Part shown: one piece after another, positions 1-64,000 of the stretch | Layout of the letters: each line of letters starts with the position of its first letter | How positions within the stretch are numbered: the first letter of the stretch is position 1 | Position numbers and translations under genes: made by a program | The notes under the pieces: generated by a model | What the model saw: the letters and a program-made list of their open reading frames with translations, nothing else | What the model was told of the DNA's origin: nothing | The model's database searches: none | Source of the DNA: an uncultured Clostridia bacterium | GTDB lineage: Bacteria; Bacillota; Clostridia; Christensenellales; UBA1242 | Direction of reading: 5' to 3' | Assembly (NCBI GenBank): GCA_937896905.1 | Contig: CALBOE010000006.1 | Span: 382,232 to 446,231, forward strand | DNA: 64,000 nucleotides

Positions 1-1
1 T

Positions 2-715
2 AACTTGCTTCCTTTAGATGCGGACGAAAAAATAAATACCATTTTAAGTTACGAAGCGGGCGAAGATAAGTATTTAATACTTGCAACCAAACAAGGATTA
101 ATTAAGAAAACCAAAATAAGCGAGTTCGAAAATGTTAGAAGAAATGGTAAAATTGCCATTAAATTGCTAGAAGACGATAGATTGGTTTCAGCAAGAGTGG
201 TTTCAGCTGGCGAAGAATTATTAATGGCAGGTAGCAATGGTAAATGCTTGCGTTTCAGCGAAAAATCAGTTAGAACTCTTGGCAGAACTGCACACGGCGT
301 TAAAGCTATGAAAATAGACGACAACGAAAGCATTGTTGATATGGTTGTTTTAGACGCAAATAAAGACATATTAACAGTAACAGAAAATGGCTATGCAAAG
401 CGCAGCAGGCCAGAAGATTACCGTTTGCAAGGAAGGCGTGGCAAAGGTGTTAAAGCTGGTGTGTTTAACGAAAAAACCGGTAAAGTTGTGGCATTAAGAA
501 TTGTAACTGCCGAAAACGACATTCTTGCAATTTCTGGAGATGGCGTTATGATAAGAACTTCTGCGGAATCTATCAACCTTGTTGGAAGAACAAGTTTAGG
601 TGTTCGACTAATGAAAGTTAGTGCTAGCGATAAAGTTGTTAGCGTGGAAGTTGTTGAGCGCGACCAAAAAGAATTGTTTGAAGATGGCGACATTCAAGAA
701 GAAAACAACGAATAA
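2..715 (+). CDS. gyrA: DNA gyrase subunit A, C-terminal beta-pinwheel domain (5' end cut by window edge)
   Basis: Frame open to window start. Repeated blade-like segments and 'YRLQGRRGKGVKAG' (QxRGGKG-type motif). Acidic tail 'EDGDIQEENNE'. Confidence 0.9.
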   Translation, partial: NLLPLDADEKINTILSYEAGEDKYLILATKQGLIKKTKISEFENVRRNGKIAIKLLEDDRLVSARVVSAGEELLMAGSNGKCLRFSEKSVRTLGRTAHGVKAMKIDDNESIVDMVVLDANKDILTVTENGYAKRSRPEDYRLQGRRGKGVKAGVFNEKTGKVVALRIVTAENDILAISGDGVMIRTSAESINLVGRTSLGVRLMKVSASDKVVSVEVVERDQKELFEDGDIQEENNE

Positions 716-893
716 ATTTAATTAATTAAAAATATAAAAAAATTAATTATAAATATAAGAAGAATCAAAAAATAAGCAAAAATAAATGAAAATTTAAAAT
801 TAATTAACAAAAATTAATAAAAAAAATGAAATATTTAATTAAAAAACTATAAAAATTAAGTATTTAATTATAATTTAAGGAATAAATTTATAT

Positions 894-1787
894 ATGACTG
901 TTGCAAAATCATCAATAACTAAATTATTGGTTGTGTTGTTGCTGATTGCAACAGCCTTTTGCTTTTCGGCTTGTGCCAAAGTTAATGCCGGTGTTATTGT
1001 TAATGCCGACGGAACAATTAATGAAGTGGTAACTGTAAGTTTAAATATCGATACGTTATTACAACAAGGCTACACCGTCACAGACATTCAAAATTTGAAA
1101 GACGACATTTCAACAACTGCGCAAATGGAAGCGTCAGGTTTAATACAGGATTTTGTTAATATAATTAATTGGCGCATTGCAACCAACGCCTACACAGATG
1201 AAACAATTGAAATTCTAAACGAATATAAACAAGCGGTAAAGGTTGTTAAGGCAGATTGGAAGAACAATGTGTTTGCAATTGGGTTAAAGTTTGCAGGCAA
1301 AGATGTTTATAATTATTATTATAACATTCCTTCAACTTCCAGTCTGCAATTGCAAGCTGAAAAGCATTTTCTTTACACTAAATATTACTATTATGCAAGC
1401 ACAATGTTTGCCGATAACATTAGTTTGTATCAAAAACTGAATGTTCACTTTTCGCTTAATTATAGCGAGTTTATAGATAGTGGAGCTAACGAATTAAGTT
1501 TTACCTATGCAACCGATAGCAGGCGAGAACATAGCAATGCCACCAGCATTGTTAAAGGCGGAGATGGACTTTATTATCATACTTGGATTGTGCCGGCGGA
1601 CAATGTTAACATGCCGGTTATGATATATTATAACGTTGCAAACAGTGCACGATGCATTATGCTTTGCGTTGGAGCTTCTCTAATTGTTAGTGCAGTGCTA
1701 GTTGCTGTTGGGTTTATAATAATAAAAGTGAAAAACAAAAGCCAAAATAAACACAATGAACAAAACGAGTTAAACGAACAGGGCTAA
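894..1787 (+). CDS. Putative lipoprotein with C-terminal membrane anchor, function unknown
   Basis: N-terminal signal with lipobox-like 'CFSAC', C-terminal hydrophobic helix 'LCVGASLIVSAVLVAVGFIIIKV'. AGGA-type RBS about 8 nt upstream of the ATG. Confidence 0.6.
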   Translation: MTVAKSSITKLLVVLLLIATAFCFSACAKVNAGVIVNADGTINEVVTVSLNIDTLLQQGYTVTDIQNLKDDISTTAQMEASGLIQDFVNIINWRIATNAYTDETIEILNEYKQAVKVVKADWKNNVFAIGLKFAGKDVYNYYYNIPSTSSLQLQAEKHFLYTKYYYYASTMFADNISLYQKLNVHFSLNYSEFIDSGANELSFTYATDSRREHSNATSIVKGGDGLYYHTWIVPADNVNMPVMIYYNVANSARCIMLCVGASLIVSAVLVAVGFIIIKVKNKSQNKHNEQNELNEQG

Positions 1788-1820
1788 ATTAAAACTAAAA
1801 ATCACTACGGTTTTAGAATA

Positions 1821-1852
1821 AAAAAATCACAACAGTTTAGTTGTGATTTTTT
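1821..1852. terminator. Bidirectional rho-independent terminator
   Basis: Stem ATCACAAC (1826-1833) pairs with GTTGTGAT (1840-1847). A-run upstream, T-run downstream. Confidence 0.75.
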
Positions 1853-2012
1853 ACCAGTCGTAACGTCTGGACGGAATTTTAATGTCGTCGTAAAATTGAA
1901 GATAGTTATCTTTAAACCTATCTTGTTCGGGTGATTTTTTTTGAAAGTTTTTGTTAAGTTTAAATTTAACTTTGCCTTTGGGAAGTTTTTTTCTAATTTT
2001 AACCTTTTTCAT
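1851..2012 (-). CDS. Possible small basic protein (53 aa), below ORF-track cutoff
   Basis: Hand translation: MKKVKIRKKLPKGKVKFKLNKNFQKKSPEQDRFKDNYLQFYDDIKIPSRRYDW. The stop abuts the 1821-1852 hairpin. No clear RBS. Confidence 0.3.
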   Translation of the reverse strand: MKKVKIRKKLPKGKVKFKLNKNFQKKSPEQDRFKDNYLQFYDDIKIPSRRYDW

Positions 2013-2287
2013 ATTGCAATTGTAACATAAATTGTAAAATTGTCAAGGTTTATTTATTGAATTAAAAACTAAAAAAATTAAAAGCATAAAAATAATATTA
2101 AAAAAACGAAATTCTGCATCTAAAATAATAAAAAGTTAATTTTTATTGGATTTTTGCTTAAATTTTTATTAAATTTAATAATTTATTTTTAATTTTATTG
2201 TTGTTTTTTATAAAGTTTTATATTAGAGATATAATTATTTCAATTATTTTATTATTATTTTAATAATTTTTAGCTTAAGCTTAGGCA

Positions 2288-2313
2288 ATAAAAAATCCTG
2301 CCGAAGCAAGATT
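2288..2313 (-). terminator. Rho-independent terminator downstream of nrdG
   Basis: Stem ATCCTGC/GCAAGAT (one mismatch), loop CGAA. The A-run at 2288-2295 is a T-run on the minus strand. Confidence 0.6.
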
Positions 2314-2326
2314 TTTCAAAGGTTCC

Positions 2327-2884
2327 TTAATTAATTTTTGTAAAAGCGTTAGATTTTTTTTCATTATAAGGGCTTAGAACAACGGAGTTTTGTTGCAAGC
2401 TTTTTTGAACGTCAATCACTCTTTGATTGTTACTTCCTTTAAAGCGCAAAGTTATATCTTTTTTTTCTTCCACAAACTCTCCGTCAACTAAAACGTCGAT
2501 GTAGGAAAGGAACTCTCTTGTCCATGGGCAGTGAGCTCTGCTTGGAGCCAATAGTTCACTATCATATAGGTAACCAGAGTAGCACCAAATGGTTTTGTTT
2601 GGGTATAATTTCTTAACTTGTTTAACAAATTCTAACAAACATTTTTGGTTGGCTGGTTCCATTGGCTCTCCACCCAAAAGAGTTAATCCGTTTATATGTT
2701 CTGGGGCTAAACTATCTATAATTTTCTGCTGAACTTCTTCATTAAATGGCTTGCCATAATTAAAGTCCCAAGTTTCTGGATTAAAGCAGTTTTTGCAGTG
2801 ATGAGTGCAACCACTCACAAATAGAGAGGTTCTAACTCCCTCTCCATTTGCAATGTCGTTAAACTTAATATTTGAATAATTCAT
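2327..2884 (-). CDS. nrdG: Anaerobic ribonucleoside-triphosphate reductase activating protein (radical SAM)
   Basis: 'GCTHHCKNCFNPETW' CX3CX2C cluster. Typical NrdG N-terminus 'FNDIANGEGVRTSLFVSGC'. Located downstream of nrdD. Confidence 0.93.
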   Translation of the reverse strand: MNYSNIKFNDIANGEGVRTSLFVSGCTHHCKNCFNPETWDFNYGKPFNEEVQQKIIDSLAPEHINGLTLLGGEPMEPANQKCLLEFVKQVKKLYPNKTIWCYSGYLYDSELLAPSRAHCPWTREFLSYIDVLVDGEFVEEKKDITLRFKGSNNQRVIDVQKSLQQNSVVLSPYNEKKSNAFTKIN

Positions 2885-3038
2885 AATGATTAAAATATTC
2901 CTAAAAATTCATTTTATTGCAAAATTAAATTAATAAATAAGTAATTTTTATGTAATTTTTTGCAATTTTATATATTTTTTATGTAATTTTTGATTAATTT
3001 AATATAATTTTTATATATTTTTTAATTTTTTTTGAGAT

Positions 3039-5204
3039 TTATAAATGTAAAACCCTGTCTTTAATTTCTTGGGTTCTGCCTTGGTTCCAGAATTGGCTTC
3101 CAATGTATCCGCATGTTCTTCTTGCCACGTTCATTTTGCTTTGATCGGTATTTCCGCAATTTGGGCATTTCCAAATAAGTTTGCCATCTCTATCTTCGTC
3201 AATCAAAATTTCTCCGTCGTAGCCACAAACTTGGCAGTAATCTGATTTTGTGTTAAGTTCGGCGTACATAATGTTATCGTAAATGAATTTAATAACTTGC
3301 ATAACGGCTTCTAAGTTGTTTTGCATATTTGGAACTTCAACATAACTAATTGCGCCACCTGCCGAAAGGTCTTGGAATTGGCTTTCGAATTTAAGTTTTG
3401 CAAAGGCATCGATAGGTTCTGTTACGTGCACGTGATAGCTGTTTGTTATGTAGCTTCTATCGGTAACATCTGGAATAATGCCAAATCTTTTTTGCAAGCA
3501 CTTTGCAAATTTATATGTGGTGCTTTCAAGCGGTGTGCCATATAATGCAAATCCAATATTAGTTTGCTTTTTCCATTTTGCAATGGCTGAATTCATGTAT
3601 TTCATAACTTCTAGTGCGAATGGTGTTGCATCTGGGTGAGTGTGAGATTTACCAGTCATATATTTTACGCATTCATAAAGCCCTGCATAGCCCAAGGAAA
3701 TGCTTGAATATCCTCCATAAAGCAATTTATCAATAGTTTCGCCTGGTTTTAAACGGGCAATTGTGCCGTGTTGCCACAAAATTGGAGCAACATCACTTGG
3801 AGTGCCTTTTAGGCGGTTGTGCCTGCACATTAAGGCTTCGAAGCAAAGGTTAAGACGTTCGTCAAACACTTTCCAAAACTTTTTATAGTCGCCACCACTG
3901 CTTAAAGCAACGTCTGGCAAGTTAATTGTAACAACGCCTTGATTAAATCTTCCATAGAATTTATAGTTGCCATTTTCGTCTTTCCAAGGCGCAAGATTGC
4001 TTCGGCAACCCATAACTGGGAAGCAGTTGCCTTCTTTAAGTTCTTTCATTTTCTTTTCGCTGATATAATCTGGAACAAGGCGTTTTGCAGTGCATTTTGC
4101 TGCAAGTTGGGTTAGATAGTAGTATTTGCTGTTTGGGTGGATATTGTCTTCTTCCAAAACATAAATAATTTTTGGGAACGCTGGGGTTATGTAAACTCCC
4201 TTTTCGTTTTTAACGCCTTGATAGCGTTGTTCTAAAGTTTCTTCAATAATAAGTGCTAAATCTTCACGTTCTTGTTCGTTTTTGGCTTCGCCAAGATATA
4301 AAAATTCTGTAACAAAAGGTGCTTGACCATTGGTGGTCATAAGCGTAATAACTTGATATTGTATGGTTTGAACACCACGGTTAATTTCTTTTCTAACCCT
4401 TTCTTCGGTTATTTTGTGAAGCAAATCGTCATCTACACGGCCGGCAGCGGCTAAAAGTTCCCGTTTAACTTCTTTGCGGATTTTTTGACGGCTAACATCA
4501 ACAAATGGTGCAAGGTGAGCTAGTGAAATGCTTTGCCCGCCATATTGGCTTGAAGCTACTTGTGCCACAATTTGAGTTGCAATGTTGCATGCTGTTGAGA
4601 AAGAGTGAGGGCGTTCGATTAAGGTGCTAGAAATTACTGTGCCGTTGTTTAACATATCTTCAAGGTTAACAAGGTCGCAATTGTGCATTCTTTGAGCAAA
4701 GTAATCGGCATCGTGGAAGTGAATTAATCCTTCTTCGTGAGCTTTCCAAATATGATTTGGGAGTAAAAATCTTTTAGTAAGGTCCTTGCTCATTTCGCCA
4801 GCCATATAGTCGCGCTGCACGCTATTTACGGTTGGATTTTTATTAGAATTTTCTTGTTTAATTTCTTCATTTTGGCAATCGATAAGCGAAAGAACTTGAT
4901 TATCGGTTGTGTTTGCTTGGCGTGCCAATTGGCGGTTGTATCTATAGGTGATATAATTTTTGGCAACTTGGTATGCACCTTGTTTCATAATTGCAAATTC
5001 AACATAATCTTGAATTTCTTCCACGCCAACGGCTCTGCCCATTGCTTCGCACTCAGCCACAACTTGCTTAACAATTTCTGCAATTTGGTTTTCGGATAAT
5101 CTTTTGCTTAGTTCGTCAATGCTGTTGTTTGCTTTTGTAACTGCAACTTGAATTTTGGCAGCGTCGAAAACAACTTCTTGACCGTTTCTTTTGATAACTT
5201 TCAT
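3039..5204 (-). CDS. nrdD: Anaerobic ribonucleoside-triphosphate reductase, class III
   Basis: N-terminal ATP-cone 'MKVIKRNGQEVVFDAAKI'. C-terminal Zn ribbon 'CQVCGYDG...CPNCG'. Glycyl-radical motif 'RRTCGYIG'. Confidence 0.95.
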   Translation of the reverse strand: MKVIKRNGQEVVFDAAKIQVAVTKANNSIDELSKRLSENQIAEIVKQVVAECEAMGRAVGVEEIQDYVEFAIMKQGAYQVAKNYITYRYNRQLARQANTTDNQVLSLIDCQNEEIKQENSNKNPTVNSVQRDYMAGEMSKDLTKRFLLPNHIWKAHEEGLIHFHDADYFAQRMHNCDLVNLEDMLNNGTVISSTLIERPHSFSTACNIATQIVAQVASSQYGGQSISLAHLAPFVDVSRQKIRKEVKRELLAAAGRVDDDLLHKITEERVRKEINRGVQTIQYQVITLMTTNGQAPFVTEFLYLGEAKNEQEREDLALIIEETLEQRYQGVKNEKGVYITPAFPKIIYVLEEDNIHPNSKYYYLTQLAAKCTAKRLVPDYISEKKMKELKEGNCFPVMGCRSNLAPWKDENGNYKFYGRFNQGVVTINLPDVALSSGGDYKKFWKVFDERLNLCFEALMCRHNRLKGTPSDVAPILWQHGTIARLKPGETIDKLLYGGYSSISLGYAGLYECVKYMTGKSHTHPDATPFALEVMKYMNSAIAKWKKQTNIGFALYGTPLESTTYKFAKCLQKRFGIIPDVTDRSYITNSYHVHVTEPIDAFAKLKFESQFQDLSAGGAISYVEVPNMQNNLEAVMQVIKFIYDNIMYAELNTKSDYCQVCGYDGEILIDEDRDGKLIWKCPNCGNTDQSKMNVARRTCGYIGSQFWNQGRTQEIKDRVLHL

Positions 5205-5247
5205 TTTTTCTCCCCTTTATTATTTTTATCAAGTAAAATCCTTTTGT

Positions 5248-5276
5248 TTGACTTTACACCTCTATTATACTATAAT
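5248..5276 (+). promoter_or_regulatory. Sigma-70-type promoter for the Crp/Fnr gene
   Basis: TTGACT (5248-5253), 17-nt spacer, TATAAT (5271-5276). Confidence 0.65.
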
Positions 5277-5319
5277 GAAAATGTAAAAAGTGTTGTTTTT
5301 ACAACAAAATGGAGAATTT

Positions 5320-5991
5320 GTGAAATATTTTCAAGAGTTAAGCGAAACAAAAATTTTTAAAGATTCGTTGGAATTTGAGTGCCAAGCAATGATGTATTGT
5401 TTTAAAACAAGGTTCAAAACAGTTGACAAAAATGAAAAAATTATTACGCAGGGCGACGAAATGACCGACGTTGTTTTGCTGGTTAAGGGAAGTGCAATTG
5501 CCCAGAATGTAGATAGATTAGGCAATATTTCTATTTTAATGAGATATAAAAAAGGGGAGGCGTATGGTATAGAATCTGCCTATGCTGGAGATTTGGTTTA
5601 TAAAGAAAGTTTAATTGCCACCGAAAAATGTTTAGTACTATTTTTGAATAAGCACAGAATAATAACTCCTTGCAGCAACCGTTGTAAGCGGCATGATGTG
5701 GTTGTTAAAAATCTTATGAAAATTGTTGCGGAAAACAATTATAAGCTATTAGATAAGCTAACACACATGAGCAAAAAAACAATTAGGGACAAACTTCTCT
5801 CCTATTTGAGTTCGGTTAGCGAAAAGGCGGGTAGTCACTATTTTGAAATTCCGTATAATGTAACCGAACTTGCAAATTATCTTTCTGTGGATAGAAGTGC
5901 GCTTTCTAATGAGCTTAGCAAACTATCAAAAGAAGGGATTATAGACTACGACAAAAAACAATATCGTCTTATTAAAGTTAAAGAATATTAA
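5320..5991 (+). CDS. Crp/Fnr family transcriptional regulator
   Basis: cNMP-binding-like N-domain and C-terminal HTH 'VTELANYLSVDRSALSNELSKLSKEGII'. Start moved to the GTG at 5320, which has GGAGA (5311-5315) upstream. The ORF track begins at 5290. Confidence 0.85.
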   Translation: MKYFQELSETKIFKDSLEFECQAMMYCFKTRFKTVDKNEKIITQGDEMTDVVLLVKGSAIAQNVDRLGNISILMRYKKGEAYGIESAYAGDLVYKESLIATEKCLVLFLNKHRIITPCSNRCKRHDVVVKNLMKIVAENNYKLLDKLTHMSKKTIRDKLLSYLSSVSEKAGSHYFEIPYNVTELANYLSVDRSALSNELSKLSKEGIIDYDKKQYRLIKVKEY

Positions 5992-6058
5992 AAAATGCCA
6001 AATGGCATTTTTTGTTTTGTATGTAGTTGGTTAAACATTTATGATGGTTAATTATTCA

Positions 6059-6904
6059 TTATTTTTCTTTTCCTTCAAAGAAAACCGCAAGAAGCCCAGG
6101 GCCTGTGTGGCAAGCAATAACTTGTGTTAAAGGTGTTATTATTGGTATAATCCCAACCCTGTTGTTAATTTGCTTTGCAAGTTCGTTGGCTTCGTCCACA
6201 CATTCTGCATGGGTTATAAAAATTCTTTCTTTATTTGTAACTTTTTCGGCACAAATGCTAGCAAGTTCGGCAATGGATTTTTTTCTTCCAACAACCTTTT
6301 TGTATGCAACCAATCTTCCTTGGTTATCCACGTGCAAAATTGGCTTAATTTGAAGAACAGAGCCAATAAATCCAGAAAGTTTTGTAACTCGTCCGCCACG
6401 AACCAAATATTTTAATTGCTCAACTGTGAAAAATGCACACGAATAGTTTTTAAATGTTTCAAGTTCTGCAACAATTTCGTTTATGGTTTTGCCTTGTTTC
6501 ATTAGGTCGTGCGCTTTAAGCACAAGCATGCCTTCACCAAGCGAAGCGTTTAAACTGTTAAAAACAACAAGTTTGTTTTTGTGGGTTTTGTTTAGTTCTT
6601 CTGCAACGCTAATCATAGTTTCTGTGTTTCCGCTTAACGCTGTGGAAAAACTGACGTGCAAAACATCTTCGCCAAAACTTAGCAGGTTTTCAAAATAGGC
6701 GGTTGCGTCCTGACGGTTTATTTGTGCGGTTTTTGGCACTGCACCATCTCGCATTTTGCCATAGAAGAACTGGTTAGAAAGTTCTGGGCTTAAATCGTCG
6801 TAGATATTGCCTTCTAAATATATTTGCATAGGAATCATTTTTATTCCTAGTTCGCCATACATTTGTTGGGGAAGGTTGGAGGTTGAGTCGGTTGATAAAA
6901 TCAT
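6059..6904 (-). CDS. DegV family fatty-acid-binding protein
   Basis: DegV-like layout, e.g. 'ILSTDSTSNLPQQM...IKMIPMQIYLEG' and 'VEQLKYLVRGGRV'. GGAG RBS. Confidence 0.9.
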   Translation of the reverse strand: MILSTDSTSNLPQQMYGELGIKMIPMQIYLEGNIYDDLSPELSNQFFYGKMRDGAVPKTAQINRQDATAYFENLLSFGEDVLHVSFSTALSGNTETMISVAEELNKTHKNKLVVFNSLNASLGEGMLVLKAHDLMKQGKTINEIVAELETFKNYSCAFFTVEQLKYLVRGGRVTKLSGFIGSVLQIKPILHVDNQGRLVAYKKVVGRKKSIAELASICAEKVTNKERIFITHAECVDEANELAKQINNRVGIIPIITPLTQVIACHTGPGLLAVFFEGKEK

Positions 6905-6912
6905 AATTCTCC

Positions 6913-8169
6913 TTATTTTTTTGTAAGTTTAACAAAGGTTTCCACACTGCTTGTGTTTGGAAACATATCAAAAGGTGTTATTTCTTCAATGGTATAATCT
7001 TCAATAATTTCCCTTAAATCTTTGGCAAGGGCAATAGGGTTGCAAGATATATAGATTAAATTTTTAACGCCATTAATTTGTTGCATAACTTTTTTCCCAC
7101 AGCCTTTTTTTGCTGGGTCTAAAATAATTGTATCACATTTAGGTAAAAGATTTGTTAATTTTTGGTTAAAATCTCCTAAAAAGTTTGTTAAATTTGTAAT
7201 TTTATTGTCGTTTTTTAGTTTTTCGGCAGATAAGTGTGCCGATTTTTCAATTTCTATGCCAAAAACTTGTTTTGCTTTGGTTGCAATTATTGCCGAAAGA
7301 AGCCCTGCTCCGCTAAATCCGTTTAGCACCACCGAATTGGCAGAAATGTGGCTTAGAACTTTTGAGTATATTTTATTTTGAATGTCTTCGTTTGTTTGGT
7401 GAAATGCTAAAAGATCAACCGCATATTTAATGCCAAAGTTTTCAATGTTAATTATTTTTTTACCTGCAAGGTGAATGGTTTTTCCAGAAAGAACAACGCT
7501 GTCCTTTCTTGTGTTAATAATAAGGTAAAGCCCAAAATCCACACCGTTGTTAATAAGTGATGTGGAAAATGTGGACAAATCTATTTTTTCTGTTGCAACA
7601 ACACCAATAAGGGCGGTGTTGTTAATAAACCTAACAACCAAGTTTTTAATTTTTCCACTTTTTGTGTTTACGGTTTGCTTAAACAAAGCGTATATTTGGT
7701 TTATGGCGCTGTTAACAAGCAGGCAATTTTCTATGTTAACAACAAATTTACTGTTTTTTGCATAAAACCCAGCACCATTTGCATTAAAATTGAAACTTGC
7801 TTTGTTGCGTTGATTGAATTGATGCGCACTTGCAACGCAGCAGGCAACTTCTGTTTCAATTCTTGCCACCTTTTTTAAAGTTTTTGCAACCAGCATTTGC
7901 TTAAAATTAAGTTGTTCTTCATAGTTCATATGTTGCAAGGCGCAACCGCCGCATTCTGTAAAATATGGGCAAGGTGGATTAACCCTGCTTTTGCTAGCGG
8001 TTAGTATTTTTGCAATTTTTCCAACACTGTAGTTAGAGTGGTCGGTTATAATTTTTGCCTGCACACTTTCGCCCATTAATCCGCCAGAAAGCAAACAAAT
8101 TTTGCCATTAATTTTGGCAACGCCTTCACCGTTCATTCCATAATCTATAATTTCAGTTTTAATATTCAC
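6913..8169 (-). CDS. 23S rRNA (uracil-C5)-methyltransferase, RumA/RlmD(CD) family
   Basis: N-terminal TRAM-like 'GEGVAKINGK'. Fe-S cysteines 'CPYFTECGGCALQH'. 'ILDPAKKGC' and catalytic 'YISCNP'. Confidence 0.88.
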   Translation of the reverse strand: MNIKTEIIDYGMNGEGVAKINGKICLLSGGLMGESVQAKIITDHSNYSVGKIAKILTASKSRVNPPCPYFTECGGCALQHMNYEEQLNFKQMLVAKTLKKVARIETEVACCVASAHQFNQRNKASFNFNANGAGFYAKNSKFVVNIENCLLVNSAINQIYALFKQTVNTKSGKIKNLVVRFINNTALIGVVATEKIDLSTFSTSLINNGVDFGLYLIINTRKDSVVLSGKTIHLAGKKIINIENFGIKYAVDLLAFHQTNEDIQNKIYSKVLSHISANSVVLNGFSGAGLLSAIIATKAKQVFGIEIEKSAHLSAEKLKNDNKITNLTNFLGDFNQKLTNLLPKCDTIILDPAKKGCGKKVMQQINGVKNLIYISCNPIALAKDLREIIEDYTIEEITPFDMFPNTSSVETFVKLTKK

Positions 8170-8242
8170 ATTTTAATTTTATAGGAAAACAGTTGATTTG
8201 TCAAACCCTGAACAAATGGCAGGGTTAAATTAATTTTGCATA

Positions 8243-8271
8243 TTGACAAACTAGCTATTAAGATTTATAAT
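8243..8271 (+). promoter_or_regulatory. Consensus sigma-70 promoter
   Basis: TTGACA (8243-8248), 17-nt spacer, TATAAT (8266-8271), upstream of the 8303 gene. Confidence 0.7.
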
Positions 8272-8302
8272 CCGTTTAAAATATTAAAAGGGGAGTGAGT
8301 TT

Positions 8303-9229
8303 GTGGAAAAATCGTTTATAGAGTTTGAAGATTTAGAACGGCGTGGAATTGCCGACAAATCGGGTTGCATAAGAACGGATAATCCACAAGTTCAATTTGT
8401 GAGAGGTTATGTGCAAGATGTGGATATATATTCCATAGAAAATATACCATATTATGTTAAAAAGTGGCGCAAAGAACAAAGCGTGCAAAGCATTGCTTCT
8501 GCAGAAATGTATGCCAATTTAGGCGTTGCAACTCCGCCAGTGTATGTGTTAAAAACAGAGAAGAAGTTGACAAATTCCTCCAACCTAGCAACAGCAAACC
8601 AAGACGTAACTTCGGCAACAGGATTGGTTTGCAAATTAGGTAAAGAGGTTTTGCAAAACTCGGGACTATTTAAAAGGTGCTTTGGCAAGTTTAAATGGGA
8701 AATGTTGTATAATAGCGATTTAAGGCAACAACTTTTACAAATTATGACGCCAGAATGTTTAGAAGAGGTTTTAATTTGTTGTACGCTGGCAGAAATAAGA
8801 ACTGATTGCGATGGGCATATTTTAAACTATTTCTTTGTTAAAAGTCCAGAAGCGGAAAGGTGGGAGCATTACATTCCAATAGACCTTGAAATGGCAAGAA
8901 TTCAGTGCCATGAAAAAACTCACACAAAAGATGGGTTTAGTAATTTTATTTATATCAATTATGCGTCTGCATTGCCATATAGTTTCATGCAAGACAATTT
9001 GCCATATATAACAAGGGTAAGAGAAGTTGGTATGGTGATAGATGACGGAGTGCTAAGTCCAAAAGTTGTGAATGTAATAAAACAAGCTTTGCAATATGAT
9101 TTTCCCAAACTAATATACAAAACAGCCAGCCGTGTGGGCGAAAAGAAAATTGCCCCAAAACAAAGGGATACGTTCGAAAGATTGTGGGAGCTTAATCGAA
9201 AAGAACTTGGTGGAATAATCGGGTTATAA
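8303..9229 (+). CDS. Hypothetical protein, possible HipA-like / protein-kinase-like fold
   Basis: GTG start with GGGGAG RBS. 'TDCDGHILNYFF' resembles the HipA 'TDGHAKNFS' catalytic loop. 'IPIDLE' lies 19 residues after the Asn (HipA 'PFYDI'). 'IASAEMY' loosely resembles the HipA 'VAGAQEK' loop. Confidence 0.6.
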   Translation: MEKSFIEFEDLERRGIADKSGCIRTDNPQVQFVRGYVQDVDIYSIENIPYYVKKWRKEQSVQSIASAEMYANLGVATPPVYVLKTEKKLTNSSNLATANQDVTSATGLVCKLGKEVLQNSGLFKRCFGKFKWEMLYNSDLRQQLLQIMTPECLEEVLICCTLAEIRTDCDGHILNYFFVKSPEAERWEHYIPIDLEMARIQCHEKTHTKDGFSNFIYINYASALPYSFMQDNLPYITRVREVGMVIDDGVLSPKVVNVIKQALQYDFPKLIYKTASRVGEKKIAPKQRDTFERLWELNRKELGGIIGL

Positions 9230-9276
9230 GTGTTGGCCAATTGGCATGCCGTTTAACAATAACAAAGGAGAAGTAT

Positions 9277-9783
9277 ATGGAAAAATATCAAATTAGAGAT
9301 TTAATGTTAGCAAAGTACAACGAGCGAGTTGTTTTTGCGGTGTTAAATGCAGGTAAAAACAAGGTTAAAATTATAGGCGCTGGCAAAATTATTCCAATTG
9401 GCCCTTTGGCAAGGGTTGAACAAAAGGTTAATGGCAAAAACCTAGCATTGCACAGTTACGGAGCATTGCGGGCAGGCGAGGTGACTGATATTTATCCACT
9501 TGTTATTTCTGGCGAAGATTTAAATGAGTTAAATGGCAGAAATGGGCTTAATCCGTCCTACAAATTTAGGCCGGGCGACCATAGCAGATTAAGGTTGCTT
9601 GTTGAATTGTTTGGGTTACAAAACAATAAAGAAGCATTGGAATTTATGTTAGGTATAGACGAAAATCACAACTTTAAAAACTCAAATCGTTTTAAAGTTA
9701 TTAAAAAACAGCAACTTATGATGGTGGAAGAGTCAATTAACAGCGAAATAAAACTTGAAGATGCCGATGAAGTTTGCATATAA
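9277..9783 (+). CDS. Hypothetical protein
   Basis: Start moved to the ATG at 9277, which has AAAGGAGA upstream. No recognisable domain. Confidence 0.55.
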   Translation: MEKYQIRDLMLAKYNERVVFAVLNAGKNKVKIIGAGKIIPIGPLARVEQKVNGKNLALHSYGALRAGEVTDIYPLVISGEDLNELNGRNGLNPSYKFRPGDHSRLRLLVELFGLQNNKEALEFMLGIDENHNFKNSNRFKVIKKQQLMMVEESINSEIKLEDADEVCI

Positions 9784-9831
9784 TAGGCAAAACAATATTA
9801 AAATAGGCGGAAAACAAACACTTTGCACAAT

Positions 9832-9861
9832 AAAAAGAACCCAAATGGTTGGGTTCTTTTT
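9832..9861. terminator. Bidirectional terminator between convergent genes
   Basis: AGAACCCA (9836-9843) pairs with TGGGTTCT (9850-9857), flanked by A-run and T-run. Confidence 0.75.
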
Positions 9862-9898
9862 GTTGCTGTGTTTAAAATTTAATAAGTACAAGCAAATG

Positions 9899-10411
9899 TT
9901 AAAATCTAATAGAGCAATCTGGTGTTGAATTTTTAAATTCTTCACATTTGTTTAAATAGTTTTGTTCTATATCAATTGCTGTGTTTAAATCTTTTAGTTT
10001 TGCTTGTAATAATTTAATTCTTGCTTTAACAACCAATTTAGAAATTGGTCTGGTTGCAAGGCAAGGGAAGTTTGCAATTGTGCCAGAAAGAGTGCCAATC
10101 TGCACAAGAGTTACAACCTCTTGCGGGCAACCCAAAAATGCTACAAGGGTTGGCAATGCGGTTAAAGAAACAACGCCGGCAACACCAGTAACAAACGGAG
10201 CCCAAACAGACATCTCTTGCAATTTTGCATATTTTTTATTAAGGGCTATCACCTTTTGTTTTAAAACTTCAATTTGTTTTTGGGATAAATTAATTTTTTG
10301 GGCAGCGCTTTTGGCCCTTTCTTCGCACTGTTCTTGCATAGACCTTTTAGAAAAGTGCTCCATTTGATTTTCTATTTTAAGTGCTTCGCGTTCTTTGTGG
10401 TAACCAATCAT
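9899..10411 (-). CDS. Hypothetical membrane protein (coiled coil, TM hairpin, coiled coil)
   Basis: AGGAGG RBS. Central hydrophobic stretch 'VWAPFVTGVAGVVSLTALPTLVAFLG...IGTLSGTIANF' flanked by heptad-like K/E/Q-rich segments. Confidence 0.55.
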   Translation of the reverse strand: MIGYHKEREALKIENQMEHFSKRSMQEQCEERAKSAAQKINLSQKQIEVLKQKVIALNKKYAKLQEMSVWAPFVTGVAGVVSLTALPTLVAFLGCPQEVVTLVQIGTLSGTIANFPCLATRPISKLVVKARIKLLQAKLKDLNTAIDIEQNYLNKCEEFKNSTPDCSIRF

Positions 10412-10434
10412 AATTTATCCTCCTAATATTGTTG

Positions 10435-10941
10435 TTACAGGCCAGCCTTTGTGCTGGTAATTCTTTCCAGTTCAGCAACAATGGTAGATTTAATGTCGCA
10501 TACTTGCTGGGCAGAAAGTGTAAGTTTGCCTAAAAGTTTCTTCATGGCAGTTTTTTTAATTAAATCATCTTCAAACAAAGGGAAATCCTTCAAAATTCCA
10601 GAAAGGTACCTAATTTGGCCATCTAATTTTTCAACGTAATAAGGTTGGCCCGTTGCAATATCTACAATACGATAGTTTTTATTCCCCTTTTTAATGTCGG
10701 CAAAGAAGTCCGCTCCGCTTGGGGCAAACCTAACTGCATTTGGCATAATTTCAATATGTTCTGGCAAGTTTGCAACTGTGGAAACTAAAACACTGCCACT
10801 TGTTCTAGAAATTGGGTGAATAGTTCCAACAATCAAATCACCTGCATTAAAACCATAAAACAAGTCAAATTTAGAAAAGGTTTTTGTTTCATTCTTTGTT
10901 GATACTGCTTGTGTGCGTTTTTCTTTATTTCTTTTTAACAT
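10435..10941 (-). CDS. Hypothetical protein
   Basis: GGAGG RBS. C-terminal 'LSAQQVCDIKSTIVAELER' is paralogous to the C-terminus of the 10966 gene. Confidence 0.55.
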   Translation of the reverse strand: MLKRNKEKRTQAVSTKNETKTFSKFDLFYGFNAGDLIVGTIHPISRTSGSVLVSTVANLPEHIEIMPNAVRFAPSGADFFADIKKGNKNYRIVDIATGQPYYVEKLDGQIRYLSGILKDFPLFEDDLIKKTAMKKLLGKLTLSAQQVCDIKSTIVAELERITSTKAGL

Positions 10942-10965
10942 AATTAATACCTCCCATACTGTTAA

Positions 10966-11328
10966 TTATAAAGACATATTATTGCAAGCAGTTCCAGATT
11001 TTCTAACTTCATCGAATTTAGTTCGTTCTAGTTCGGCACTAATCATACGTTTAAGCACTTTAATTTCGTCGCCAGAAAGTTGAGTTTGGCTGGTGATGGT
11101 TTTTATTCTTTGTTGCATAGATGTTTCACCAATGAACAAAATGTCGCACTTTAAATCCGTTAGGTGTTTAACTGGTGTGTTTGAAGCTGTAATTGCGTAA
11201 CACTTTCTGGTTAAACTATCAATAAATGCAGGTTTATCGTCCAACTTAAAGGGTATGCCCACAAGAGGAGTTTTGTTTTCATCAATTGTGTAGTATAGTT
11301 TTTTTGTGTAATATTGTTTAGTGTTCAT
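10966..11328 (-). CDS. Hypothetical protein
   Basis: AAGGAG RBS. C-terminal 'LSGDEIKVLKRMISAELER'. Confidence 0.55.
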   Translation of the reverse strand: MNTKQYYTKKLYYTIDENKTPLVGIPFKLDDKPAFIDSLTRKCYAITASNTPVKHLTDLKCDILFIGETSMQQRIKTITSQTQLSGDEIKVLKRMISAELERTKFDEVRKSGTACNNMSL

Positions 11329-11374
11329 AAGTTTAAAATTCTCCTTAAGTTATATCCAACTTATATGTTTTTAT

Positions 11375-11403
11375 AGTATATATGACAAATGGATAAATGT
11401 CAA
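11375..11403 (-). promoter_or_regulatory. Sigma-70 promoter of the three-gene minus-strand operon
   Basis: Minus strand reads TTGACA, 17-nt spacer, TATACT. The spacer contains the inverted TGACA...TGTCA. Confidence 0.6.
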
Positions 11404-11452
11404 CCCCCAAAAAACTACTTAAATGTCCAAATTTTTCTAAATTTATGCTATG

Positions 11453-11481
11453 TTGACAATATTATTCATTTAAGGTATAAT
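11453..11481 (+). promoter_or_regulatory. Consensus sigma-70 promoter
   Basis: TTGACA (11453-11458), 17-nt spacer, TATAAT (11476-11481). Confidence 0.7.
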
Positions 11482-11524
11482 AATGTTCAGCCGTAAATAA
11501 AAACGGCAACACATAGGAGGACTT

Positions 11525-12520
11525 ATGAGAAAAAATCAAGTGGTGTGTCGCAGCATAGACGAAGCCACTAAAATTGCAATTTTTTCACATGTGCACCCAG
11601 ATGCAGACGCTTTATGTTCTTCTTTGGCCCTTAAAAAGATTATTCAAAACAACTTTGAAGGAAAGTTTGTGGACGTGTTTGTTGGCGGAGAAATTGCCAA
11701 ATTATACGATCCAGTTTTAAGGGATCAAGTGGTTAATCCACAGCCATATCGTAATTACGATTTAGCCATTGTGCTAGATTGTCCAAGCTTAGCAAGGCTG
11801 GGAGAATTTGAAGAACTTGCTACGTCTATTCCGCAAATTATTAACATAGACCATCACGCAACCAACGAACGATTTGGAACATGCAACATTGTTTCGCCAG
11901 CGGTTAGCAGCACGTGTGAACTTGTTGCGCTAATTGCTTTTGCCCAGCAACTGCAACTATCTAACACTTGCGCCAAAGAGTTGTATCAGGGCATAATAAC
12001 GGACACCAACTGCTTTACATCTATGAGCATAACCCCAAGAACCCACCACGTTGTTAGCGAACTTTTAAAGTATGAGTTTAATGCCGATGCAATTAAAAAA
12101 TACTATTTTCAAAACAACTCTCCTGCAAAAACAAAACTTTTAACGGGAGCATTAAAGTCGTTAAAATTCTATAAAAATGCACAATTCACAACAATGAAAA
12201 TAGATAATGTAACCTATCAAAACGCACAAGCAAGTTTTGTGGATACATTGGGCATTATAGATAACGGAGTTAACATAAGTAACGCGCAAGTTGGTGCAAT
12301 TTTAATAGAGTCAAAGCCAGGATACATTTATTGCAGTTTGAGAAGCAAGGGAGATGTAAACGTTGGCGAAATTGCAAAACAATTCAACGGGGGCGGAAGC
12401 GCAACCATGGCGGCGTTTCAAACAACTGGAAACATACGAAGCGTAGAGCAACAATTAGTAGACGTAACAAAACCACTGTTGCCAGAAGATGTTGACGACG
12501 ACGAACTTTTATTATTTTAA
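11525..12520 (+). CDS. nrnA: DHH/DHHA1 phosphoesterase (NrnA-like oligoribonuclease / pAp phosphatase)
   Basis: 'FSHVHPDADALCS', 'NIDHHATN', and DHHA1 'GGGSATMAAF'. AGGAGG RBS. Confidence 0.85.
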   Translation: MRKNQVVCRSIDEATKIAIFSHVHPDADALCSSLALKKIIQNNFEGKFVDVFVGGEIAKLYDPVLRDQVVNPQPYRNYDLAIVLDCPSLARLGEFEELATSIPQIINIDHHATNERFGTCNIVSPAVSSTCELVALIAFAQQLQLSNTCAKELYQGIITDTNCFTSMSITPRTHHVVSELLKYEFNADAIKKYYFQNNSPAKTKLLTGALKSLKFYKNAQFTTMKIDNVTYQNAQASFVDTLGIIDNGVNISNAQVGAILIESKPGYIYCSLRSKGDVNVGEIAKQFNGGGSATMAAFQTTGNIRSVEQQLVDVTKPLLPEDVDDDELLLF

Positions 12521-12550
12521 AAAACAACCAGCAAAATGCTGGTGTTTTTA

Positions 12551-13528
12551 TTATTTTTTGTTTTTGTTTCGCTCTAACTTAACTAGCCATAAAGCTGTGG
12601 CGAAACCGACGATTAATAGGATTATGCCAAGCGCCAAATCAAGTCCGTTCCAAAGGGTGAAGTTTCTCCAAGATTTATATATAGCAATCATGTCGGCACT
12701 AATTAGCATAGAAGCTATTGAGCCTAACGACAATCCAACAATGCAATACATCGTGCTTGTTTTAGCAATGCTAAACAAAAATGTTAAAAACTTAGAAAAA
12801 GAAAGCAATCCTAAAACAAAACCCACAATTAGGCAAAGGTAAATAATAAAAATTGTTGGGTTGGCACGCCAAAAGGATAAACTAACCGAGTTAAACAACG
12901 GCTTAAAGTATCCAAAAGCCATTAAAATTGCCGTGGCACTTAGCCCGGGCACAACTTGCGTTATGGCAACAACATAGCCAAACAATAAATACAATAGCGC
13001 ATAGCCAACATTAAACGAATTAACAAGGTTTTCACTTGTAAGCGTTTGGCCATTGGTAAATGTTAAAGAAAGGGTAGTAATTAAAATTGGCACCAAAATG
13101 CCAACGATAAGCAGCCCCCACCTTTTTGCATTCGGTTTTGTGTTAGAAATTTCGTCTTTAATGCTTGGAAACGCTCCCGCCATAAGCCCCACAAACAGCA
13201 AAATGGTTGCAAATGGAAGAAGGTTTAAAAGTTGTTTAACTGTAACAAATCCAATCAGCAAGCCAACAACAGCACCAATAATAATTGGAAGCAAAAATTT
13301 AAAACATTGCTTAAACTTTTTAAATAGGTTAGAAAGGGCCGTTAGCAATTGGTTATAGAGTTTAAAAATAATAGCAATGGCGCTTCCGCTAACGCCAGGA
13401 ACAATAATTGCCAAACCCACAAAAAATCCCAATGCACTGCTTTTAATAAATGTTTCTTTGCTGTGGCCTTTTTCAATTTGTGCCAAAGCGTTATCTTGAG
13501 AATTATCAACGTTTTCCAAATTCTCCAT
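12551..13528 (-). CDS. DUF368 family membrane protein (PopT-type polyprenyl-phosphate transporter family)
   Basis: Polytopic. 'VPGVSGSAIAIIFKLYNQL' and second-half 'VPGLSATAILMAFGYF' signatures. Start lies 1 nt after the stop of the upstream sugar transferase. Confidence 0.8.
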   Translation of the reverse strand: MENLENVDNSQDNALAQIEKGHSKETFIKSSALGFFVGLAIIVPGVSGSAIAIIFKLYNQLLTALSNLFKKFKQCFKFLLPIIIGAVVGLLIGFVTVKQLLNLLPFATILLFVGLMAGAFPSIKDEISNTKPNAKRWGLLIVGILVPILITTLSLTFTNGQTLTSENLVNSFNVGYALLYLLFGYVVAITQVVPGLSATAILMAFGYFKPLFNSVSLSFWRANPTIFIIYLCLIVGFVLGLLSFSKFLTFLFSIAKTSTMYCIVGLSLGSIASMLISADMIAIYKSWRNFTLWNGLDLALGIILLIVGFATALWLVKLERNKNKK

Positions 13529-13529
13529 A

Positions 13530-14303
13530 CTAATTTCCCTTAACAGATTTCTTTTTGTGCAAGTGTTGTTGATAGGTAACTTGCCCCATATTTTTGATAA
13601 TCTTATCTGCTTCTTTCAAACCTCGGTTGTATTGGTCCTTTGTTATTTGCTTAGATTTTAACAAGTGGTCGGGGTAATAATATTCTCGTTTTTTGTTATT
13701 TTTTTCAGCTCCGCTTGCAGAACCGCCTTTAAACACCGCAAAGAAAGTGCCAAAAAACAATTTAAAGTCGTTTTTAAATGTAACATTTTGTGCGTATTCT
13801 AAATCTCTTTTAAAAACACTTTCCCAGCTAGATTCACTGTTTCGGTCGTAAACTTGCGCAGGTCCAGTTAGTCCTGGTTTTACAGAATATGCTTTTAAAA
13901 CTTCTTCGTCGTAAAAAACCATATCCTTAACCAACCTTGGGCGAGGGCCAATAATGCTCATATCGCCTTTTAAAATGTTAAAAAGTTGAGGTAGCTCGTC
14001 CAAACTGGTTTTTCTTAAAAATTTGCCAAATTTGGTTATTCGTTCACTATCTGGCAAAAGATTTCCGTTTTTATCTTTTTTATTTGTCATGCTACGGAAC
14101 TTATAAAACTTAAAAATTTTACCGTCTTTGCCCGGCCTGTACTGAGCAAAAATAACTGGCCAACCAATAAAACAAAGCGAAAGTAAACTAATAATTAAAT
14201 ATATTGGCGAAAGAATTATAATTGCAATTAGCGACAAAACAACATCAAAAAATCTTTTAAAAAATTTTGCATAAATCCCACGTTTTCTAGTTGACTTTTC
14301 CAT
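13530..14303 (-). CDS. Initiating sugar-phosphate transferase (small bacterial sugar transferase / PGT family)
   Basis: 'FKRFFDVVLSLIAIIILSPIYL', 'KFYKFRSM', 'DELPQLFNILKGDMSIIGPRP'. Confidence 0.9.
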   Translation of the reverse strand: MEKSTRKRGIYAKFFKRFFDVVLSLIAIIILSPIYLIISLLSLCFIGWPVIFAQYRPGKDGKIFKFYKFRSMTNKKDKNGNLLPDSERITKFGKFLRKTSLDELPQLFNILKGDMSIIGPRPRLVKDMVFYDEEVLKAYSVKPGLTGPAQVYDRNSESSWESVFKRDLEYAQNVTFKNDFKLFFGTFFAVFKGGSASGAEKNNKKREYYYPDHLLKSKQITKDQYNRGLKEADKIIKNMGQVTYQQHLHKKKSVKGN

Positions 14304-14374
14304 GTAAACCTCTATGCTAGTATATTAGCATAAAAAGATTTATATTTCAATAAAAAACACGCAAGTTCCATAAT

Positions 14375-14764
14375 TTAGCAGAATATTTCAGGGCCAACAT
14401 TCAATTTAAGTTTTTCAAGTTTTGGTTTTAAATTTGAGGTTATTTGTTGCAAATCGCCATACATTTTTTCCAGTACCACAGGAAGAGATTCGGCATTTTT
14501 TTGTTGAAGGGTTAAAAACGCATTGTTACATAATAATTGCTGTTTTAACACCATAAAAGACGTGTTGTTTAAATTTAATTTTTCAAACAAAAATTCGTAG
14601 GCCGATTTAAGTTTGTTGCCAATATCTTGTGTATTTTGCAACAGTTGTGTGCAATTTGGCTGGCCACACTCATCATTTAATGAGCAGTTTAAAAAGTTGA
14701 TTATAACACTAATTTTCACATAGTCGTCAATAAGTGAAAGTTTAATTTTTGCTTTATTTATCAT
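14375..14764 (-). CDS. Hypothetical protein
   Basis: ORF only, no recognisable motif. Confidence 0.45.
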   Translation of the reverse strand: MINKAKIKLSLIDDYVKISVIINFLNCSLNDECGQPNCTQLLQNTQDIGNKLKSAYEFLFEKLNLNNTSFMVLKQQLLCNNAFLTLQQKNAESLPVVLEKMYGDLQQITSNLKPKLEKLKLNVGPEIFC

Positions 14765-14937
14765 ATCGATAGTATATGCATAATTTTTAAAATATTTCGT
14801 TATGAATATTTTGCTTAAATACTTTTATTATTTAAGTTATAAGCTTAATTCCTTGCATTAACACATAAATTATGGTAAACTGATTTTTATAAAAAATTAA
14901 AAGGCAGTGTGAGGTTTTGCGCTGAATTCTACAAAAA

Positions 14938-16212
14938 ATGAAAAATTCTTCAAATGCACAAAAGGTTAAACAGTTTTATTTGTTAAACAAGGAGTTAATT
15001 CATTTCTTCTTGTTGGCTTGTTTGTTTTTTGTTTCCTGTTTTTTTAAACCCTTTGTTTGGGTTGCATTTTCATTAATGGCAACAATGATTTTGTTTGGAG
15101 GCATAGAGGAAGGATTTTCTTACTTAGTGTTTGGTGCACCTTTCCATTTTATTCATGCCGTCTACAGTTCTGTGGCATATTTAGTGTGCGCTGTTCTATT
15201 TGTTGTTAAATTTTTAATTGTGCTTTTTGTTAAAGAAAAACAAAAAATTAGCAAGTTAACCCTAATTGCACTTTCAATATTTTTCTTGTATATGATTTTG
15301 CCTATTGGGCCATACACATTAAGAATGTGGATGAAAGTTGTTATGATGCTTTTTGTGTTAATTTTAATAAGTTCATTAAATAAAAAAGCAGAGGCATTGC
15401 GCATTGAAAAAAATATAAGAGTGTTTGCTGTGGCGCTAGTAATATCTGCACTGTTTAGTGTTCCATTTTGTTTTAACCAGTATGTTCAAGCTTTAAACGG
15501 GGCAAGCTTTCCAAGGTTTCAAGGGTTATTTAACAGAGCAACAGTTTTAAGTATGTTTTGTGAAGTTGCAATTGGACTAATTGCATATAATCTTGTTAAA
15601 ATTCGCCACTGGAAGGATTGGGTGCTGTTTGGTTTAATAACTGTTGTTGGAGCATTAACACTTTCTAAAACCTTCTTTATAATTCTGCTTGTTGTGTTAG
15701 TTATGATGTTTGTTTTCCTTGTTAGGGCAAACCCTAAAAAGACTTTAATTATTTCCGGTTGCGTTGTTGGTGCTGTGCTGATTTTAGGTGCAATTTTCCC
15801 CAAATACTTCATTTTAATTTTTAACAGATTTTTTGGCAAATTTAGTGAATGTAAATCGGTTACAGATGTGATAAATATGATAACCACTTATAGGTACGAT
15901 TTGTGGCTAGATTATTTGCAGTTTTTAGGTGCAAACCCAGTGCGGCTAATATTTGGCTCTGGTTTGGGTGCTGGCAGAGTTGGTTATGGAAGTTCCCACA
16001 ATGCCTACATATCGATAGTTTATCAACTAGGGTTGGTTGGGTTAGCATTGTTTGTTTTTGCAATAGTGGCAATATTTAAAGAAAGAAAAAATCAAATAAA
16101 GCAAGAAGAATCGCAAGAAAAGCCAAAAAAAGATTTAAGAACAATAATTCCTTTAACCGTTATAGCGCTTATATTAATGGTTGAAGATATGATTTTATTT
16201 ATTTTGCCTTAG
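14938..16212 (+). CDS. O-antigen polymerase/ligase-like membrane protein (Wzy-type)
   Basis: About 10 TM segments. Wzy_C-like 'GSGLGAGRVGYGSSHNAYISIVYQLGLVG'. Confidence 0.8.
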   Translation: MKNSSNAQKVKQFYLLNKELIHFFLLACLFFVSCFFKPFVWVAFSLMATMILFGGIEEGFSYLVFGAPFHFIHAVYSSVAYLVCAVLFVVKFLIVLFVKEKQKISKLTLIALSIFFLYMILPIGPYTLRMWMKVVMMLFVLILISSLNKKAEALRIEKNIRVFAVALVISALFSVPFCFNQYVQALNGASFPRFQGLFNRATVLSMFCEVAIGLIAYNLVKIRHWKDWVLFGLITVVGALTLSKTFFIILLVVLVMMFVFLVRANPKKTLIISGCVVGAVLILGAIFPKYFILIFNRFFGKFSECKSVTDVINMITTYRYDLWLDYLQFLGANPVRLIFGSGLGAGRVGYGSSHNAYISIVYQLGLVGLALFVFAIVAIFKERKNQIKQEESQEKPKKDLRTIIPLTVIALILMVEDMILFILP

Positions 16213-16222
16213 GAGGGAGAAC

Positions 16223-17065
16223 ATGGCAAACGAAAATTTAAAAAACACTAACATTTCAGTTTTAATGAGTGTTTATAAAAACGACAAAGCCGAATGGCTT
16301 AAACTTGCAGTGGAAAGCGTTATAAATCAAACAAAAAAGCCAGAAGAGGTTGTGTTGATTATAGATGGCCCTATTGGTGAAGAATTAAGAGGGGCAGTTC
16401 AAGAACTGCAAGCAAAGTATGCAGAAATTAAAACCTTTCAAAACGAAAAAAACTTAGGGTTGGGTTTAACGCTTCAGCACGGCATTCAAAAATGCAAAAA
16501 CGAAATTGTTGCAAGAATGGATAGCGACGACTATTCCGTTCCAACAAGGTTCGAAATCGAACTTGAATACATGCTAAAAAACAACCTAGATTTGGTTGGC
16601 AGTTCGGTTAAAGAGTTTATGGGCGACGTTAATAACGTGGTTGCAACCAAAACAGTGCCAACAACCCAAGAGGCAATAAAAAAGTATTCCAAAACAAGAA
16701 ATCCCTTTTGTCACCCATCTGTTATGTTTAAAAAATCGGCAGTTTTGGCAGCGGGCAACTACATAGACATGAAACTGTGTGAGGACTATTATCTTTGGGT
16801 AAGAATGCTTCAAAACAATTGCAAAGTGGGCAATATAGCCGAAAGTTTGGTTTATATGCGCACCAGCGAAGATATGTATAAGCGCAGAGGTGGCAGAAGC
16901 TACTACAATTCACAAAAACAGTTGTTGAAATATATGAAAAAAACAAAATATATTGGAACGTTCACATATTTAAAAAGTTGCTGTGCAAGGTTCTTTGTTC
17001 AGGTTATGTTGCCAAATTCATTAAGGCAAAAAATGTATTTAAAAAAATTAAGGGCCAAGGCGTAA
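16223..17065 (+). CDS. Glycosyltransferase family 2
   Basis: 'ISVLMSVYKNDKAEWLKLAVESVINQT', 'RMDSDDYS' (DxD). Confidence 0.88.
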   Translation: MANENLKNTNISVLMSVYKNDKAEWLKLAVESVINQTKKPEEVVLIIDGPIGEELRGAVQELQAKYAEIKTFQNEKNLGLGLTLQHGIQKCKNEIVARMDSDDYSVPTRFEIELEYMLKNNLDLVGSSVKEFMGDVNNVVATKTVPTTQEAIKKYSKTRNPFCHPSVMFKKSAVLAAGNYIDMKLCEDYYLWVRMLQNNCKVGNIAESLVYMRTSEDMYKRRGGRSYYNSQKQLLKYMKKTKYIGTFTYLKSCCARFFVQVMLPNSLRQKMYLKKLRAKA

Positions 17066-17093
17066 TAGAATTAACTAAATAAAAGGGAAGAAA

Positions 17094-17837
17094 ATGAAAG
17101 AAAATAAAATACCAAAAGTTATTCACTATATTTGGGTGGGGGGTAACCCTCTAACTCCGCTTGCAGAAAAGTGCATTGCAAGTTGGAAGAAATTTTGCCC
17201 AGACTACGAAATAAAAAGATGGGACGAAACAAATTTTGACATAAATGAAAACGAATATTGCAAACAGGCATATGAAAATAAAAAATGGGCATTTGTTTCG
17301 GATTATATAAGGTTAAAAGTGTTGTATGAAGAAGGCGGTATATACATGGATACCGATGTTGAAGTTGTAAAACCGCTTGACAAATTTTTGCACCATTCAG
17401 CATTTTCTGGTTACGAAGATTACAACTCAATTCCAACAGGCATTATAGCAAGCGAAAAGCATGGCTTGTGGGTTGAAAGGTTGTTAAGAGATTATAACAC
17501 AAAAAAATTCATTAATAATGATGGCAGTTTTAATTTAGAAACAAATGTTGTTCAAATAACAAAAACAACAAAAGAAATGGCTCCAAATTTAGTTTTAAAC
17601 AATGAGTTTATAGATTTGGGCGATGTGGTGTTTTATCCAAAGGATTATTTTTGTCCAATAAATTTAATTACTAACAAGAAGAAAATAACAAACAACACAC
17701 ACACAATTCACTGGTTTGCTGGCAGTTGGTATTCGTTTAAAGACAAATTAAAAAGAAGAACAAAAAAAGTTTTAAATTTCATCACCTTTGGCCTTTTTGG
17801 TAAAGTTGCAAGAAAAATAAAAGAGAGCAAAAAATGA
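17094..17837 (+). CDS. Glycosyltransferase, GT32-like (DXD sugar-transferase)
   Basis: 'IPKVIHYIWVGG', 'VSDYIRLKVLYEEGGIYMDTDVE'. Confidence 0.8.
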   Translation: MKENKIPKVIHYIWVGGNPLTPLAEKCIASWKKFCPDYEIKRWDETNFDINENEYCKQAYENKKWAFVSDYIRLKVLYEEGGIYMDTDVEVVKPLDKFLHHSAFSGYEDYNSIPTGIIASEKHGLWVERLLRDYNTKKFINNDGSFNLETNVVQITKTTKEMAPNLVLNNEFIDLGDVVFYPKDYFCPINLITNKKKITNNTHTIHWFAGSWYSFKDKLKRRTKKVLNFITFGLFGKVARKIKESKK

Positions 17838-18988
17838 GCAAGTTATGTTACGTATGTTCACTGGTTTGTGAATTTAAAGGTGAGTTTGTTAGAACGTTAG
17901 AAGCGGTTAAAGAAAAGGTTAAGCAAGAAAAGATTTTTAGTGATGTGGTGTTTGTGTTTCCTAAAGATGCTAAGGGTTTGGGCTATATGGTGGATTTTGA
18001 AAAACAGCACACAGTGTATTTTATTGAAAAGCCAGCAAGGCAACCTAAAAAGAAGCTAGTGAATTTTGTAAAAGGCTTATGCTCGGTTTATAATAAACAG
18101 ATAGTAAACCAACTAAATGAAATTATTACAAAAGAAAGTGTTTCAACCATTCATTCGCATTTTGAAGAGTATGACTTTGAGTGTTATGCTGTTGCAAAAA
18201 AACACAAATTAAATTGTTTCATTCATTTTCACGATGCGTTAATCGATGCCTACAAACAACTTCCAAACAAACTTTATGGCAAGCTTAAATTATGGCTAAT
18301 TAAAAGAAAGTACAGAAAATTGCTAAAATACGCAAAGTTAATAGCCGTTAGTGAATATTCATTCAATCAACTTAAAGAATTTGTAAAATCTAAAAACATT
18401 ATCCTATTAAAGAATAGGATAGATTTAAATTATATTAAAACGAAAGAAAATTTTAATTCAAACATTCAAGTGTTTGGCTCTATTGTAACAAGGGAACCAA
18501 AAGGGTTAAGCACAATTTTAGAAGCAGCAAAAATTTTAAAACAACAATCAATTGATTGTAAATTTAAACTAATTTGCACAGATGCCACCAAGCAAGTTAT
18601 TTTAGCAGGTTACAAGGATTTAGTAGATTGCGGAACAATTGAAATTTTTAATGTTTTTGAAAATTTCAACGAATTTTTAAATCAAATAGATTGTTATATT
18701 TCTGCCAGCCATTTTGAAACATTTTCTTATGGAATTGCCGAAGCGTTAAGGTTTGGCGTGCCGTGCATAATAAGTGACATACCATCAACCTTGTGGGCGG
18801 TTGAATCTAAAAACGCTATTTTGTTTAATTTAAAAGACGCAACCAGCTTGGCAACAAAAATTGCGGAAACAATAAAGCGTGGAAACAATATAGACAATTG
18901 CAAATATGCAAGCAAGTTTATTGGTGAAGAATATAATCTAAACAAGCTAACAAACGAAATTTGCGAAATATATACAAAAGGAAACTAA
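17834..18988 (+). CDS. Glycosyltransferase, GT4/GT1-like
   Basis: ATGA overlap with upstream gene. C-terminal 'SHFETFSYGIAEALRFGVPCIISD' (E-x7-E-type region). Confidence 0.78.
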   Translation: MSKLCYVCSLVCEFKGEFVRTLEAVKEKVKQEKIFSDVVFVFPKDAKGLGYMVDFEKQHTVYFIEKPARQPKKKLVNFVKGLCSVYNKQIVNQLNEIITKESVSTIHSHFEEYDFECYAVAKKHKLNCFIHFHDALIDAYKQLPNKLYGKLKLWLIKRKYRKLLKYAKLIAVSEYSFNQLKEFVKSKNIILLKNRIDLNYIKTKENFNSNIQVFGSIVTREPKGLSTILEAAKILKQQSIDCKFKLICTDATKQVILAGYKDLVDCGTIEIFNVFENFNEFLNQIDCYISASHFETFSYGIAEALRFGVPCIISDIPSTLWAVESKNAILFNLKDATSLATKIAETIKRGNNIDNCKYASKFIGEEYNLNKLTNEICEIYTKGN

Positions 18989-18990
18989 AC

Positions 18991-19875
18991 ATGAAAATAT
19001 CGGTTATAATTCCGGTTTATAAGGTAGAAAAATTTCTACATAGATGTGTGGAAAGTGTTGTAAAGCAAGATTATAAGAATTTAGAAATTATTCTGGTGGA
19101 CGATGGAAGCCCAGATAATTGCCCACAAATGTGTGACGAATGGGCAGAAAAAGACGAACGAATTAAGGTTGTTCATAAAAAAAATGGAGGCTTAAGTGAT
19201 GCAAGAAATGCGGGGCTTAACGTGGCAACTGGTGAGTTTGTTACATTTTTAGATAGCGACGATTACTTTTTCCCAAACTTTTCAAACGCCTGTAAGTTGG
19301 CAATTGAAAATAAGCAGCAACATGTTTTAAGTTTTGGTAAAAGTAAAGAAAAAATTTATGGCAAACCATATTCAATTAGTGCATGCATGAAGTTATTTAA
19401 TTTAAATTTTCTTAAAGAAAAAAACATTAAATTCTTAAATGGAGTGTACCATGAAGATGTTCCATTTACGCTAGAAATTTTAATCAACACAAATAAAATA
19501 AAATCGTACAAAGAAAATTTCTATTATTATGATGTTTCATCGGCAGAATCAATTACTAGGGAAAAAAATGAAGCAAAGTTTATTAAGCGGTTTAGAGATA
19601 TTTATAGTTCTTTAGAATATGTGAACCAAAAATATAGCAACATTTTAAACGAAAGGCAATTTGCACAGTTCATTTCCAGAACTGCGTATGGCACCATAAA
19701 GTTGGCCCATGCAATAAAATCTCAAGAATATCAAACAGAAATGGTGGAACTAATAAATAAGAATAAAAAATATTTTAAACACCCATTAGATTTTAAAGAT
19801 AAACTTATAAGGCTGTATTGGAATGTCTTTGGGCTGGAAAAAACAATAAGATTTATAAGCAAATTATATAAGTAG
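18991..19875 (+). CDS. Glycosyltransferase family 2
   Basis: Start moved to the ATG at 18991. 'ISVIIPVYKVEKFLHRCVESVVKQ', 'DDGSPD', 'LDSDDY'. Confidence 0.88.
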   Translation: MKISVIIPVYKVEKFLHRCVESVVKQDYKNLEIILVDDGSPDNCPQMCDEWAEKDERIKVVHKKNGGLSDARNAGLNVATGEFVTFLDSDDYFFPNFSNACKLAIENKQQHVLSFGKSKEKIYGKPYSISACMKLFNLNFLKEKNIKFLNGVYHEDVPFTLEILINTNKIKSYKENFYYYDVSSAESITREKNEAKFIKRFRDIYSSLEYVNQKYSNILNERQFAQFISRTAYGTIKLAHAIKSQEYQTEMVELINKNKKYFKHPLDFKDKLIRLYWNVFGLEKTIRFISKLYK

Positions 19876-19883
19876 GAGAAGTT

Positions 19884-20984
19884 ATGAAGAAAGTTATGTT
19901 GGTTTTTGGAACTCGTCCAGAAGCAATAAAAATGTGCCCTCTTGTTCGTGAGTTAAAAACAAGAAAAAATTTAGAAACAATTGTTTGTGTAACAGGTCAA
20001 CATAGGGAAATGTTGCATCAAGTTTTAAAAGTGTTTGATGTGGTTCCTAATTATGATTTAGATATAATGAAAGATAAGCAAACTCTTTTTGACATAACAA
20101 CAAATATACTGGAACGAATAAAGGCCGTTTTGGAAAAAGAAAAGCCAGATGTTGTTTTGGTGCATGGTGATACATCGACAACATTTGTAAGCGCCCTGGC
20201 TTGCTTTTATATGCACATTCCTGTGGGACATGTGGAAGCAGGGCTTAGAACCTATAATTTAGATTCGCCTTGGCCAGAAGAATTTAATAGGCAGGCGGTG
20301 AGCATAATATCTAAGTTTAATTTTTCACCAACAGAACTTTCTGCTCAAAATCTAATAAGTGAAGGAAAAGATAAATCAACAATACACATAACAGGGAACA
20401 CTGCAATAGACGCATTAAAAACAACAGTTAAAAGAGAATATAAAAATCCCGTATTGGATTGGGCAAACGGTTCAAGATTAATTATGCTTACAGCACATAG
20501 AAGAGAAAATCTTGGCGAACCAATGCGCCAAATGTTCAAGGCTATAAAACGAATTGTTAATGAGTTTGAAGATGTTAAAGTTGTTTATCCAATACATATG
20601 AATCCATTGGTGAGAGCAACTGCCAATGAAATTCTTGGAGATAATGACAGGATTAAAATTATCGAGCCGTTAGAGGTGATTGATTTTCATAACTTCTTGG
20701 CAAGAAGTTATATGATTTTAACAGATAGCGGTGGTATTCAAGAAGAGGCTCCGTCTTTAGGTAAGCCAGTTCTCGTAATGAGGGACACAACAGAAAGGCC
20801 AGAGGGCATTAAAGCTGGAACCCTAAAACTTGTGGGAACTGAAGAAGAAACAATTTATTCTAACTTTAAATTATTGCTTGAAAACCAAGAGGAGTATGCC
20901 AAAATGGCGCAAGCAAAAAATCCTTATGGCGATGGAACTGCATGCCAACAAATTGCAAACATTTTGGAATGCTGGTTGAATTAA
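19884..20984 (+). CDS. wecB: UDP-N-acetylglucosamine 2-epimerase (non-hydrolysing)
   Basis: 'VFGTRPEAIKMCPL', 'VHGDTSTT', 'LTDSGGIQEEAPSLGKPVLVMR'. Confidence 0.93.
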   Translation: MKKVMLVFGTRPEAIKMCPLVRELKTRKNLETIVCVTGQHREMLHQVLKVFDVVPNYDLDIMKDKQTLFDITTNILERIKAVLEKEKPDVVLVHGDTSTTFVSALACFYMHIPVGHVEAGLRTYNLDSPWPEEFNRQAVSIISKFNFSPTELSAQNLISEGKDKSTIHITGNTAIDALKTTVKREYKNPVLDWANGSRLIMLTAHRRENLGEPMRQMFKAIKRIVNEFEDVKVVYPIHMNPLVRATANEILGDNDRIKIIEPLEVIDFHNFLARSYMILTDSGGIQEEAPSLGKPVLVMRDTTERPEGIKAGTLKLVGTEEETIYSNFKLLLENQEEYAKMAQAKNPYGDGTACQQIANILECWLN

Positions 20985-21005
20985 ATAATAATCAGGAGAA
21001 AACAA

Positions 21006-21947
21006 ATGGAAGAAGTTAAAGTTTCGGTTATTGTTCCAATTTATAATGTAGAAAAATATTTAAAACGCTGTGTTGATAGTATTATAAATCAAACATACAA
21101 AAACTTAGAAATCATTTTGGTTAATGACGGAAGTCCAGATAACTGTCCACAAATGTGCGACGAATTTGCAAAACAAGACAGTAGAATTAAGGTTGTTCAT
21201 AAGCCAAACGGCGGAATTAGTTCTGCAAGAAATGCAGGATTAAAAATGGTTACGGGTGAATATTTTTGCTTTGTGGATAGCGACGATTGGCTACATAAAC
21301 AGAATGTGGAAGCACTTATGTTTGCAGTAAACAAGCATAAGTCCGATTTAACTGTGGCAGACTTTTTAATAGCGTATGACGATGAGACTTACGAGGAACA
21401 GGAAATAACATCTTTCGAATGCGAATGCAACGAAAACAAATTTAAATACTATGCCAAGTATTTAACGTCACCTTGGAACAAACTATATAAAACTGCAACA
21501 TTTAAGGATTTACATTATCCAGATGGGCGAGTGTATGAAGATGCTCACGTGGCACCATGGCTTTTTGAAACTGCGGAAAAAATTTCGTTAGTGAAAAATA
21601 AATTATACTACTATTTTCAAAGACGAAATAGCATAATGGGCTCTTTAAAACAAAAATTTTTCGAAAGTTACATTTATGAAATGTACGAAAATCAAATTAA
21701 AACCAATCAATTTATAGATATTAAAAAACATGCATTAATGTGTATGTTAACTTGCTACACGCACGATAGATTTATTGCCTTAATGTTTAAAAACAAACAG
21801 AAAGCAAACGAATTTAAAAACAAAATTAAAGAAACAAAAAGAAAACATATAAAACTTTATAGAATGAACAGTTTTAAAAATAAAACAAGTTACTATAAAG
21901 CAAAATTGAAAATATTGTTATATAAATTTGGTATGTTTAGAAAATAA
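21006..21947 (+). CDS. Glycosyltransferase family 2
   Basis: 'VSVIVPIYNVEKYLKRCVDSIINQ', 'NDGSPD', 'VDSDDW'. N-terminal half is paralogous to the 18991 gene. Confidence 0.88.
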   Translation: MEEVKVSVIVPIYNVEKYLKRCVDSIINQTYKNLEIILVNDGSPDNCPQMCDEFAKQDSRIKVVHKPNGGISSARNAGLKMVTGEYFCFVDSDDWLHKQNVEALMFAVNKHKSDLTVADFLIAYDDETYEEQEITSFECECNENKFKYYAKYLTSPWNKLYKTATFKDLHYPDGRVYEDAHVAPWLFETAEKISLVKNKLYYYFQRRNSIMGSLKQKFFESYIYEMYENQIKTNQFIDIKKHALMCMLTCYTHDRFIALMFKNKQKANEFKNKIKETKRKHIKLYRMNSFKNKTSYYKAKLKILLYKFGMFRK

Positions 21948-21949
21948 AA

Positions 21950-23488
21950 ATGGAACAATCTAGAACTCAACACGTTAAGAAAAACATTGTTTTTAATATT
22001 TTAAAATTTGCAACACAATTATTGTTGCAATTTGTTTTGCGCACCATTTTAATTTATTTTATGGGGGCGGAATATATTGGGTTAAACGGATTGTTTACAA
22101 ACATATTTTCATTTCTAAACTTGGCAGAATTGGGCATTGGCAGTGCCATAACCTTTAGTATGTATAAGCCCATTGCGGAAGGTGATACAGAAAAGGTTAA
22201 AGCCTTAGAAAATTTATATAAGAAGTTTTATTTAGTTATTGCTAGCATAGTTTTAGGTTTGGGGCTTTTAATAACGCCGTTTTTAAAATATTTAATTAAG
22301 GGTGGCGTTACTGTTAACATAAACATTTATGTGTTATATATTTTATATTTAATTAACACACTTGTTGGGTATTTTTCGGCACACAAACGCTCTCTGTTGT
22401 TTGCGCATCAAAGAAGTGATGTGGAAAGCCGGGTTGGAATTGTTAATTTATTTGTAATGACAATTTTGCAGATTATCGTTTTAATATTAACCAAAAATTA
22501 TTATGTATTTTTTGTGGTTAACATTTTGTGCACAACGGCTGAGTGTTTAATAATTCATAAATTGGCAAAAAAACTATTCCCAAACATTTCAGGGAAATCG
22601 CAACCAGTTGATGCGGAAACAAAAAAAGTTATAACCAAAAATGTTGTTGCTTTAAGTATGCACAAGGTTGGTGGCGCGGTTGTTTTTTCCACCGACAACA
22701 TTTTAATATCCGCCTTTTTGGGTGCGGTTACTCTGGGGGCATATTCCAACTACTACCTAATAATTTCAAGTTTAATTGCAATTTTTAACTTAATTGCAAA
22801 TGCTATAACTGCAAGCGTTGGAAATTTAATTGCTAATCAAAGTGTTGAATATGTGCATAATAAATTTAAACAAATAAATTTAATGTTTGCAATTTTATCT
22901 GCATTTTGTTCTGTGTGTTTCTTTGTTTTATGTCAACCATTCATAAAATTATGGACTGGCGGAAACGAGTTTATGCTTGCAACAAGCACAACATTATTGT
23001 TAAGCATTAGTTTCTATATTTCTAAAATGCGCCAAGCGGTGTTGATGTTTAGAGATGCGGCGGGGTTGTTCTGGCACGACAGATGGAAACCTATTATAGA
23101 AGCGGCAGTTAATTTAATTGGCTCAATAATTCTTGCGAAGTTTTTAGGAATAAATGGAATTGTTCTTGGTACAATTATAAGCACTTTATGTGCACCATTG
23201 TGGGTTGAACCTTTAATTTTGTATAAACATTATTTCAAAAGGAATTGTTGGGTATATTTTAAGCAATATTTAATTAACACCTTAATAACCATTGTGGTTG
23301 GTTGTACGTGTTATTTTACTTGCACATTAATTCCAAACGGAGGTATTTGGCTTTTAATTGCAAAATTTGCAGCGTGCGCTACTTTGTGTGGTGTGCTGTT
23401 GCTAGCGGCTTACAGTCCAACAAAAGAGTTTAAAATCTTGATGTCGACCGTTAAAGATTTACTTCTAATTAGGGGGAAAAACAAATAA
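21950..23488 (+). CDS. wzx: Polysaccharide flippase (Wzx, MOP superfamily)
   Basis: About 12-14 TM protein at the end of the glycosyltransferase operon, with a typical Wzx N-terminus. Confidence 0.85.
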   Translation: MEQSRTQHVKKNIVFNILKFATQLLLQFVLRTILIYFMGAEYIGLNGLFTNIFSFLNLAELGIGSAITFSMYKPIAEGDTEKVKALENLYKKFYLVIASIVLGLGLLITPFLKYLIKGGVTVNINIYVLYILYLINTLVGYFSAHKRSLLFAHQRSDVESRVGIVNLFVMTILQIIVLILTKNYYVFFVVNILCTTAECLIIHKLAKKLFPNISGKSQPVDAETKKVITKNVVALSMHKVGGAVVFSTDNILISAFLGAVTLGAYSNYYLIISSLIAIFNLIANAITASVGNLIANQSVEYVHNKFKQINLMFAILSAFCSVCFFVLCQPFIKLWTGGNEFMLATSTTLLLSISFYISKMRQAVLMFRDAAGLFWHDRWKPIIEAAVNLIGSIILAKFLGINGIVLGTIISTLCAPLWVEPLILYKHYFKRNCWVYFKQYLINTLITIVVGCTCYFTCTLIPNGGIWLLIAKFAACATLCGVLLLAAYSPTKEFKILMSTVKDLLLIRGKNK

Positions 23489-23490
23489 AA

Positions 23491-23517
23491 AATGTGAACA
23501 GTTGTGTTCACATTTTT
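23491..23517 (+). terminator. Rho-independent terminator of the polysaccharide operon
   Basis: AATGTGAACA (23491-23500) pairs with TGTTCACATT (23505-23514), followed by a T-run. Confidence 0.85.
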
Positions 23518-23518
23518 G

Positions 23519-23914
23519 TTAAACGGACAATATTTCAATTATACTATTTAATAAAGGTGCAGTGGTAACAAACTCAAACATTAATTGATTGCAGTTGGTA
23601 GATTTTCCAAGTTGACCATTAACAATGAGCTCGTTGGAGTTTATTTCAAAATGTACATATCCGTCGGTTCTTTTGCTGTGATCGTCTAAACAAACGGTTT
23701 GTTTGAAATTAGAAATTAAATCTTTAAAATCCTGAGTAACACCTTCGCAATATTTTTTAAATACGGTAAAATTATCCGAGCCTTTAAAACGTTCGTTTTC
23801 AAATTCAATTTTAAACTCGGCATACTCTGGGAATTCGTCACAATTTTTATTCGGCAGTTTAGTAATTGTTAGTTTTTCATTTCCCTGTTTCCAACTAAAT
23901 GATTGGCTTTGCAT
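23519..23914 (-). CDS. Hypothetical protein
   Basis: Start moved to the ATG at 23914, which has GGAGG upstream. No domain recognised. Confidence 0.5.
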   Translation of the reverse strand: MQSQSFSWKQGNEKLTITKLPNKNCDEFPEYAEFKIEFENERFKGSDNFTVFKKYCEGVTQDFKDLISNFKQTVCLDDHSKRTDGYVHFEINSNELIVNGQLGKSTNCNQLMFEFVTTAPLLNSIIEILSV

Positions 23915-24232
23915 TATTCCTCCATATTTTGTAATAATAACAAAATACAACAAATTCTAACAAAAGTCAATAATTTTGAACAAAATATTGAAAATTTTAA
24001 AAAAATAAAAATTAAGCACTGAAAAGATAGCAATATAGCAATTTATTCTTTTGTTATTTGCGGTAAAAGATTTAGCAATTTACAATAGGCTAAACAATTT
24101 CACTACTATCATATTATTGCCGTTTTAACTGAATTTATTAGGCTGTAATTCTTCAAATATAACTTAAGGAAGAGAAAAATCTTTAATTGAGGTTATTATT
24201 AAAAGGGATGAAAATGAAAAAAATTTTGACAT

Positions 24233-24288
24233 AAAAAAACCTTTAGTTTACGCAAGCAAATGCAAGGCGTTTACTTATAACTAAAGGG
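24233..24288 (-). terminator. Terminator of the disrupted host tRNA-Thr gene
   Basis: Immediately 3' of the tRNA remnant on the minus strand. CCTTTAGTT (24240-24248) pairs with AACTAAAGG (24279-24287), with inner ACGC/GCGT pairing. T7 on the minus strand (A-run 24233-24239). Confidence 0.65.
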
Positions 24289-24296
24289 CGTTTTAA

Positions 24297-24343
24297 TGGA
24301 GCTGATAACGGGAATCGAACCCGTGACCTCCACCTTACCAAGG
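24297..24343 (-). pseudogene. 3' half of a tRNA-Thr(GGU) gene (position 30 to CCA), distal att remnant of the island
   Basis: Minus strand reads CCTTGGTAA-GGTGG-AGGTC-ACGGG-TTCGATT-CCCGT-TATCAGC-T-CCA. No D-arm or 5' acceptor adjoins it. Acceptor strand TATCAGC pairs perfectly with GCTGATA of the 5' halves at 39811-40008. Confidence 0.9.
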
Positions 24344-24376
24344 AAATCCATAATAGAAAAGGGTAATACATCACAT

Positions 24377-24407
24377 CAAAAAACCACCTATTTTTAAGGT
24401 GGTTTTT
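24377..24407. terminator. Bidirectional terminator at the island's left end (ends the GNAT/Fic operon)
   Basis: AAACCACCT (24381-24389) pairs with AGGTGGTTT (24397-24405), flanked by A-run and T-run. Confidence 0.75.
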
Positions 24408-24497
24408 GCTATTCCAAAATACATTTCCATACAAACCAAAACTAAAAGTGTTGCAAAAGTATGGAGTAGGGGTATTTTAATGCAAATAATAGGGGTT

Positions 24498-24971
24498 TTA
24501 ACCCAATTTTTCTTCGTTATACCATTTCATACCAGCACCAACATCTTCGTTAGGTCTAGATTTAAAACCAAATCTTTCATAGAAACTTTCACGGTCTTTG
24601 CTCGCGTTTAAATATAAGAATGTATCATCATCCTGGATTGACTTGTACCAATTAACAATTTCACCAATAATGATCGATCCAAATCCTAAACCTTGAAATG
24701 CTTTATCCACAACAACATCATAAATTGTGAAATAAGAACCATCTCCAACAACTCTGCCCATACCAACAATAATATTATCTAAATACAAACTTACCGCAAA
24801 TGTTGAATGTTTTTTATTTTTAGAAACTCTTTTAACACTTCTTTCCCAATCAACACTATTAAATAGTTTTATAAATTCCTTATTGCTAGGCATAGAATAT
24901 TTTACCACAACAGTTTTAACCAATGCTGGTTCAACTTTATCATTATAAACAACAATCTTTTTAGTTTTCAT
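24498..24971 (-). CDS. GNAT family N-acetyltransferase
   Basis: 'VVVDKAFQGLGFGSIIIGEIVNWY' acetyl-CoA binding motif (Q/RxxGxG), 'FYERFGF'. Confidence 0.85.
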   Translation of the reverse strand: MKTKKIVVYNDKVEPALVKTVVVKYSMPSNKEFIKLFNSVDWERSVKRVSKNKKHSTFAVSLYLDNIIVGMGRVVGDGSYFTIYDVVVDKAFQGLGFGSIIIGEIVNWYKSIQDDDTFLYLNASKDRESFYERFGFKSRPNEDVGAGMKWYNEEKLG

Positions 24972-24979
24972 AACAACTC

Positions 24980-25882
24980 CTAATATTTAACTTGGAAATA
25001 ATCCAATAATCTTTTGTATAGGTCTTGTCCAAATCTGCAAGTTTCAATTAAATAGTTTTTATCAATATTCCATTCTTTAAGTCCACGGTAGTATTCAACT
25101 TTGTAATTGTCATCAATGTAGAAAGGAACGATGTTGTTTTTCAAACATTCTTTAAATGCGATAAGGCGACCAACTCTTCCGTTTCCATCTTGGAATGGGT
25201 GGATATTTTCAAAACGATAGTGGAATTCCACAATATCTTCAAAGGTTACATGTTTAATTGAGTTGTACCAGGTTAATAGTTTTTTCATTTCACTTTCAAC
25301 TTTATTTGGTTGAGTTGTTTCAATGCCACCAACAGTATTAGGTAAAACTTTATATTTGCCAGCACCGTACATCTTTGAATGTTCCGTTCCTTCTTTTAAA
25401 AAGTATTGAAGATTGGTAATTAATCTTTCGCAAAGTTCTGCTTCTGCAAAATCGATAATATAGTCCACGCATTTAAAGTGATTATTGGTTTCAATGATAT
25501 CATCTAGGTTGATATTAGAAGGTAAGTTGCCAATGGTCTTAGTTTCAAAGATATAACGTGTTTGGTCTTCTGTTAATCTGCTACCTTCAATGTGATTAGA
25601 ATTGTAGGTTAATTTGATTTGAGTTTCGTGGTACAATCCGTTTCCTAATTTAAACATTTTTTCATTACGAAGAGTTTGGAGAATGTGGTTCACTTCCAAC
25701 ACATCTTCAAAAGAAGCATCTAAGTAAATCAATATCTTACCAACAACAGAGTCGTTAATATCTTCGCCTTTACTGATTTTAGCAATGGTGCGAGAAGAAA
25801 TGCCCAATGTTTCACATAATGCTGATTTTTTTATGCCCTTTCTTTTAAGTAACTCATTAAATTTTTGCTCATTAATGATCAT
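24980..25882 (-). CDS. HTH (XRE-type) + Fic domain protein (AMPylase family, class II with internal inhibitory motif)
   Basis: Start moved to the ATG at 25882 (GGAG RBS). HTH 'KKSALCETLGISSRTIAKISKGE'. 'SNHIEG' = [ST]xxxE[GN]. Fic motif 'HPFQDGNGRVGRL'. Confidence 0.9.
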   Translation of the reverse strand: MIINEQKFNELLKRKGIKKSALCETLGISSRTIAKISKGEDINDSVVGKILIYLDASFEDVLEVNHILQTLRNEKMFKLGNGLYHETQIKLTYNSNHIEGSRLTEDQTRYIFETKTIGNLPSNINLDDIIETNNHFKCVDYIIDFAEAELCERLITNLQYFLKEGTEHSKMYGAGKYKVLPNTVGGIETTQPNKVESEMKKLLTWYNSIKHVTFEDIVEFHYRFENIHPFQDGNGRVGRLIAFKECLKNNIVPFYIDDNYKVEYYRGLKEWNIDKNYLIETCRFGQDLYKRLLDYFQVKY

Positions 25883-25892
25883 ATAAACTCCT

Positions 25893-25981
25893 AAATCTTT
25901 ACTTATATTATCATATTGTTTCAAAAAAGTAAAGATTTTAAGTAAAATTATTAAAAAAAGTAAAGATTTTAGTCTTTACTT
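25893..25981. promoter_or_regulatory. Four copies of AAGTAAAGA(T/C)T in alternating orientation (candidate operator upstream of the HTH-Fic gene)
   Basis: Inverted copy at 25893-25904, direct copies at 25927-25938 and 25958-25969, inverted copy at 25973-25981. Confidence 0.5.
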
Positions 25982-26214
25982 AAAAATAGTTTTTTGCATA
26001 ACTTATAGGTTATTTCGATTGCCTTATCTATCTCAATGCAAGATAGGGCACTTTTTTCTAAATCAATATTAAAGTATTCTCGCCATTTTTCTTTTGAAAA
26101 CTCTTTGGTAAAAGCATCTTCAAGTTCGCAGATTTTTTTCAGTTGCAATTTCTCTTCTGCCGACATGGGTTCTTGGTCTAGCACTTCGTGAACCAATTCA
26201 ATTATTTGTTTCAT
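25969..26214 (-). CDS. Small hypothetical protein (81 aa)
   Basis: Helical and acidic. N-terminus 'MKQIIELV' parallels the neighbouring 77-aa protein 'MNKIIDLV'. Confidence 0.5.
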   Translation of the reverse strand: MKQIIELVHEVLDQEPMSAEEKLQLKKICELEDAFTKEFSKEKWREYFNIDLEKSALSCIEIDKAIEITYKLCKKLFLSKD

Positions 26215-26218
26215 AATG

Positions 26219-26452
26219 CTACCTCAAGTCAAACACATCTTTGCAAACATTGTAGGTATGAATGATATGCTCATCAATATCAAGTTTATGTAATTTATAA
26301 ATTTGTTCCAACAATTCATTAAACAATGTTGCCTGGTTTTCTGTGAAAGTGGAAGTTAAATTCTCCTTGATATGCTGAATTGTGATGCTTTGTTCAAAAT
26401 ATTTGTGAGAATTTTTAAAACTTAAACCTACAAGATCAATAATTTTATTCAT
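26219..26452 (-). CDS. Small hypothetical protein (77 aa), paralog-like to the 25969 gene
   Basis: GGAGG RBS. Similar size and N-terminus to the neighbour. Contains 'STFTEN'. Confidence 0.5.
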   Translation of the reverse strand: MNKIIDLVGLSFKNSHKYFEQSITIQHIKENLTSTFTENQATLFNELLEQIYKLHKLDIDEHIIHTYNVCKDVFDLR

Positions 26453-26542
26453 AAGACCTCCTAAAAGTGTTTGTGTTGTACCGTACTTTCAATTCTTTTG
26501 CAAGTGTTTTTTAGTTAAAATTTCACTGTGCGTAGAAAAAGA

Positions 26543-26764
26543 ACATACACTACATACACTTCCTACACTAAAAAGCACACAATTACCTATAAATAAGGCT
26601 AAAACTCAACAAAATGAAACATTATACCAACATACACCTAACATACACTAATATACACTCAACATACACTAAAAAATTAGCAAAAACATGGAAAACAACA
26701 AAGTATCCCAACGCATTTATACACTTATACATAATTACATCAAAAGTGTATGTAGTGTAGGGTG
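26543..26764. repeat. Array of ACATACAC(T)-type 8-9 bp repeats in a divergent intergenic region
   Basis: Direct copies at 26543, 26552, 26562 (CCTACACT), 26630, 26641, 26651 (ATATACAC) and 26662. Inverted copies in AAGTGTATGTAGTGTAGG at about 26744-26761. Confidence 0.8.
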
Positions 26765-26851
26765 TTTTCTTACGCAAATTATAAAAGTTTATAAAAATGC
26801 AATACAAATCGAATAAATTATGCTATAATTATACCATTAGGAGATTATACA

Positions 26852-27616
26852 ATGGAAAAAGCAGGTGTAATTTATATTTTAACCAATCCATCATTCCCAG
26901 AATATGTGAAAATTGGTTACGCAGATGATGTTAATAAAAGATTGGCTCAATTAAACAGAAGTGAGTGCATTCCTTTTGCGTTTAGAGTTTATGCAACTTA
27001 TGAGGTGAGTTCTAGGTTATCAGATTTGAAAATACATGAGATCATTGACAAACTAAATCCAAACTTAAGATCAATCGATAATTTTGAGGGTAAAAAAAGA
27101 GTAAGAGAGTTTTATGCAATGACTAAAGAAGATGCCTACTTTATCTTAGAAGCAATTGCTGAGATTCATGGATGTACAGATAAACTAAAAAGAATTCAAC
27201 CAACAAAAGATGAACAAGTTGATGAAGAAATTGCTGAAAGAATTGAAACCGAAACTGGAATACGTAGAGGTAATGATCCTATAACTAAAGAAGAATATTT
27301 ATCAGCAAAGAAGGTTGATATGGTAAATCTATATAAAAAGATAGAGCAACGATTACAAGAAGAATTGCCAGAATATGAAGAATATATTTTACCTCAATAT
27401 ATTGGTTTAAAGAAAAATGGGAAATATTTTGCAGAATTTCATTTGCAACAAAATAAAATTCAAATAATGACTTTATTGCCAGATGGAAAGTATTCATTAG
27501 GAAACAAAGTTCCAGATAACTTTTTGTGGACTTTAAAATATAGAATTTACATGTCTAATGAAAAAGAAATAGAAGAATTGATAAGTATAATAAAAGAATC
27601 TTACAATAAAAGATAA
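26852..27616 (+). CDS. T5orf172 (GIY-YIG-like) domain protein
   Basis: 'GVIYILTNPSFPEYVKIGYADDVNKRLAQLN'. TGCTATAAT extended -10 and AGGAG RBS upstream. Confidence 0.78.
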   Translation: MEKAGVIYILTNPSFPEYVKIGYADDVNKRLAQLNRSECIPFAFRVYATYEVSSRLSDLKIHEIIDKLNPNLRSIDNFEGKKRVREFYAMTKEDAYFILEAIAEIHGCTDKLKRIQPTKDEQVDEEIAERIETETGIRRGNDPITKEEYLSAKKVDMVNLYKKIEQRLQEELPEYEEYILPQYIGLKKNGKYFAEFHLQQNKIQIMTLLPDGKYSLGNKVPDNFLWTLKYRIYMSNEKEIEELISIIKESYNKR

Positions 27617-27623
27617 TAATTTA

Positions 27624-27654
27624 AAAAGCAGTAAATCTAATTACTGTTTTTTTT
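27624..27654 (+). terminator. Rho-independent terminator
   Basis: CAGTAA (27629-27634) pairs with TTACTG (27641-27646), followed by T8. Confidence 0.65.
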
Positions 27655-27697
27655 ATTTATTAAAATCACTTGTTTTTTTATTTTTTATATGTTAAAC

Positions 27698-27727
27698 TTA
27701 GACTAAATTTAAACTATATTTAGACTA
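27698..27727 (+). promoter_or_regulatory. Two direct TTAGACTAA repeats 21 bp apart (candidate operator of the R-M operon)
   Basis: TTAGACTAA at 27698-27706 and 27719-27727, directly upstream of the RBS/ATG of the AbrB-like gene. Confidence 0.5.
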
Positions 27728-27738
27728 ATGGAGTTGAA

Positions 27739-27927
27739 ATGATAATTAAAAAAAATGTGATATATCAGAAGGATAGGAGAATACGATTGCCAGAACAAAT
27801 TGAAAACAATTTGGGTTGGATAGGGGGAACAACAAACTTAGATATTATAATAGATAAAAATAAAATCATAATACAAAAATCAAAAGAAATAAAACCAAAC
27901 AATTATGGTAAAAAGGAGAAAATATAA
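27739..27927 (+). CDS. AbrB/SpoVT/MazE-fold small DNA-binding protein (putative controller of the R-M operon)
   Basis: 'DRRIRLPEQIENNLGWIGGTTNLDIIIDKNKIIIQK' fits the looped-hinge-helix pattern. TAATG overlap with the next gene. Confidence 0.6.
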   Translation: MIIKKNVIYQKDRRIRLPEQIENNLGWIGGTTNLDIIIDKNKIIIQKSKEIKPNNYGKKEKI

Positions 27928-30371
27928 TGGCAGTAGAAGAACATGTTAAAGGATTAATGACAAATAAAATTATTAATACTGAAGGATATCCGTCGATGCA
28001 AGACAAATTGTCAAAAGAAGGAGTCGTTTGGTATAAAGAAGAAAGTTATCAAAAAATAAATCCTAAAATTGAGGCTATGTTAAGCACGGCATCAAAATCC
28101 TTAAAAGGCAATAAACCAGGAACTCCTGATTTCATGATAGAAACCCCTTCTTTTTATATAGTTATTGAAGCTAAGGGAATAGAAAAAGGAAATAAACATA
28201 AACATAGTAGATTTGCCGATGTAACTAAATATATTAAAAGGTCTGCAACAAGAGATGATGAGGTATATGATACTGCTTCAATTACAAATAGAGAATGTGC
28301 AATTGATGAGGCTCTTTATTATGCAACATTTTTAAATTTTGAAAAAGATGTGATTGCTATAGCAGTGTCAGGTACTGAGAAAGATTCAGATTTTAGATTT
28401 ACTTCTTTCTTGTTGCCTAAAGGGCAAAATTTGTCTCAAATTTCACTTATAGAGGACGGTGGGTTAAGCGGCACATTTAATACTGTCGAAAATTATAAAA
28501 GAGAAATTTACAAGGCATATGGTTATGAAGAAAGGTTGTATAGAGCGATTTACGAAGATTTGAGAAAATACGCAGATGCTTCAGCTAAATTTTTGAATAC
28601 TAACGGAGTTGATGAAAATGACAGATTAGGTTTAGTGTCTGCAATAGTTTTGGCTTTGACAAATAAAAAATCTGATTTATTTAAAAAGGTTTATAGTAAT
28701 TCAAAGTTGGATATTTCACCAGAGGAAATAAAAAACGCTTTACTATCAGAAAATCAGCCGTTAGGAGTTGTGATTGAAGATAAACTTCCTGCAGAAAAAA
28801 GAAATACTCTAAAAGCCTATTTCAATGCACTGCTAGATAAACCGTTTTTGACAAGGAAAATAAAAAGTAAAGATGGAAAAGAAGTTAATACAAAGAATTT
28901 TTTTGAAATAAATAAAGGTTTTACGGATAGTATATTATCCAGATTAACATATTCTCTCTATGAATTTATTGTCAAGGTTTACGACCAATATCAAAACAGT
29001 AATATTGATGTTATGGGGTCTTTTTATTCTTTGTTTTTGCAATATGCAAAAGCGGACGTTAAGAAAGGAGTGGTATTAACACCAAAACATATTACAGAAC
29101 TGTTTTGTGATTTGGCTGAGTATTATCTTGGTAAAAAATTAAATCATAAAACACAAATTTTAGATATATGTACAGGATCTGGAGGGTTTTTAATTTCAGC
29201 ATTAAATAGAATTGATTTTAATATCGATAATGATAAATCTTTAAATTTATCTCAAAAAAAGGATGCAAAAAACGAGGCCAGAAAAAACTGCTTATTGGGA
29301 ATTGAATTAAAAGATTCTATGTTTGTTCTCGCCTATGCCAATATGAGGTTTCACAAAGATGGCAAATCATCATTATATCACGGTTCTTCGTTGTATAATG
29401 ATGCTGAAAAACTTGCGGACGGTTTAACTTTTCATGAAATCATTTCAAAAAATTATAAAGGAGAAGAGTTGTTAGATGATGACCAAAAAGTTCAGTTATG
29501 TGGCCCAGAAATAGGGATGATGAATCCTCCCTATGAAGAAGATGTTTTTGAATTTATAGATTCAATGCTTAAATATTTACGCAAAGGCGGAATTGGAATA
29601 GCAATAGTACCAATTAATACTCAAGGTGTAAATAGCGAATTAACAGACAAAAAGAATAATCTTTTAAAAAATAATACATTATTGGCTAGTATATTAATGC
29701 CACCAGATTTATTTAATGGAGTTAGAGGGTCTGGAGCTGCAACATCTACATGCATATTAGTTTTTAAGGCTCATAGTCCACACGAAGATTTCCTTGATAA
29801 TGGTGGATTAACATATTTAGCCGATTGGTCTGCTGATGGATTTAAATTAATTCCAAAACACGGAAGATTTGAAATAGATGATAAGTGGCACAATAAAAAT
29901 GATGGATATAAAAAACTATATATTGAAAATCTTAAAAGACAAATGGCTGAGCAGGATTATATTCTATCATCAGACTATAAGAAAGACATTCATAAAGAAG
30001 GATCTATAAAATCTATAAGAAAGCCTATTCATAAATTCGATCATATTGAAACACTGATAAAAAAAGACTCAAAAGGAAATATTATTTATAAGAAAAACAA
30101 GGTTGAAAGATTGGATAAAGATGGGAAAGAGATGTATAATAAAAAAGGAGTTAAGCTATATAATATAGAAACGGCTTTAGATGCTAATGGAGATCCTATA
30201 CCAGAAGTTGAAGAAAAAGAAATATATATCAATGAGGATTGGAATATTCTTGATTATATAAAAACTGATTATAATGAATTAAAACCTGAAAATTTTATTA
30301 AAAATATGCTAGACTATAATTTGTATATTTATATGAAAGAAAATGATTTGTTGGTCGACAAGGAGGATTAA
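27927..30371 (+). CDS. Fused restriction endonuclease / N6-adenine DNA methyltransferase (BcgI-A-like, Type IIB/IIG)
   Basis: N-terminal PD-(D/E)xK 'TPDFMIETPSFYIVIEAKG'. MTase motif I 'ILDICTGSGGFLISAL'. Motif IV 'GMMNPPYEED'. Lys-rich C-terminal extension. Confidence 0.8.
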   Translation: MAVEEHVKGLMTNKIINTEGYPSMQDKLSKEGVVWYKEESYQKINPKIEAMLSTASKSLKGNKPGTPDFMIETPSFYIVIEAKGIEKGNKHKHSRFADVTKYIKRSATRDDEVYDTASITNRECAIDEALYYATFLNFEKDVIAIAVSGTEKDSDFRFTSFLLPKGQNLSQISLIEDGGLSGTFNTVENYKREIYKAYGYEERLYRAIYEDLRKYADASAKFLNTNGVDENDRLGLVSAIVLALTNKKSDLFKKVYSNSKLDISPEEIKNALLSENQPLGVVIEDKLPAEKRNTLKAYFNALLDKPFLTRKIKSKDGKEVNTKNFFEINKGFTDSILSRLTYSLYEFIVKVYDQYQNSNIDVMGSFYSLFLQYAKADVKKGVVLTPKHITELFCDLAEYYLGKKLNHKTQILDICTGSGGFLISALNRIDFNIDNDKSLNLSQKKDAKNEARKNCLLGIELKDSMFVLAYANMRFHKDGKSSLYHGSSLYNDAEKLADGLTFHEIISKNYKGEELLDDDQKVQLCGPEIGMMNPPYEEDVFEFIDSMLKYLRKGGIGIAIVPINTQGVNSELTDKKNNLLKNNTLLASILMPPDLFNGVRGSGAATSTCILVFKAHSPHEDFLDNGGLTYLADWSADGFKLIPKHGRFEIDDKWHNKNDGYKKLYIENLKRQMAEQDYILSSDYKKDIHKEGSIKSIRKPIHKFDHIETLIKKDSKGNIIYKKNKVERLDKDGKEMYNKKGVKLYNIETALDANGDPIPEVEEKEIYINEDWNILDYIKTDYNELKPENFIKNMLDYNLYIYMKENDLLVDKED

Positions 30372-30373
30372 TA

Positions 30374-31525
30374 ATGAATTTAGAGACAAACAAATGGAAA
30401 AGGTTTTATATTAGAAATTTATTTGAATGCATGCAGTCTAAGGGGGATAATCAGGCGAAAGATTTAGAAGAAGGACAAATTCCTTTAGTTTCTGCAGGTA
30501 GTTTAAATAATGGAATTGTAAAATACATAGAAGAAGGTGATGGTGTAGCGGAGATTTTTGAAGCTGGTTGTATTACTGCGGATATGTTTGGCAAGTGTTT
30601 TTATCAGCCTTTTGATTTTTATGCGGTTTCACATGGAAGAATTAACATTTTAAGACCAAAACATAAAGAAATTAATGAAAGAGTATCTTTATTTTTAATC
30701 AATGTTATGGAACATGAATTTAGATTAAAATATTCTTATAATAGAATGTTGTCTCTTGAAAAATTGTTAAAAGAATCAATATGTTTGCCTTGTGGGTGTA
30801 ATGGTAATCCAGATTGGAATTATATGGAAAAATATATTGATTACTTATATAATACTTCTGTTAATAATCAAATAGAAAGAATTATTAAAATTTCAAATAA
30901 TGATAGAAATACAATTCAAAACATTTCCGGCAAAATAAATGCTGAAGATTTTAATTCTTGGGCTAATATAAAAGAACAAGATCCTGTTGATCTAAATACA
31001 GTGAATTGGAAAACTTTTAAAATAGGAAAATTGTTTACTACTTATACTGGTGGAGATTTAATACTTGGAAATGTTGAAGAAGGAGATATCCCTGTTGTTA
31101 CACATTCAGCTAAGAACAATAGTATTTCCGTATACACAAATGAAATTTCTGGAAGAAAACTTTTTGATCATAGAAACACTATAAGTTTAGCTGATAGGGG
31201 AACATTTTTTGCGACAATACAGCCAGAGGATTTTTATATAGGAACTAGGGTTAAAGCACTTGAATCTAAAAACAGTGATATAACAAAAAAAGCATTGATG
31301 TTTATTGCTTCAATAATTAATCTTGAAAGCTTTAGATTTAACTATGGAAGAAATTGCACGGGAGGTTTAGATAATCTAACAATTAAGTTACCTGCCCAAA
31401 TGAGTGGGGCTAAATATATTTTAGATAAAGATTGTAAATATTCATCAAAGGGATTTATTCCTGATTGGAGATTTATGAATTTATATATAGATGCATTACC
31501 ATATAGTTTAAAAATTATTAATTAA
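30374..31525 (+). CDS. R-M specificity subunit (HsdS / BcgI-B-like, two target-recognition domains)
   Basis: Two TRD halves each opening with 'W+(K/T)F.I..LF' ('NKWKRFYIRNLFE' and 'VNWKTFKIGKLFT'). Separated from the upstream gene by a 2-nt gap. Confidence 0.85.
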   Translation: MNLETNKWKRFYIRNLFECMQSKGDNQAKDLEEGQIPLVSAGSLNNGIVKYIEEGDGVAEIFEAGCITADMFGKCFYQPFDFYAVSHGRINILRPKHKEINERVSLFLINVMEHEFRLKYSYNRMLSLEKLLKESICLPCGCNGNPDWNYMEKYIDYLYNTSVNNQIERIIKISNNDRNTIQNISGKINAEDFNSWANIKEQDPVDLNTVNWKTFKIGKLFTTYTGGDLILGNVEEGDIPVVTHSAKNNSISVYTNEISGRKLFDHRNTISLADRGTFFATIQPEDFYIGTRVKALESKNSDITKKALMFIASIINLESFRFNYGRNCTGGLDNLTIKLPAQMSGAKYILDKDCKYSSKGFIPDWRFMNLYIDALPYSLKIIN

Positions 31526-31534
31526 ACCATTGTT

Positions 31535-31561
31535 AGAACGGATTAATTATCCGTTCTTTTT
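31535..31561 (+). terminator. Rho-independent terminator (copy 1 of a repeated hairpin)
   Basis: AGAACGGA (31535-31542) pairs with TCCGTTCT (31550-31557), followed by a T-run. Confidence 0.8.
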
Positions 31562-31629
31562 ATTAGTTTTAAGAAAACTTATTTACTTGTACGAATTTTA
31601 TGTTATAATATAGAAAACATGGAGATAAT

Positions 31630-32571
31630 ATGGCTTTTATAGATACATATAAACGAATAATGAAAGAAGGTTATGAAAAAATAGTTTATTCATACGATAA
31701 GACAGTTGGAAGATATGAATATAGACCTTTTTCACATGCCAATACTGTCACTTGGAAAGAAGACATTGTTGAGGTACTTATAAATAATCTTCTTAATTAT
31801 TGCTATGAGCCCAATGAAATAGGAGCAATATATAATCCAAATTTTCCAGAATTAAGAAAGTATATAAATAAAGCAATTAAAGACAGATTAAACAGAAAAA
31901 CTAAACAAGCTCAACAAGATGGGTTATGTGGTGAATTGTTAATAGATTTAATATTAAGGATGGAAAATGAGAACAATGAAATCTTGATATGCAGACCCAA
32001 ATATCAACAATTAGGTGCGATAGCTGAATTAAAAAATTATGATGTTTTAATGTTTAGAGCAGAGTTTAATAATAATATTACACTGATTTTAGGACAAGTG
32101 AAATCGGGAGGGTTTGATTATTGCACAAAAAATATGAAAGTAGACTTAGATACTAAATATAATGAAACATATTTTGGTAATGCGGTGTGTTATATTGCGG
32201 ATCGTCGAATTTCAGATGTTCCTAATAAAATTTTACTCAATATTATATCAGATTTAAATAGTATTGCGTTAGGAACAGATGATACTAATATACGAAATAC
32301 TAAAATTTGTGAGTATATAAAAAAGAATGACATCAAGATTGAAATACCGTGTCTTTTGCTGTATGGCAAAGAGTCTGTTTATTCTGATATAAATAAATTA
32401 AAAGAAAATTTGGACGAAGAAGTAGAATGTGTAAAACAATTTTTCGATGAACTATCTTTTAATATTTATGATTTTAATTTTTCAATTATTTTTTATGTAT
32501 TTCCTTCTAAAAGTATAACAGAATTAAGAAAAAGCATTATGGAGTATAAAGTTGAGGTGTTGAATGGATAA
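31630..32571 (+). CDS. HamA-like putative nuclease (Hachiman-type effector candidate)
   Basis: 'GELLIDL', 'NYDVLMF' and 'LGQVKSG' are arranged like an E...D...(E/Q)xK nuclease core. 8-nt overlap with the downstream helicase. GGAG RBS and extended -10 TGTTATAAT upstream. Confidence 0.55.
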   Translation: MAFIDTYKRIMKEGYEKIVYSYDKTVGRYEYRPFSHANTVTWKEDIVEVLINNLLNYCYEPNEIGAIYNPNFPELRKYINKAIKDRLNRKTKQAQQDGLCGELLIDLILRMENENNEILICRPKYQQLGAIAELKNYDVLMFRAEFNNNITLILGQVKSGGFDYCTKNMKVDLDTKYNETYFGNAVCYIADRRISDVPNKILLNIISDLNSIALGTDDTNIRNTKICEYIKKNDIKIEIPCLLLYGKESVYSDINKLKENLDEEVECVKQFFDELSFNIYDFNFSIIFYVFPSKSITELRKSIMEYKVEVLNG

Positions 32572-34981
32572 ATATATTGTACGAAACTTTATAGAATCAC
32601 TGAACAATTTTGATGGATCTGACGAAGGAAGGGAAATATTAAAAAATCATGTATGTTATATTTCAGAGCATAAAAACGAGATTGAAAAGACTTACCCAAT
32701 TGATGAATTGTTACATATTGCATCGCAAAAGCTTAAAGTTTTTGGTTATGATGAAATGAATAAAATTACTGCCATTGAGTTGTCAGATACATCTAGCATT
32801 GTTGATAACGCTGTTAAGAAATATCACGAATCTACAATGTCTTCAGAGAAAGAAAATGTTATATTAGATGGGCTGCAAAAGAACATTATAGACGAATATC
32901 AAAAACTTCAAAATAGAAGAATTATGGTGTCAGCCCCTACATCATTTGGCAAATCATATTTGTTGCAAGAGATACTTTATAACAATGCTCAAGAATATGA
33001 AAATGTTATGCTTATATTGCCAACAATTGCTTTATTAAATGAAAATGTTAATAAATATCAATCATTAATAAAAAAAGGAAAACTGGATTATAACATAGTG
33101 TCAACCAACTACGAAGACTTAAACATTAATTCTAGAAATCTATTTATATTTACTCCAGAAAGAGCTTTGAAATTTTTAGGCAAATATGATGTAAAAATTA
33201 ACTTTTTCTTCTTTGATGAGGTTTATAAAATCGAAGAGAGATTAGATATAACAAAAGATGTTAAATCTGGAGATGATGTTATAAGTGGAAATGATAAAAG
33301 AGCTGCGGCATTTAGAACATGTTTGTACTTGCTTGCCAAATCAGTAAAAGATTATTATATTGCTGGACCGTTTTTGGATTTGGAGAATAAAAAATGTGTT
33401 GGTTTGAGGAAGTTTTTAACTAATAATTTTGTTCAAATATTTCAAGTCAAGTTTGATCCTACACTAAGAATTACATATGATGCTTGGAAACTTGGTGATA
33501 TAACGGAAAATAATTTCGTTATTCCTGAAGTTAGATCATATAAAACACGATTAGATCAGCAAAACCAAATTGGAAAGTTGGAACGAATTAAAAAATTTAT
33601 TGATGAACACGATCTTGGTAAAACAATAGTATATATAAATTACCCATCGAAAATTGTTGAAATATTAAAGGTGGCTAAAATTTTTGATAACCAGCCATTA
33701 AAAAATAAAGAGCTTGAAGAATTTATAATTCATTTGAAATCTAAATATAACGTAAATATGAACGGGATTTCTAGCGTAGAATATTGGACCTTAATCAAAT
33801 GCTTAGAATTCGGTATTGGTATACATCATGGTAAGATGCCAAAGTATATACAAAACGAAATTTTAAGACAATTTAATAGACCAGATGGTTTGAATTATTT
33901 GTTTTGCACTTCAACAATTATAGAAGGTGTAAACACTGTAGCTAAGAATGTTGTAATGTTGTCAAATAGTCATGGATCTGGCGATATGAAAAAATTTGCT
34001 TTTAAGAATATTAAAGGTCGTGCTGGACGATATTACTCTAGTTTTATAGGTAATTTATTTTATTGTGATGCGGATCAGAAGAAACTTGATGATTCAGAAT
34101 ATATGCATCTTGAATTTTTAAATTATGGAGAGACTCCATTATTGCCAATTGATTTAGACAATACTGAAAAAGAAGATTTATCAAAGAATAACCATTATGA
34201 AAAAATGAAAAGAGAAAATAAATATAATAAAGATTTATTACCTGATGAGGTTTTCTATCAAAACAGATTATTTGATAGGTTAGAGCAAGAACAAATATTG
34301 AAAAAAATACTAAGTGAAGATAATTTTGACAGGCTATATGAGTTAACTCAAAAAGTAATAAGTCGTGGATTAAGTTTTTTAGCGTTGGTGAGAGAGGTTT
34401 TAAATTTAGAAGAAAATCTTCTTTTAGGTGATTCATTTATAACTCAGTCGGAGGATAGACAAAAAGAGATATTGAAAAAATATAAAACCAAACTTTATTA
34501 TATTTTGAAAGAATATGAGCAAGAAGGCTTTTCTGGATTATTAAAATATCAAATGCGACTGTCTAAATATTCAGATGAACTAAAGCAAGATATGGACAAT
34601 AAATACAATATTGTATTTGAACAAATAAGAACAACCATAGAATACGACATTCCTAAATATCTCAGCTTATATCAATCATTATTTAATCATGCTTGTAAGA
34701 TTAAAGACAAGGTTTTCGGGAATGGCGATCTTGATGATGTTATAAAATATTATGAAATTGGAGCATCTAATGACTTTGGTAGATTGTTAATAGAAAGAGG
34801 GTTTCCTAGCGAATCGGCTAAGATGATTGAATTTGAACTAAGAAAGACTCATATTGATTTTTTAAATAATGATAAGGTAATTCAGTATATAGATCAAACT
34901 CCAAATATAATTGCACATCTTGACGGATACGAAAAGAGATTGTATACAAGAATAATAGATTTATATAGAAAAGAAAAATAA
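32564..34981 (+). CDS. SF2 helicase (HamB-like)
   Basis: Motif I 'SAPTSFGKS', Ia 'LILPTIAL', II 'FFDEVY', V 'TSTIIEGVN', VI 'IKGRAGR'. Long helical C-terminal region. Confidence 0.75.
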   Translation: MDKYIVRNFIESLNNFDGSDEGREILKNHVCYISEHKNEIEKTYPIDELLHIASQKLKVFGYDEMNKITAIELSDTSSIVDNAVKKYHESTMSSEKENVILDGLQKNIIDEYQKLQNRRIMVSAPTSFGKSYLLQEILYNNAQEYENVMLILPTIALLNENVNKYQSLIKKGKLDYNIVSTNYEDLNINSRNLFIFTPERALKFLGKYDVKINFFFFDEVYKIEERLDITKDVKSGDDVISGNDKRAAAFRTCLYLLAKSVKDYYIAGPFLDLENKKCVGLRKFLTNNFVQIFQVKFDPTLRITYDAWKLGDITENNFVIPEVRSYKTRLDQQNQIGKLERIKKFIDEHDLGKTIVYINYPSKIVEILKVAKIFDNQPLKNKELEEFIIHLKSKYNVNMNGISSVEYWTLIKCLEFGIGIHHGKMPKYIQNEILRQFNRPDGLNYLFCTSTIIEGVNTVAKNVVMLSNSHGSGDMKKFAFKNIKGRAGRYYSSFIGNLFYCDADQKKLDDSEYMHLEFLNYGETPLLPIDLDNTEKEDLSKNNHYEKMKRENKYNKDLLPDEVFYQNRLFDRLEQEQILKKILSEDNFDRLYELTQKVISRGLSFLALVREVLNLEENLLLGDSFITQSEDRQKEILKKYKTKLYYILKEYEQEGFSGLLKYQMRLSKYSDELKQDMDNKYNIVFEQIRTTIEYDIPKYLSLYQSLFNHACKIKDKVFGNGDLDDVIKYYEIGASNDFGRLLIERGFPSESAKMIEFELRKTHIDFLNNDKVIQYIDQTPNIIAHLDGYEKRLYTRIIDLYRKEK

Positions 34982-34984
34982 CAT

Positions 34985-35013
34985 AGAACGGACTAACCAT
35001 CCGTTCTTTTTTT
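34985..35013 (+). terminator. Rho-independent terminator (copy 2 of the repeated hairpin)
   Basis: AGAACGGA (34985-34992) pairs with TCCGTTCT (35000-35007), followed by T7. Near-identical to 31535-31561. Confidence 0.8.
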
Positions 35014-35270
35014 AATGCTGTTTTTTACGAAATTTGGATAAAAAACGAGTTTTGCAACAAAAGTCGATACAATCGTGAGAAACTTTGCAACACTTTTGAA
35101 ACAAAATGGATAACCAAACTCGTATAATATATGTAGGCATACAATTAAAAATTTAGAAAAGCATTTTACAAATTTAAAAATAGAGACAATCTGAGAAAAT
35201 AAGAGACACTCTGATAAGAAATGAGACAACCAAACCTATATAATGATTGTAAGGAATCAAATTGCCGAAG

Positions 35271-35298
35271 AGAGAAGTTAAAAACACTTCTCTTTTTT
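35271..35298 (+). terminator. Orphan rho-independent terminator in non-coding DNA
   Basis: AGAGAAGT (35271-35278) pairs with ACTTCTCT (35286-35293), followed by T6. No ORF lies between it and the previous terminator. Confidence 0.7.
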
Positions 35299-35310
35299 AC
35301 TGAAAAAATA

Positions 35311-35626
35311 GTTTCGAATGGACAAATGCTGTCCGAACGGAATTTATAAAATATTAAAAAATATTTCCTGCTGTAAAAAATGTGTTTACAACGGGGTTAT
35401 TAAAATTTATTTGCAACTTGTTCAAATGGTGAACACATTGGCCTTGTACAATGTTTTCCGATACGACAAATGTTGTCGGAACGGGATTGTTTAAATTGTG
35501 AAAAAATATTCCCGCTATATCAAATGGTGATACAGCGGGCTTGGTAAAATAACAGAAAATTTTATAAAAAAGTTGTAAAAATATGTCCCGTGTGGTCAAA
35601 TGGTGAACACACGGGATTGATAGAAT
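35311..35626 (+). repeat. Six hairpins with a conserved CA-AATGN-TG apex, within ~100-bp degenerate direct repeats
   Basis: Hairpins at 35320-34 (GGACA AATGC TGTCC), 35367-95, 35420-34 (GTTCA AATGG TGAAC), 35464-78 (CGACA AATGT TGTCG), 35511-39 and 35587-615. Confidence 0.85.
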
Positions 35627-35743
35627 GTGGTTACCAATAACAATATTGGTTTTATCGATGGACTGCAGCCGTCGTTAAAATATAGCTAAAGTTAAGAACT
35701 GATCAATCTTAATGTAGGCACAAAATCTAAAAAAGGAGAAAGG

Positions 35744-36403
35744 ATGAGAAATTATATATTTGAATTTGATCAACAAATTGCCTTAAGGTTAGGGCTTAAA
35801 CTTAATGAACTTTTATTTCTAGATTACTTGGCGAAATTTATTAACAGTGGGAGTATGAGATGTAAGTGTATAGAAGGTAAAAGATATTATAGATTAACCT
35901 ACAAAAAGGTAATGGAAGATTTGCCAATTTTGAAAATAAAAGAAAGGCAACTTCGCAACATTATTATTTCGTTAGAAAATAAAGGAATATTACAAAGGTA
36001 TTCTGAGTTGAAAAATGAAATGCATATTTATGTGGATTATGATGTGCTTTTCGGCAACAAATTGCCAGATAAGTTTAACTTGTCGGAAGTTGGCTTCCAC
36101 GATGAAGGAAATGGACTGCTTACAATAGATTATTATGATATTAAAAAAATAAAAATATTAAATAATAGCGCACGCGTGAAAGAAATTGATAAGCAAGAGT
36201 TGTTCAATCATTTATTAGCAAACTTAAAATTGGCGTACGGGGATGTTCTATATAAAGGATTTATTGAAAATAAACTTGATATAGATGAAATAACTGATAC
36301 TTATATTTTGTTTGATATAGGAAATGTCAAAATAGTTGGACAAACTTATGGTGATAAATTTAAGAAAGCATTTGATGACACGATTGAACACTTATTAAAT
36401 TAA
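35744..36403 (+). CDS. Putative replication initiator / winged-helix protein (RepA_N- or DnaD-like N-terminus)
   Basis: 'LNELLFLDYLAKFIN...GKRYYRLTYKKVMEDLPILKIKERQLRNIIISLENKGILQR' follows the RepA_N-type wHTH pattern. AAGGAGAAAGG RBS. Confidence 0.5.
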   Translation: MRNYIFEFDQQIALRLGLKLNELLFLDYLAKFINSGSMRCKCIEGKRYYRLTYKKVMEDLPILKIKERQLRNIIISLENKGILQRYSELKNEMHIYVDYDVLFGNKLPDKFNLSEVGFHDEGNGLLTIDYYDIKKIKILNNSARVKEIDKQELFNHLLANLKLAYGDVLYKGFIENKLDIDEITDTYILFDIGNVKIVGQTYGDKFKKAFDDTIEHLLN

Positions 36404-36897
36404 CAAACCCCCAGGGGCGGTCAAATCTCTAGGCGAAAGGTTTTAAAGAGCGGGCAGGCAGTCGCACGCAAACTTTCGCAAAATCAAAAATCAAAAACGA
36501 AACAAATGAAAGGTTGATAATTGATTATAAATAAATGAAAAATCGATAGTTTTGATTTTTATAATAAATCAAAAAATAATCAAAATTATTCAAAAGATGT
36601 TGCTCGTCGGCAATTTTATGTTTTGTAAAGCCGTTATTTATGCGTTTTGAAAAACTTTATCAATTTTGGATAGATTGCCGATGAGAATATGTTTCGTGGC
36701 TTTAATAAAGCGTTTTGAAAGGAATTTGGCTAATCATAACAATATTTCAAGAATACAAAGTTTAAAAGATACAAAATTACAAAGTTACAAGATTACAAGA
36801 AAACAATTTAGAAAAATTTAAAATTAACACTGGACTTTAAAGGCAACATGCGGTTTAATGTGTGTTGCCTAAGGTTTAGTGATATCAAGGAGAAAGA
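36404..36897. repeat. Repeat-dense non-coding region (candidate origin / recombination-directionality control region)
   Basis: Relatively GC-rich stem GCGAAAG (36441-47) / CTTTCGC (36473-79). At least 7 (A/T)TCAAAA words in both orientations across 36484-36596. Inverted CTCGTCGGCAAT / ATTGCCGATGAG. Roughly 40-bp imperfect direct repeat ending GCGTTTTGAAA, two copies. TTACAA(A)G(A) 8-bp tandem at 36776-36800. Hairpin GGCAACA/TGTTGCC around 36841-36869. Confidence 0.7.
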
Positions 36898-37155
36898 ATG
36901 AGATATAACGAAGAACTAAACCAAAAGCAATTAGCAGATTTAGTCTCAATAGAAACCAAAAGATTGTGTGAAAAATACAATAAAGATTTTCTGGATTGTG
37001 AGGACTTAATCAAAATAACAAACTTGGGGAGAGATAATGTTCGTGCAATGATGCATAGAAGAGATTTCCCATTGTTAAAAATCGGTAGAAGAAATGTTGT
37101 AAATATCAGTAGTTTTGCTTACTGGTGTATTAAACAAACATATAAGGAGATGTAA
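36898..37155 (+). CDS. xis: Excisionase-family / MerR-like HTH DNA-binding protein
   Basis: 'DLIKITNLGRDNVRAMMHRRDFPLLKIGRRNVVNISSF'. Immediately upstream of the integrase (2-nt gap). GGAG RBS. Confidence 0.7.
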   Translation: MRYNEELNQKQLADLVSIETKRLCEKYNKDFLDCEDLIKITNLGRDNVRAMMHRRDFPLLKIGRRNVVNISSFAYWCIKQTYKEM

Positions 37156-37157
37156 AA

Positions 37158-38360
37158 ATGGCAAAAAGGAAAGCAACACGCCGTGGAAACGGAGAGGGTT
37201 CAATATGGCAAAGACCAGATGGTAGATGGCTTGGACAAATATCACTTGGTTACGATGAAGAAGGAAAACTTAAAAGAAAGACATTTTATGGAAAAACAAG
37301 AAGTGAAGTTTCGCTTAAAATGACATCCGAATTGAGTTATATAATGAAAAACGGATATCAAACAGTGTGTAAAGAAAAATTTGAAACAATATTTATGGAG
37401 TGGTTGTTGGTGTTTAAAAGGAACACAGTTCAAGCAAGAACATTTGAAAGAATACTAAGCAATGCAAAAACACATGTTATACCAGAACTTGGTAAATATG
37501 GTTTAGATGAAATCAATATGCAAGCCATACAAAAAATGATAAACAGATTATACCTAAAAGAGTTGTCTCTAGATGTGATTAAGAAATCAAAGCAAATAGT
37601 TGGACAGTTCTTTGAATATGCAATAGATAACGAAATGGCAATTAAAAATCCAACAGCAAAAATAAAAATTCAAAAAAGAGAGAAGCATATTGAAGATGCA
37701 CAAAGATACAAGGCAATTCCACCAGATAAAAGAGATGAGTTTATAAAAGCATTAGATAGTCAAACAATTCTCAAACCAATGTGCTTGGTTATGATGTGCT
37801 GTGGGCTAAGAATTGGAGAAACATTAGCACTAACTTGGAGAGATGTGGATATTGAAAGAAAGTTAATACATATAAACAGAGCGATAACAGTAGATGTTAA
37901 GATGGATAAATTAGGAAATGTGCTATCAAGAAAAACAGTTATAGGCGACACTAAAACAGCGTGTTCGGTAAGAATTGTGCCTGTGCCAGATAGTTTAATT
38001 CCTGTCCTTGAAGCTTGGAAAGAAGATAGATGGATTGAGGGCAAGAAACACAATGTTGACTTGCTTGCACCAGATAGCCTTGTGTTTGGCAAATATGATG
38101 GTGGAATTAGAACTTATAGAAACACACAAAACATATTCGATAGGTTCTGCAAACAAAATGGATTTGATAAACTAGGATTACACATACACGGACTTAGACA
38201 AACATATTCAAATATGCTATTCGAAAAAAGTGTAAATCCAAAAGTTATTCAAGGCCTACTTGGCCACAAAGACGTAAAGACAACAATAATGAACTACAAC
38301 TCAGTGGATAAATCATACTTCGATAGAATTTCAAACTTAATAAACGAACAATTTAAATAA
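37158..38360 (+). CDS. int: Tyrosine recombinase / phage-type integrase with N-terminal arm-binding domain
   Basis: 'GNGEGSIWQRPDGRWLGQISLGYDEEGKLKRKTFYGKT' arm-type domain. Catalytic 'GLRIGETLALTWRDVD', 'HGLRQTYSNMLF', 'LLGHKDVKTTIMNY'. Confidence 0.93.
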   Translation: MAKRKATRRGNGEGSIWQRPDGRWLGQISLGYDEEGKLKRKTFYGKTRSEVSLKMTSELSYIMKNGYQTVCKEKFETIFMEWLLVFKRNTVQARTFERILSNAKTHVIPELGKYGLDEINMQAIQKMINRLYLKELSLDVIKKSKQIVGQFFEYAIDNEMAIKNPTAKIKIQKREKHIEDAQRYKAIPPDKRDEFIKALDSQTILKPMCLVMMCCGLRIGETLALTWRDVDIERKLIHINRAITVDVKMDKLGNVLSRKTVIGDTKTACSVRIVPVPDSLIPVLEAWKEDRWIEGKKHNVDLLAPDSLVFGKYDGGIRTYRNTQNIFDRFCKQNGFDKLGLHIHGLRQTYSNMLFEKSVNPKVIQGLLGHKDVKTTIMNYNSVDKSYFDRISNLINEQFK

Positions 38361-38364
38361 AAAT

Positions 38365-38402
38365 AAAAAAGATTGGTTGAAATATACCAATCTTCTTTTT
38401 TA
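38365..38402 (+). terminator. Rho-independent terminator after int
   Basis: AAGATTGGT (38369-38377) pairs with ACCAATCTT (38386-38394), followed by a T-run. An extended -10 TGCTATAAT follows. Confidence 0.7.
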
Positions 38403-38435
38403 TATGCTATAATAGAAACGTACAAAGGAGTAATA

Positions 38436-39470
38436 ATGTCTATTGAATTACTTTTAGATAAGAAGATAACAAAAAACAAATTTAAAACATCAGAAAGAAA
38501 AATTATAAATATTAACAAAATAAAAGGTAATGAAAATTATGTGCTTTGCATTAATACCGAAATTTCAAATAATGAAGATGCGAAATTTTATTTATCAAAG
38601 TTAGATGAAATAGTTAAAATTGTTGAATTAAATGGAGCTAATTATACTATTGTAACAAATGAACCAAGTTGTTTTTTGCTAAAGAATCTATATCCATTAT
38701 GTCAATCATTTGAAAGTAAGTTAAGAAAGTTTTTACAAATAGCTCTATGCGATACTCAAGATATTCTAACTGAAGCATATGATGAATTAAAGAAAGAGGT
38801 AATAAAAAAAATCCCTGAAGGTAAAATCAATAGAGATAATTCAATTTTGGAATATTCTGATTTGTCAAATATTTTCACTTTCCTTTTTTCAGATAAAGAA
38901 GCTGTAGAAACTATTAAAAGTGATATTTTAAAAAGAAATAATAATTGGAAAATTCATCAGGATTTAAAGAATATAAAGGATAATACAATTTGGAATAAAT
39001 GTTTTAAAAACAAATGTAAGTTTTTTAATTTTGATAAATATTATGTTGAATTATATAACTATAGAAATGATGTTATGCATTTTCATAATATATCATATAA
39101 GGAGTATATTTCTGCAAAAAAGATATTTGAAAATGCTATCAGAGAATTAGAGCTTGAATTAAAATCAAACATTGTATTAAAGGCAACGGAAATTTTAGAC
39201 AATAAACTGTTTGCGACCTACGCGATAGATAAATTAATAAATGAATTAGTCCATAATTATAGACATCATAATGAAATTCTTTTACCTTTGCTTAAAACTA
39301 TCAGTAATTCTAATTACTTTATAAATAATAATCTTAGAAATATTCCAATTTCTTTTAAATCAAATTTAGCTAATACTATCAATTTATTGTGTGATTTAAA
39401 ATTTATACGACATAATGCTATATTGCCAGATAATCAAGCAGTTTGTCACGACGACAAAGATAGAGAGTAA
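38436..39470 (+). CDS. HEPN-motif protein (Abi/Swt1-like, putative abortive-infection RNase)
   Basis: Start moved to the ATG at 38436 (AAAGGAG RBS). 'YNYRNDVMHFH' contains the Rx4H HEPN signature in a helical context. Confidence 0.5.
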   Translation: MSIELLLDKKITKNKFKTSERKIININKIKGNENYVLCINTEISNNEDAKFYLSKLDEIVKIVELNGANYTIVTNEPSCFLLKNLYPLCQSFESKLRKFLQIALCDTQDILTEAYDELKKEVIKKIPEGKINRDNSILEYSDLSNIFTFLFSDKEAVETIKSDILKRNNNWKIHQDLKNIKDNTIWNKCFKNKCKFFNFDKYYVELYNYRNDVMHFHNISYKEYISAKKIFENAIRELELELKSNIVLKATEILDNKLFATYAIDKLINELVHNYRHHNEILLPLLKTISNSNYFINNNLRNIPISFKSNLANTINLLCDLKFIRHNAILPDNQAVCHDDKDRE

Positions 39471-39566
39471 TTTATTAACTGTGTTTATAAAAGTAATGCA
39501 AATGTATGCAGTGCGGGCATATTTAGACCGTAATTAGAACAATTTAGAACGAAAGTAAGAAAAATT

Positions 39567-39604
39567 AGAGTCAACAGTTTTTGACGACTGTTGGCTCTTT
39601 TTTT
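39567..39604 (+). terminator. Rho-independent terminator
   Basis: AGAGTCAACAGT (39567-78) pairs with ACTGTTGGCTCT (39587-98), followed by T7. Confidence 0.75.
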
Positions 39605-39662
39605 GTGCCATAAAATAAAAAAATGGCAGGGTTTAAAATTTTCAAATAAAATTACAGACATT

Positions 39663-39691
39663 AAAAAATCCCCTATATTATAGGGGTTTTT
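39663..39691. terminator. Bidirectional terminator directly 3' of the island tRNA-Thr
   Basis: CCCCTATA/TATAGGGG palindrome (39670-39686) flanked by A6 and T5. Confidence 0.75.
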
Positions 39692-39693
39692 CG

Positions 39694-39769
39694 TGGAGCT
39701 TATGACGGGATTCGAACCCGTGACCTCAGCCTTACCAAGGCTGTGCGCTACCTGCTGCGCCACATAAGC
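39694..39769 (-). tRNA. tRNA-Thr (anticodon GGU), complete, CCA encoded
   Basis: Hand-folded cloverleaf: GCTTATG-TG-GCGC-AGCAGGTA-GCGC-A-CAGCC-TTGGTAA-GGCTG-AGGTC-ACGGG-TTCGAAT-CCCGT-CATAAGC-T-CCA. All stems are Watson-Crick. Confidence 0.93.
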
Positions 39770-40008
39770 ATATTGAAATTTTGATTGTTGGGATTTCTGC
39801 CAGGTAGACATTACCAAGGTGACGCTCTACCGACTGAGCCATATCAGCGTATTAAGATTTTTAATTGTTGGAATTTTAGCCAGGTAGACATTACCAAGGT
39901 GACGCTCTACCGACTGAGCCATATCAGCGTATTAAGATTTTTAATTGTTGGAATTTTAGCCAGGTAGACATTACCAAGGTGACGCTCTACCGACTGAGCC
40001 ATATCAGC
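39770..40008 (-). repeat. Three 80-bp tandem units, each the first 38 nt of a tRNA-Thr(GGU) plus a ~42-nt spacer
   Basis: 5' halves at 39811-39848, 39891-39928 and 39971-40008 are identical (minus strand GCTGATATGGCTCAGTCGGTAGAGCGTCACCTTGGTAA). Each is followed by TGTCTACCTGGC..., not by a tRNA 3' half. The spacer next to the full tRNA (39770-39810) is a diverged copy. Confidence 0.92.
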
Positions 40009-40028
40009 ATTTATTCAAATACCTTTAC

Positions 40029-40057
40029 ATTGTAGCAGATTTATGAGGGTTAGTCAA
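40029..40057 (-). promoter_or_regulatory. Sigma-70 promoter of the (now split) host tRNA-Thr gene
   Basis: Minus strand reads TTGACT (40057-40052), 17-nt spacer, TACAAT (40034-40029), about 20 nt upstream of the first 5' half. Confidence 0.65.
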
Positions 40058-40170
40058 TATTTTTACTTAATTTATTAACATTATTATTAAATTTTATGTC
40101 TGTTTAAACGATATAGATATTGACATTTTGAATTTATATGCTATTATGCAAGAAGTTAAGGAGATTTATT

Positions 40171-40635
40171 GTGGCAAAATTAGATGATGTAAAAAAGGCG
40201 GAATATTTAGAGGAACTACGCTTGTATGAACTTATAGGAATGGATATTAAACAAACGGCAGACAAAACATACAAGAGAGCAATGCATTCATTGGTGCAGG
40301 TTAATTACAATACTTTAACGAAAGATTATGAAATGGCTTTAAGTAGTTTTAAAACTGCTTTGGAATATGCGGATAGAATTGATGATCACAGAAAAATGGC
40401 ATCATTAATTGCGTATATTCAAATGTGCGAATCAAGAATTAAGGATTGCATTATTCTCAACCCAAATGCGCCAGAAGCAGAAAAACAGGCAATTTTAAAC
40501 GAAAGGCAAGAACAAGCGAACTTGCTTGCAAAAGCAAATGCAAGGGTTACACGCAAAAAAACACCAATTTTAAAACGTATATTTGGCAAAACTACTAAAA
40601 ACACAGATGAGGAAGACAATGTAACTATAAACTAA
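40171..40635 (+). CDS. Hypothetical protein
   Basis: Start moved to the GTG at 40171, which has AAGGAG upstream. Helical, no recognised domain. Confidence 0.5.
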   Translation: MAKLDDVKKAEYLEELRLYELIGMDIKQTADKTYKRAMHSLVQVNYNTLTKDYEMALSSFKTALEYADRIDDHRKMASLIAYIQMCESRIKDCIILNPNAPEAEKQAILNERQEQANLLAKANARVTRKKTPILKRIFGKTTKNTDEEDNVTIN

Positions 40636-40660
40636 CTGCCAACAAAAAGGCAGTTTTTCG
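40634..40660 (+). terminator. Rho-independent terminator
   Basis: CTGCC (40636-40) pairs with GGCAG (40649-53), followed by T5. Confidence 0.6.
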
Positions 40661-40671
40661 TTTTTAAATTG

Positions 40672-40700
40672 TTGACAAATTTAAGGCACTAGTATATAAT
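40672..40700 (+). promoter_or_regulatory. Consensus sigma-70 promoter of the aspS-asnS leader
   Basis: TTGACA (40672-77), 17-nt spacer, TATAAT (40695-700). Confidence 0.75.
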
Positions 40701-40902
40701 TTATAAAGATGTTGACGGAAAGAGTAGGCACAAAAAGGGCTTAAAGTGAGATAAGGATAGTGAGAACTTATTAGTACCGTTGTGTTGAAAGACGCTCCCG
40801 AGTCGTAGTTTAATATAAAGTGGTCATAAGTTTTATGGCAAATTAGGTGGCACCGCGGTTTATAATCGTCCTAATGCGTTTTGGCAGTTAGGGCGTTTTT
40901 TA
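40701..40902 (+). promoter_or_regulatory. T-box riboswitch leader (probable Asp specifier GAC) with terminator
   Basis: Stem I elements 'GAAAGAGTAG' and 'AGTGAGA'. Specifier-loop candidate 'TTGAAAGACG'. T-box sequence 'AAATTAGGTGGCACCGCGG' (40840-40858). Terminator CGTCCTAA (40867-74) / TTAGGGCG (40888-95) followed by T6. Confidence 0.85.
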
Positions 40903-40929
40903 TTTTTAAAGAAGAAAAGGAGAAAATTT

Positions 40930-42663
40930 ATGAACATAATGAAAAACAAATATAGAACAACGGATTGTGGAAGTTTAAGGTTGGCAGATGCCGGCAAAAC
41001 TGAAACGCTTGCCGGTTTTGTGGACACTATTAGAAAACTAGGGGGAATAACCTTTGTTGTTTTAAGAGATTTTTATGGCAAAACACAAATTGTGCTTCCA
41101 GAAGAAATAAATGTTGAACTTAACAAAGAAGATGTTATTTCTGTTAGCGGTGTTGTAACTGAAAGGAGTAGTAAAAACCCAAATATGCCAACGGGCGATA
41201 TTGAACTTGTGGTTGAAAAATTAACAGTTTTAAGCAAAAACACAAATGTGTTACCTTTTGAACTTAAAGCAAGCCAAGAAGTTAATGAGGATTTAAGGTT
41301 AAGATATAGATATTTAGATTTGCGCGCAGAATATAACCAAAAAATGTTAAAACTACGCAGCGACCTTATGCTATATGTTCGCAATTTTATGAACAATTTG
41401 GGATTTTTGGAAGTTCAAACTCCAATATTAACCGCATCAAGCCCAGAGGGAGCAAGAGACTTCCTTGTTCCAAGCAGGTTAAACCCAGGAAAATTCTATG
41501 CGCTTCCACAAGCACCACAACAATTTAAACAACTGCTTATGACAAGTGGCGTGGATAAATATTTCCAAATTGCACCATGTTTTAGAGACGAAGACGCCAG
41601 AGCAGATAGAAGCCCAACAGAGTTCTATCAAATAGACATGGAAATGGCATACGCAACCCAAGAAGAGGTGTTTAAAGTGGTGGAAGATTTGTATGCAAGC
41701 ATTTTTGAAAAGTTTGCAGGAAAGCGCCCAACTACACCATTTGCAAGGTTAACTTACGAGCAAGCCATGGCAGAATATTGTTCCGACAAGCCAGACCTTA
41801 GAAATCCGCTTAAAGTTTACGACGCAACAGAACTATTTAAGAACAGCAGTTTTAACGCATTCAGCGGAAACACAATCAAAGCAATTAAAGCCAATTGTGG
41901 CGAAAAGGGCAGGAAGTTTTACGATGCCCTAACCGAGTTTTTAAAATCTCGCGAAGCAAAGGGGCTTGCCTATGTTCGCATTGCGGAAAATGAAGAACTA
42001 GAAAGTGGAATTGCAAAGTTTATTACAGCAGAAGAGAAAGCGGCACTTAAAACCCTAACTAACTTTAATGTAGGCGACACAATTTTCTTCATAGCCGACG
42101 TTAAAGATAGGGTTATTAAGTTTGCAGATATGCTTCGTCAAGAATTAGGCAAAAAATTAAATTTAATAGACGAAAACGAATATAATTTTGTTTGGATTGT
42201 AGATTTCCCATTCTTTGAATTAGACGACGAAGGAAAAGTTGCATTCAGCCACAATCCATTCAGCATGCCACAACTTCCAATTGAAGAAGTTAAGAAAAAT
42301 CCACTAGCTGCAAAAGCTTATCAGTACGACCTTGTTATTAATGGGTACGAAAGTTTATCGGGCGGGGTTAGAAACCATAGGCCAGATTATATGGTTGAAT
42401 TATTTGCGCTTGCAGGATACGATAAATCGGTTGTTGAAAACAAATTCCCAGCATTATACAACGCATTCTCTTATGGTGCGCCACCACACTGCGGAATGGG
42501 GGCGGGGTTTGATAGGTTAATGATGCTTTTAACTCATAATGAATTTATTAGAGATGTTATTGCTTTCCCAATGAACAAAAATGGATGCGACCCATTAACC
42601 AACGCACCAAACACAGCAACAGAAAAGCAACTAAAAGATGTTCATATTAAATTAGATTTATAA
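40930..42663 (+). CDS. aspS: Aspartate--tRNA ligase
   Basis: Bacterial AspRS layout: OB-fold N-terminus 'GWV...LRD.YG' type, 'FQIAPCFRDEDARADR', 'GGVRNHR', 'PPHCGMGAGFDRL'. Confidence 0.95.
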   Translation: MNIMKNKYRTTDCGSLRLADAGKTETLAGFVDTIRKLGGITFVVLRDFYGKTQIVLPEEINVELNKEDVISVSGVVTERSSKNPNMPTGDIELVVEKLTVLSKNTNVLPFELKASQEVNEDLRLRYRYLDLRAEYNQKMLKLRSDLMLYVRNFMNNLGFLEVQTPILTASSPEGARDFLVPSRLNPGKFYALPQAPQQFKQLLMTSGVDKYFQIAPCFRDEDARADRSPTEFYQIDMEMAYATQEEVFKVVEDLYASIFEKFAGKRPTTPFARLTYEQAMAEYCSDKPDLRNPLKVYDATELFKNSSFNAFSGNTIKAIKANCGEKGRKFYDALTEFLKSREAKGLAYVRIAENEELESGIAKFITAEEKAALKTLTNFNVGDTIFFIADVKDRVIKFADMLRQELGKKLNLIDENEYNFVWIVDFPFFELDDEGKVAFSHNPFSMPQLPIEEVKKNPLAAKAYQYDLVINGYESLSGGVRNHRPDYMVELFALAGYDKSVVENKFPALYNAFSYGAPPHCGMGAGFDRLMMLLTHNEFIRDVIAFPMNKNGCDPLTNAPNTATEKQLKDVHIKLDL

Positions 42664-42672
42664 GGAGAAAAT

Positions 42673-44058
42673 ATGCAAAGAATAGAAATTAGAGATTTAC
42701 ACAAAACTTTTGCACATTATGATGGAAAAACAATCACAGTTTGCGGTTGGGCAAGAACTGTTAGAGATAGCAAAAACATTGCATTCATAGAGCTTAACGA
42801 CGGAGCATTTAAAAGTGTTCAAGTGGTTGTGGAAAGAGAAAAGAATTCAAATTACGATCAAGTTGTTAAACAACGTGTTGGGGCTTCGTTTTGCGTTGTT
42901 GGAACATTAATTGTAACTCCAAACGCAAAACAGCCTTTTGAAATTAGCGCAGAAAAAGTTGAAGTTTTAGGCGAATGTGCAGAAGATTATCCATTGCAAA
43001 AGAAAGGTCATTCTATGGAGTTTTTAAGAACTCTTCCAACAATACGTCCACGTGGAAATTTGTTTAATGCAGTGTTTAGAATTAGGTCTGTTGCTGCGTT
43101 TGCAATTCATAAATTTTTTAACGAACGCAATTTTGTTTATGTTCACACTCCAATTATAACCGCTAGCGACTGTGAAGGCGCAGGCGAAATGTTCCAAGTA
43201 ACAACATTAGATTTAAACCGCATTGCAAGCACAGGCAAAGTGGATTACAGTAAGGACTTTTTTGGAAAGCATGTTTCTTTAACCGTTTCTGGCCAACTCC
43301 ACGAAGAAACAATCACTCACGCCTTTGGTAAAACCTACACCTTTGGCCCAACATTTAGGGCAGAAAACAGTAACACCACACGCCATGCAGCAGAGTTTTG
43401 GATGATGGAGCCAGAAATGTGCTTTACCGACATTAACGGGCTTATGGATAATGAAGAAGAAATGGTTAAATATGTTATTAACTATTGCATGCAAGAATGT
43501 GCCGACGAATTTGAATTCCTAAACAAGTTTGTAGACACAGGCCTAATTGCAAGATTAAAAAACATTGTTGAAAACGATTTTGTTCGTTTAGATTACACCG
43601 AAGCAATTGAAATTTTAGAAAAGGTAAAAAACCGTTTTGAATTCCCGGTTAAATGGGGCATAGATTTACAAAGCGAACATGAAAGATATATAACAGAAGA
43701 AGTTTTTAAAAAGCCAGTTTTCTTAAAGAATTATCCTAAGGATATTAAAGCGTTCTATATGCGCCAAAACGATGACGGCAAAACTGTTGGAGCGGTAGAT
43801 TTATTAGTTCCAGGCATTGGCGAGCTTATTGGGGGAAGTCAACGTGAAGAAAGGTTAGAAAAATTAACCGCAAGAATGAAAGAACTAGGTTTAAATGAAA
43901 AAGATTATTCTTGGTATTTAGACACAAGAAGATACGGCACAAACATTCACTCTGGTTATGGTTTGGGGTTTGAGCGTTTGGTTATGTATTTAACAGGAAT
44001 TTCTAACATTAGAGATGTGGAATTTTTCCCAAGAACGGTTGGCTCAATTCAAGGTTAA
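42673..44058 (+). CDS. asnS: Asparagine--tRNA ligase
   Basis: '[22 protein letters not shown]', '[25 protein letters not shown]', '[12 protein letters not shown]'. Confidence 0.95.
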
Positions 44059-44090
44059 ACAAAAAAATATAACTTGTTGTTAGCACAACA

Positions 44091-44122
44091 AAAAAAATAT
44101 CAGCAATACGCTGATATTTTTT
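44091..44122. terminator. Bidirectional terminator between convergent operons
   Basis: ATATCAGC (44097-104) pairs with GCTGATAT (44110-117), with A-run and T-run flanks. Confidence 0.8.
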
Positions 44123-44152
44123 ATGCACAAAATCAACTCTATTTGTAGATAA

Positions 44153-45007
44153 TTAAATAATAATTTTATCCTTATTTTGTGTGGTATATTGTAAAGTTAC
44201 ACCATAAATAGTTTCGTAACATTCTTTCCATAAACGATAGTTTTCTTTTCTTAAAAATTCCACATTTTCTTTTATGGTTAAATCTTTTTTAGGGTAAATT
44301 GGTGGCAACATATTAATTGTAAAGTAAGGGTATTCCGCCCCAGCTTCGGTTGTTCCTTCTCTCATTGTTATAAAAATTGGAGCAATTGGAACGTTGTGTT
44401 TGGCAGCATAGTGGAACGCACCATTTTTCATTGGACGTGGTTTTTTATAGTCCCTCCACATTGCTTGTTCCGGGTAAATTAAAATTTTCTTACCCTTATT
44501 TAAAAAATGTTCCACTGCGTCATTGAACTTTCGCATAAATTTCAAGTCGAAAGGTTTAAGTGGCATATACCCCGTGTGACGAGAAACTTCGCCCATAACA
44601 CCGTCCCAATTATTATAATAGGCGGCAACATATTTAATGTTAAATCCGGTTGCTTTTCTAATGGCAAACGAGTCGAACAAACTTACATGATTGGAAGTTA
44701 TAATTGCACTTTTAAGGCCTTTCCAATTCTTTTTGCCAACAACCTTTGTTTTTAGTTGTCGGTTAATTTTTGCAGAGTAAATTTTTAAACAGGTTAAATA
44801 AAAGGCTTTTTTAATAGCATTTCTAAAGCCTTTTCGGTAAAAATCAAAGGTTTCATCAACTTTAACGGGCGCTTCGGTTGGATTTTCATTAACGTCACTG
44901 TTAAAATCGCCAACAAGTTCCATCTGTTGTTGTTTAAGGTAACATTCCTTTTTGAACTCTGGTGGTTCTTTTAGGTTGATTTTTTTCATTTCTTCAATTT
45001 GACCCAT
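44153..45007 (-). CDS. Lysophospholipid acyltransferase (PlsC/LPLAT family)
   Basis: HX4D motif 'NHVSLFD', 'IYPEQAMWRD'. AAAGGAGA RBS. Confidence 0.82.
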   Translation of the reverse strand: MGQIEEMKKINLKEPPEFKKECYLKQQQMELVGDFNSDVNENPTEAPVKVDETFDFYRKGFRNAIKKAFYLTCLKIYSAKINRQLKTKVVGKKNWKGLKSAIITSNHVSLFDSFAIRKATGFNIKYVAAYYNNWDGVMGEVSRHTGYMPLKPFDLKFMRKFNDAVEHFLNKGKKILIYPEQAMWRDYKKPRPMKNGAFHYAAKHNVPIAPIFITMREGTTEAGAEYPYFTINMLPPIYPKKDLTIKENVEFLRKENYRLWKECYETIYGVTLQYTTQNKDKIII

Positions 45008-45818
45008 TGTTTTCTCCTTTCATGGCCAAGTATTCTTTATATACGTCGTCGTACTGATGCCATTTGTATTTTTCATGCACCAACTCTATCTGCCAAGGTT
45101 TAAAATTTTGTGTGTGGAATATTGGCCACCATTTAATGCGCTTAGAAAAATGTTGAATAATTGTGTTCTTTTTTAAATTGCCTTGTTCATTAAATTTGCG
45201 AGGCAAATATAATTTTTTAGTTGCGCATTTGTTTAGGGCAGATTGGTCGGGAAATCCCATCTTTTTATTTAAACACATTTCTTTAACTTTGTCAAATAAA
45301 TTGGTTTCTTTAATTTTTTCCATGTTTAAAAGAAGCATTCCTGAGTTAAAATATTTAGGCGAAATAAAAATTCTTCCATATCTATCTAGCACAACACCCA
45401 ATTCGTAGTTGGATATATCCACGTCAAAAAGATGCTTAATGTTTCCGTTTAGCATAATGTCGGTGTCTAAATAAATAATTTTTTTTGGCAAGTGTTCAAC
45501 CCTATCTGCAAACAAGCGTAGAAAGGCAAAAGGCGTGTAAACATTTAATTTGTTTTGGCTTTTTAAAATCCAATCATTAAACTCTTTCCCAAGCGTAATT
45601 AAATTTACACTGCTGTTTGGGTTAACATTTTTAACAACCCTTTCCAAACTTTTGCGGTGGAGTTCTGTTAATGGTTTGTAGTTTTCATTTAGTTCGGTAA
45701 CATCTGCGGTTAAAATATAAATTCTAATTGGTTCGTGGCAGTGCTTAGTCATACTTAATAAGCAAAGTAAAATTCCATCGTAAACTTTATAATTTCCGCC
45801 AAATAGAATATTAATCAT
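44994..45818 (-). CDS. Glycosyltransferase family 8
   Basis: Start moved to the ATG at 45818 (GGAG RBS inside the upstream gene). 'IIYLDTDIMLNGNI' (DxD), 'FNSGMLLLN'. Confidence 0.83.
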   Translation of the reverse strand: MINILFGGNYKVYDGILLCLLSMTKHCHEPIRIYILTADVTELNENYKPLTELHRKSLERVVKNVNPNSSVNLITLGKEFNDWILKSQNKLNVYTPFAFLRLFADRVEHLPKKIIYLDTDIMLNGNIKHLFDVDISNYELGVVLDRYGRIFISPKYFNSGMLLLNMEKIKETNLFDKVKEMCLNKKMGFPDQSALNKCATKKLYLPRKFNEQGNLKKNTIIQHFSKRIKWWPIFHTQNFKPWQIELVHEKYKWHQYDDVYKEYLAMKGENNGSN

Positions 45819-46593
45819 TGTTACACTCCTTTTTAACGTAGTTAACATATTCATAATCACTTAATTTTGCACGTTCGCACATGGTGTTATAAACCCTTGT
45901 TTTTAATTCTTCTTGTGCGGCTTTACGTTCTAATTGTGGGTTAATAAAAAATGGGCCGTCCACCCAAATTTCAACTTTTGGTTTTTTGCCGTGATTGGGT
46001 GCTAAATAAGTTGTGGTGAAAGTGAAAACGGGCTTATTATGCACTGCAGGATAGCGAAACGAAGAACTGTTAAACTTTCTTATTTTTGTGTAGTATGGCC
46101 ATAAGTGTGCTTCTGGGTAAATTATAATTGGGTTTGTGTGTTGTAAAGTTTCGTTAATGGCAAAATTGAAATTCTTTGTGGCATTTAAAGTGTCTGGCAA
46201 TGGCAATGCCCCTGCAAGGCGAGTGAACCAGCCAATGAAAGGAACGGAAACGTTATCGGCATTAACAATTATCCGCGGTTTTTGCGGAAAGCAAAGCAAG
46301 GCGGGTGCAAACCCGTCTAAAAACTGATTGGTGTGGTTTGCATAAACAAAATATCCACTTTTTTTGTGTTGTTTAAGCAGGTGTTTATTTTTAAATTTAA
46401 CCCTTTTAACACATTTGATGCAAAACCAAACAATTGGAGTGGCAATAATTCTGTAAACTATAAAACTAAAAATTTTATAAAACGGGTTTTTGTTAGTGTA
46501 TTTATATTTTTCGTCAATTTTTTTGCGCTTAACTCTAAAGTAAACAACTTCTTCACTATCCTTGCTGTAACAAATTTGTTGTTTAAATTTCAA
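45811..46593 (-). CDS. Acyltransferase (PlsC/LPLAT-like)
   Basis: 'VYANHTNQFLDGF' histidine box, 'IIYPEAHLWPY'. N-terminal TM helix. Confidence 0.72.
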   Translation of the reverse strand: MKFKQQICYSKDSEEVVYFRVKRKKIDEKYKYTNKNPFYKIFSFIVYRIIATPIVWFCIKCVKRVKFKNKHLLKQHKKSGYFVYANHTNQFLDGFAPALLCFPQKPRIIVNADNVSVPFIGWFTRLAGALPLPDTLNATKNFNFAINETLQHTNPIIIYPEAHLWPYYTKIRKFNSSSFRYPAVHNKPVFTFTTTYLAPNHGKKPKVEIWVDGPFFINPQLERKAAQEELKTRVYNTMCERAKLSDYEYVNYVKKECNND

Positions 46594-46812
46594 TTTTCCC
46601 CCTTAAATTAATTTTTTAATGCAAAAATAATTAAACCATAAATTAAAAGTGCTTATTTTAAGAAATAAATTATTAAAAATAATTCTTTCAGGCAAGGCGA
46701 AAATTTGAATTAAAAAAAAGTTTTTAACTTTTATAAAATTTTTTTGTTGAAATCGTTTGCAATTTAGTTCTAAAATCTTTTAATATGATTATATCAAATA
46801 AAAGGAGTGTAT

Positions 46813-47043
46813 ATGGGATTTGTTAAAGCTATGGATAAACTTCCTTGGGTTTTAAAACTTATTTTAAGCTTGCCTGGGTTAGACATTGTGTGGGCAATTT
46901 ACCGCATTGTAAAAGGCGCAGCTAAAAAGAAAACCGCAATTTTAATTGCAGGAATCCTTTGGATTATTCCAGGCGCTGTTATTTGTTGGCTTGTTGACAT
47001 TATTTCTTGCATTGTTAGCAAAAAACCAGCAATATTGGCTTAG
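46813..47043 (+). CDS. Small two-TM membrane protein
   Basis: Start moved to the ATG at 46813 (GGAG 5 nt upstream). Two hydrophobic helices. Confidence 0.55.
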   Translation: MGFVKAMDKLPWVLKLILSLPGLDIVWAIYRIVKGAAKKKTAILIAGILWIIPGAVICWLVDIISCIVSKKPAILA

Positions 47044-47044
47044 C

Positions 47045-47071
47045 AAAAAACCAGCATTTGCTGGTTTTTTT
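47045..47071 (+). terminator. Rho-independent terminator
   Basis: AAAAAACCAGC-ATTT-GCTGGTTTTTTT. Confidence 0.8.
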
Positions 47072-47084
47072 GTTTTATTATCTA

Positions 47085-47879
47085 TTACTTTTTTACCTTG
47101 CTGGAATTTTCTAGTGTGTCGATATAGCTATAAATGCTGCGCTGCTTTACAGTTTTGTCATCGTTTTTAAAATTGCTGTTAAAAGACAAAGATATATTAT
47201 CCATAAAATTTGTTTTGCCCAAAGAAAAGTGTTCGGTTTCGTTAAATATAATATGGTCGGCAAGATCGATGCCTAACAGGCGGCAAACAGTGTAAATTTC
47301 TTGAGTGGTTGAAATGTCTTCTTGGCTTGGTGCAACCGTTCCATCTGGGTGGGTGTGGAACAAAAGCAAACACGAAATGTTGTCGTCGCTAACGTTAGAA
47401 ATAAACCTTTTTAAATTAATTGCAACGCTAGAACTGTCGTTGCCAGAAAACTCATAAGTTTTAACAACCTTGCCTGTGTCGTTTAGGCAAACAGCATAGA
47501 ACTTTTCAACACGTTCAACTTCGTAATTTGCCCTAAAAAATTTAACGCAATCGTTAATATTTTTAAGAAAAATTTTCTTTCTCATCAATTTGTTTTGTCT
47601 GTACATAGAAAAAAGATTAGGAAGCATAGATAAAAATAAAGCGGCTTCTTTTCCAATTCCTTTAATTTTGGTTAGCGCAAGCGGTTCGGCATCTAAAACA
47701 TTTGCCAACGAACCAAAGGTGTTAAGCAAAATGTGCGCCAACTTGTTTGTGTCTTTTCTAGGAATGGCATAAGTTAAAAGCAATTCTAAAACTTCATGCT
47801 CTGGCATTGCGTTAATGCCAAATTTTCGAATTTTTTGCCTTAAACGTTCCCTATGTCCATCATGAATTTGTTTTTCCAT
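47085..47879 (-). CDS. radC: RadC-like JAB/MPN domain protein
   Basis: 'GHRERLRQK', HhH 'LTKIKGIGKEAA', JAMM 'FHTHPDGTVAPSQEDISTT'. Confidence 0.88.
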   Translation of the reverse strand: MEKQIHDGHRERLRQKIRKFGINAMPEHEVLELLLTYAIPRKDTNKLAHILLNTFGSLANVLDAEPLALTKIKGIGKEAALFLSMLPNLFSMYRQNKLMRKKIFLKNINDCVKFFRANYEVERVEKFYAVCLNDTGKVVKTYEFSGNDSSSVAINLKRFISNVSDDNISCLLLFHTHPDGTVAPSQEDISTTQEIYTVCRLLGIDLADHIIFNETEHFSLGKTNFMDNISLSFNSNFKNDDKTVKQRSIYSYIDTLENSSKVKK

Positions 47880-48036
47880 TGAAAAATTTTAACATAAATT
47901 ATGGAATATTGCAATAATTTGTTGTTAAAATATAAGTTCGAAATCACGGCATAAAATAAAAAAATATTAAAAAAAATATTAAAAAAAAGATGTATTCAAC
48001 ATTTTATGTGTTATAATAATTATATTGGAGAAAATA

Positions 48037-49461
48037 ATGAAACAAAAATTTAAATATTTAATATTAGTTTTAATAATACTACCATGTTGTTTTTTGTTTG
48101 GTGGGTGTTCAACTGTGATTTATGTTAAAAACATTCAAAAAACGCAAGATTTAGGTTCGTCTTCTGTTTACACCATATATTATTCAAATGGTTCAACTGG
48201 AACAATAACTGTTGAAGATGGGCAAGATGGAAAAGATATTGATGTTATGGACTTGTTTCAAGCGGGCGTAAGTTTAGGTATTTACACAAACGACACCAAT
48301 GGCTTTAAACAATTTTTAAGTGACCTAAACGTTCAAAATCCAAACACGTCTGCGAATGTAGGGTTTTATAAGGCAACACATTCAGCTGTTATAATTCATG
48401 CTAATGGTGGTGCAGGATCGACTGGCTCGGCAGGATCGGGCGTTATTTATAAAATGGATAGTAACTACACCTATATTGTAACAAACTATCACGTAACACA
48501 CAAATCTATGTTGAGTACGAATGTTTACCAAAACATTGCCATATATTTATATGGTAGCAACATTATTGAAACAAATTATGTTCAAATGGGTGGTGATGCA
48601 ATTATGTGCACATATCTTGGAGGATCGGCGGAATATGATTTGGCAGTGTTGCGAGCACCAACCAGTGCGGTAAAATCCATAAATGAGTATGCCCAGCCGG
48701 TTGAAATTTGCTCTAGCTACGAAGAAAGCGAAGAAGTTTTTGCAATTGGCAATCCGGAGGGAGATGGATTTAGTGTAACCAATGGCATAGTTTCTAAGCA
48801 TTCGTGCAGGTTGTCTATGGATATTAATGGAGATGATGAAACAGATTTTGATTATAGAGTTTTGCAAACCAACACGGATATTAATGGTGGCAATTCTGGC
48901 GGTGGCCTATTTAATAAAAATGGGCAATTGGTTGGTATTGTGAACGCTAAACAAGTTTGGGACAGTGAAGATTTTGACGCCAATCCAATAGAAGGAATTG
49001 GTTTTGCCTTGCCGTTTGACAATGTTACCAAGGTGGTTGAAAACATTTTGTATAATTACGAAAGGTTGGCACAAAGCACAACCGTGCAAAAGGTTTTGCT
49101 TGGAATTAAATCTTATGCTGCCAACGTAAGAACAATAACAAATCCAACCACTTTAAGGCAGGAATGTGTTTCCGACACGGTTATTGCATCTAAAACACAG
49201 TTTACAATAAGCGAAGAGAGCATTGCTCATAAAATTGGATTAACATATGGCGACAAATTAACTGCAATAAAAATTCAAAAGGCAGGGGAGCAAACCGTTG
49301 CAGAATATCAATTAACCAAATACTATCAACTTGATGAACTTTTGTTAACTTTGCACGCTGGAGATAGTTTCCAAATTAACTATGTAAGGCAGGGCAATGC
49401 GGTAGAACAAAGCAGCGGAACGCACACAGTTCAGGTGGAAGACTTTGTTTCAATTCGTTAA
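48037..49461 (+). CDS. Trypsin-like (S1) serine protease lipoprotein
   Basis: Lipobox 'LFGGCS'. His 'TNYHVT', Asp 'DLAVL', Ser 'GGNSGGGLF'. Start moved to the ATG at 48037. Confidence 0.85.
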   Translation: MKQKFKYLILVLIILPCCFLFGGCSTVIYVKNIQKTQDLGSSSVYTIYYSNGSTGTITVEDGQDGKDIDVMDLFQAGVSLGIYTNDTNGFKQFLSDLNVQNPNTSANVGFYKATHSAVIIHANGGAGSTGSAGSGVIYKMDSNYTYIVTNYHVTHKSMLSTNVYQNIAIYLYGSNIIETNYVQMGGDAIMCTYLGGSAEYDLAVLRAPTSAVKSINEYAQPVEICSSYEESEEVFAIGNPEGDGFSVTNGIVSKHSCRLSMDINGDDETDFDYRVLQTNTDINGGNSGGGLFNKNGQLVGIVNAKQVWDSEDFDANPIEGIGFALPFDNVTKVVENILYNYERLAQSTTVQKVLLGIKSYAANVRTITNPTTLRQECVSDTVIASKTQFTISEESIAHKIGLTYGDKLTAIKIQKAGEQTVAEYQLTKYYQLDELLLTLHAGDSFQINYVRQGNAVEQSSGTHTVQVEDFVSIR

Positions 49462-49483
49462 TAAAAACTATAAAGTTTAACAA

Positions 49484-49517
49484 CAAAAAAATTTAGGCAA
49501 TGCGCCTAAATTTTTTT
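49484..49517. terminator. Bidirectional terminator
   Basis: TTTAGGC (49492-98) pairs with GCCTAAA (49504-10), with A-run and T-run flanks. Confidence 0.8.
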
Positions 49518-51186
49518 ACATTTCTTTAATTGTGTCTATGCACATTATGTTAAATCCAACTTTTAAAGTGTCTCGCAAGGCTTTAACCAAATTCACTTTT
49601 GCTTTTGTTGTTTCTGGGTTGCCGTCTAATATCTTACAAACAGTGTACATTTTATTAAATGCTTTGCACATATCCATAACACGTCTGCCAACAATGCTTG
49701 CATCTCTTTTTTCAACAGCCAAACCTATTGTTGCAGAAAAGTCATTAATATACTTAATAAGCTCAAAAGCATTTTCCTCAAAGCAAGAATAGTTTGGTTG
49801 CACATCAGTTTCTTTGTGTTTACGCAAAATGCTTTCTAACCTTGTAAATGTGTATTGCATATATGGTGCGGTTTCCCCTTCAAAAGAAAATGCTTTTTCC
49901 ACATCAAACACGCCGTCCTTAATGCGTTCGGTTTTTAAAACGCTAAAATTAAGCACTGCACGGGCAACCTTTTTTGCAACGTCTTCTGGGTTTTCAATGG
50001 TGAAGGTTCTGTCAGCAATAATTTCTTTTGCCTTGTTTTGAGCAAATTCCAGCAAGTCAACCAGCACGGCTTGCTTTCCACGTCGGGACGCAATTTTTCC
50101 ATCTGGCAAACTTAATCTGCCATAAGCAGTGTGTTCCATGTTTTTTGCAAAATCACAGCCCATTAATTCTAGAGTTGCAAACAATTGTTTAAAGTGCAAA
50201 ATTTGTGAAACGTCGGTAACATAAATGAGTTTATCGAAGTTGTATTCACGAAATCTGTCTAGCCCTGCGCAAATGTCCCTGGTTATGTAAAGGGTTGTTC
50301 CATCGCTTTTAATAATAACAGCAGGGGGCATTTCTTCACCAAGTTCAACAATTTTTGCGCCCTGACTATCCTTTAAAAGCCCTTTGCTTTCAAGTTCGGC
50401 TAATGCTTGTGGAACAAGTTGATTATAGTACATTTCGCCACGATTATCATCAAACTTAATTCCAAGCAAATCTAGCGTTTCGGTTAGCGATTTAAAGCCA
50501 ATTCTAATAACCAATTCGTAAAGCGGATAAATTTCGGCATCTTTTTCTTCAATCTTTTTAAAGATATCGCGCGCCAGTTGAGTGTAACTCTCGTCCTCTG
50601 CTTCGGCTTGATTAAATTTAACATAATATTCTTGCAATGCATCGTTTCCGCGGGCATTAACATCTTCAATGTTTCCCCACTTCATAAGTCCACCAATAAT
50701 TTTGCCAAATGGTGTGCCATAGTCGCCCGTGAAGTTCAATCTTTTAACAGTGTAGCCGCATTGTTCAAACAATCTTGCCAAACTTTCGCCAGTTATTGTG
50801 CTTTTTAAATGCCCAATGTGCAAAAACTTGGCCAAATTTGGGCTGCAATAATCAATAAGAACGGTTTTGCCATTTCCTTCTTGGGTAAAAAAATCAGTTG
50901 CGGAAAAACCATGCAAAATTTCTTCTGCAATTTTTTCTTTGTTTAAAAAGAAGTTTAAATAACCTCCCATAACTTCTGTTTTTTCAATTATATTGCAAGC
51001 AGATAAACTTGCTTGAATTTCCGCAGCAATGCTTGCTGGGTTCACTTTTAAAACCTTTGCAAAAGAAAAGCATGGCAAAGAGTAATCGCCTTTATCTGCC
51101 GAAATGCTTTCAATAATTAAATTCTCAAAATTTGCACCGTCAATTTTTAAGGTGATGGCATTTGCTAAAACATTTTTAATATTCAT
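49516..51186 (-). CDS. argS: Arginine--tRNA ligase
   Basis: 'SPNLAKFLHIGHLKS' (HIGH region). Anticodon-binding C-terminus ending in '...M', typical of ArgRS. Confidence 0.95.
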   Translation of the reverse strand: MNIKNVLANAITLKIDGANFENLIIESISADKGDYSLPCFSFAKVLKVNPASIAAEIQASLSACNIIEKTEVMGGYLNFFLNKEKIAEEILHGFSATDFFTQEGNGKTVLIDYCSPNLAKFLHIGHLKSTITGESLARLFEQCGYTVKRLNFTGDYGTPFGKIIGGLMKWGNIEDVNARGNDALQEYYVKFNQAEAEDESYTQLARDIFKKIEEKDAEIYPLYELVIRIGFKSLTETLDLLGIKFDDNRGEMYYNQLVPQALAELESKGLLKDSQGAKIVELGEEMPPAVIIKSDGTTLYITRDICAGLDRFREYNFDKLIYVTDVSQILHFKQLFATLELMGCDFAKNMEHTAYGRLSLPDGKIASRRGKQAVLVDLLEFAQNKAKEIIADRTFTIENPEDVAKKVARAVLNFSVLKTERIKDGVFDVEKAFSFEGETAPYMQYTFTRLESILRKHKETDVQPNYSCFEENAFELIKYINDFSATIGLAVEKRDASIVGRRVMDMCKAFNKMYTVCKILDGNPETTKAKVNLVKALRDTLKVGFNIMCIDTIKEM

Positions 51187-51288
51187 GCATCTATGTTAGC
51201 ACAAAACAAATTAATTTGCAATAGATTTGGTTTTAATTGATTAGTAACCCAATTTAAAATTGAATTCTTCTATAATTTTGAATAGATA

Positions 51289-51316
51289 TTGACAATATGC
51301 AAATTTATGATACACT
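51289..51316 (+). promoter_or_regulatory. Promoter placed for a leaderless transcript
   Basis: TTGACA (51289-94), 16-nt spacer, TACACT (51311-16). The ATG at 51323 lies 7 nt after the -10, with no RBS. Confidence 0.5.
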
Positions 51317-51322
51317 AACAAT

Positions 51323-52075
51323 ATGAAAAGAGAATTTCACACATTAAGTTATGAAAAACTTTTAGAAAACATTTTCATTCGTTTTGACGAATTGTTTAAG
51401 CATCAAAACATTTCCAAAACCGAGAGTTATGTTTTATATGAACTTTTAACTGAGTTTGTTTTTAGAATTCACAACATAAACAGCGCAGAACATCAGGTGG
51501 TTTTTCACCATGCAGACCCCAAGGATTTGGATATGTACGATTGCAGTGCATTTATGGTTAAAGGGTTAACCAGCCCAGATGTTTACGACATATATGTAGA
51601 TGCTCGTGAAATGTCGTTTGATGGCGACTATCGTATGATTGATAGATATTTAAATTCCGTGCAAACAATTTTACATGAACTTCATCACGTTATTCAGTAT
51701 ATTATAGTGCCAAGAGTATTTGTACGAGAACATAATAAACTTAATCAAGATTACGACACAATTATGAAGAATCTAGAAGGCAACCCAAAGAAAAAGGAAA
51801 AATTTTTACAGGTTCACGAAGATGCTTCGTGTTATTTGCTAACAAGCGAAGTTAAGGCAGAAGAATATTCATTGCGCTATCTAACAAAACTTATTGAAGA
51901 ATTAGAGAAATTTAGCACTGAACCGTATTTCCTATATGGGCTAAGAAAAATGCGTCAGGCTGTAACAAGGTTGAAAAGTTTAAGACTAAACGACTGCAAA
52001 AAGGCTCACCAACAACACGCACATTTAGAACGTTTTATGCGCAAGCATTTCAAGGAAGATTTGAAATTCGATTAA
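51323..52075 (+). CDS. Hypothetical protein with HExxH motif (putative zinc metalloprotease)
   Basis: 'ILHELHHVIQY'. Confidence 0.6.
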   Translation: MKREFHTLSYEKLLENIFIRFDELFKHQNISKTESYVLYELLTEFVFRIHNINSAEHQVVFHHADPKDLDMYDCSAFMVKGLTSPDVYDIYVDAREMSFDGDYRMIDRYLNSVQTILHELHHVIQYIIVPRVFVREHNKLNQDYDTIMKNLEGNPKKKEKFLQVHEDASCYLLTSEVKAEEYSLRYLTKLIEELEKFSTEPYFLYGLRKMRQAVTRLKSLRLNDCKKAHQQHAHLERFMRKHFKEDLKFD

Positions 52076-52127
52076 TAAACACATATTTAAATGTGCCACT
52101 GCAAACAAAAAACCTTGCGGGGCAAGG

Positions 52128-52478
52128 TTAATCATTTAAAAGCTGAGCGGTGGCTTTGGTGTAGGCACGAGTTAGTCCACCAGCACCAAGTTTAATACCG
52201 CCAAAATATCTTACAACGGCAACAAGCGTGTTTGTAAGATTTTTTTTCTTAATTACGTTTAAAATGGGGTAGCCTGCAGTTCCGCCCGGCTCGCCATCGT
52301 CGCAAGCTTTTTCGCTAACAGTTTCTTTGCTATAAACGTAAGCATAACAAATATGGGTGGCTTTTTTGTGCTTGGTTTTTAATTCCTGCAAAAAAAACTT
52401 CACATCGTCTAGTGAAGTTAATTCCTTTTTGTAGGCAATAAACCTAGATTTATTAATCTCGTATTCAAATTCGTTCAT
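52128..52478 (-). CDS. IMPACT/YigZ family (UPF0029) N-domain protein
   Basis: 'KSRFIAY', 'DDGEPGGTAGYPIL'. Start uncertain: the ATG at 52478 lies 1 nt after the DegV stop, and the ORF track extends to a TTG at 52502. Confidence 0.8.
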   Translation of the reverse strand: MNEFEYEINKSRFIAYKKELTSLDDVKFFLQELKTKHKKATHICYAYVYSKETVSEKACDDGEPGGTAGYPILNVIKKKNLTNTLVAVVRYFGGIKLGAGGLTRAYTKATAQLLND

Positions 52479-52479
52479 A

Positions 52480-53394
52480 TTATTTGCAATATTTTTCAAC
52501 AACGCCCAATCGGTCTACCGCAAAGCCAACCGCCAAGGCTTTTGGTCCTGTGTGACAAGCAACAAACAGTGGCAATGGATCCATTTTAAAGAAAGGCATA
52601 TCTGGGAAAGCAGCAACAACTTCCTTTTTAAACTCTTCCAATTCTGCGGCATTTAAATCCGGATTGGTGTGAGCAATGCTAATATAAACCTTACCTTGTT
52701 TAATTTCTTCGGCAAATCTTTCTTCGGCTTCTTTTCTTGTTGCTGCAATAATTTTACTTTTTGCTTGCTTCATAGCCATAACTTTTGCAAAAGCGTCTAA
52801 TTTTCCGCCATGCACTTGCAAAATTGGCTTAATATTCAAAAGAGTTCCAATTGCAGCAGCGGCAGGAGTGATTCTGCCACCTTTTTTTAGGTATTTTAAA
52901 GTGTCAACCGCAATATAAGCGCCGCATTCGCCCCTGGTTTCTTCCAAATATTCTTTAATTTCTTGTGCTGTTTTTCCTTGTTCAATTAAATAAGCCGCTT
53001 CATACATTGCCAATTTGTTCATGTAAGAAACACGTTGATTATTTGCAACAAAAACTTTACCTTCAAACTCTTCCCCGTGGCTAGCGTTAATTGCAGAATT
53101 GCAAGCGGCACTTAATCCGCTTGAAAGAATAACATAAATAATTTGGTCGTATTGTTTCAAAATTTCACGCCAGCAATCTTCCACAGCGGCAATGCTTGGT
53201 TGAGATGTGCTAACGTTGGCAGTTTTGTCTTCCAAAAATGAATAATATTGTGAATAGGTCATATTCACACCTTCTAAATATTCCTCACCATTAATTATAA
53301 AACTAATGGGAACAACTGCAGCAACATTTAATTTTTTTAATTCTTCTTCTGTCATAGCAGCGGAATTGTCCACTACTAAAGCAACCTTTTTCAT
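52480..53394 (-). CDS. DegV family fatty-acid-binding protein
   Basis: 'VALVVDNSAAM', 'DTLKYLKKGGRITPAAA', 'HTGPKALAV'. Confidence 0.9.
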   Translation of the reverse strand: MKKVALVVDNSAAMTEEELKKLNVAAVVPISFIINGEEYLEGVNMTYSQYYSFLEDKTANVSTSQPSIAAVEDCWREILKQYDQIIYVILSSGLSAACNSAINASHGEEFEGKVFVANNQRVSYMNKLAMYEAAYLIEQGKTAQEIKEYLEETRGECGAYIAVDTLKYLKKGGRITPAAAAIGTLLNIKPILQVHGGKLDAFAKVMAMKQAKSKIIAATRKEAEERFAEEIKQGKVYISIAHTNPDLNAAELEEFKKEVVAAFPDMPFFKMDPLPLFVACHTGPKALAVGFAVDRLGVVEKYCK

Positions 53395-53501
53395 AATTTC
53401 TCCTTAAACGTACTTTTATACATTTACATTATAAAATAAAATTAAAAATTTTACAAATAAATATAACGCAAAATATAAAAATTTAAACAGTTAAAAACTG
53501 G

Positions 53502-53528
53502 AAAAAGCACCAGATGTCTGGTGCTTTT
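53502..53528. terminator. Bidirectional terminator
   Basis: GCACCAG (53507-13) pairs with CTGGTGC (53518-24), with A/T flanks. Confidence 0.75.
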
Positions 53529-53530
53529 AA

Positions 53531-55882
53531 TTAATTCCATTTCCAGTTTAAAATTTCTGGCATATCAAGCCCATATTCTTTAATGTAAGCTGAATGATGT
53601 TTAAGTTTTTGCTTCATTGCGTTGGTTATTTGCTTTGCCTTTTCTTTTGGTAAATTTAATGCTTCCACCGCTTTAATAACCTGATTAAAACGGTCGGTTT
53701 TATTTAAAACGCACATATCAAACGAGGTTGTTATTGTTCCTTCTTCCTCATAACCCGAAACAATAAAGTTTTTGTTTTGGCGGTTGTGAGTTAACGAATA
53801 AATTAAATTTGGGTAGCCATGGAAGTTGAATAAAACCGGCTTGTTGGTTGTGAATAATTTGTTAAATTCTGTATCGGTTAGCCCGTGCGAATGCTCTTTA
53901 TTGGTTTTTAAGGTTAACAAGTCCACAACATTAACAAACTTAACATTAAGTTCTGGCAAATATTCCTTTAAAAGGGTAACTGTTGCAAGGGCTTCCCTTG
54001 TTCCCGAATGTCCACAACCTGCAACAACAAGGTCTGGGTTAGAGGTTTTGTTCATTCCGGCCCATGCCCATTCGCCGGCTCCTTTTTCGAAATGTTCTTT
54101 TGCATCGGCGGCATTTAACCATTGAAAGGTTGGGTGTTTGCTGGCAACAATAACATTAACTTTATTTTTGCTTTTTGTGCATTCGTTGTAGCAAGCAAGC
54201 AAGCTGTTTGCGTCTGCCGGCAGATAAATATTTGCAATGTTACCTTTGTTGTTGGCAAGGTGGTCAATAAAACCCGGGTCTTGGTGAGTGTAGCCATTGT
54301 GATCCTGTTGCCAAACATTGCTTGTTAAAATTAAGTTTAATGAAGAAATGTCTGCACGCCATTCAATTTTTTGGCAAGCATTAAGCCATTTTCCGTGTTG
54401 TGAAATCATGCTTTCAACAACTCGAATGAATGCTTCGTAACTGTTAAACATTCCGTGTCTGCCGGTTAGCAAGTACCCTTCAAGTATACCTTCGCAAAGG
54501 TGTTCGGAAAGGAAAGCGTCCATAATTCTTCCGTTGTTGGCAACACCGTCGTCTGTTGGCATAATGTTAGCGTTAAACATTTTTTTGCCATTGTTAAGCA
54601 CCTCGTAAAGGCGATTAGATGCTGCTTCGTCTGGGCTAAAAATGCGGTAATTATCTGGGTTTTTTTCGTACAATTCTTTAATGTATCCGCCCAAAACTCG
54701 CATATCTTGCGCTTTAACCGTTCCTGCGCCTTTAACTTTAACAGCAAACTTTTCCCATTTTGGAACTTTAATTTCTTTCAAAAGTAATCCACCATTTGCA
54801 TTTGGATTTGCCGAAATTCTGCTGTTTCCTTTTGGCAAAATTGCTTTAATTTCTTCTTTAAGGCGGTAGTTTTCGTCAAACAACTCGTCTGCCTTGTAAC
54901 TTTTAAGCCAAGTTTCTAAAACCTTTAAATGTTCTGGCTTATCCATTTTAACTGGAACTTGATGTGCGCGGTAACTTCCTTCCACGGTTTGGCTGTCCAC
55001 CATTTTAGGGCAGGTCCAACCTTTTGGAGTGCGTAACACAATCATAGGCCATTTAAAGTTAAAAATTTTGTTTTCAGTTCTTACCTTAGTTTGATATGCG
55101 GTTATTTTTTCAATGCAATAATCCATTGCTTTTGCCATTAGTGGGTGAGTTTTAACTGTGCTTGTGCCTTCAACAAAAATAGGGTCGTAACCATAGCCGT
55201 TTAAAAGGTGTGTTAAATCTTGCTTGCTTATGCGGGAAAGCACGGTAGGGTTATTAATTTTAAAACCATTCAAATGTAAAATTGGAAGAACTGCACCGTC
55301 TGTTAACGGATTAATAAATTTATTTCCATGCCAAGAAGTTGCAAGCGGGCCAGTTTCGGCCTCGCCATCTCCAACAATGGCGGTGGCAATAAGGGTAGGA
55401 TTATCTAACACTGCACCAAAAGCGTGGGCAAGAGTGTAGCCCAATTCCCCGCCTTCGTGGATAGAGCCAGGAGTTTCTGGCACGCAGTGAGAGCCAATTC
55501 CGCCAGGGAAAGAAAATTGTTTGCAAAACCTTGTAAGTCCCGCCTTATTTTCAGCAATTTCTGGATATACTTCACTGTATGTTCCTTCCAAATAGCAGTT
55601 AGAAGTTAAAAAGTTTCCGCCATGGCCAGGCCCAGAAAGCAAAATTGCATTTAAATTATATTTCACCACTGCACGGTTGAGATGTGTGTAAATAAAGTTT
55701 TGGCCAGGAACTGTGCCCCAATGCCCAACAAGTTTCTTTTTTATGTCTGCCTCGCTCAAATCGTGGTCACGCAAAAGCGGATTATCTAATAAATAAAGTT
55801 GTGCTAGCGAAATGTAGTTGCTTGCACGCAAATATTTATCTAAAGTTTGAAAATATTTTTTTGTTGAAAAATTATCTTTCAT
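53531..55882 (-). CDS. xfp: Xylulose-5-P / fructose-6-P phosphoketolase
   Basis: 'GHWGTVPGQNFIY', 'EGGELGY', 'GDGEAETGP'. Start moved to the ATG at 55882 (AAGGGGA RBS). Confidence 0.95.
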   Translation of the reverse strand: MKDNFSTKKYFQTLDKYLRASNYISLAQLYLLDNPLLRDHDLSEADIKKKLVGHWGTVPGQNFIYTHLNRAVVKYNLNAILLSGPGHGGNFLTSNCYLEGTYSEVYPEIAENKAGLTRFCKQFSFPGGIGSHCVPETPGSIHEGGELGYTLAHAFGAVLDNPTLIATAIVGDGEAETGPLATSWHGNKFINPLTDGAVLPILHLNGFKINNPTVLSRISKQDLTHLLNGYGYDPIFVEGTSTVKTHPLMAKAMDYCIEKITAYQTKVRTENKIFNFKWPMIVLRTPKGWTCPKMVDSQTVEGSYRAHQVPVKMDKPEHLKVLETWLKSYKADELFDENYRLKEEIKAILPKGNSRISANPNANGGLLLKEIKVPKWEKFAVKVKGAGTVKAQDMRVLGGYIKELYEKNPDNYRIFSPDEAASNRLYEVLNNGKKMFNANIMPTDDGVANNGRIMDAFLSEHLCEGILEGYLLTGRHGMFNSYEAFIRVVESMISQHGKWLNACQKIEWRADISSLNLILTSNVWQQDHNGYTHQDPGFIDHLANNKGNIANIYLPADANSLLACYNECTKSKNKVNVIVASKHPTFQWLNAADAKEHFEKGAGEWAWAGMNKTSNPDLVVAGCGHSGTREALATVTLLKEYLPELNVKFVNVVDLLTLKTNKEHSHGLTDTEFNKLFTTNKPVLFNFHGYPNLIYSLTHNRQNKNFIVSGYEEEGTITTSFDMCVLNKTDRFNQVIKAVEALNLPKEKAKQITNAMKQKLKHHSAYIKEYGLDMPEILNWKWN

Positions 55883-55986
55883 TAAATTCCCCTTGTTTTT
55901 ATAATAATAAGAAATCATTTTCAAAAAATCAAACGAATTTTTAAATAATAAGGTAATTTACATTAAATTTAAACATATTTTAGTAT

Positions 55987-56892
55987 ATGCAAAAAATTAA
56001 AGTTGGCATTGTTGGGTTGGGAAATTTAGGTTTAGCGGTTAAAAATATAGTGCAAAATCACCCAAACTTTGAACTTGTTGCAACCTTTTCTAGGCGAAAA
56101 TTAGCAAGCTGCGAAAACTATGAAAATATTGAAAAATATATTGGGAAAATAGACCTTTTGTTTTTGTGTGTTGGCTCTCAAAACGATTTAGAAGCAGTTT
56201 CTGAAAAACTAATAAAAAACTTTAACATAGTGGAAAGTTACGACAATCATTCTAAGCTTAAAGCACACATTTCAAAAATGGATTTATTGGCAAAACAACA
56301 CAATAAAATTGCTATATGTTCCATGGGGTGGGATCCCGGATTGTTTAGTTTAATGCGGGGGCTTTTTGATGCATTAGGGTACAATTCGCACACGTTTTGG
56401 GGCAAGGGACTAAGCCAAGGGCACACGCAAGCCATTAAAAATCTTCCTAACGTTACAGATGCTTTGCAGTTTACAATTCCCAACAAATCCACAAAAAGAA
56501 AGGTTGTTCGTGGAAAGAATGTGGACAGCAACCTAAAACACAAAAGGCTTTGTTATGTGGTTTGTGGCAAAGAACATAAGCAGAAAATAAAACAGCAAAT
56601 AGTTAGCATTCCAAATTATTTTTTAGGGCAAAAAACCATTGTTAAATTTGTAACACAAAACAAACTTAACCACTTAAAAAACTTTGCACATTGTGGCGAG
56701 ATTTTAACGGCACATAAAACATTGCAATTTAGTTTAAAATTAAAAAGCAACCCTATTTTTACGGCCACAGTTTTGGTGGCGTTTGCTAAAAATTACATTA
56801 ACCTAAAAACTCAACAGTTATATGGAGCGCACACAATTTTCGATTTGCCATTAAGCAACATTTTGCCCAAAAGCAAGTTTGAATACTTGTAA
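55987..56892 (+). CDS. ddh: meso-Diaminopimelate D-dehydrogenase
   Basis: Close colinear match to remembered Corynebacterium Ddh: 'VGIVGLGNLG', 'SMGWDPGLFS', 'FWGKGLSQGHTQA', 'HKRLCYVV'. Confidence 0.88.
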   Translation: MQKIKVGIVGLGNLGLAVKNIVQNHPNFELVATFSRRKLASCENYENIEKYIGKIDLLFLCVGSQNDLEAVSEKLIKNFNIVESYDNHSKLKAHISKMDLLAKQHNKIAICSMGWDPGLFSLMRGLFDALGYNSHTFWGKGLSQGHTQAIKNLPNVTDALQFTIPNKSTKRKVVRGKNVDSNLKHKRLCYVVCGKEHKQKIKQQIVSIPNYFLGQKTIVKFVTQNKLNHLKNFAHCGEILTAHKTLQFSLKLKSNPIFTATVLVAFAKNYINLKTQQLYGAHTIFDLPLSNILPKSKFEYL

Positions 56893-56918
56893 AAAAGAAC
56901 GCATTATGCGTTCTTTTT
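56891..56918. terminator. Bidirectional terminator overlapping the last codons of the Rel gene
   Basis: AGAACGCA (56896-903) pairs with TGCGTTCT (56907-914), with A/T flanks. Confidence 0.75.
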
Positions 56919-58730
56919 GGTTCGTTTTGGTTTTTCTTTAACAGGTTTCCAACTTGCTTCAATTAATCTTGAATGGTGGAAATAAGAAACATTTGGGCAA
57001 ATGGAACGGTGAATAATAATTCCTCGCCCTGCCGAAACAAAACCTATAATATCGTCCCCTTTCATTGGGTGGCAACAGCCGGCAAATTTAATTAAAATGT
57101 TGTTTAAATCTTTAATTGCAACTTGATTTTCTGTTGGCGGAGTTAAACTAACTTCATTTTTTTGTGCAGGCAAAATTTCTTGTTCAACAATCTGCTTTTG
57201 ATAGTTTAAAGCAAGGCGGTTTGCAATATTTTTTGCACTAACTGCGTTTGTGCCAATAATGTTATAAAATTCATCAACTTCGTTAAGGTTATAATATTTC
57301 AACAATTCTTCAACGTTCGAGTTGCTCATAAGTTTGCTAATGGAAAATCCTTTTTCTTTAAGAGCATTTTCCAGCATGGTTTTCCCCAGTTTAATGTTTT
57401 CTTCTTTCATATTTTTCTTAAAGAAAGCATTAATCTTTGCTTTTGCACTGCTTGTTTTGCAAATTTTAAGCCAATCTCTGGAAGGGCCTTTTGAATTTGG
57501 ATTAGTTATAATTTCAACAACGTCGCCGTTAGCAAGAGCGCTATCGGTTGCTTGCATTTTGCCGTTAACTTTAGCACCCACACATTTATTTCCAATTTCG
57601 CCATGAATTGCATAGGCAAAGTCAATTGGAGTGCTTCCGTTTGGCAAGTAGATAACCTTTCCCTTGGGGGTTTGAACAAATATTTCGTTGTTATAAATGT
57701 CCTGATTTAAAGATTTTGCCAAATCTTCAATGCTAACCTTTTCGTTTTCCATCATTTGGCGGAGCCAGGCAAGTTGAATGTCTAAAGTGTCCTGCTTGGC
57801 ACGTTTTTCTTTATATATCCAGTGTGCCGCAACGCCGTATTCAGCATAGTCGTGCATTTCTTTGGTTCTAATTTGAATTTCAACAGGGAAGTCCTCAAAT
57901 AAAACAGTGGTGTGCAAAGATTGATATCCATTGGGTTTTGGTGTTGCAATGTAATCCTTAAACCTTTTTTGGAAAGGTTCAACTTCCATATGTAGTTTAC
58001 CCAAAAGTGCATAGCACTGCGAAACGTTATTAACAATTGCTCTAACGGCAACAAGGTCGTAAATATCGTCGAAAGTGTGGTCGGCAAGCTTCTTATAAAT
58101 GCTATAAATGTGCTTTTTCCTTCCGTAAACCTTGCCTTTAATGCCTAACTCCGTCATACTTTTTTGCACAAGAGTTATAAGTTTTTCCAAAACCGGTTGG
58201 CGAGAGTGAAATCTGGTGTCAACTTCTTGTTCTATGCTGGCATATTTTTCTGGTTGCAAAATTTTAAAAGCGCCATTTTCAAGTTCGGTTTTAATGTTGC
58301 TTAACCCCAACCTTGCCGAAAGTGGTGCATACAAAGTAAAAATGGAATTTGCAAGTGCAACCTTATTTTTTGCGTTCAAATTTTCCGAAAATCTAAGTTC
58401 CACAACAACAAGAGCAATGCGTAGCATAATAATGCGAATATCCTTAGTTATTGCAAAAAACATTTTTCTTAAATTTTCCGCCTCTTCATTTTGTTGCGAA
58501 AAGTTTATTTTGTTTAATTTGTTTAAAGTGTTAATCGTGCAGATTGAAGTAGAGAACTTGTTTTGCACGTCTTCTAAGCTAATTTTTCCGCACACGTGCA
58601 AAAAATATATACCGCCATGCATTTTAAATTCTTCCCCAAGTTGCATATCATCAAGCAAGGCAATAAAGTTTTCAAATTTAAGTTTTTCTTTTTCGTTTAA
58701 TGTTGATAGCAGTTCGTTAATATTGTTCAT
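56904..58730 (-). CDS. relA: Long RelA/SpoT homolog, (p)ppGpp synthetase with degenerate hydrolase domain
   Basis: Synthetase 'GRKKHIYSIYKKL', 'YIATPKPNGYQSLHTTV', 'EIQIRTKEMHDYAEYGVAAHWIYKE'. TGS and ACT regions present. Start moved to the ATG at 58730 (GAGAGG RBS). Confidence 0.88.
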   Translation of the reverse strand: MNNINELLSTLNEKEKLKFENFIALLDDMQLGEEFKMHGGIYFLHVCGKISLEDVQNKFSTSICTINTLNKLNKINFSQQNEEAENLRKMFFAITKDIRIIMLRIALVVVELRFSENLNAKNKVALANSIFTLYAPLSARLGLSNIKTELENGAFKILQPEKYASIEQEVDTRFHSRQPVLEKLITLVQKSMTELGIKGKVYGRKKHIYSIYKKLADHTFDDIYDLVAVRAIVNNVSQCYALLGKLHMEVEPFQKRFKDYIATPKPNGYQSLHTTVLFEDFPVEIQIRTKEMHDYAEYGVAAHWIYKEKRAKQDTLDIQLAWLRQMMENEKVSIEDLAKSLNQDIYNNEIFVQTPKGKVIYLPNGSTPIDFAYAIHGEIGNKCVGAKVNGKMQATDSALANGDVVEIITNPNSKGPSRDWLKICKTSSAKAKINAFFKKNMKEENIKLGKTMLENALKEKGFSISKLMSNSNVEELLKYYNLNEVDEFYNIIGTNAVSAKNIANRLALNYQKQIVEQEILPAQKNEVSLTPPTENQVAIKDLNNILIKFAGCCHPMKGDDIIGFVSAGRGIIIHRSICPNVSYFHHSRLIEASWKPVKEKPKRTKKNA

Positions 58731-58921
58731 TTTAACCTCTCGGCACATAATTATATAAATATATTATCATAAATAAATCAACAATTCAATTTTAAAAAAC
58801 AAAATTTAAAAAAAATTATCGTAATTTTTAGGTTTTATTTTTTATTATGAATATTATGTCGAAAATAAATGGTTAAGATAATAATTGTTCTATTTATTTT
58901 ATGCAGAAAATAAATTAAACT

Positions 58922-61564
58922 ATGCACAGTAAATCGGTAGAACAAGTATTAAAAGAATTTAATTCTTCCAAGGCGGGGATATCGCCCAAGGAGGCTGAAG
59001 GCAGAATAAAAAAATATGGATTAAATGAACTAGACAAAACAAAAAAGCAGTCGTTCATCAAGTGTTTTTTTAAGCAGTTTTTAAACATTATGGTTGGGAT
59101 ATTGCTAGTTTCGGCGGTGGTGTCTTTAACTGTTGCAATAATCAATAAAGAATATGCAGACCTTTTTGAGGGGTTTGTTATTTTGTTTATAGTGATTATG
59201 AATGCTTTTATTGGAGTTTTTCAGGAACGAAAAGCTCAAGCGTGTTTAGACGATTTGCAAAAATATAGCAAAACAACAGTTAAAGTTATACGTAGTGGTG
59301 TGGAACTTAGGGTGGACAGTGCCCAAATTGCAGTTGGAGATATTGTTGAAATGCTGGCGGGGAATATTGTGCCGGCAGATATACGACTGATTTCTGCCAA
59401 TAACTTTAGTTGTGATGAAAGCTCGCTAACGGGTGAAAGTGTGCCGGCAGAAAAAAATGCAAACTTAATATTAACAAACAAAACACCGCTGGCCGAAAGA
59501 AAAAATATGGCATATTCTGGCAGTATGGTAACCAGCGGTAAGGCAACTGGAGTTGTGGTTGCAACTGGCAAAAGAACCGAGTTGGGCAAAATTGCAAATA
59601 TGTTATTCAACTCAAAAAAAGAGGTAACGCCACTTCAAAAATCCATAAATAAAATTGGCAAAATTATAACTTACACAGTGCTGGCAGTTTGTGCTGTAAT
59701 TTTGGTTGTTGAATTAATTTCTGGCAATGGTGTTATGCATGCAATAATGACGTCGGTTGCGTTGGCAGTTGCTGCAATTCCAGAAAGTTTACCTGCCGTT
59801 ATAACAATAATTTTAGCATTGGGTGTTCAGCAACTTGCAAAAAGGAAATGCATTATTAAACACTTAAATGCGGTGGAAACATTGGGCAGTTGCCAAGTTA
59901 TTTGCACCGACAAAACCGGCACTTTAACCTTAAATAAAATGCAGGTAACGCAAACATGTGTTGATTGCTTAGTTGACAAAACAACAGGATCAACTTTTAA
60001 CAAAATGATAAGGTGTATGCAAACTTGCAACAACACTCATAAGGAAAATAATAAACTAATTGGTGAGCCAACCGAAATTACTCTTTATGAATATGCGGAA
60101 AAGTTTACCTTAACTGCCAAACAAAAGGTTATTCATGAAATACCTTTTAACTCAACTCGCAAAATGATGACGGTTATTGTGAATGATGACGGACTGATTA
60201 GTTTTAGCAAGGGTGCGCCCGAAATTTTAATAAAAAAATGTAAATTTATTGAAATTGACGGCAAAATTCAACATTTTTCGGCTGAATTTAAAGAAAAAAT
60301 AAAAAAAATAAATGAAGAAATGGCAAACAATGCATTAAGGGTTGTTGCTTTTGCCTATAAAAAATTTGATATTTTTAATCCAAATGATGAAATTGAAAAC
60401 GATATGGTTTTTGTGGGCTTGTGTGGCATGATAGATAATCCACGCCCAGAAGTTAAACATAGCATAGAGAAGTGTTTTAAGGCAGGATTAACGCCCGTTA
60501 TGATAACAGGCGACCATAAAAAAACAGCGTTTGCAATTGCTAGCAAGTTGGGAATAGCACAAAATGAAAGCCAAGTTATAACTGGTGAAGAGTTAGATAA
60601 ACTGTCAAGCAAACAATTAAAAGAAGTTTGTAATGAATTCACAGTGTATGCCAGAGTAACACCTGAACACAAAGTTAAAATTGTTAAGGCATTTAAGGCG
60701 AAGGGTAAAATTGTTGCAATGACGGGAGACGGAGTTAACGATGCCCCAAGTTTGAAAATTGCCGACATTGGGGTTGGAATGGGTAAATCTGGCACAGACG
60801 TTGTTAAAAATGTGGCAGATATGATTATAACAGACGACAATTTTTCTTCCATAGTAGTTGCGGTGGAAGAGGGGAGAAAAGTTTATAACAACATTCAAAA
60901 AGCGTTGCAGTTTTTAATATCCACCAATTGTGTTGAAGTGTTTGGAATGTTGGTTGTGCTTTTGTTCTTTCCTAATGTACCATTTTTAATGCCTGCGCAA
61001 ATGTTGTTCATAAATTTAGTAACCGACAGTTTGCCTGCCTTTGCGTTGGGGCTAGAAAAGGTTGAAAAAGAAGTTATGCAACACCCACCAAGGAACAGTA
61101 GAAGCGGATTGTTTGCTGGTAAGGTTGGAATTGCAATTATTTATCAATCAATTTTGCAAACGGCAATTGCGGTTGGAGTGTTTGTTGTGGGTATATTCTG
61201 CTACAATTCAGAAGTTGCTAGCACTATGGCGTTTTTTACAATTATTTTCATGCAAACACTGCACAGCGTTAATTGCAAAACAAATGAAAGTTTGTTTGAA
61301 AAAAAGTTGTTCGAAAACAAAACTTTTAACCTTTGCTTTTGTTTAACAATGGGCGTTAATTTGTTTGTTGCTTGCACGCCGTTTATGTATAAGCTTTTCG
61401 GTTTAAAATTTTTAAACTTTTCTCAATGGCTAACGGTTATTATTGCGTCGGTTATAATATTGCCTTTATGTGAATTATGCAAAGCATTTATTAATGGTGA
61501 AATACAAAAGAATAACAAATTAATAAAAAAACAAAAATTAAAATTAAATAATAAAAATAAATAA
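58922..61564 (+). CDS. P-type ATPase, type IIA (Ca2+-transporting-like)
   Basis: 'SLTGES', 'ICTDKTGTLT', 'IPESLPAV', 'TGDGVNDAPSLK'. About 10 TM segments. Confidence 0.93.
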   Translation: MHSKSVEQVLKEFNSSKAGISPKEAEGRIKKYGLNELDKTKKQSFIKCFFKQFLNIMVGILLVSAVVSLTVAIINKEYADLFEGFVILFIVIMNAFIGVFQERKAQACLDDLQKYSKTTVKVIRSGVELRVDSAQIAVGDIVEMLAGNIVPADIRLISANNFSCDESSLTGESVPAEKNANLILTNKTPLAERKNMAYSGSMVTSGKATGVVVATGKRTELGKIANMLFNSKKEVTPLQKSINKIGKIITYTVLAVCAVILVVELISGNGVMHAIMTSVALAVAAIPESLPAVITIILALGVQQLAKRKCIIKHLNAVETLGSCQVICTDKTGTLTLNKMQVTQTCVDCLVDKTTGSTFNKMIRCMQTCNNTHKENNKLIGEPTEITLYEYAEKFTLTAKQKVIHEIPFNSTRKMMTVIVNDDGLISFSKGAPEILIKKCKFIEIDGKIQHFSAEFKEKIKKINEEMANNALRVVAFAYKKFDIFNPNDEIENDMVFVGLCGMIDNPRPEVKHSIEKCFKAGLTPVMITGDHKKTAFAIASKLGIAQNESQVITGEELDKLSSKQLKEVCNEFTVYARVTPEHKVKIVKAFKAKGKIVAMTGDGVNDAPSLKIADIGVGMGKSGTDVVKNVADMIITDDNFSSIVVAVEEGRKVYNNIQKALQFLISTNCVEVFGMLVVLLFFPNVPFLMPAQMLFINLVTDSLPAFALGLEKVEKEVMQHPPRNSRSGLFAGKVGIAIIYQSILQTAIAVGVFVVGIFCYNSEVASTMAFFTIIFMQTLHSVNCKTNESLFEKKLFENKTFNLCFCLTMGVNLFVACTPFMYKLFGLKFLNFSQWLTVIIASVIILPLCELCKAFINGEIQKNNKLIKKQKLKLNNKNK

Positions 61565-61742
61565 AAATATACAAAAAAAATTAAAAATTTTAATAAAAAC
61601 ACACATTTTTAATGGTTTTTATTTAATTTTATAATATTTTTAATAAATTTGCATCTATTATTTATTTTTTTTAAATATTGAAAAGTAATAAATTTGGTAT
61701 ATTTTTTAACATTTTGCCAACAATATCATTAAGGAGGGGCTT

Positions 61743-62195
61743 ATGAGTGTTGAAAGAAAAAAACTTCTATCGGTAATTGTTTATTACACATTGGCAGCGT
61801 TGGCAATTTTAAGTGCAGCCTTTTTTGTGTTTGCATTATCTGTTAGAGATGTTGCTTTGTGGGCAAAAATTGTTTACTACATTTGGTCTGGCTTCGTGGT
61901 TGGCGTTGTTATTTTTGACATTATTTGCACATCGTCTAACGAAGGGAAACACGTTTCTGGCATAATCATTTATGTGCTAAGCGTTTTGGCGGTTATTATG
62001 GCTTGCATTTTATATTTCCTTAACTCAGGAGTTGCCGGTTTAGCAACAGAATTATTCAACATTTTCTTATCAGTTTCTTTGTTGTCGCTTATGACCACGG
62101 GCTACACAATTGCAACCTGGTGTGTTGGCGAATCGCTAGTTGAACACAGAACTGCGCAAAGAGAAATTGAAAGAAACAGAATGCAATCTAAATAA
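61743..62195 (+). CDS. Hypothetical 4-TM membrane protein
   Basis: AAGGAGG RBS, four hydrophobic helices. Confidence 0.55.
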   Translation: MSVERKKLLSVIVYYTLAALAILSAAFFVFALSVRDVALWAKIVYYIWSGFVVGVVIFDIICTSSNEGKHVSGIIIYVLSVLAVIMACILYFLNSGVAGLATELFNIFLSVSLLSLMTTGYTIATWCVGESLVEHRTAQREIERNRMQSK

Positions 62196-62261
62196 GGCAC
62201 AAAAAACTTTGTAAAAATGTTATTAAGTAAAAAAAGGAAGCGTTTAACACCGCCTCTTTTT

Positions 62262-63203
62262 TTATAAAATCATTCCACCGTCAACGGCAATTATTTGGCC
62301 GGTGATGTAACTAGCATTTTCACTGCACAAAAATTCCACAAGGTTTGCAACGTCGGAAGGTGTGCCAACTCGGTTTAATGGAATGGTGTTTACAATTTCT
62401 TCCACTTCTTCTTTTGAAAAGCAAGAATTCATTTTGCCCCAAATAAACCCTGGGCAAATGCAATTGACTGTAATTCCACTTGGGGCAAGCTCTTTTGCAA
62501 GTGCCAAAGTTAAAGAATTTATTGCGCCTTTGCTTGCAGAGTACACGCTTTCCACACTTGCGCCAACTAATCCCCAAACTGAAGAAATGTTAATTATTTT
62601 GCCAAACTTGTTAGATATCATATGCCTGCTAACGCACTTGGTTGTAAAAATTGTAGATTTAACATTGCTATTAAACACGCGGTTAAAATCTTGTTCGGTT
62701 GTATCCTGAATTTGTTGCAACAGCGAAACGCCTGCACAATTAACTAAAACGTCTATGGTTTTATATTTTTTAATAAAATATTCAACCATTTTCTCCACTG
62801 TATTGGCTTGTGTTAAATTACACGCATAAATTTCACTTTCGCAGTTATTTGGAAGTTGTTTTTGAATGTTAAGAACGGCAGATTTATTGGAGTTGTAAGT
62901 CAAAAGCACAATGGTTTGCGGGGTGGATAGTTTTTTTGCTATTGCACTTCCAATATCTCCGCTTGCACCGGTTATTAACACAACTTTTTTCTTTTTAATT
63001 TCGGGTTTACTATTTAATAACGTTTCAACATCGCAACCTAAAAACTGGGCAATGTTAAGCATTGTTTCAAAAGAAATTTTTTTACTTTTTCTGTGGTAGG
63101 CACTCATAAACGTGTTGTAGGAAAGCCTTATTTGATGGCACATTTCTCTTTTGGAAATGTGTTTATTTTGCAAAATATAATCCAAATTTTCATAAAATTT
63201 CAT
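62262..63203 (-). CDS. Fusion: XRE-type HTH + short-chain dehydrogenase/reductase (FabG-like)
   Basis: HTH 'ISKREMCHQIRLSYNTFMSAYHRKSKKISFETMLNIAQFLG'. SDR 'ITGASGDIGSAIA', 'NCAG', 'YSASK', 'PGFI'. Confidence 0.8.
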   Translation of the reverse strand: MKFYENLDYILQNKHISKREMCHQIRLSYNTFMSAYHRKSKKISFETMLNIAQFLGCDVETLLNSKPEIKKKKVVLITGASGDIGSAIAKKLSTPQTIVLLTYNSNKSAVLNIQKQLPNNCESEIYACNLTQANTVEKMVEYFIKKYKTIDVLVNCAGVSLLQQIQDTTEQDFNRVFNSNVKSTIFTTKCVSRHMISNKFGKIINISSVWGLVGASVESVYSASKGAINSLTLALAKELAPSGITVNCICPGFIWGKMNSCFSKEEVEEIVNTIPLNRVGTPSDVANLVEFLCSENASYITGQIIAVDGGMIL

Positions 63204-63312
63204 AATTTAACCGCCTCTTTTTTGCTCAATTGCACAATAATTATAACAAAAAAAGATAAAATTGCAATAGGTTAAGCACAATATTTACATTAAAATTTAT
63301 TTAGGTTAATAA

Positions 63313-63341
63313 TTGACATTGCTAATTTAAAACATTATAAT
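63313..63341 (+). promoter_or_regulatory. Consensus sigma-70 promoter
   Basis: TTGACA (63313-18), 17-nt spacer, TATAAT (63336-41). The ATG at 63351 is only 9 nt downstream and has no RBS. Confidence 0.65.
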
Positions 63342-63350
63342 ATTTTTAAT

Positions 63351-64000
63351 ATGAAAATTTGGAAGTTTTTAAAAGTATTCTTAATTATTGTTATTGTGCT
63401 TGGCTCGGTGGGTGGCACAAGTTATTTCTTTTTTAAAACATTCCATAAGGAACAAAATGCATATGCCTCTATAAACGGCTTTGTTTATGGCACTAATTTG
63501 GAAGATTTTTCAAGAGAAATTTCCACAATTGACAAAACCGGAGGTGCAAGGTTTACCCTAATTGAAAATGTTAACGATGAAATGCAAGAAATTATTAAAA
63601 CTTTAAATGTGTATTTAATTAATGCAAGCGAAAAATCAGTTAACAATTCAGCAATTAACAAACAAATTAAGTCGGCTTATTCGCAAATGGAGCATGTTAG
63701 AAATCTTTTGGAAGAATATAGAATTAAATGCAAAAGTTCAAGTTTTAACAAAACTGTTGGGGCGAATGACTTGTATGTTGGGCTTTCTAACTATTTGGTG
63801 AGAGTTGCAAACCTAATATCCACTGTTAATGTGGAGTTAAAAAGGGTTGTTGTTAATTATGCGGTGGATTTAAAATTTCTTATGATAGACGTCTATGCAA
63901 ATTCTTGCGCGTATGCATTTGGCAATTTAGATAGAACTTTGTCGTTAACCAATCTTTCAACAAAAGGCAGTGCAAATTTAACAATTGTTAGAAATAATTT
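63351..64000 (+). CDS. Hypothetical membrane-anchored protein (3' end beyond window)
   Basis: Hand-checked frame is open from the ATG at 63351 to the window end. N-terminal TM 'FLKVFLIIVIVLGSVGGTSYFFF'. Absent from the ORF track because it has no stop. Confidence 0.55.
   Translation, partial: MKIWKFLKVFLIIVIVLGSVGGTSYFFFKTFHKEQNAYASINGFVYGTNLEDFSREISTIDKTGGARFTLIENVNDEMQEIIKTLNVYLINASEKSVNNSAINKQIKSAYSQMEHVRNLLEEYRIKCKSSSFNKTVGANDLYVGLSNYLVRVANLISTVNVELKRVVVNYAVDLKFLMIDVYANSCAYAFGNLDRTLSLTNLSTKGSANLTIVRNN

What the first reader, a model, noticed from the sequence alone, without database searches (positions are those of the whole stretch)
39694..39769. The island brings its own complete, divergent tRNA-Thr(GGU) and parks it behind the disrupted host gene's promoter
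The only intact tRNA-Thr here (GCTTATG...CATAAGC) differs from the split host gene in the acceptor, D and anticodon stems, so it is not a reconstituted hybrid. Most tRNA-targeting elements restore the gene by carrying only the 3' portion in attP.

This element instead appears to leave the host gene broken: the 5' halves are followed by TGTCTACC.... It complements the loss with a whole gene 41 nt inside its end.

No separate promoter is obvious in the 41-42-nt spacers. Transcription would therefore come from the host promoter at 40029-40057, pass through the three half-tRNA units, and end at the hairpin at 39663-39691.

The island tRNA retains CCTTGGTAAGG, so it is itself a fresh attB.
Basis: partly seen in the sequence, partly recalled or inferred. 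Interest (0 to 1): 0.6.

Follow-up and report, generated by a model that had tools for sequence, protein, structure and literature searches.

The report
Defence island replaces the tRNA it splits
A 15.5-kb mobile defence island cut a chromosomal threonine tRNA gene in two without repairing it, and instead supplies its own whole copy directly behind the host gene's promoter. This strategy is known from some phages, but here it runs through a large family of non-phage elements in gut bacteria, which leave stacks of orphaned tRNA 5' halves.

Summary
The window has one intact tRNA, tRNA-Thr(GGU) at 39694-39769 on the minus strand. It is not a hybrid.

Upstream lie three identical 38-nt 5' halves of a different tRNA-Thr(GGU). 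Each ends at the last base of the anticodon loop and is followed by a 41-42-nt spacer. The matching 3' half lies 15.5 kb away at 24297-24343. Joined in silico, the two halves form a perfect tRNA.

Between them is a low-GC defence island carrying a tyrosine integrase, Hachiman, a restriction-modification methylase with specificity subunit, SoFic and PDC-S57.

The same island, spacer and tRNA sit at a single stranded half in other metagenomes, where island DNA is 90-95% identical but host flanks only 69-73%.

Integrases 43-65% identical show the same design with tRNA-Thr(GGU) or tRNA-Ile(GAU). Of 50 loci with such a tRNA, 36 have one to three stranded 5' halves.

Each spacer type travels with the tRNA that follows it, so the stacks record serial integration into the previous element's tRNA.

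The principle is known as tRNA-dependent lysogeny (Guerrero-Bustamante and Hatfull 2024). New here are a non-phage family, an att-adjacent tRNA with no detectable promoter, and the stacks. Expression from the host promoter is inferred, not shown.

The parts
40029..40057 (-). Promoter-like site of the disrupted host tRNA-Thr gene (TTGACT-17 nt-TACAAT, TG before the second hexamer). A 20-nt leader follows (40009-40028).
   Evidence: 10 of 12 consensus matches, and the only such site on the minus strand upstream of the array. Function is inferred.
39971..40008 (-). Stranded 5' half no. 1 of tRNA-Thr(GGU), promoter-proximal, and the best candidate for the original host half. It ends at the last base of the anticodon loop (core CCTTGGTAA at 39971-39979).
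   Evidence: Joined to 24297-24334 it gives a perfect tRNA-Thr.
39929..39970 (-). Spacer type A, 42 nt (TGTCTACCTGGCTAAAATTCCAACAATTAAAAATCTTAATAC). Read as the right arm of a type-A element.
   Evidence: It is 39/42 identical to the spacer in L064, where it also precedes a tRNA starting GCTGATATGGCTCAGTCGGTAG.
39891..39928 (-). Stranded 5' half no. 2, identical to no. 1.
39849..39890 (-). Spacer type A, second copy, identical to the first.
39811..39848 (-). Stranded 5' half no. 3, identical to nos. 1 and 2. With its core it forms the attL of the present island.
39770..39810 (-). Spacer type B, 41 nt, the outermost part of the present island (TGTCTACCTGGCAGAAATCCCAACAATCAAAATTTCAATAT). It ends in TAT immediately before the tRNA.
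   Evidence: 8 differences from type A, against 0 of 38 in the halves (Fisher p = 0.006). No promoter-like site. The T-A-T at -3..-1 is conserved in 20-23 of 24 distinct tRNA-Thr spacers.
39694..39769 (-). Complete island-borne tRNA-Thr(GGU), the subject of the finding.
   Evidence: It is identical in L005, L007, L009 and L012, whose host flanks are only 69-73% identical.
39663..39693 (-). Intrinsic terminator-like hairpin followed by a T run, directly after the island tRNA.
   Evidence: stem 39686-39670, 7 pairs, then ATTTTTT. It is conserved in L005.
38373..39470 (+). ORF of 365 aa of unknown function, lying in the slot between integrase and tRNA. It is an insertion relative to the otherwise 90-95% identical island in L005.
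   Evidence: Only a weak PADLOC hit to a CARF/HEPN model, E = 2.7e-4.
37158..38360 (+). Tyrosine integrase of 400 aa, convergent with the tRNA.
   Evidence: Phage_integrase 1.1e-23, Phage_int_M, Phage_int_SAM_3. Family survey.
36898..37155 (+). Small 85-aa ORF immediately upstream of the integrase, a candidate excisionase or directionality factor. An ORF of the same size and position occurs in relatives.
   Evidence: ORFs of 85-86 aa before each integrase. No Pfam hit. The role is inferred.
24344..39810 (.). The integrated island, about 15.5 kb at about 28-30% GC. Its cargo is a GNAT acetyltransferase, SoFic/PDC-S04, PDC-S57 (T5orf172), a methylase with specificity subunit, Hachiman HamA/HamB and a weak Rep-like ORF. 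No phage structural genes were found.
24335..24343 (-). attR core CCTTGGTAA, the only sequence shared by the two island ends.
24297..24334 (-). Displaced 3' half of the host tRNA-Thr(GGU), including CCA. Its acceptor strand TATCAGC pairs with GCTGATA of the stranded 5' halves, not with the island tRNA.
24350..24379 (-). Weak promoter-like site (TTGATG-18 nt-TATTAT) in the island's far arm, pointing at the core. In the excised circle it would read into the spacer and tRNA.
   Evidence: 9 of 12 matches, not above chance. A similar TTGATG-16 nt-TATTTT sits before the attP-like junction in L001. Speculative.

Best explanation
**What it is.** The gene at 39694-39769 is the island's own complete tRNA-Thr(GGU). 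It sits 41 nt inside the integrase-proximal end of a roughly 15.5-kb mobile defence island (24344-39810).

**How it got there.** The island's tyrosine integrase recombined a short attP core, CCTTGGTAA (two stem bases plus the 7-nt anticodon loop), with the anticodon loop of a chromosomal tRNA-Thr(GGU). attP carries no tRNA 3' portion, so the host gene is not rebuilt. Its 5' half stays behind its own promoter and its 3' half ends up at the far end of the island.

**How it is expressed (inferred).** The island tRNA lands head-to-tail behind the stranded half. It is most likely transcribed from the captured host promoter as part of a long precursor. RNase P would then cut at its 5' end, removing the half-tRNA(s) and spacer(s) as leader. 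The 3' end would be set by the island's own terminator and normal 3' trimming.

**The three stranded halves.** Because the delivered tRNA keeps the same anticodon loop, it is the next attB. Each later element of the family splits the previous element's tRNA and adds one rung of 5' half plus spacer. The three rungs here record at least two kinds of incoming element, spacer type A and then spacer type B. The two identical type-A rungs came from a repeat visit, from carry-over on an excised element, or from an unequal crossover. The older elements have since been lost.

**Shown versus inferred.**
- Shown: the anatomy, the island boundaries, horizontal spread of island plus tRNA, and the family-wide recurrence of the design with stacks of stranded halves.
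- Inferred: the exact crossover position, transcription from the host promoter, processing, and complementation of an otherwise missing tRNA.
For: - **Anatomy.** One intact tRNA with self-consistent stems. Three identical 5' halves each end exactly at the loop and are followed by non-tRNA sequence. The matching 3' half lies 15.5 kb away, and the joined halves form a perfect tRNA identical to intact genes elsewhere.
- **Island content.** Integrase, small ORF and defence cargo lie between the two halves, in a GC trough.
- **Same island elsewhere.** Loci L005-L009, from several JGI metagenomes, have host promoter, one stranded half, a 41-nt spacer, the identical tRNA, terminator and integrase, next to AspRS. 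Island DNA is 90-95% identical and host flanks are 69-73% identical.
- **Family trait, isoleucine branch.** An identical 445-aa integrase (52% identical to the window's) on a MobL mobilizable element carries one invariant tRNA-Ile(GAU). It sits behind different host 5' halves in different chromosomal contexts. L014 has a stranded half of the element's own tRNA type.
- **Family trait, survey.** Of 73 loci with enough DNA, 50 have a convergent Thr(GGU) or Ile(GAU) tRNA. Of those, 36 have 1-3 stranded halves lying 40-73 nt upstream.
- **Linkage test.** A spacer type goes with the following tRNA (mean identity 0.98) rather than the preceding half (0.88); 25 pairs agree and 6 disagree.
- **Expression signals.** There is one promoter-like site upstream of the array, none in the spacers, and no terminator before the one after the tRNA. 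The 363-nt putative precursor still folds the island tRNA as a cloverleaf. T-A-T at -3..-1 is conserved in front of the element tRNAs.
- **Experimental precedent.** The same logic has been demonstrated in phages (PMC10865867).
Against: - There are no RNA data. A weak or non-canonical promoter inside the spacer or the tRNA cannot be excluded.
- In L001 a family tRNA sits behind an attP-like junction with no host tRNA promoter nearby, so at least some elements must be able to express the tRNA without one.
- The rest of this genome is not available. It is unknown whether another tRNA-Thr(GGU) exists, and so whether the island copy is needed.
- No empty site was found in the same species. Close relatives either lack a tRNA there (L108) or have an intact tRNA of another type (L112-L116).
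- The two outer rungs are 100% identical over 80 nt. A simple local duplication explains them as well as two integrations do.
- Some family members (L045, L068, L081, L082, L113) show no stranded half and probably restore the tRNA in the classical way.
Confidence: 0.8

Rival explanations
1. Classical tRNA-targeting island. The intact tRNA is the usual host-5'/element-3' hybrid restored at attL, and the upstream half-tRNA repeats are unrelated debris.
For: The layout of tRNA, convergent integrase and a 3' tRNA fragment at the far end is the canonical signature (PMC4383910). Some relatives of this integrase show no stranded half.
Against: The far-end fragment (acceptor strand TATCAGC) pairs with the stranded halves (GCTGATA), not with the intact tRNA (GCTTATG/CATAAGC). 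The two island ends share only 9 bp. The intact tRNA stays identical while the host flanks diverge to 69-73% identity. In the isoleucine branch one tRNA sits behind three different host halves.
Confidence: 0.03
2. The island tRNA has its own promoter and does not depend on the host promoter. The promoter would be in the spacer, overlap the core, or lie in the far arm in circles and tandem arrays. Placement behind the host promoter would then be incidental.
For: In the phage precedent the tRNA lies away from attP and has a proven promoter of its own. In L001 a family tRNA follows an attP-like junction with no host tRNA promoter. Weak TTGATG-N16-18-TATTAT/TATTTT sites sit in the far arms of the window island and of L001.
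Against: No promoter-like site occurs in any of the three spacers. The spacers are only 40-73 nt and differ greatly between elements, apart from A-runs and the final TAT, which abuts the mature 5' end too closely to act as a -10 box. The head-to-tail position just behind a host tRNA promoter is seen in 36 loci.
Confidence: 0.15
3. The three rungs come from local tandem duplication (unequal crossover or slippage) of a single attL unit, not from serial integration.
For: Rungs 1 and 2 are 100% identical over 80 nt, and all three halves are identical. Chimeric tRNAs such as L064 show that homologous exchange between such units does occur.
Against: The third spacer differs at 8 positions while the halves differ at 0 of 38 (p = 0.006). 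Type-A spacers are found elsewhere linked to a GCTGATATGG-type tRNA (L064). In relatives the rungs of one stack have different sequences that match other elements' tRNAs. At least two integration events are therefore needed; a duplication could account for at most one rung.
Confidence: 0.3
4. The island tRNA is mainly a counter-defence or competition device, for example an allele resistant to anticodon nucleases, rather than a replacement for the lost gene.
For: The island is full of defence genes. The tRNA differs from the host allele at 15 positions, including the anticodon stem. The phage paper raises this possibility.
Against: The anticodon loop is identical to the host's. The tRNA always has the same isotype and anticodon as the gene that was split, in both the Thr and Ile branches, which points to replacement. 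No anticodon nuclease was identified here.
Confidence: 0.07

Closest known systems
tRNA-dependent lysogeny of actinobacteriophages (Fionnbharth, the Cluster L phages, Gaia, BrutonGaster and others; Guerrero-Bustamante and Hatfull, mBio 2024, PMC10865867)
   Same: A tyrosine integrase uses an attB in a host tRNA gene. The common core is only 8-17 bp, so no tRNA is rebuilt. [quoted passage not shown] Close integrase relatives that restore the tRNA classically exist in the same family. The authors also speculate that the element's tRNA can serve as an attB for a second integration.
   Different: - The element here is not a phage. It is a defence island, and its relatives include MobL mobilizable elements.
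- The hosts are gut Firmicutes.
- The integrase has no phage relative above 32% identity.
- The tRNA lies 40-73 nt from the attP core, in the same orientation, with no detectable promoter, so it falls behind the host promoter. In Fionnbharth the tRNA is distal, overlaps a gene on the opposite strand and has its own proven promoter.
- Stacks of stranded 5' halves documenting serial integration are not described there.
- Essentiality is shown there and not testable here.
Prophage Lj965 of Lactobacillus johnsonii (as cited in PMC10865867 and PMC3714127)
   Same: It is an integrated element in a Firmicute that fails to rebuild the tRNA and encodes tRNA genes that could complement it.
   Different: It is a prophage with four tRNA genes. 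I could not read the primary paper, so the distance of the tRNA from attP, and any stranded halves, are unknown to me.
Classical genomic islands in tRNA genes, anticodon-centred attP class (Williams 2002; Islander, PMC4383910)
   Same: A tyrosine integrase lies next to the tRNA gene. The crossover is centred on the anticodon loop. The displaced 3' fragment marks the far end. Tandem occupancy of one tDNA occurs.
   Different: There, attP holds a tRNA fragment that restores the gene. Here it holds only 9 bp of the target plus a separate whole gene. Successive arrivals there stack 3' fragments, each with its own island. Here they stack 5' halves 80-100 nt apart.

Membership tests
tRNA-dependent lysogeny / disrupt-and-replace integration (PMC10865867) | A tyrosine integrase mediates recombination with an attB overlapping a host tRNA gene | tested here: met
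   The host tRNA-Thr halves lie at the two island ends.
tRNA-dependent lysogeny / disrupt-and-replace integration (PMC10865867) | [quoted passage not shown] | tested here: met
   The two ends share only CCTTGGTAA, 9 bp. ARAGORN and Rfam find no tRNA at the junctions.
tRNA-dependent lysogeny / disrupt-and-replace integration (PMC10865867) | [quoted passage not shown] | tested here: met
   Both are tRNA-Thr(ggt). The same holds in the Ile(gat) branch.
tRNA-dependent lysogeny / disrupt-and-replace integration (PMC10865867) | The element tRNA is required for viability of integrants (host tRNA essential and single-copy) | not testable with these tools
   Only 64 kb of the genome is available, and exact look-ups of the source contig failed. 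This needs genetics.
tRNA-dependent lysogeny / disrupt-and-replace integration (PMC10865867) | The element is a temperate phage | tested here: not met
   No capsid, terminase, tail or lysis genes were found among the island ORFs of at least 80 aa; the cargo is defence genes. The integrase has no phage relative above 32% identity. It works like the phage system but is not a phage.
Classical tDNA-integrating genomic island (Islander definition, PMC4383910) | [quoted passage not shown] | tested here: not met
   The sequence after the core at attL is TGTCTACC..., not the tRNA 3' portion. The intact gene is a separate, divergent allele.
Classical tDNA-integrating genomic island (Islander definition, PMC4383910) | The integrase gene lies next to the intact tDNA, and a displaced tDNA fragment in the same orientation marks the other end | tested here: met
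   The integrase is at 37158-38360, the tRNA at 39694-39769 and the 3' fragment at 24297-24343, with tRNA and fragment on the same strand.
Classical tDNA-integrating genomic island (Islander definition, PMC4383910) | Anticodon-centred crossover site | tested here: met
   The stranded halves end exactly at the last loop base in the window and in 36 related loci. The exact cleavage positions are not testable.

The most novel reading that the evidence does not exclude
tRNA-Thr(GGU) and tRNA-Ile(GAU) loci of gut Firmicutes may act as relay sites where competing non-phage islands take over an essential gene one after another.

- Each newcomer destroys the resident element's tRNA, which is the host's only working copy.
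- It inherits the host promoter and becomes the new indispensable provider. The older island is then free to be deleted.
- The stack of 5' halves would be a time-ordered record of invasions.
- The working tRNA allele of these bacteria would in effect be a horizontally moving gene.
- The same family would hold both restoring and replacing members. One spacer (L057) still shows a decayed 3' half, which would allow the evolutionary route between the two modes to be traced.
Probability: 0.35. Interest if true: 0.72.

Novelty: new variant of a known kind. Interest (0 to 1): 0.55.

Why it matters
- **Scope.** The finding extends a mechanism shown only in actinobacteriophages to a large family of non-phage defence islands and mobilizable elements in uncultured gut Clostridia and Bacilli.
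- **Economy of design.** It reveals a more compact version of the mechanism: the replacement tRNA sits right next to attP with no detectable promoter of its own and takes over the host promoter.
- **History of invasions.** The stacked 5' halves give a readable history of island turnover at one site, and direct evidence that the delivered tRNA becomes the next target.
- **Detection tools.** Island-finding tools that expect a restored tRNA plus a long direct repeat would map these islands wrongly or miss them.
- **tRNA annotation.** tRNA gene annotations in such genomes may be reporting mobile alleles.
- **Defence-island persistence.** If the host depends on the island's tRNA, that dependence would help explain why such defence islands are kept.

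Tried and rejected
- **Exact-sequence look-ups** of the window's AspRS, AsnRS and integrase, and of their 100%-identical database twins P0001 and P0139, found nothing. I could not retrieve the source genome, count its tRNA-Thr genes or name the species. The nearest named AspRS relatives are Christensenellales and Clostridia MAGs.
- **Search for an empty site.**
  - The metagenome scan for the intact host-type tRNA gave 9 contigs. Two had exactly this tRNA, but in unrelated contexts.
  - An AspRS relative at 85% identity has no tRNA at the locus (L108).
  - Relatives at 82% have an intact tRNA of a different type, with various islands behind it and no stranded halves.
- **Spacer as a decayed tRNA 3' half.** This is clear only for L057 (24/29 identity, 0 of 500 shuffles). 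It is not significant for the window spacer (p = 0.44) or for most others, so I dropped it for this locus and kept it as a lead.
- **Hairpin between GGTAGA in the D region and TCTACC at the start of the spacer.** It is absent from relatives with other spacers, so I treat it as chance.
- **Promoter in the far arm.** It matches 9 of 12 consensus positions, which is not above chance, so it remains speculative.
- **Stranded 3' halves in the fetched relatives.** None was found. The loci do not reach the far ends of the elements.
- **Rfam.** It gives nothing for the half units.
- **Phage collection.** It holds no close integrase relative.
- **Literature.** Searches for a non-phage description of this design found none in the held library. 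Subscription-only papers could not be searched.

Full report
**1. The observation**

ARAGORN finds a single tRNA in the window, tRNA-Thr(ggt) at 39694-39769 on the minus strand. Rfam confirms it at 73 bits and finds no other tRNA.

Read on the minus strand, the region is laid out as follows:
- A promoter-like site TTGACT-17-TACAAT at 40057-40029.
- A 20-nt leader.
- Three 80-nt units. Each is a 38-nt tRNA 5' half, GCTGATATGGCTCAGTCGGTAGAGCGTCACCTTGGTAA, followed by a spacer starting TGTCTACC. The spacers are 42, 42 and 41 nt.
- The complete tRNA, GCTTATG...CATAAGC.
- A hairpin-plus-T terminator at 39693-39663.

Tandem Repeats Finder and the repeat finder report the same array.

**2. The other half, and the island**

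The core CCTTGGTAA occurs six times in the window against 0.5 expected. One copy, at 24335-24343, is followed by GGTGGAGGTCACGGGTTCGATTCCCGTTATCAGCTCCA. This is a tRNA 3' half whose acceptor strand pairs with GCTGATA, not with GCTTATG.

Joining a stranded 5' half to this 3' half gives a sequence that ARAGORN calls a perfect tRNA-Thr(ggt). It is identical over 73 nt to intact genes in two unrelated metagenome contigs. So a chromosomal tRNA-Thr(GGU) was cut in its anticodon loop, and the pieces lie 15.5 kb apart.

The interval 24344-39810 has the lowest GC content of the window. It encodes:
- a GNAT acetyltransferase;
- a Fic protein (SoFic/PDC-S04);
- a T5orf172 protein (PDC-S57);
- a methylase with a specificity subunit;
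- Hachiman HamA/HamB;
- a weakly Rep-like ORF;
- an 85-aa ORF;
- a tyrosine integrase at 37158-38360;
- an unknown 365-aa ORF.

No phage structural genes were found. The two island ends share only the 9-bp core. The intact tRNA matches the rebuilt host tRNA at 60 of 75 aligned positions, with paired changes in three stems. It is therefore a separate allele, not a hybrid.

**3. The tRNA travels with the island**

An integrase more than 90% identical (P0121) occurs in several JGI metagenomes. In L005, L006, L007 and L009 the arrangement is host promoter, one stranded GCTGATA-type half, a 41-nt spacer, the identical tRNA, terminator and integrase, again next to AspRS/AsnRS.

Island DNA is 90-95% identical to the window, while the flanking housekeeping genes are only 69-73% identical. 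This is the signature of horizontal transfer of island plus tRNA into the same target in a different host.

**4. A family trait**

A 445-aa integrase 52% identical to the window's (P0016) sits on a MobL-relaxase mobilizable element. That element is found with an identical integrase in several chromosomal contexts. It is followed by one invariant tRNA-Ile(GAU).

Sixty-one nt upstream of that tRNA lies a stranded tRNA-Ile 5' half ending at ...CCCTGATAA. Its sequence changes with the host context. In L014 there are two rungs, and the inner one is the element's own tRNA type.

A scan of species-representative genomes with an alignment of the integrase family returned 78 loci, nearly all from gut MAGs of Clostridia, Christensenellales, Lachnospiraceae and Bacilli. 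Across all fetched loci with an integrase at least 40% identical to the window's:
- 73 have enough downstream DNA to judge.
- 50 of those have a convergent tRNA-Thr(GGU) or tRNA-Ile(GAU) within 4 kb.
- 36 of those 50 have one to three stranded 5' halves, each ending at the last anticodon-loop base, 40-73 nt upstream of the full gene.

Some of these loci are the same element sampled in different metagenomes (L005-L009, L013-L020), so the counts are not all independent.

Stacks with different rungs occur in L043, L080, L032, L023, L035, L038, L055 and L057. Halves of the GCTTATG type carried by the window island appear stranded in L072 and L043.

A linkage test asked which neighbour a spacer type stays with. 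Among unit pairs with similar spacers from different loci, the following tRNA is 98% identical on average and the preceding half 88%. There are 25 pairs in the first direction and 6 in the other. Each rung is therefore the spacer plus tRNA 5' part of an element that arrived and was later split by the next arrival.

Some members show no stranded half (for example L045, L081, L082 and L113) and probably restore the tRNA classically.

**5. The three rungs in the window**

The three halves are identical. The third spacer differs from the other two at 8 positions (Fisher p = 0.006 against 0 of 38 in the halves).

A spacer 39/42 identical to type A occurs in L064 (Candidatus Onthoplasma). There too it precedes a tRNA that starts GCTGATATGGCTCAGTCGGTAG.

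At least two kinds of element have therefore visited: type A, with a host-like tRNA, and then the present type B. The second type-A rung could be a repeat visit, a rung carried along by an element that excised through an outer attL, or an unequal crossover. I cannot decide between these.

No second family integrase or 3' half remains in the window, so the older elements are gone. Integrase-mediated excision between the inner attL and attR would rebuild a correct GCTGATA...TATCAGC tRNA behind two rungs. This is an inference from the sequences.

**6. How the tRNA is probably expressed**

- The consensus scan finds one promoter-like site upstream of the array, none in any spacer, and no terminator until the hairpin after the tRNA.
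- The 363-nt putative precursor folds with the island tRNA as an independent cloverleaf.
- Family spacers are very diverse, but they keep A-runs and T-A-T at -3..-1 in 20-23 of 24 distinct tRNA-Thr spacers.
- From my own knowledge, bacterial RNase P favours U at -1, which would fit processing from a long leader.

None of this is evidence of transcription.

There is one caveat. In L001 a family tRNA follows an attP-like junction (far arm, core, spacer) between two defence islands, with no host tRNA promoter nearby. Expression without the host promoter must therefore be possible in some settings. Weak TTGATG-N16-18-TATTAT/TATTTT sites in the far arms are candidates, but they are not above chance.

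**7. Comparison with what is known**

The canonical rule is that attP holds a fragment of the tRNA gene and restores it. Islander lists 3760 islands with 3' fragments against 159 with 5' fragments.

The exception was described experimentally in 2024 as tRNA-dependent lysogeny. In it the core is 8-17 bp, no tRNA is rebuilt, and a phage tRNA of the same isotype is required for viable lysogens. Restoring and non-restoring integrases occur in one family. The authors speculate that a plasmid-borne tRNA could serve as an attB. Prophage Lj965 is cited as a possible case in Firmicutes.

The window element meets the three sequence-level criteria of that system. It is not a phage. In the phage system the tRNA lies far from attP and has its own promoter. 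Here it abuts attP with no detectable promoter.

I found no description of the non-phage family, the att-adjacent design or the stacks of halves in the searchable library. That library omits most subscription journals.

**8. Verdict**

- The kind of system is known. This is a new variant with a broad, previously unremarked distribution.
- Interest is moderate.

Noticed in passing
window 38385-39485 (ORF 38373-39470): The 365-aa ORF between integrase and tRNA is an insertion relative to the otherwise 90-95% identical island in L005. The same slot holds an Abi_C protein in L001 and SMEK_N/CTD10, MC6 and DUF2326 genes in L113, so it looks like a cargo slot for defence genes. The ORF has only a weak CARF/HEPN-type PADLOC hit (E = 2.7e-4).
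   Followed up: partly
L064 6817-6892 (Candidatus Onthoplasma MAG): The full tRNA-Thr is a chimera. Its first 22 nt are of the GCTGATATGG type, and the rest, including the 3' acceptor strand CAACAGC, is of the GCTGTTG type. This gives two acceptor-stem mismatches, apparently from homologous exchange within the D region. The stranded half upstream of it is visibly decayed.
   Followed up: partly
L101 about 10690-10837: A stranded 5' half has an anticodon loop reading TTTGTAA, which is tRNA-Thr(UGU)-like. It is followed by a 34-nt spacer and a full tRNA-Thr(GGU). This may be replacement across isoacceptors. No family integrase lies within 2.6 kb downstream.
   Followed up: no
L013 and L015, about 160-260 nt upstream of the tRNA-Ile (7626): An extra tRNA-Ile 5' piece is broken at a different point, inside the anticodon stem (..GAGCACCAC|GCCTGTTGCC..). 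It is followed by about 75 nt that include a T-arm-like GGTTCAACTCCATT. This may be the scar of a different kind of element or event.
   Followed up: no
L057, 62-nt spacer upstream of the tRNA-Ile (7327): The spacer keeps a recognisable relic of a tRNA 3' half (GGAGACAGTGGTTCGACTCCATTCATTCC, 24/29 identical to the neighbouring tRNA; 0 of 500 shuffles score as high). This hints that the replacing design evolved from a restoring attP whose 3' half decayed once a whole tRNA lay behind it.
   Followed up: partly
L001 15197-15330: An attP-like junction (far arm, CCTTGGTAA, 64-nt spacer, full tRNA-Thr) lies between two defence islands on a 248-kb contig. This suggests a second element integrated into the attL of the first rather than into its tRNA. 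L031 has the far arm motif TAGAACCC next to a core and a tRNA-Ile 3' half (an attR).
   Followed up: partly
L006 3798-3873: In one metagenome the island tRNA reads GCTTAGG instead of GCTTATG, which breaks acceptor pair 6-67. This is either a sequencing error or a damaged copy.
   Followed up: no
window 40703-40876 (+): A T-box leader (Rfam RF00230, 94.5 bits) lies upstream of the AspRS/AsnRS pair. It is ordinary. The 165-aa ORF at 40138-40635, between the tRNA array and the T-box, is absent from L005 and has no family match.
   Followed up: no
L112-L116 (AspRS relatives at 82% identity): In a sister species the tRNA-Thr(GGU) upstream of AspRS is intact and has no stranded halves. The DNA just behind it differs between samples, including an island with a family integrase 44-53% identical in L113. 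The same hotspot is therefore also used by restoring members of the family.
   Followed up: partly

Follow-up and report, generated by a model that had tools for sequence, protein, structure and literature searches.

Stacked tRNA half-gene scars at a tRNA-Thr(GGT) locus of a Clostridia genome suggest serial insertion of defence islands into imported tRNA genes

We analysed a stretch of 64,000 nt, referred to here as the window, in which ARAGORN finds one complete tRNA gene, a tRNA-Thr(GGT) on the minus strand. Three tandem units, each consisting of a tRNA 5' half followed by a short spacer, lie directly upstream of this gene, and Tandem Repeats Finder reports the region as a period-80 array of 3.5 copies at 39732-40008 (score 433), an array that is not due to chance. 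Read along the minus strand, the features of the locus are as follows.

40057-40029, minus strand: host promoter-like site of sigma-70 type (TTGACT-17-TACAAT, with TG), some 20 nt ahead of the outermost scar
40008-39929, minus strand: scar unit 1, outermost; 5' half 40008-39971, 42-nt spacer 39970-39929
39979-39971, minus strand: core CCTTGGTAA within scar unit 1, terminating the 5' half
39928-39849, minus strand: scar unit 2; 5' half 39928-39891, 42-nt spacer 39890-39849
39848-39770, minus strand: scar unit 3, innermost; 5' half 39848-39811, 41-nt diverged spacer 39810-39770
39769-39694, minus strand: complete tRNA-Thr(GGT), type B; called by ARAGORN, Rfam tRNA 73 bits
39740-39732, minus strand: core copy in the anticodon loop of the complete tRNA, the same as the scar core
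39686-39670, minus strand: intrinsic-terminator-like hairpin and T run, directly 3' of the complete tRNA

The first 38 nt of all three units are the same sequence, GCTGATATGGCTCAGTCGGTAGAGCGTCACCTTGGTAA, which comprises the acceptor strand, D arm, anticodon-stem strand and anticodon loop of a tRNA with anticodon GGT. The initial annotation of this DNA had placed the repeat at 39801, 39881 and 39961, and the plus-strand starts of CAGGTAGACA reproduce these positions. Its exact 80-bp period holds for units 1 and 2, which measure 80 nt each, and fails for unit 3, which measures 79 nt. The base-for-base identity that it had noted for the outer pair is confirmed, as is its description of an inner unit with the same 38-nt 5' half and a diverged spacer, the spacer of unit 3 (41 nt) being 81% identical to that of the outer units (42 nt).

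The 5' halves all end in the 9-mer CCTTGGTAA, which corresponds to the 7-nt anticodon loop plus two stem bases and occurs six times in the window, against 0.5 expected. Four of the copies lie in the array and the complete tRNA and one at the far end of the island described below (24335-24343), so that the locus holds five co-oriented cores in direct orientation; the sequences on either side of the 9-bp core diverge immediately. Neither ARAGORN nor Rfam calls a tRNA at the scar junctions, where the 5' half runs into non-tRNA spacer, and the 5' half of unit 1, which scores 36.5 bits against an nhmmer 5'-half model, is an orphan. A similarity of the window spacers to a decayed tRNA 3' half was considered and dropped as not significant (p about 0.013 and 0.26).

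A search for promoters within the spacers found none. The site at 40057-40029 is the sole minus-strand promoter-like site close upstream of the array and complete tRNA, and one terminator-like site lies downstream; a TTGACT box in a comparable position and the terminator-like hairpin behind the complete tRNA are both present at the related loci L001 and L085. When folded inside the corresponding 361-nt precursor, the complete tRNA retains its acceptor, D and T arms, and the fold of the precursor is more stable than that of shuffled controls (z = -3.1).

The second part of the locus lies at the other end of a 15.4-kb island with a G+C content of 27-31%, compared with 33-37% in its flanks, and comprises the following features.

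24343-24297, minus strand: attR; core 24343-24335, displaced tRNA-Thr 3' half 24334-24297
24344-36403, strand not given: island cargo overall
24498-24971, minus strand: GNAT, island cargo
24980-25924, minus strand: Fic protein, PADLOC PDC-S04, island cargo
26852-27616, strand not given: T5orf172 protein, PDC-S57, island cargo
27927-31525, strand not given: type IIG/I-like methylase and specificity subunit, island cargo
31630-34981, strand not given: Hachiman HamA/HamB, island cargo
35744-36403, strand not given: 219-aa ORF with a weak replication-initiator match, island cargo
36898-37155, plus strand: 85-aa ORF abutting the integrase gene, in a position conserved across the clade; only weak PHROG matches
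37158-38360, plus strand: tyrosine integrase, 400 aa (Pfam Phage_integrase 1.1e-23, Phage_int_M, Phage_int_SAM_3)
38373-39470, plus strand: 365-aa ORF between integrase and tRNA, in a slot for variable cargo

Joined to the outermost 5' half, the 3' half 15.6 kb away gives a perfect 76-nt tRNA-Thr(GGT) cloverleaf. The window holds a single integrase and a single orphan 3' half (attR). The split tRNA, the integrase and the defence cargo together identify an integrase-borne defence island that has entered a tRNA-Thr gene at its anticodon loop. Set 41 nt in from the end of the island, the complete tRNA differs in sequence from the split one. The junction does not restore the split gene, and attP supplies no regenerating tRNA fragment. 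No phage structural or lysis genes and no relaxase domain are found in the window island, and a phage origin of the island was set aside because phage genes are absent. The 85-aa ORF may encode an excision or directionality factor. The 365-aa ORF has no family match in Pfam, PADLOC or PHROGs; elsewhere, the slot between integrase and tRNA holds two ORFs (148 and 186 aa) in L001, an Abi_C gene in L002 and no ORF in L085.

The same element is present in another host. Loci L085-L087, L089 and L092 were found through members of the 90% cluster of the window integrase. At these loci, the element carries an integrase 98.0% identical to that of the window, the same tRNA (76 of 76 positions), the same Hachiman genes and the same 219-aa and 85-aa ORFs, and the locus is syntenic, lying beside a T-box-controlled AspRS gene whose product is 78.6% identical to the window AspRS. 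A single scar is present in L085 and in each of four further assemblies, its 38-nt 5' half being identical to that of the window, and the 41-nt spacer of the L085 scar is 78% identical to the inner spacer of the window. Unit 3 of the window corresponds to this single scar and is therefore the ordinary attL junction of the present island, the outer two units being extra.

An integrase scan of genome contigs returned L001 only, a Candidatus Onthoplasma MAG of the Christensenellales with an integrase 98.2% identical to that of the window. The outer spacer of the window is 90.7% identical to the L001 element spacer and 76% identical to that of L085; as it is thus nearer the L001 than the L085 type, two element lineages are at work. 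The complete tRNA of L001 has exactly the 5' half that is found in the window scars. L001 has three scars, all different in both 5' half and spacer: the first combines a decayed, B-like 5' half with a spacer of 52 nt, the next is of a second type and the last of the A type. Against the 5'-half model, the L001 scars score 36.5, 27.5 and 15.4 bits, the outermost lowest. The spacer, which the initial annotation had named as a marker to be sought in other genomes, was found in related form in L001 and in the L085 group. Its junction 20-mer CCTTGGTAATGTCTACCTGG had no match in an exact scan of viral and metagenome contigs; records of the window-type spacer family are therefore limited to the window, L001 and the L085 group. 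An exact scan of viral contigs for CCTTGGTAAAACAAAAAYRGCAC gave no match either.

No empty-site strain of the same species or of a close relative was found, the nearest AspRS relatives (L006-L009) being 85% identical and having no tRNA at the locus. A related species, at L010-L014, has an intact tRNA-Thr(GGT) near AspRS, right behind the host promoter and free of scars, and represents the scar-free state of the same hotspot; L011 has a 464-aa integrase and no scar. Element-type terminators and variable islands were seen downstream of the intact tRNA in L010-L014 (for example, L011:5400-5700). The P0242 and P0247 contigs are too short or break inside the tRNA. A T-box leader lies upstream of the AspRS and AsnRS-like genes both in the window (40703-40876, plus strand) and in L001 (L001:3724-3919, plus strand); as a neighbour of the tRNA-Thr locus it is ordinary, and its position is conserved in L001 and L085.

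An alignment of the 400-aa integrase group was searched against metagenome and viral contigs, and loci found earlier were added. Eighteen Thr loci have, downstream of the integrase, a 5' half or P arm, the core, a 41-94-nt spacer, a complete tRNA-Thr(GGT) and a terminator. One scar is present at 10 of them, including L018, which has an additional older scar with a mutated core, and L026, with a second scar about 570 bp further out; two scars are present at L029 and L030, and three in the window and L001. At the remaining four loci (L002, L019, L023, L055), a foreign or own P arm replaces the 5' half, in tandem or circular forms, and these attP-type junctions (P arm, core, spacer, tRNA) carry no extra units. 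Two complete elements stand in tandem on one contig in L023 and L052.

The composition of L030 is informative as to the order of events. The 5' half of its inner scar is that of an L047-type element tRNA (37 of 37), and the spacer outside it is of the L047 class, whereas the inner spacer and complete tRNA of L030 belong to the L033 and L041 type. The locus was therefore occupied by an L047-type element, whose tRNA later took up an L033-type element. Outer scar copies with substitutions and indels were found in L001, L018, L035, L036 and L069. In the Thr loci L034, L037, L040 and L046, only a 3' half is seen, in junctions of P arm, core and 3' half, and these may be nested intermediates or ordinary attP forms.

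The stretch of about 570 bp between the two 5'-half scars of L026 (L026:3473-4042) holds a small cysteine-rich ORF and looks like an element remnant. At L045:7420-7700, a spacer and a degenerate B-type tRNA-Thr follow right after a tRNA-Leu(CAG), beside the core-like CTTAGTAA, and this arrangement may be a secondary-site insertion. P arms of different elements share repeats of TTGCTGTCAATTGCTGTCA or TGATGTCAACTGATGTCA (L002:15370-15420, L037:8560-8600, L046:2060-2110, L066:7800-7850, L071:7330-7390), which are probably arm-type integrase binding sites.

A sister clade of integrases with about 50% identity to the query (P0067, P0016) belongs to mobilizable elements with a MobL relaxase, which in these Ile-targeting elements adjoins the 85-aa ORF and int. 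At their loci (L065-L084), between one and three orphan 5' halves, repeated at intervals of about 100 nt, lie upstream of a complete tRNA-Ile(GAT). The core of this clade is TGATAA, and the replacement-tRNA layout recurs in 13 Ile loci. Example arrays are the following.

L069:5006-5300: Ile array with three scars, of spacer types a, b, a
L065:8935-9210: Ile array
L076:7550-7830: Ile array

The host flank and element of L076 and L082 are 100% identical, and the two loci differ by exactly one 100-bp unit, composed of an element-type 5' half and spacer. Among elements with an identical P0067 integrase, L066, L070 and L071 join three different foreign P arms at TGATAA, and the junctions continue into the 3' half of the resident's own tRNA and then its terminator, the tRNA 3' half and downstream sequence of L070 being a diverged variant. 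The arms of L066 and L071 contain TGTCAA-type repeats, as do other P arms of the clade. This is the form of junction predicted for another element integrated into the tRNA of the resident. Ile elements with identical integrases also differ in the spacer adjacent to the tRNA, which is of type a in L068 and L069 and of type b in L065, L067 and L072. Spacer type a (L065:9108-9170 and equivalents) contains a recognisable decayed tRNA-Ile 3' half, with T arm and acceptor strand (p < 0.0005 versus shuffles), a hint that the spacers originated in the 3' fragment that a classical attP carries. In L067:7650-7820, L075:7730-7840 and L077:7730-7840, a tRNA-Ile-like pseudogene precedes the Ile scars. Its 5' and 3' parts are separated at the anticodon loop by some 50-120 inserted nt, and an older insertion that has collapsed completely may account for it.

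We consider it likely that the window array consists of three stacked attL junctions at one chromosomal tRNA-Thr(GGT), formed by tyrosine-integrase islands that leave the gene they split unrepaired. The proposed attP would read P arm, 9-bp core CCTTGGTAA, 41-42-nt spacer, complete tRNA-Thr(GGT), terminator, cargo and int. Upon integration, the host 5' half would stay behind the host promoter, joined to the spacer and followed by the imported tRNA, while the host 3' half would be displaced to the far island end. Sequence comparison shows that the anticodon loop is the core, that the resulting junction is non-functional, and that the element brings along a complete tRNA in which both the anticodon and the core are preserved. 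Transcription of this imported tRNA would presumably start at the host promoter and run through the scars, with RNase P releasing the tRNA, and the host may come to depend on it. Since the imported tRNA has the same core, it would constitute a fresh attB. The next element would enter the imported tRNA, as the junctions show that elements of this family do, and the 5' half of that tRNA would become a further stacked scar. In the window, the outer two units would stem from one or two insertions of an L001-like element and the inner unit from the present, L085-like element with its type B tRNA. The older island bodies would subsequently have been lost, most likely through homologous recombination between near-identical (98%) tandem bodies or between repeated core-plus-3'-half junctions, or else through non-cognate attL x attR excision and a subsequent new insertion. 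Arrays vary between genomes in both unit number and composition, and stacking is a trait of the integrase clade across two tRNA targets. The scars themselves are probably without function.

Much of this scheme had been outlined in the initial annotation, which held that elements of this family carry a core, a spacer and their own tRNA, and this is borne out by the tRNA shared at 76 of 76 positions with L085 and by the layout of the 18 Thr and 13 Ile loci. Its further proposal that new copies enter the tRNA of the previous element agrees with the junctions of L066, L070 and L071 and with the scar composition of L030. The suggestion that each cycle of excision or deletion leaves an extra unit stands as regards the stacking but needs to be revised as to the step, as a new scar would arise at super-integration itself, with deletion or excision removing bodies only. 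Likewise, the array can be called a readable record of integrations only in part: identical units, such as the outer pair of the window and the extra unit of L076, can also be produced by slippage or by unequal exchange, either within the 50 shared bases or at the cores, so the unit number is not a strict event count, and since arrays can contract, the record is ordered but lossy. The expected copy-number variation at the syntenic locus was observed, with one unit in L085 and four further assemblies, three in the window and three different ones in L001.

Several other explanations have to be weighed against stacked integrations. The three units could go back to a single integration, with one attL scar multiplied locally by slippage or unequal sister-chromatid exchange. 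The outer units are indeed 100% identical, L076 and L082 differ by exactly one unit, and the 50 identical bases shared between units suffice for unequal exchange, such that a single unequal crossover in a two-scar array could give the identical pair; the second identical outer unit may be a duplicate of this kind. As an account of the entire array, local duplication is nevertheless improbable: the inner spacer is only 81% identical although the 38-nt 5' halves are identical, and drift would not have spared the latter; the outer spacer matches L001 over L085, which argues for two lineages; and the differing units of L001, L030 and L069 cannot be duplicates. A related concern is that the third copy results from short-read assembly expansion, the true locus having two scars, one per spacer type. 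Since about 210 bp are perfectly periodic at 80 bp, which exceeds a typical short-read length, the assembly may have miscounted the identical units, and related contigs often break inside the tRNA or array (L092, L096, L052). We regard such an expansion as rather unlikely, given that the window lies within a 486,911-bp contig, and it would change only the count, to two instead of three, and not the nature of the array; the independent multi-unit arrays with differing units in L001, L030, L065 and L069 cannot arise by collapse or expansion.

It is also conceivable that the array travels with the element, excision at the outer attL having carried the inner spacer and 5'-half units along in attP, so that no local history would be recorded. 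As every scar in the window has kept an intact core, excision between the outer attL and attR is formally possible, and the presence of spacer a or b in elements with identical integrases points to shuffling at the core. The same element, however, has just one scar in L085 and the four further assemblies, and the attP-type junctions L002, L019, L023 and L055 are devoid of extra units, which makes a travelling array as doubtful as purely local duplication. Least probable by far, and in our view very hard to sustain, is a function of the repeated 5' halves as RNA decoys, tRNA-half-like RNAs or an integrase-binding platform that tunes excision. Their location inside the presumed tRNA transcription unit and the stability of the precursor relative to shuffled controls would fit such a role, but their number, sequence and spacer type vary freely among genomes, and the outer copies decay in L001, L018, L035, L036 and L069, as unselected DNA would.

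The reading as stacked attL junctions combines two phenomena, replacement tRNAs and tandem accretion, each of which is already known. Replacement tRNAs are best described for the tRNA-dependent lysogeny of actinobacteriophages (Fionnbharth, Cluster L, Gaia; Guerrero-Bustamante & Hatfull 2024, PMC10865867), where mycobacteriophage integration at a short core (about 10 bp), in which the tRNA is not reconstituted and is complemented by a phage tRNA of the same isotype, was shown experimentally; the Lj965 prophage of Lactobacillus johnsonii is also mentioned, and the integration of a second plasmid using a plasmid's tRNA as attB is raised there as the authors' speculation only. Like these systems, the present one has a tyrosine integrase, an anticodon-loop core of about 8-10 bp and a host tRNA that is not rebuilt, and the window element carries a complete tRNA-Thr(GGT) (39694-39769) that is identical in another host. 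Unlike the actinobacteriophages, the elements described here are non-phage defence islands of gut Clostridia and, in the sister clade, mobilizable elements; their tRNA is only 41-64 nt from the attP core and so comes to stand right behind the host promoter. The imported tRNA has also served as attB time and again, with stacked scars as the result, a feature absent from the account in that paper. In vTRX32-1-like Rhizobium phages, a tRNA gene is interrupted and a complete replacement tRNA-Leu is supplied (PMC8631192). That phage tRNA lacks the 12-bp core, and the authors suggest that "super-integration" is thereby prevented, whereas the tRNA imported here keeps the core, and super-integration does occur, leaving a footprint.

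Tandem accretion has been described for ICESt1/CIME (Pavlovic et al. 2004, as cited in PMC3146451), for the Dehalococcoides ssrA islands, with many ssrA direct repeats (PMC3146451), and for tandem arrays of islands in Islander (PMC4383910). The likeness lies in serial site-specific integration, with several direct att repeats recording insertions at one locus. In those systems, however, every repeat marks the boundary of a complete island or cis-mobilizable element, and a 3' fragment serves to regenerate the target, whereas the 5' halves described here are 41-63 nt apart with no island between them, and the regenerated target is the whole imported gene. The tyrosine integrase, the anticodon-loop crossover and the co-oriented displaced fragment at the far end correspond to Islander sublocation "A" (PMC4383910); a classical attP fragment completes the split gene, while the present layout combines a dead 5' half with a separate complete gene. 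The initial annotation was aware of no account of such accreting att scars, and we likewise found no description of short stacked attL scars in the full-text literature searched, which takes in few subscription journals.

These findings extend the tRNA-replacement strategy to non-phage defence islands and mobilizable elements of gut Firmicutes, with at least two tRNA targets, Thr-GGT and Ile-GAT. They also suggest a new consequence of that strategy, in which the attachment site is regenerated by the imported tRNA and islands are inserted serially into one another. With a 9-bp anticodon-loop core and a self-contained tRNA, an element is freed from matching the acceptor and anticodon stems of its host, and this freedom may explain the presence of the same element in hosts whose AspRS differs by more than 20%. 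A broader reading, which could equally well prove right or wrong, is that this integrase clade of gut Clostridia possesses a portable, self-renewing attachment site that makes one locus endlessly reusable by succeeding islands, mostly of anti-phage defence, with the scars as an ordered log of visitors. If the site is indeed portable in this sense, the outermost scar would be the oldest visit, the visitor would be identified by the spacer type, and the 5' half would tell which tRNA the previous resident had carried.

In practical terms, a complete tRNA preceded by orphan 5' halves in tandem, all of one anticodon, forms a signature that could serve to locate hotspots, order insertions and correct annotation. 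Island finders that expect one displaced 3' fragment per island would misread such loci, and tRNA finders may call pseudo-tRNAs at scar arrays. Apart from the array, the window contains a direct repeat of 271 nt, 75% identical, at 18994-19264 and 21018-21288, the two copies lying 2 kb apart and outside the island.
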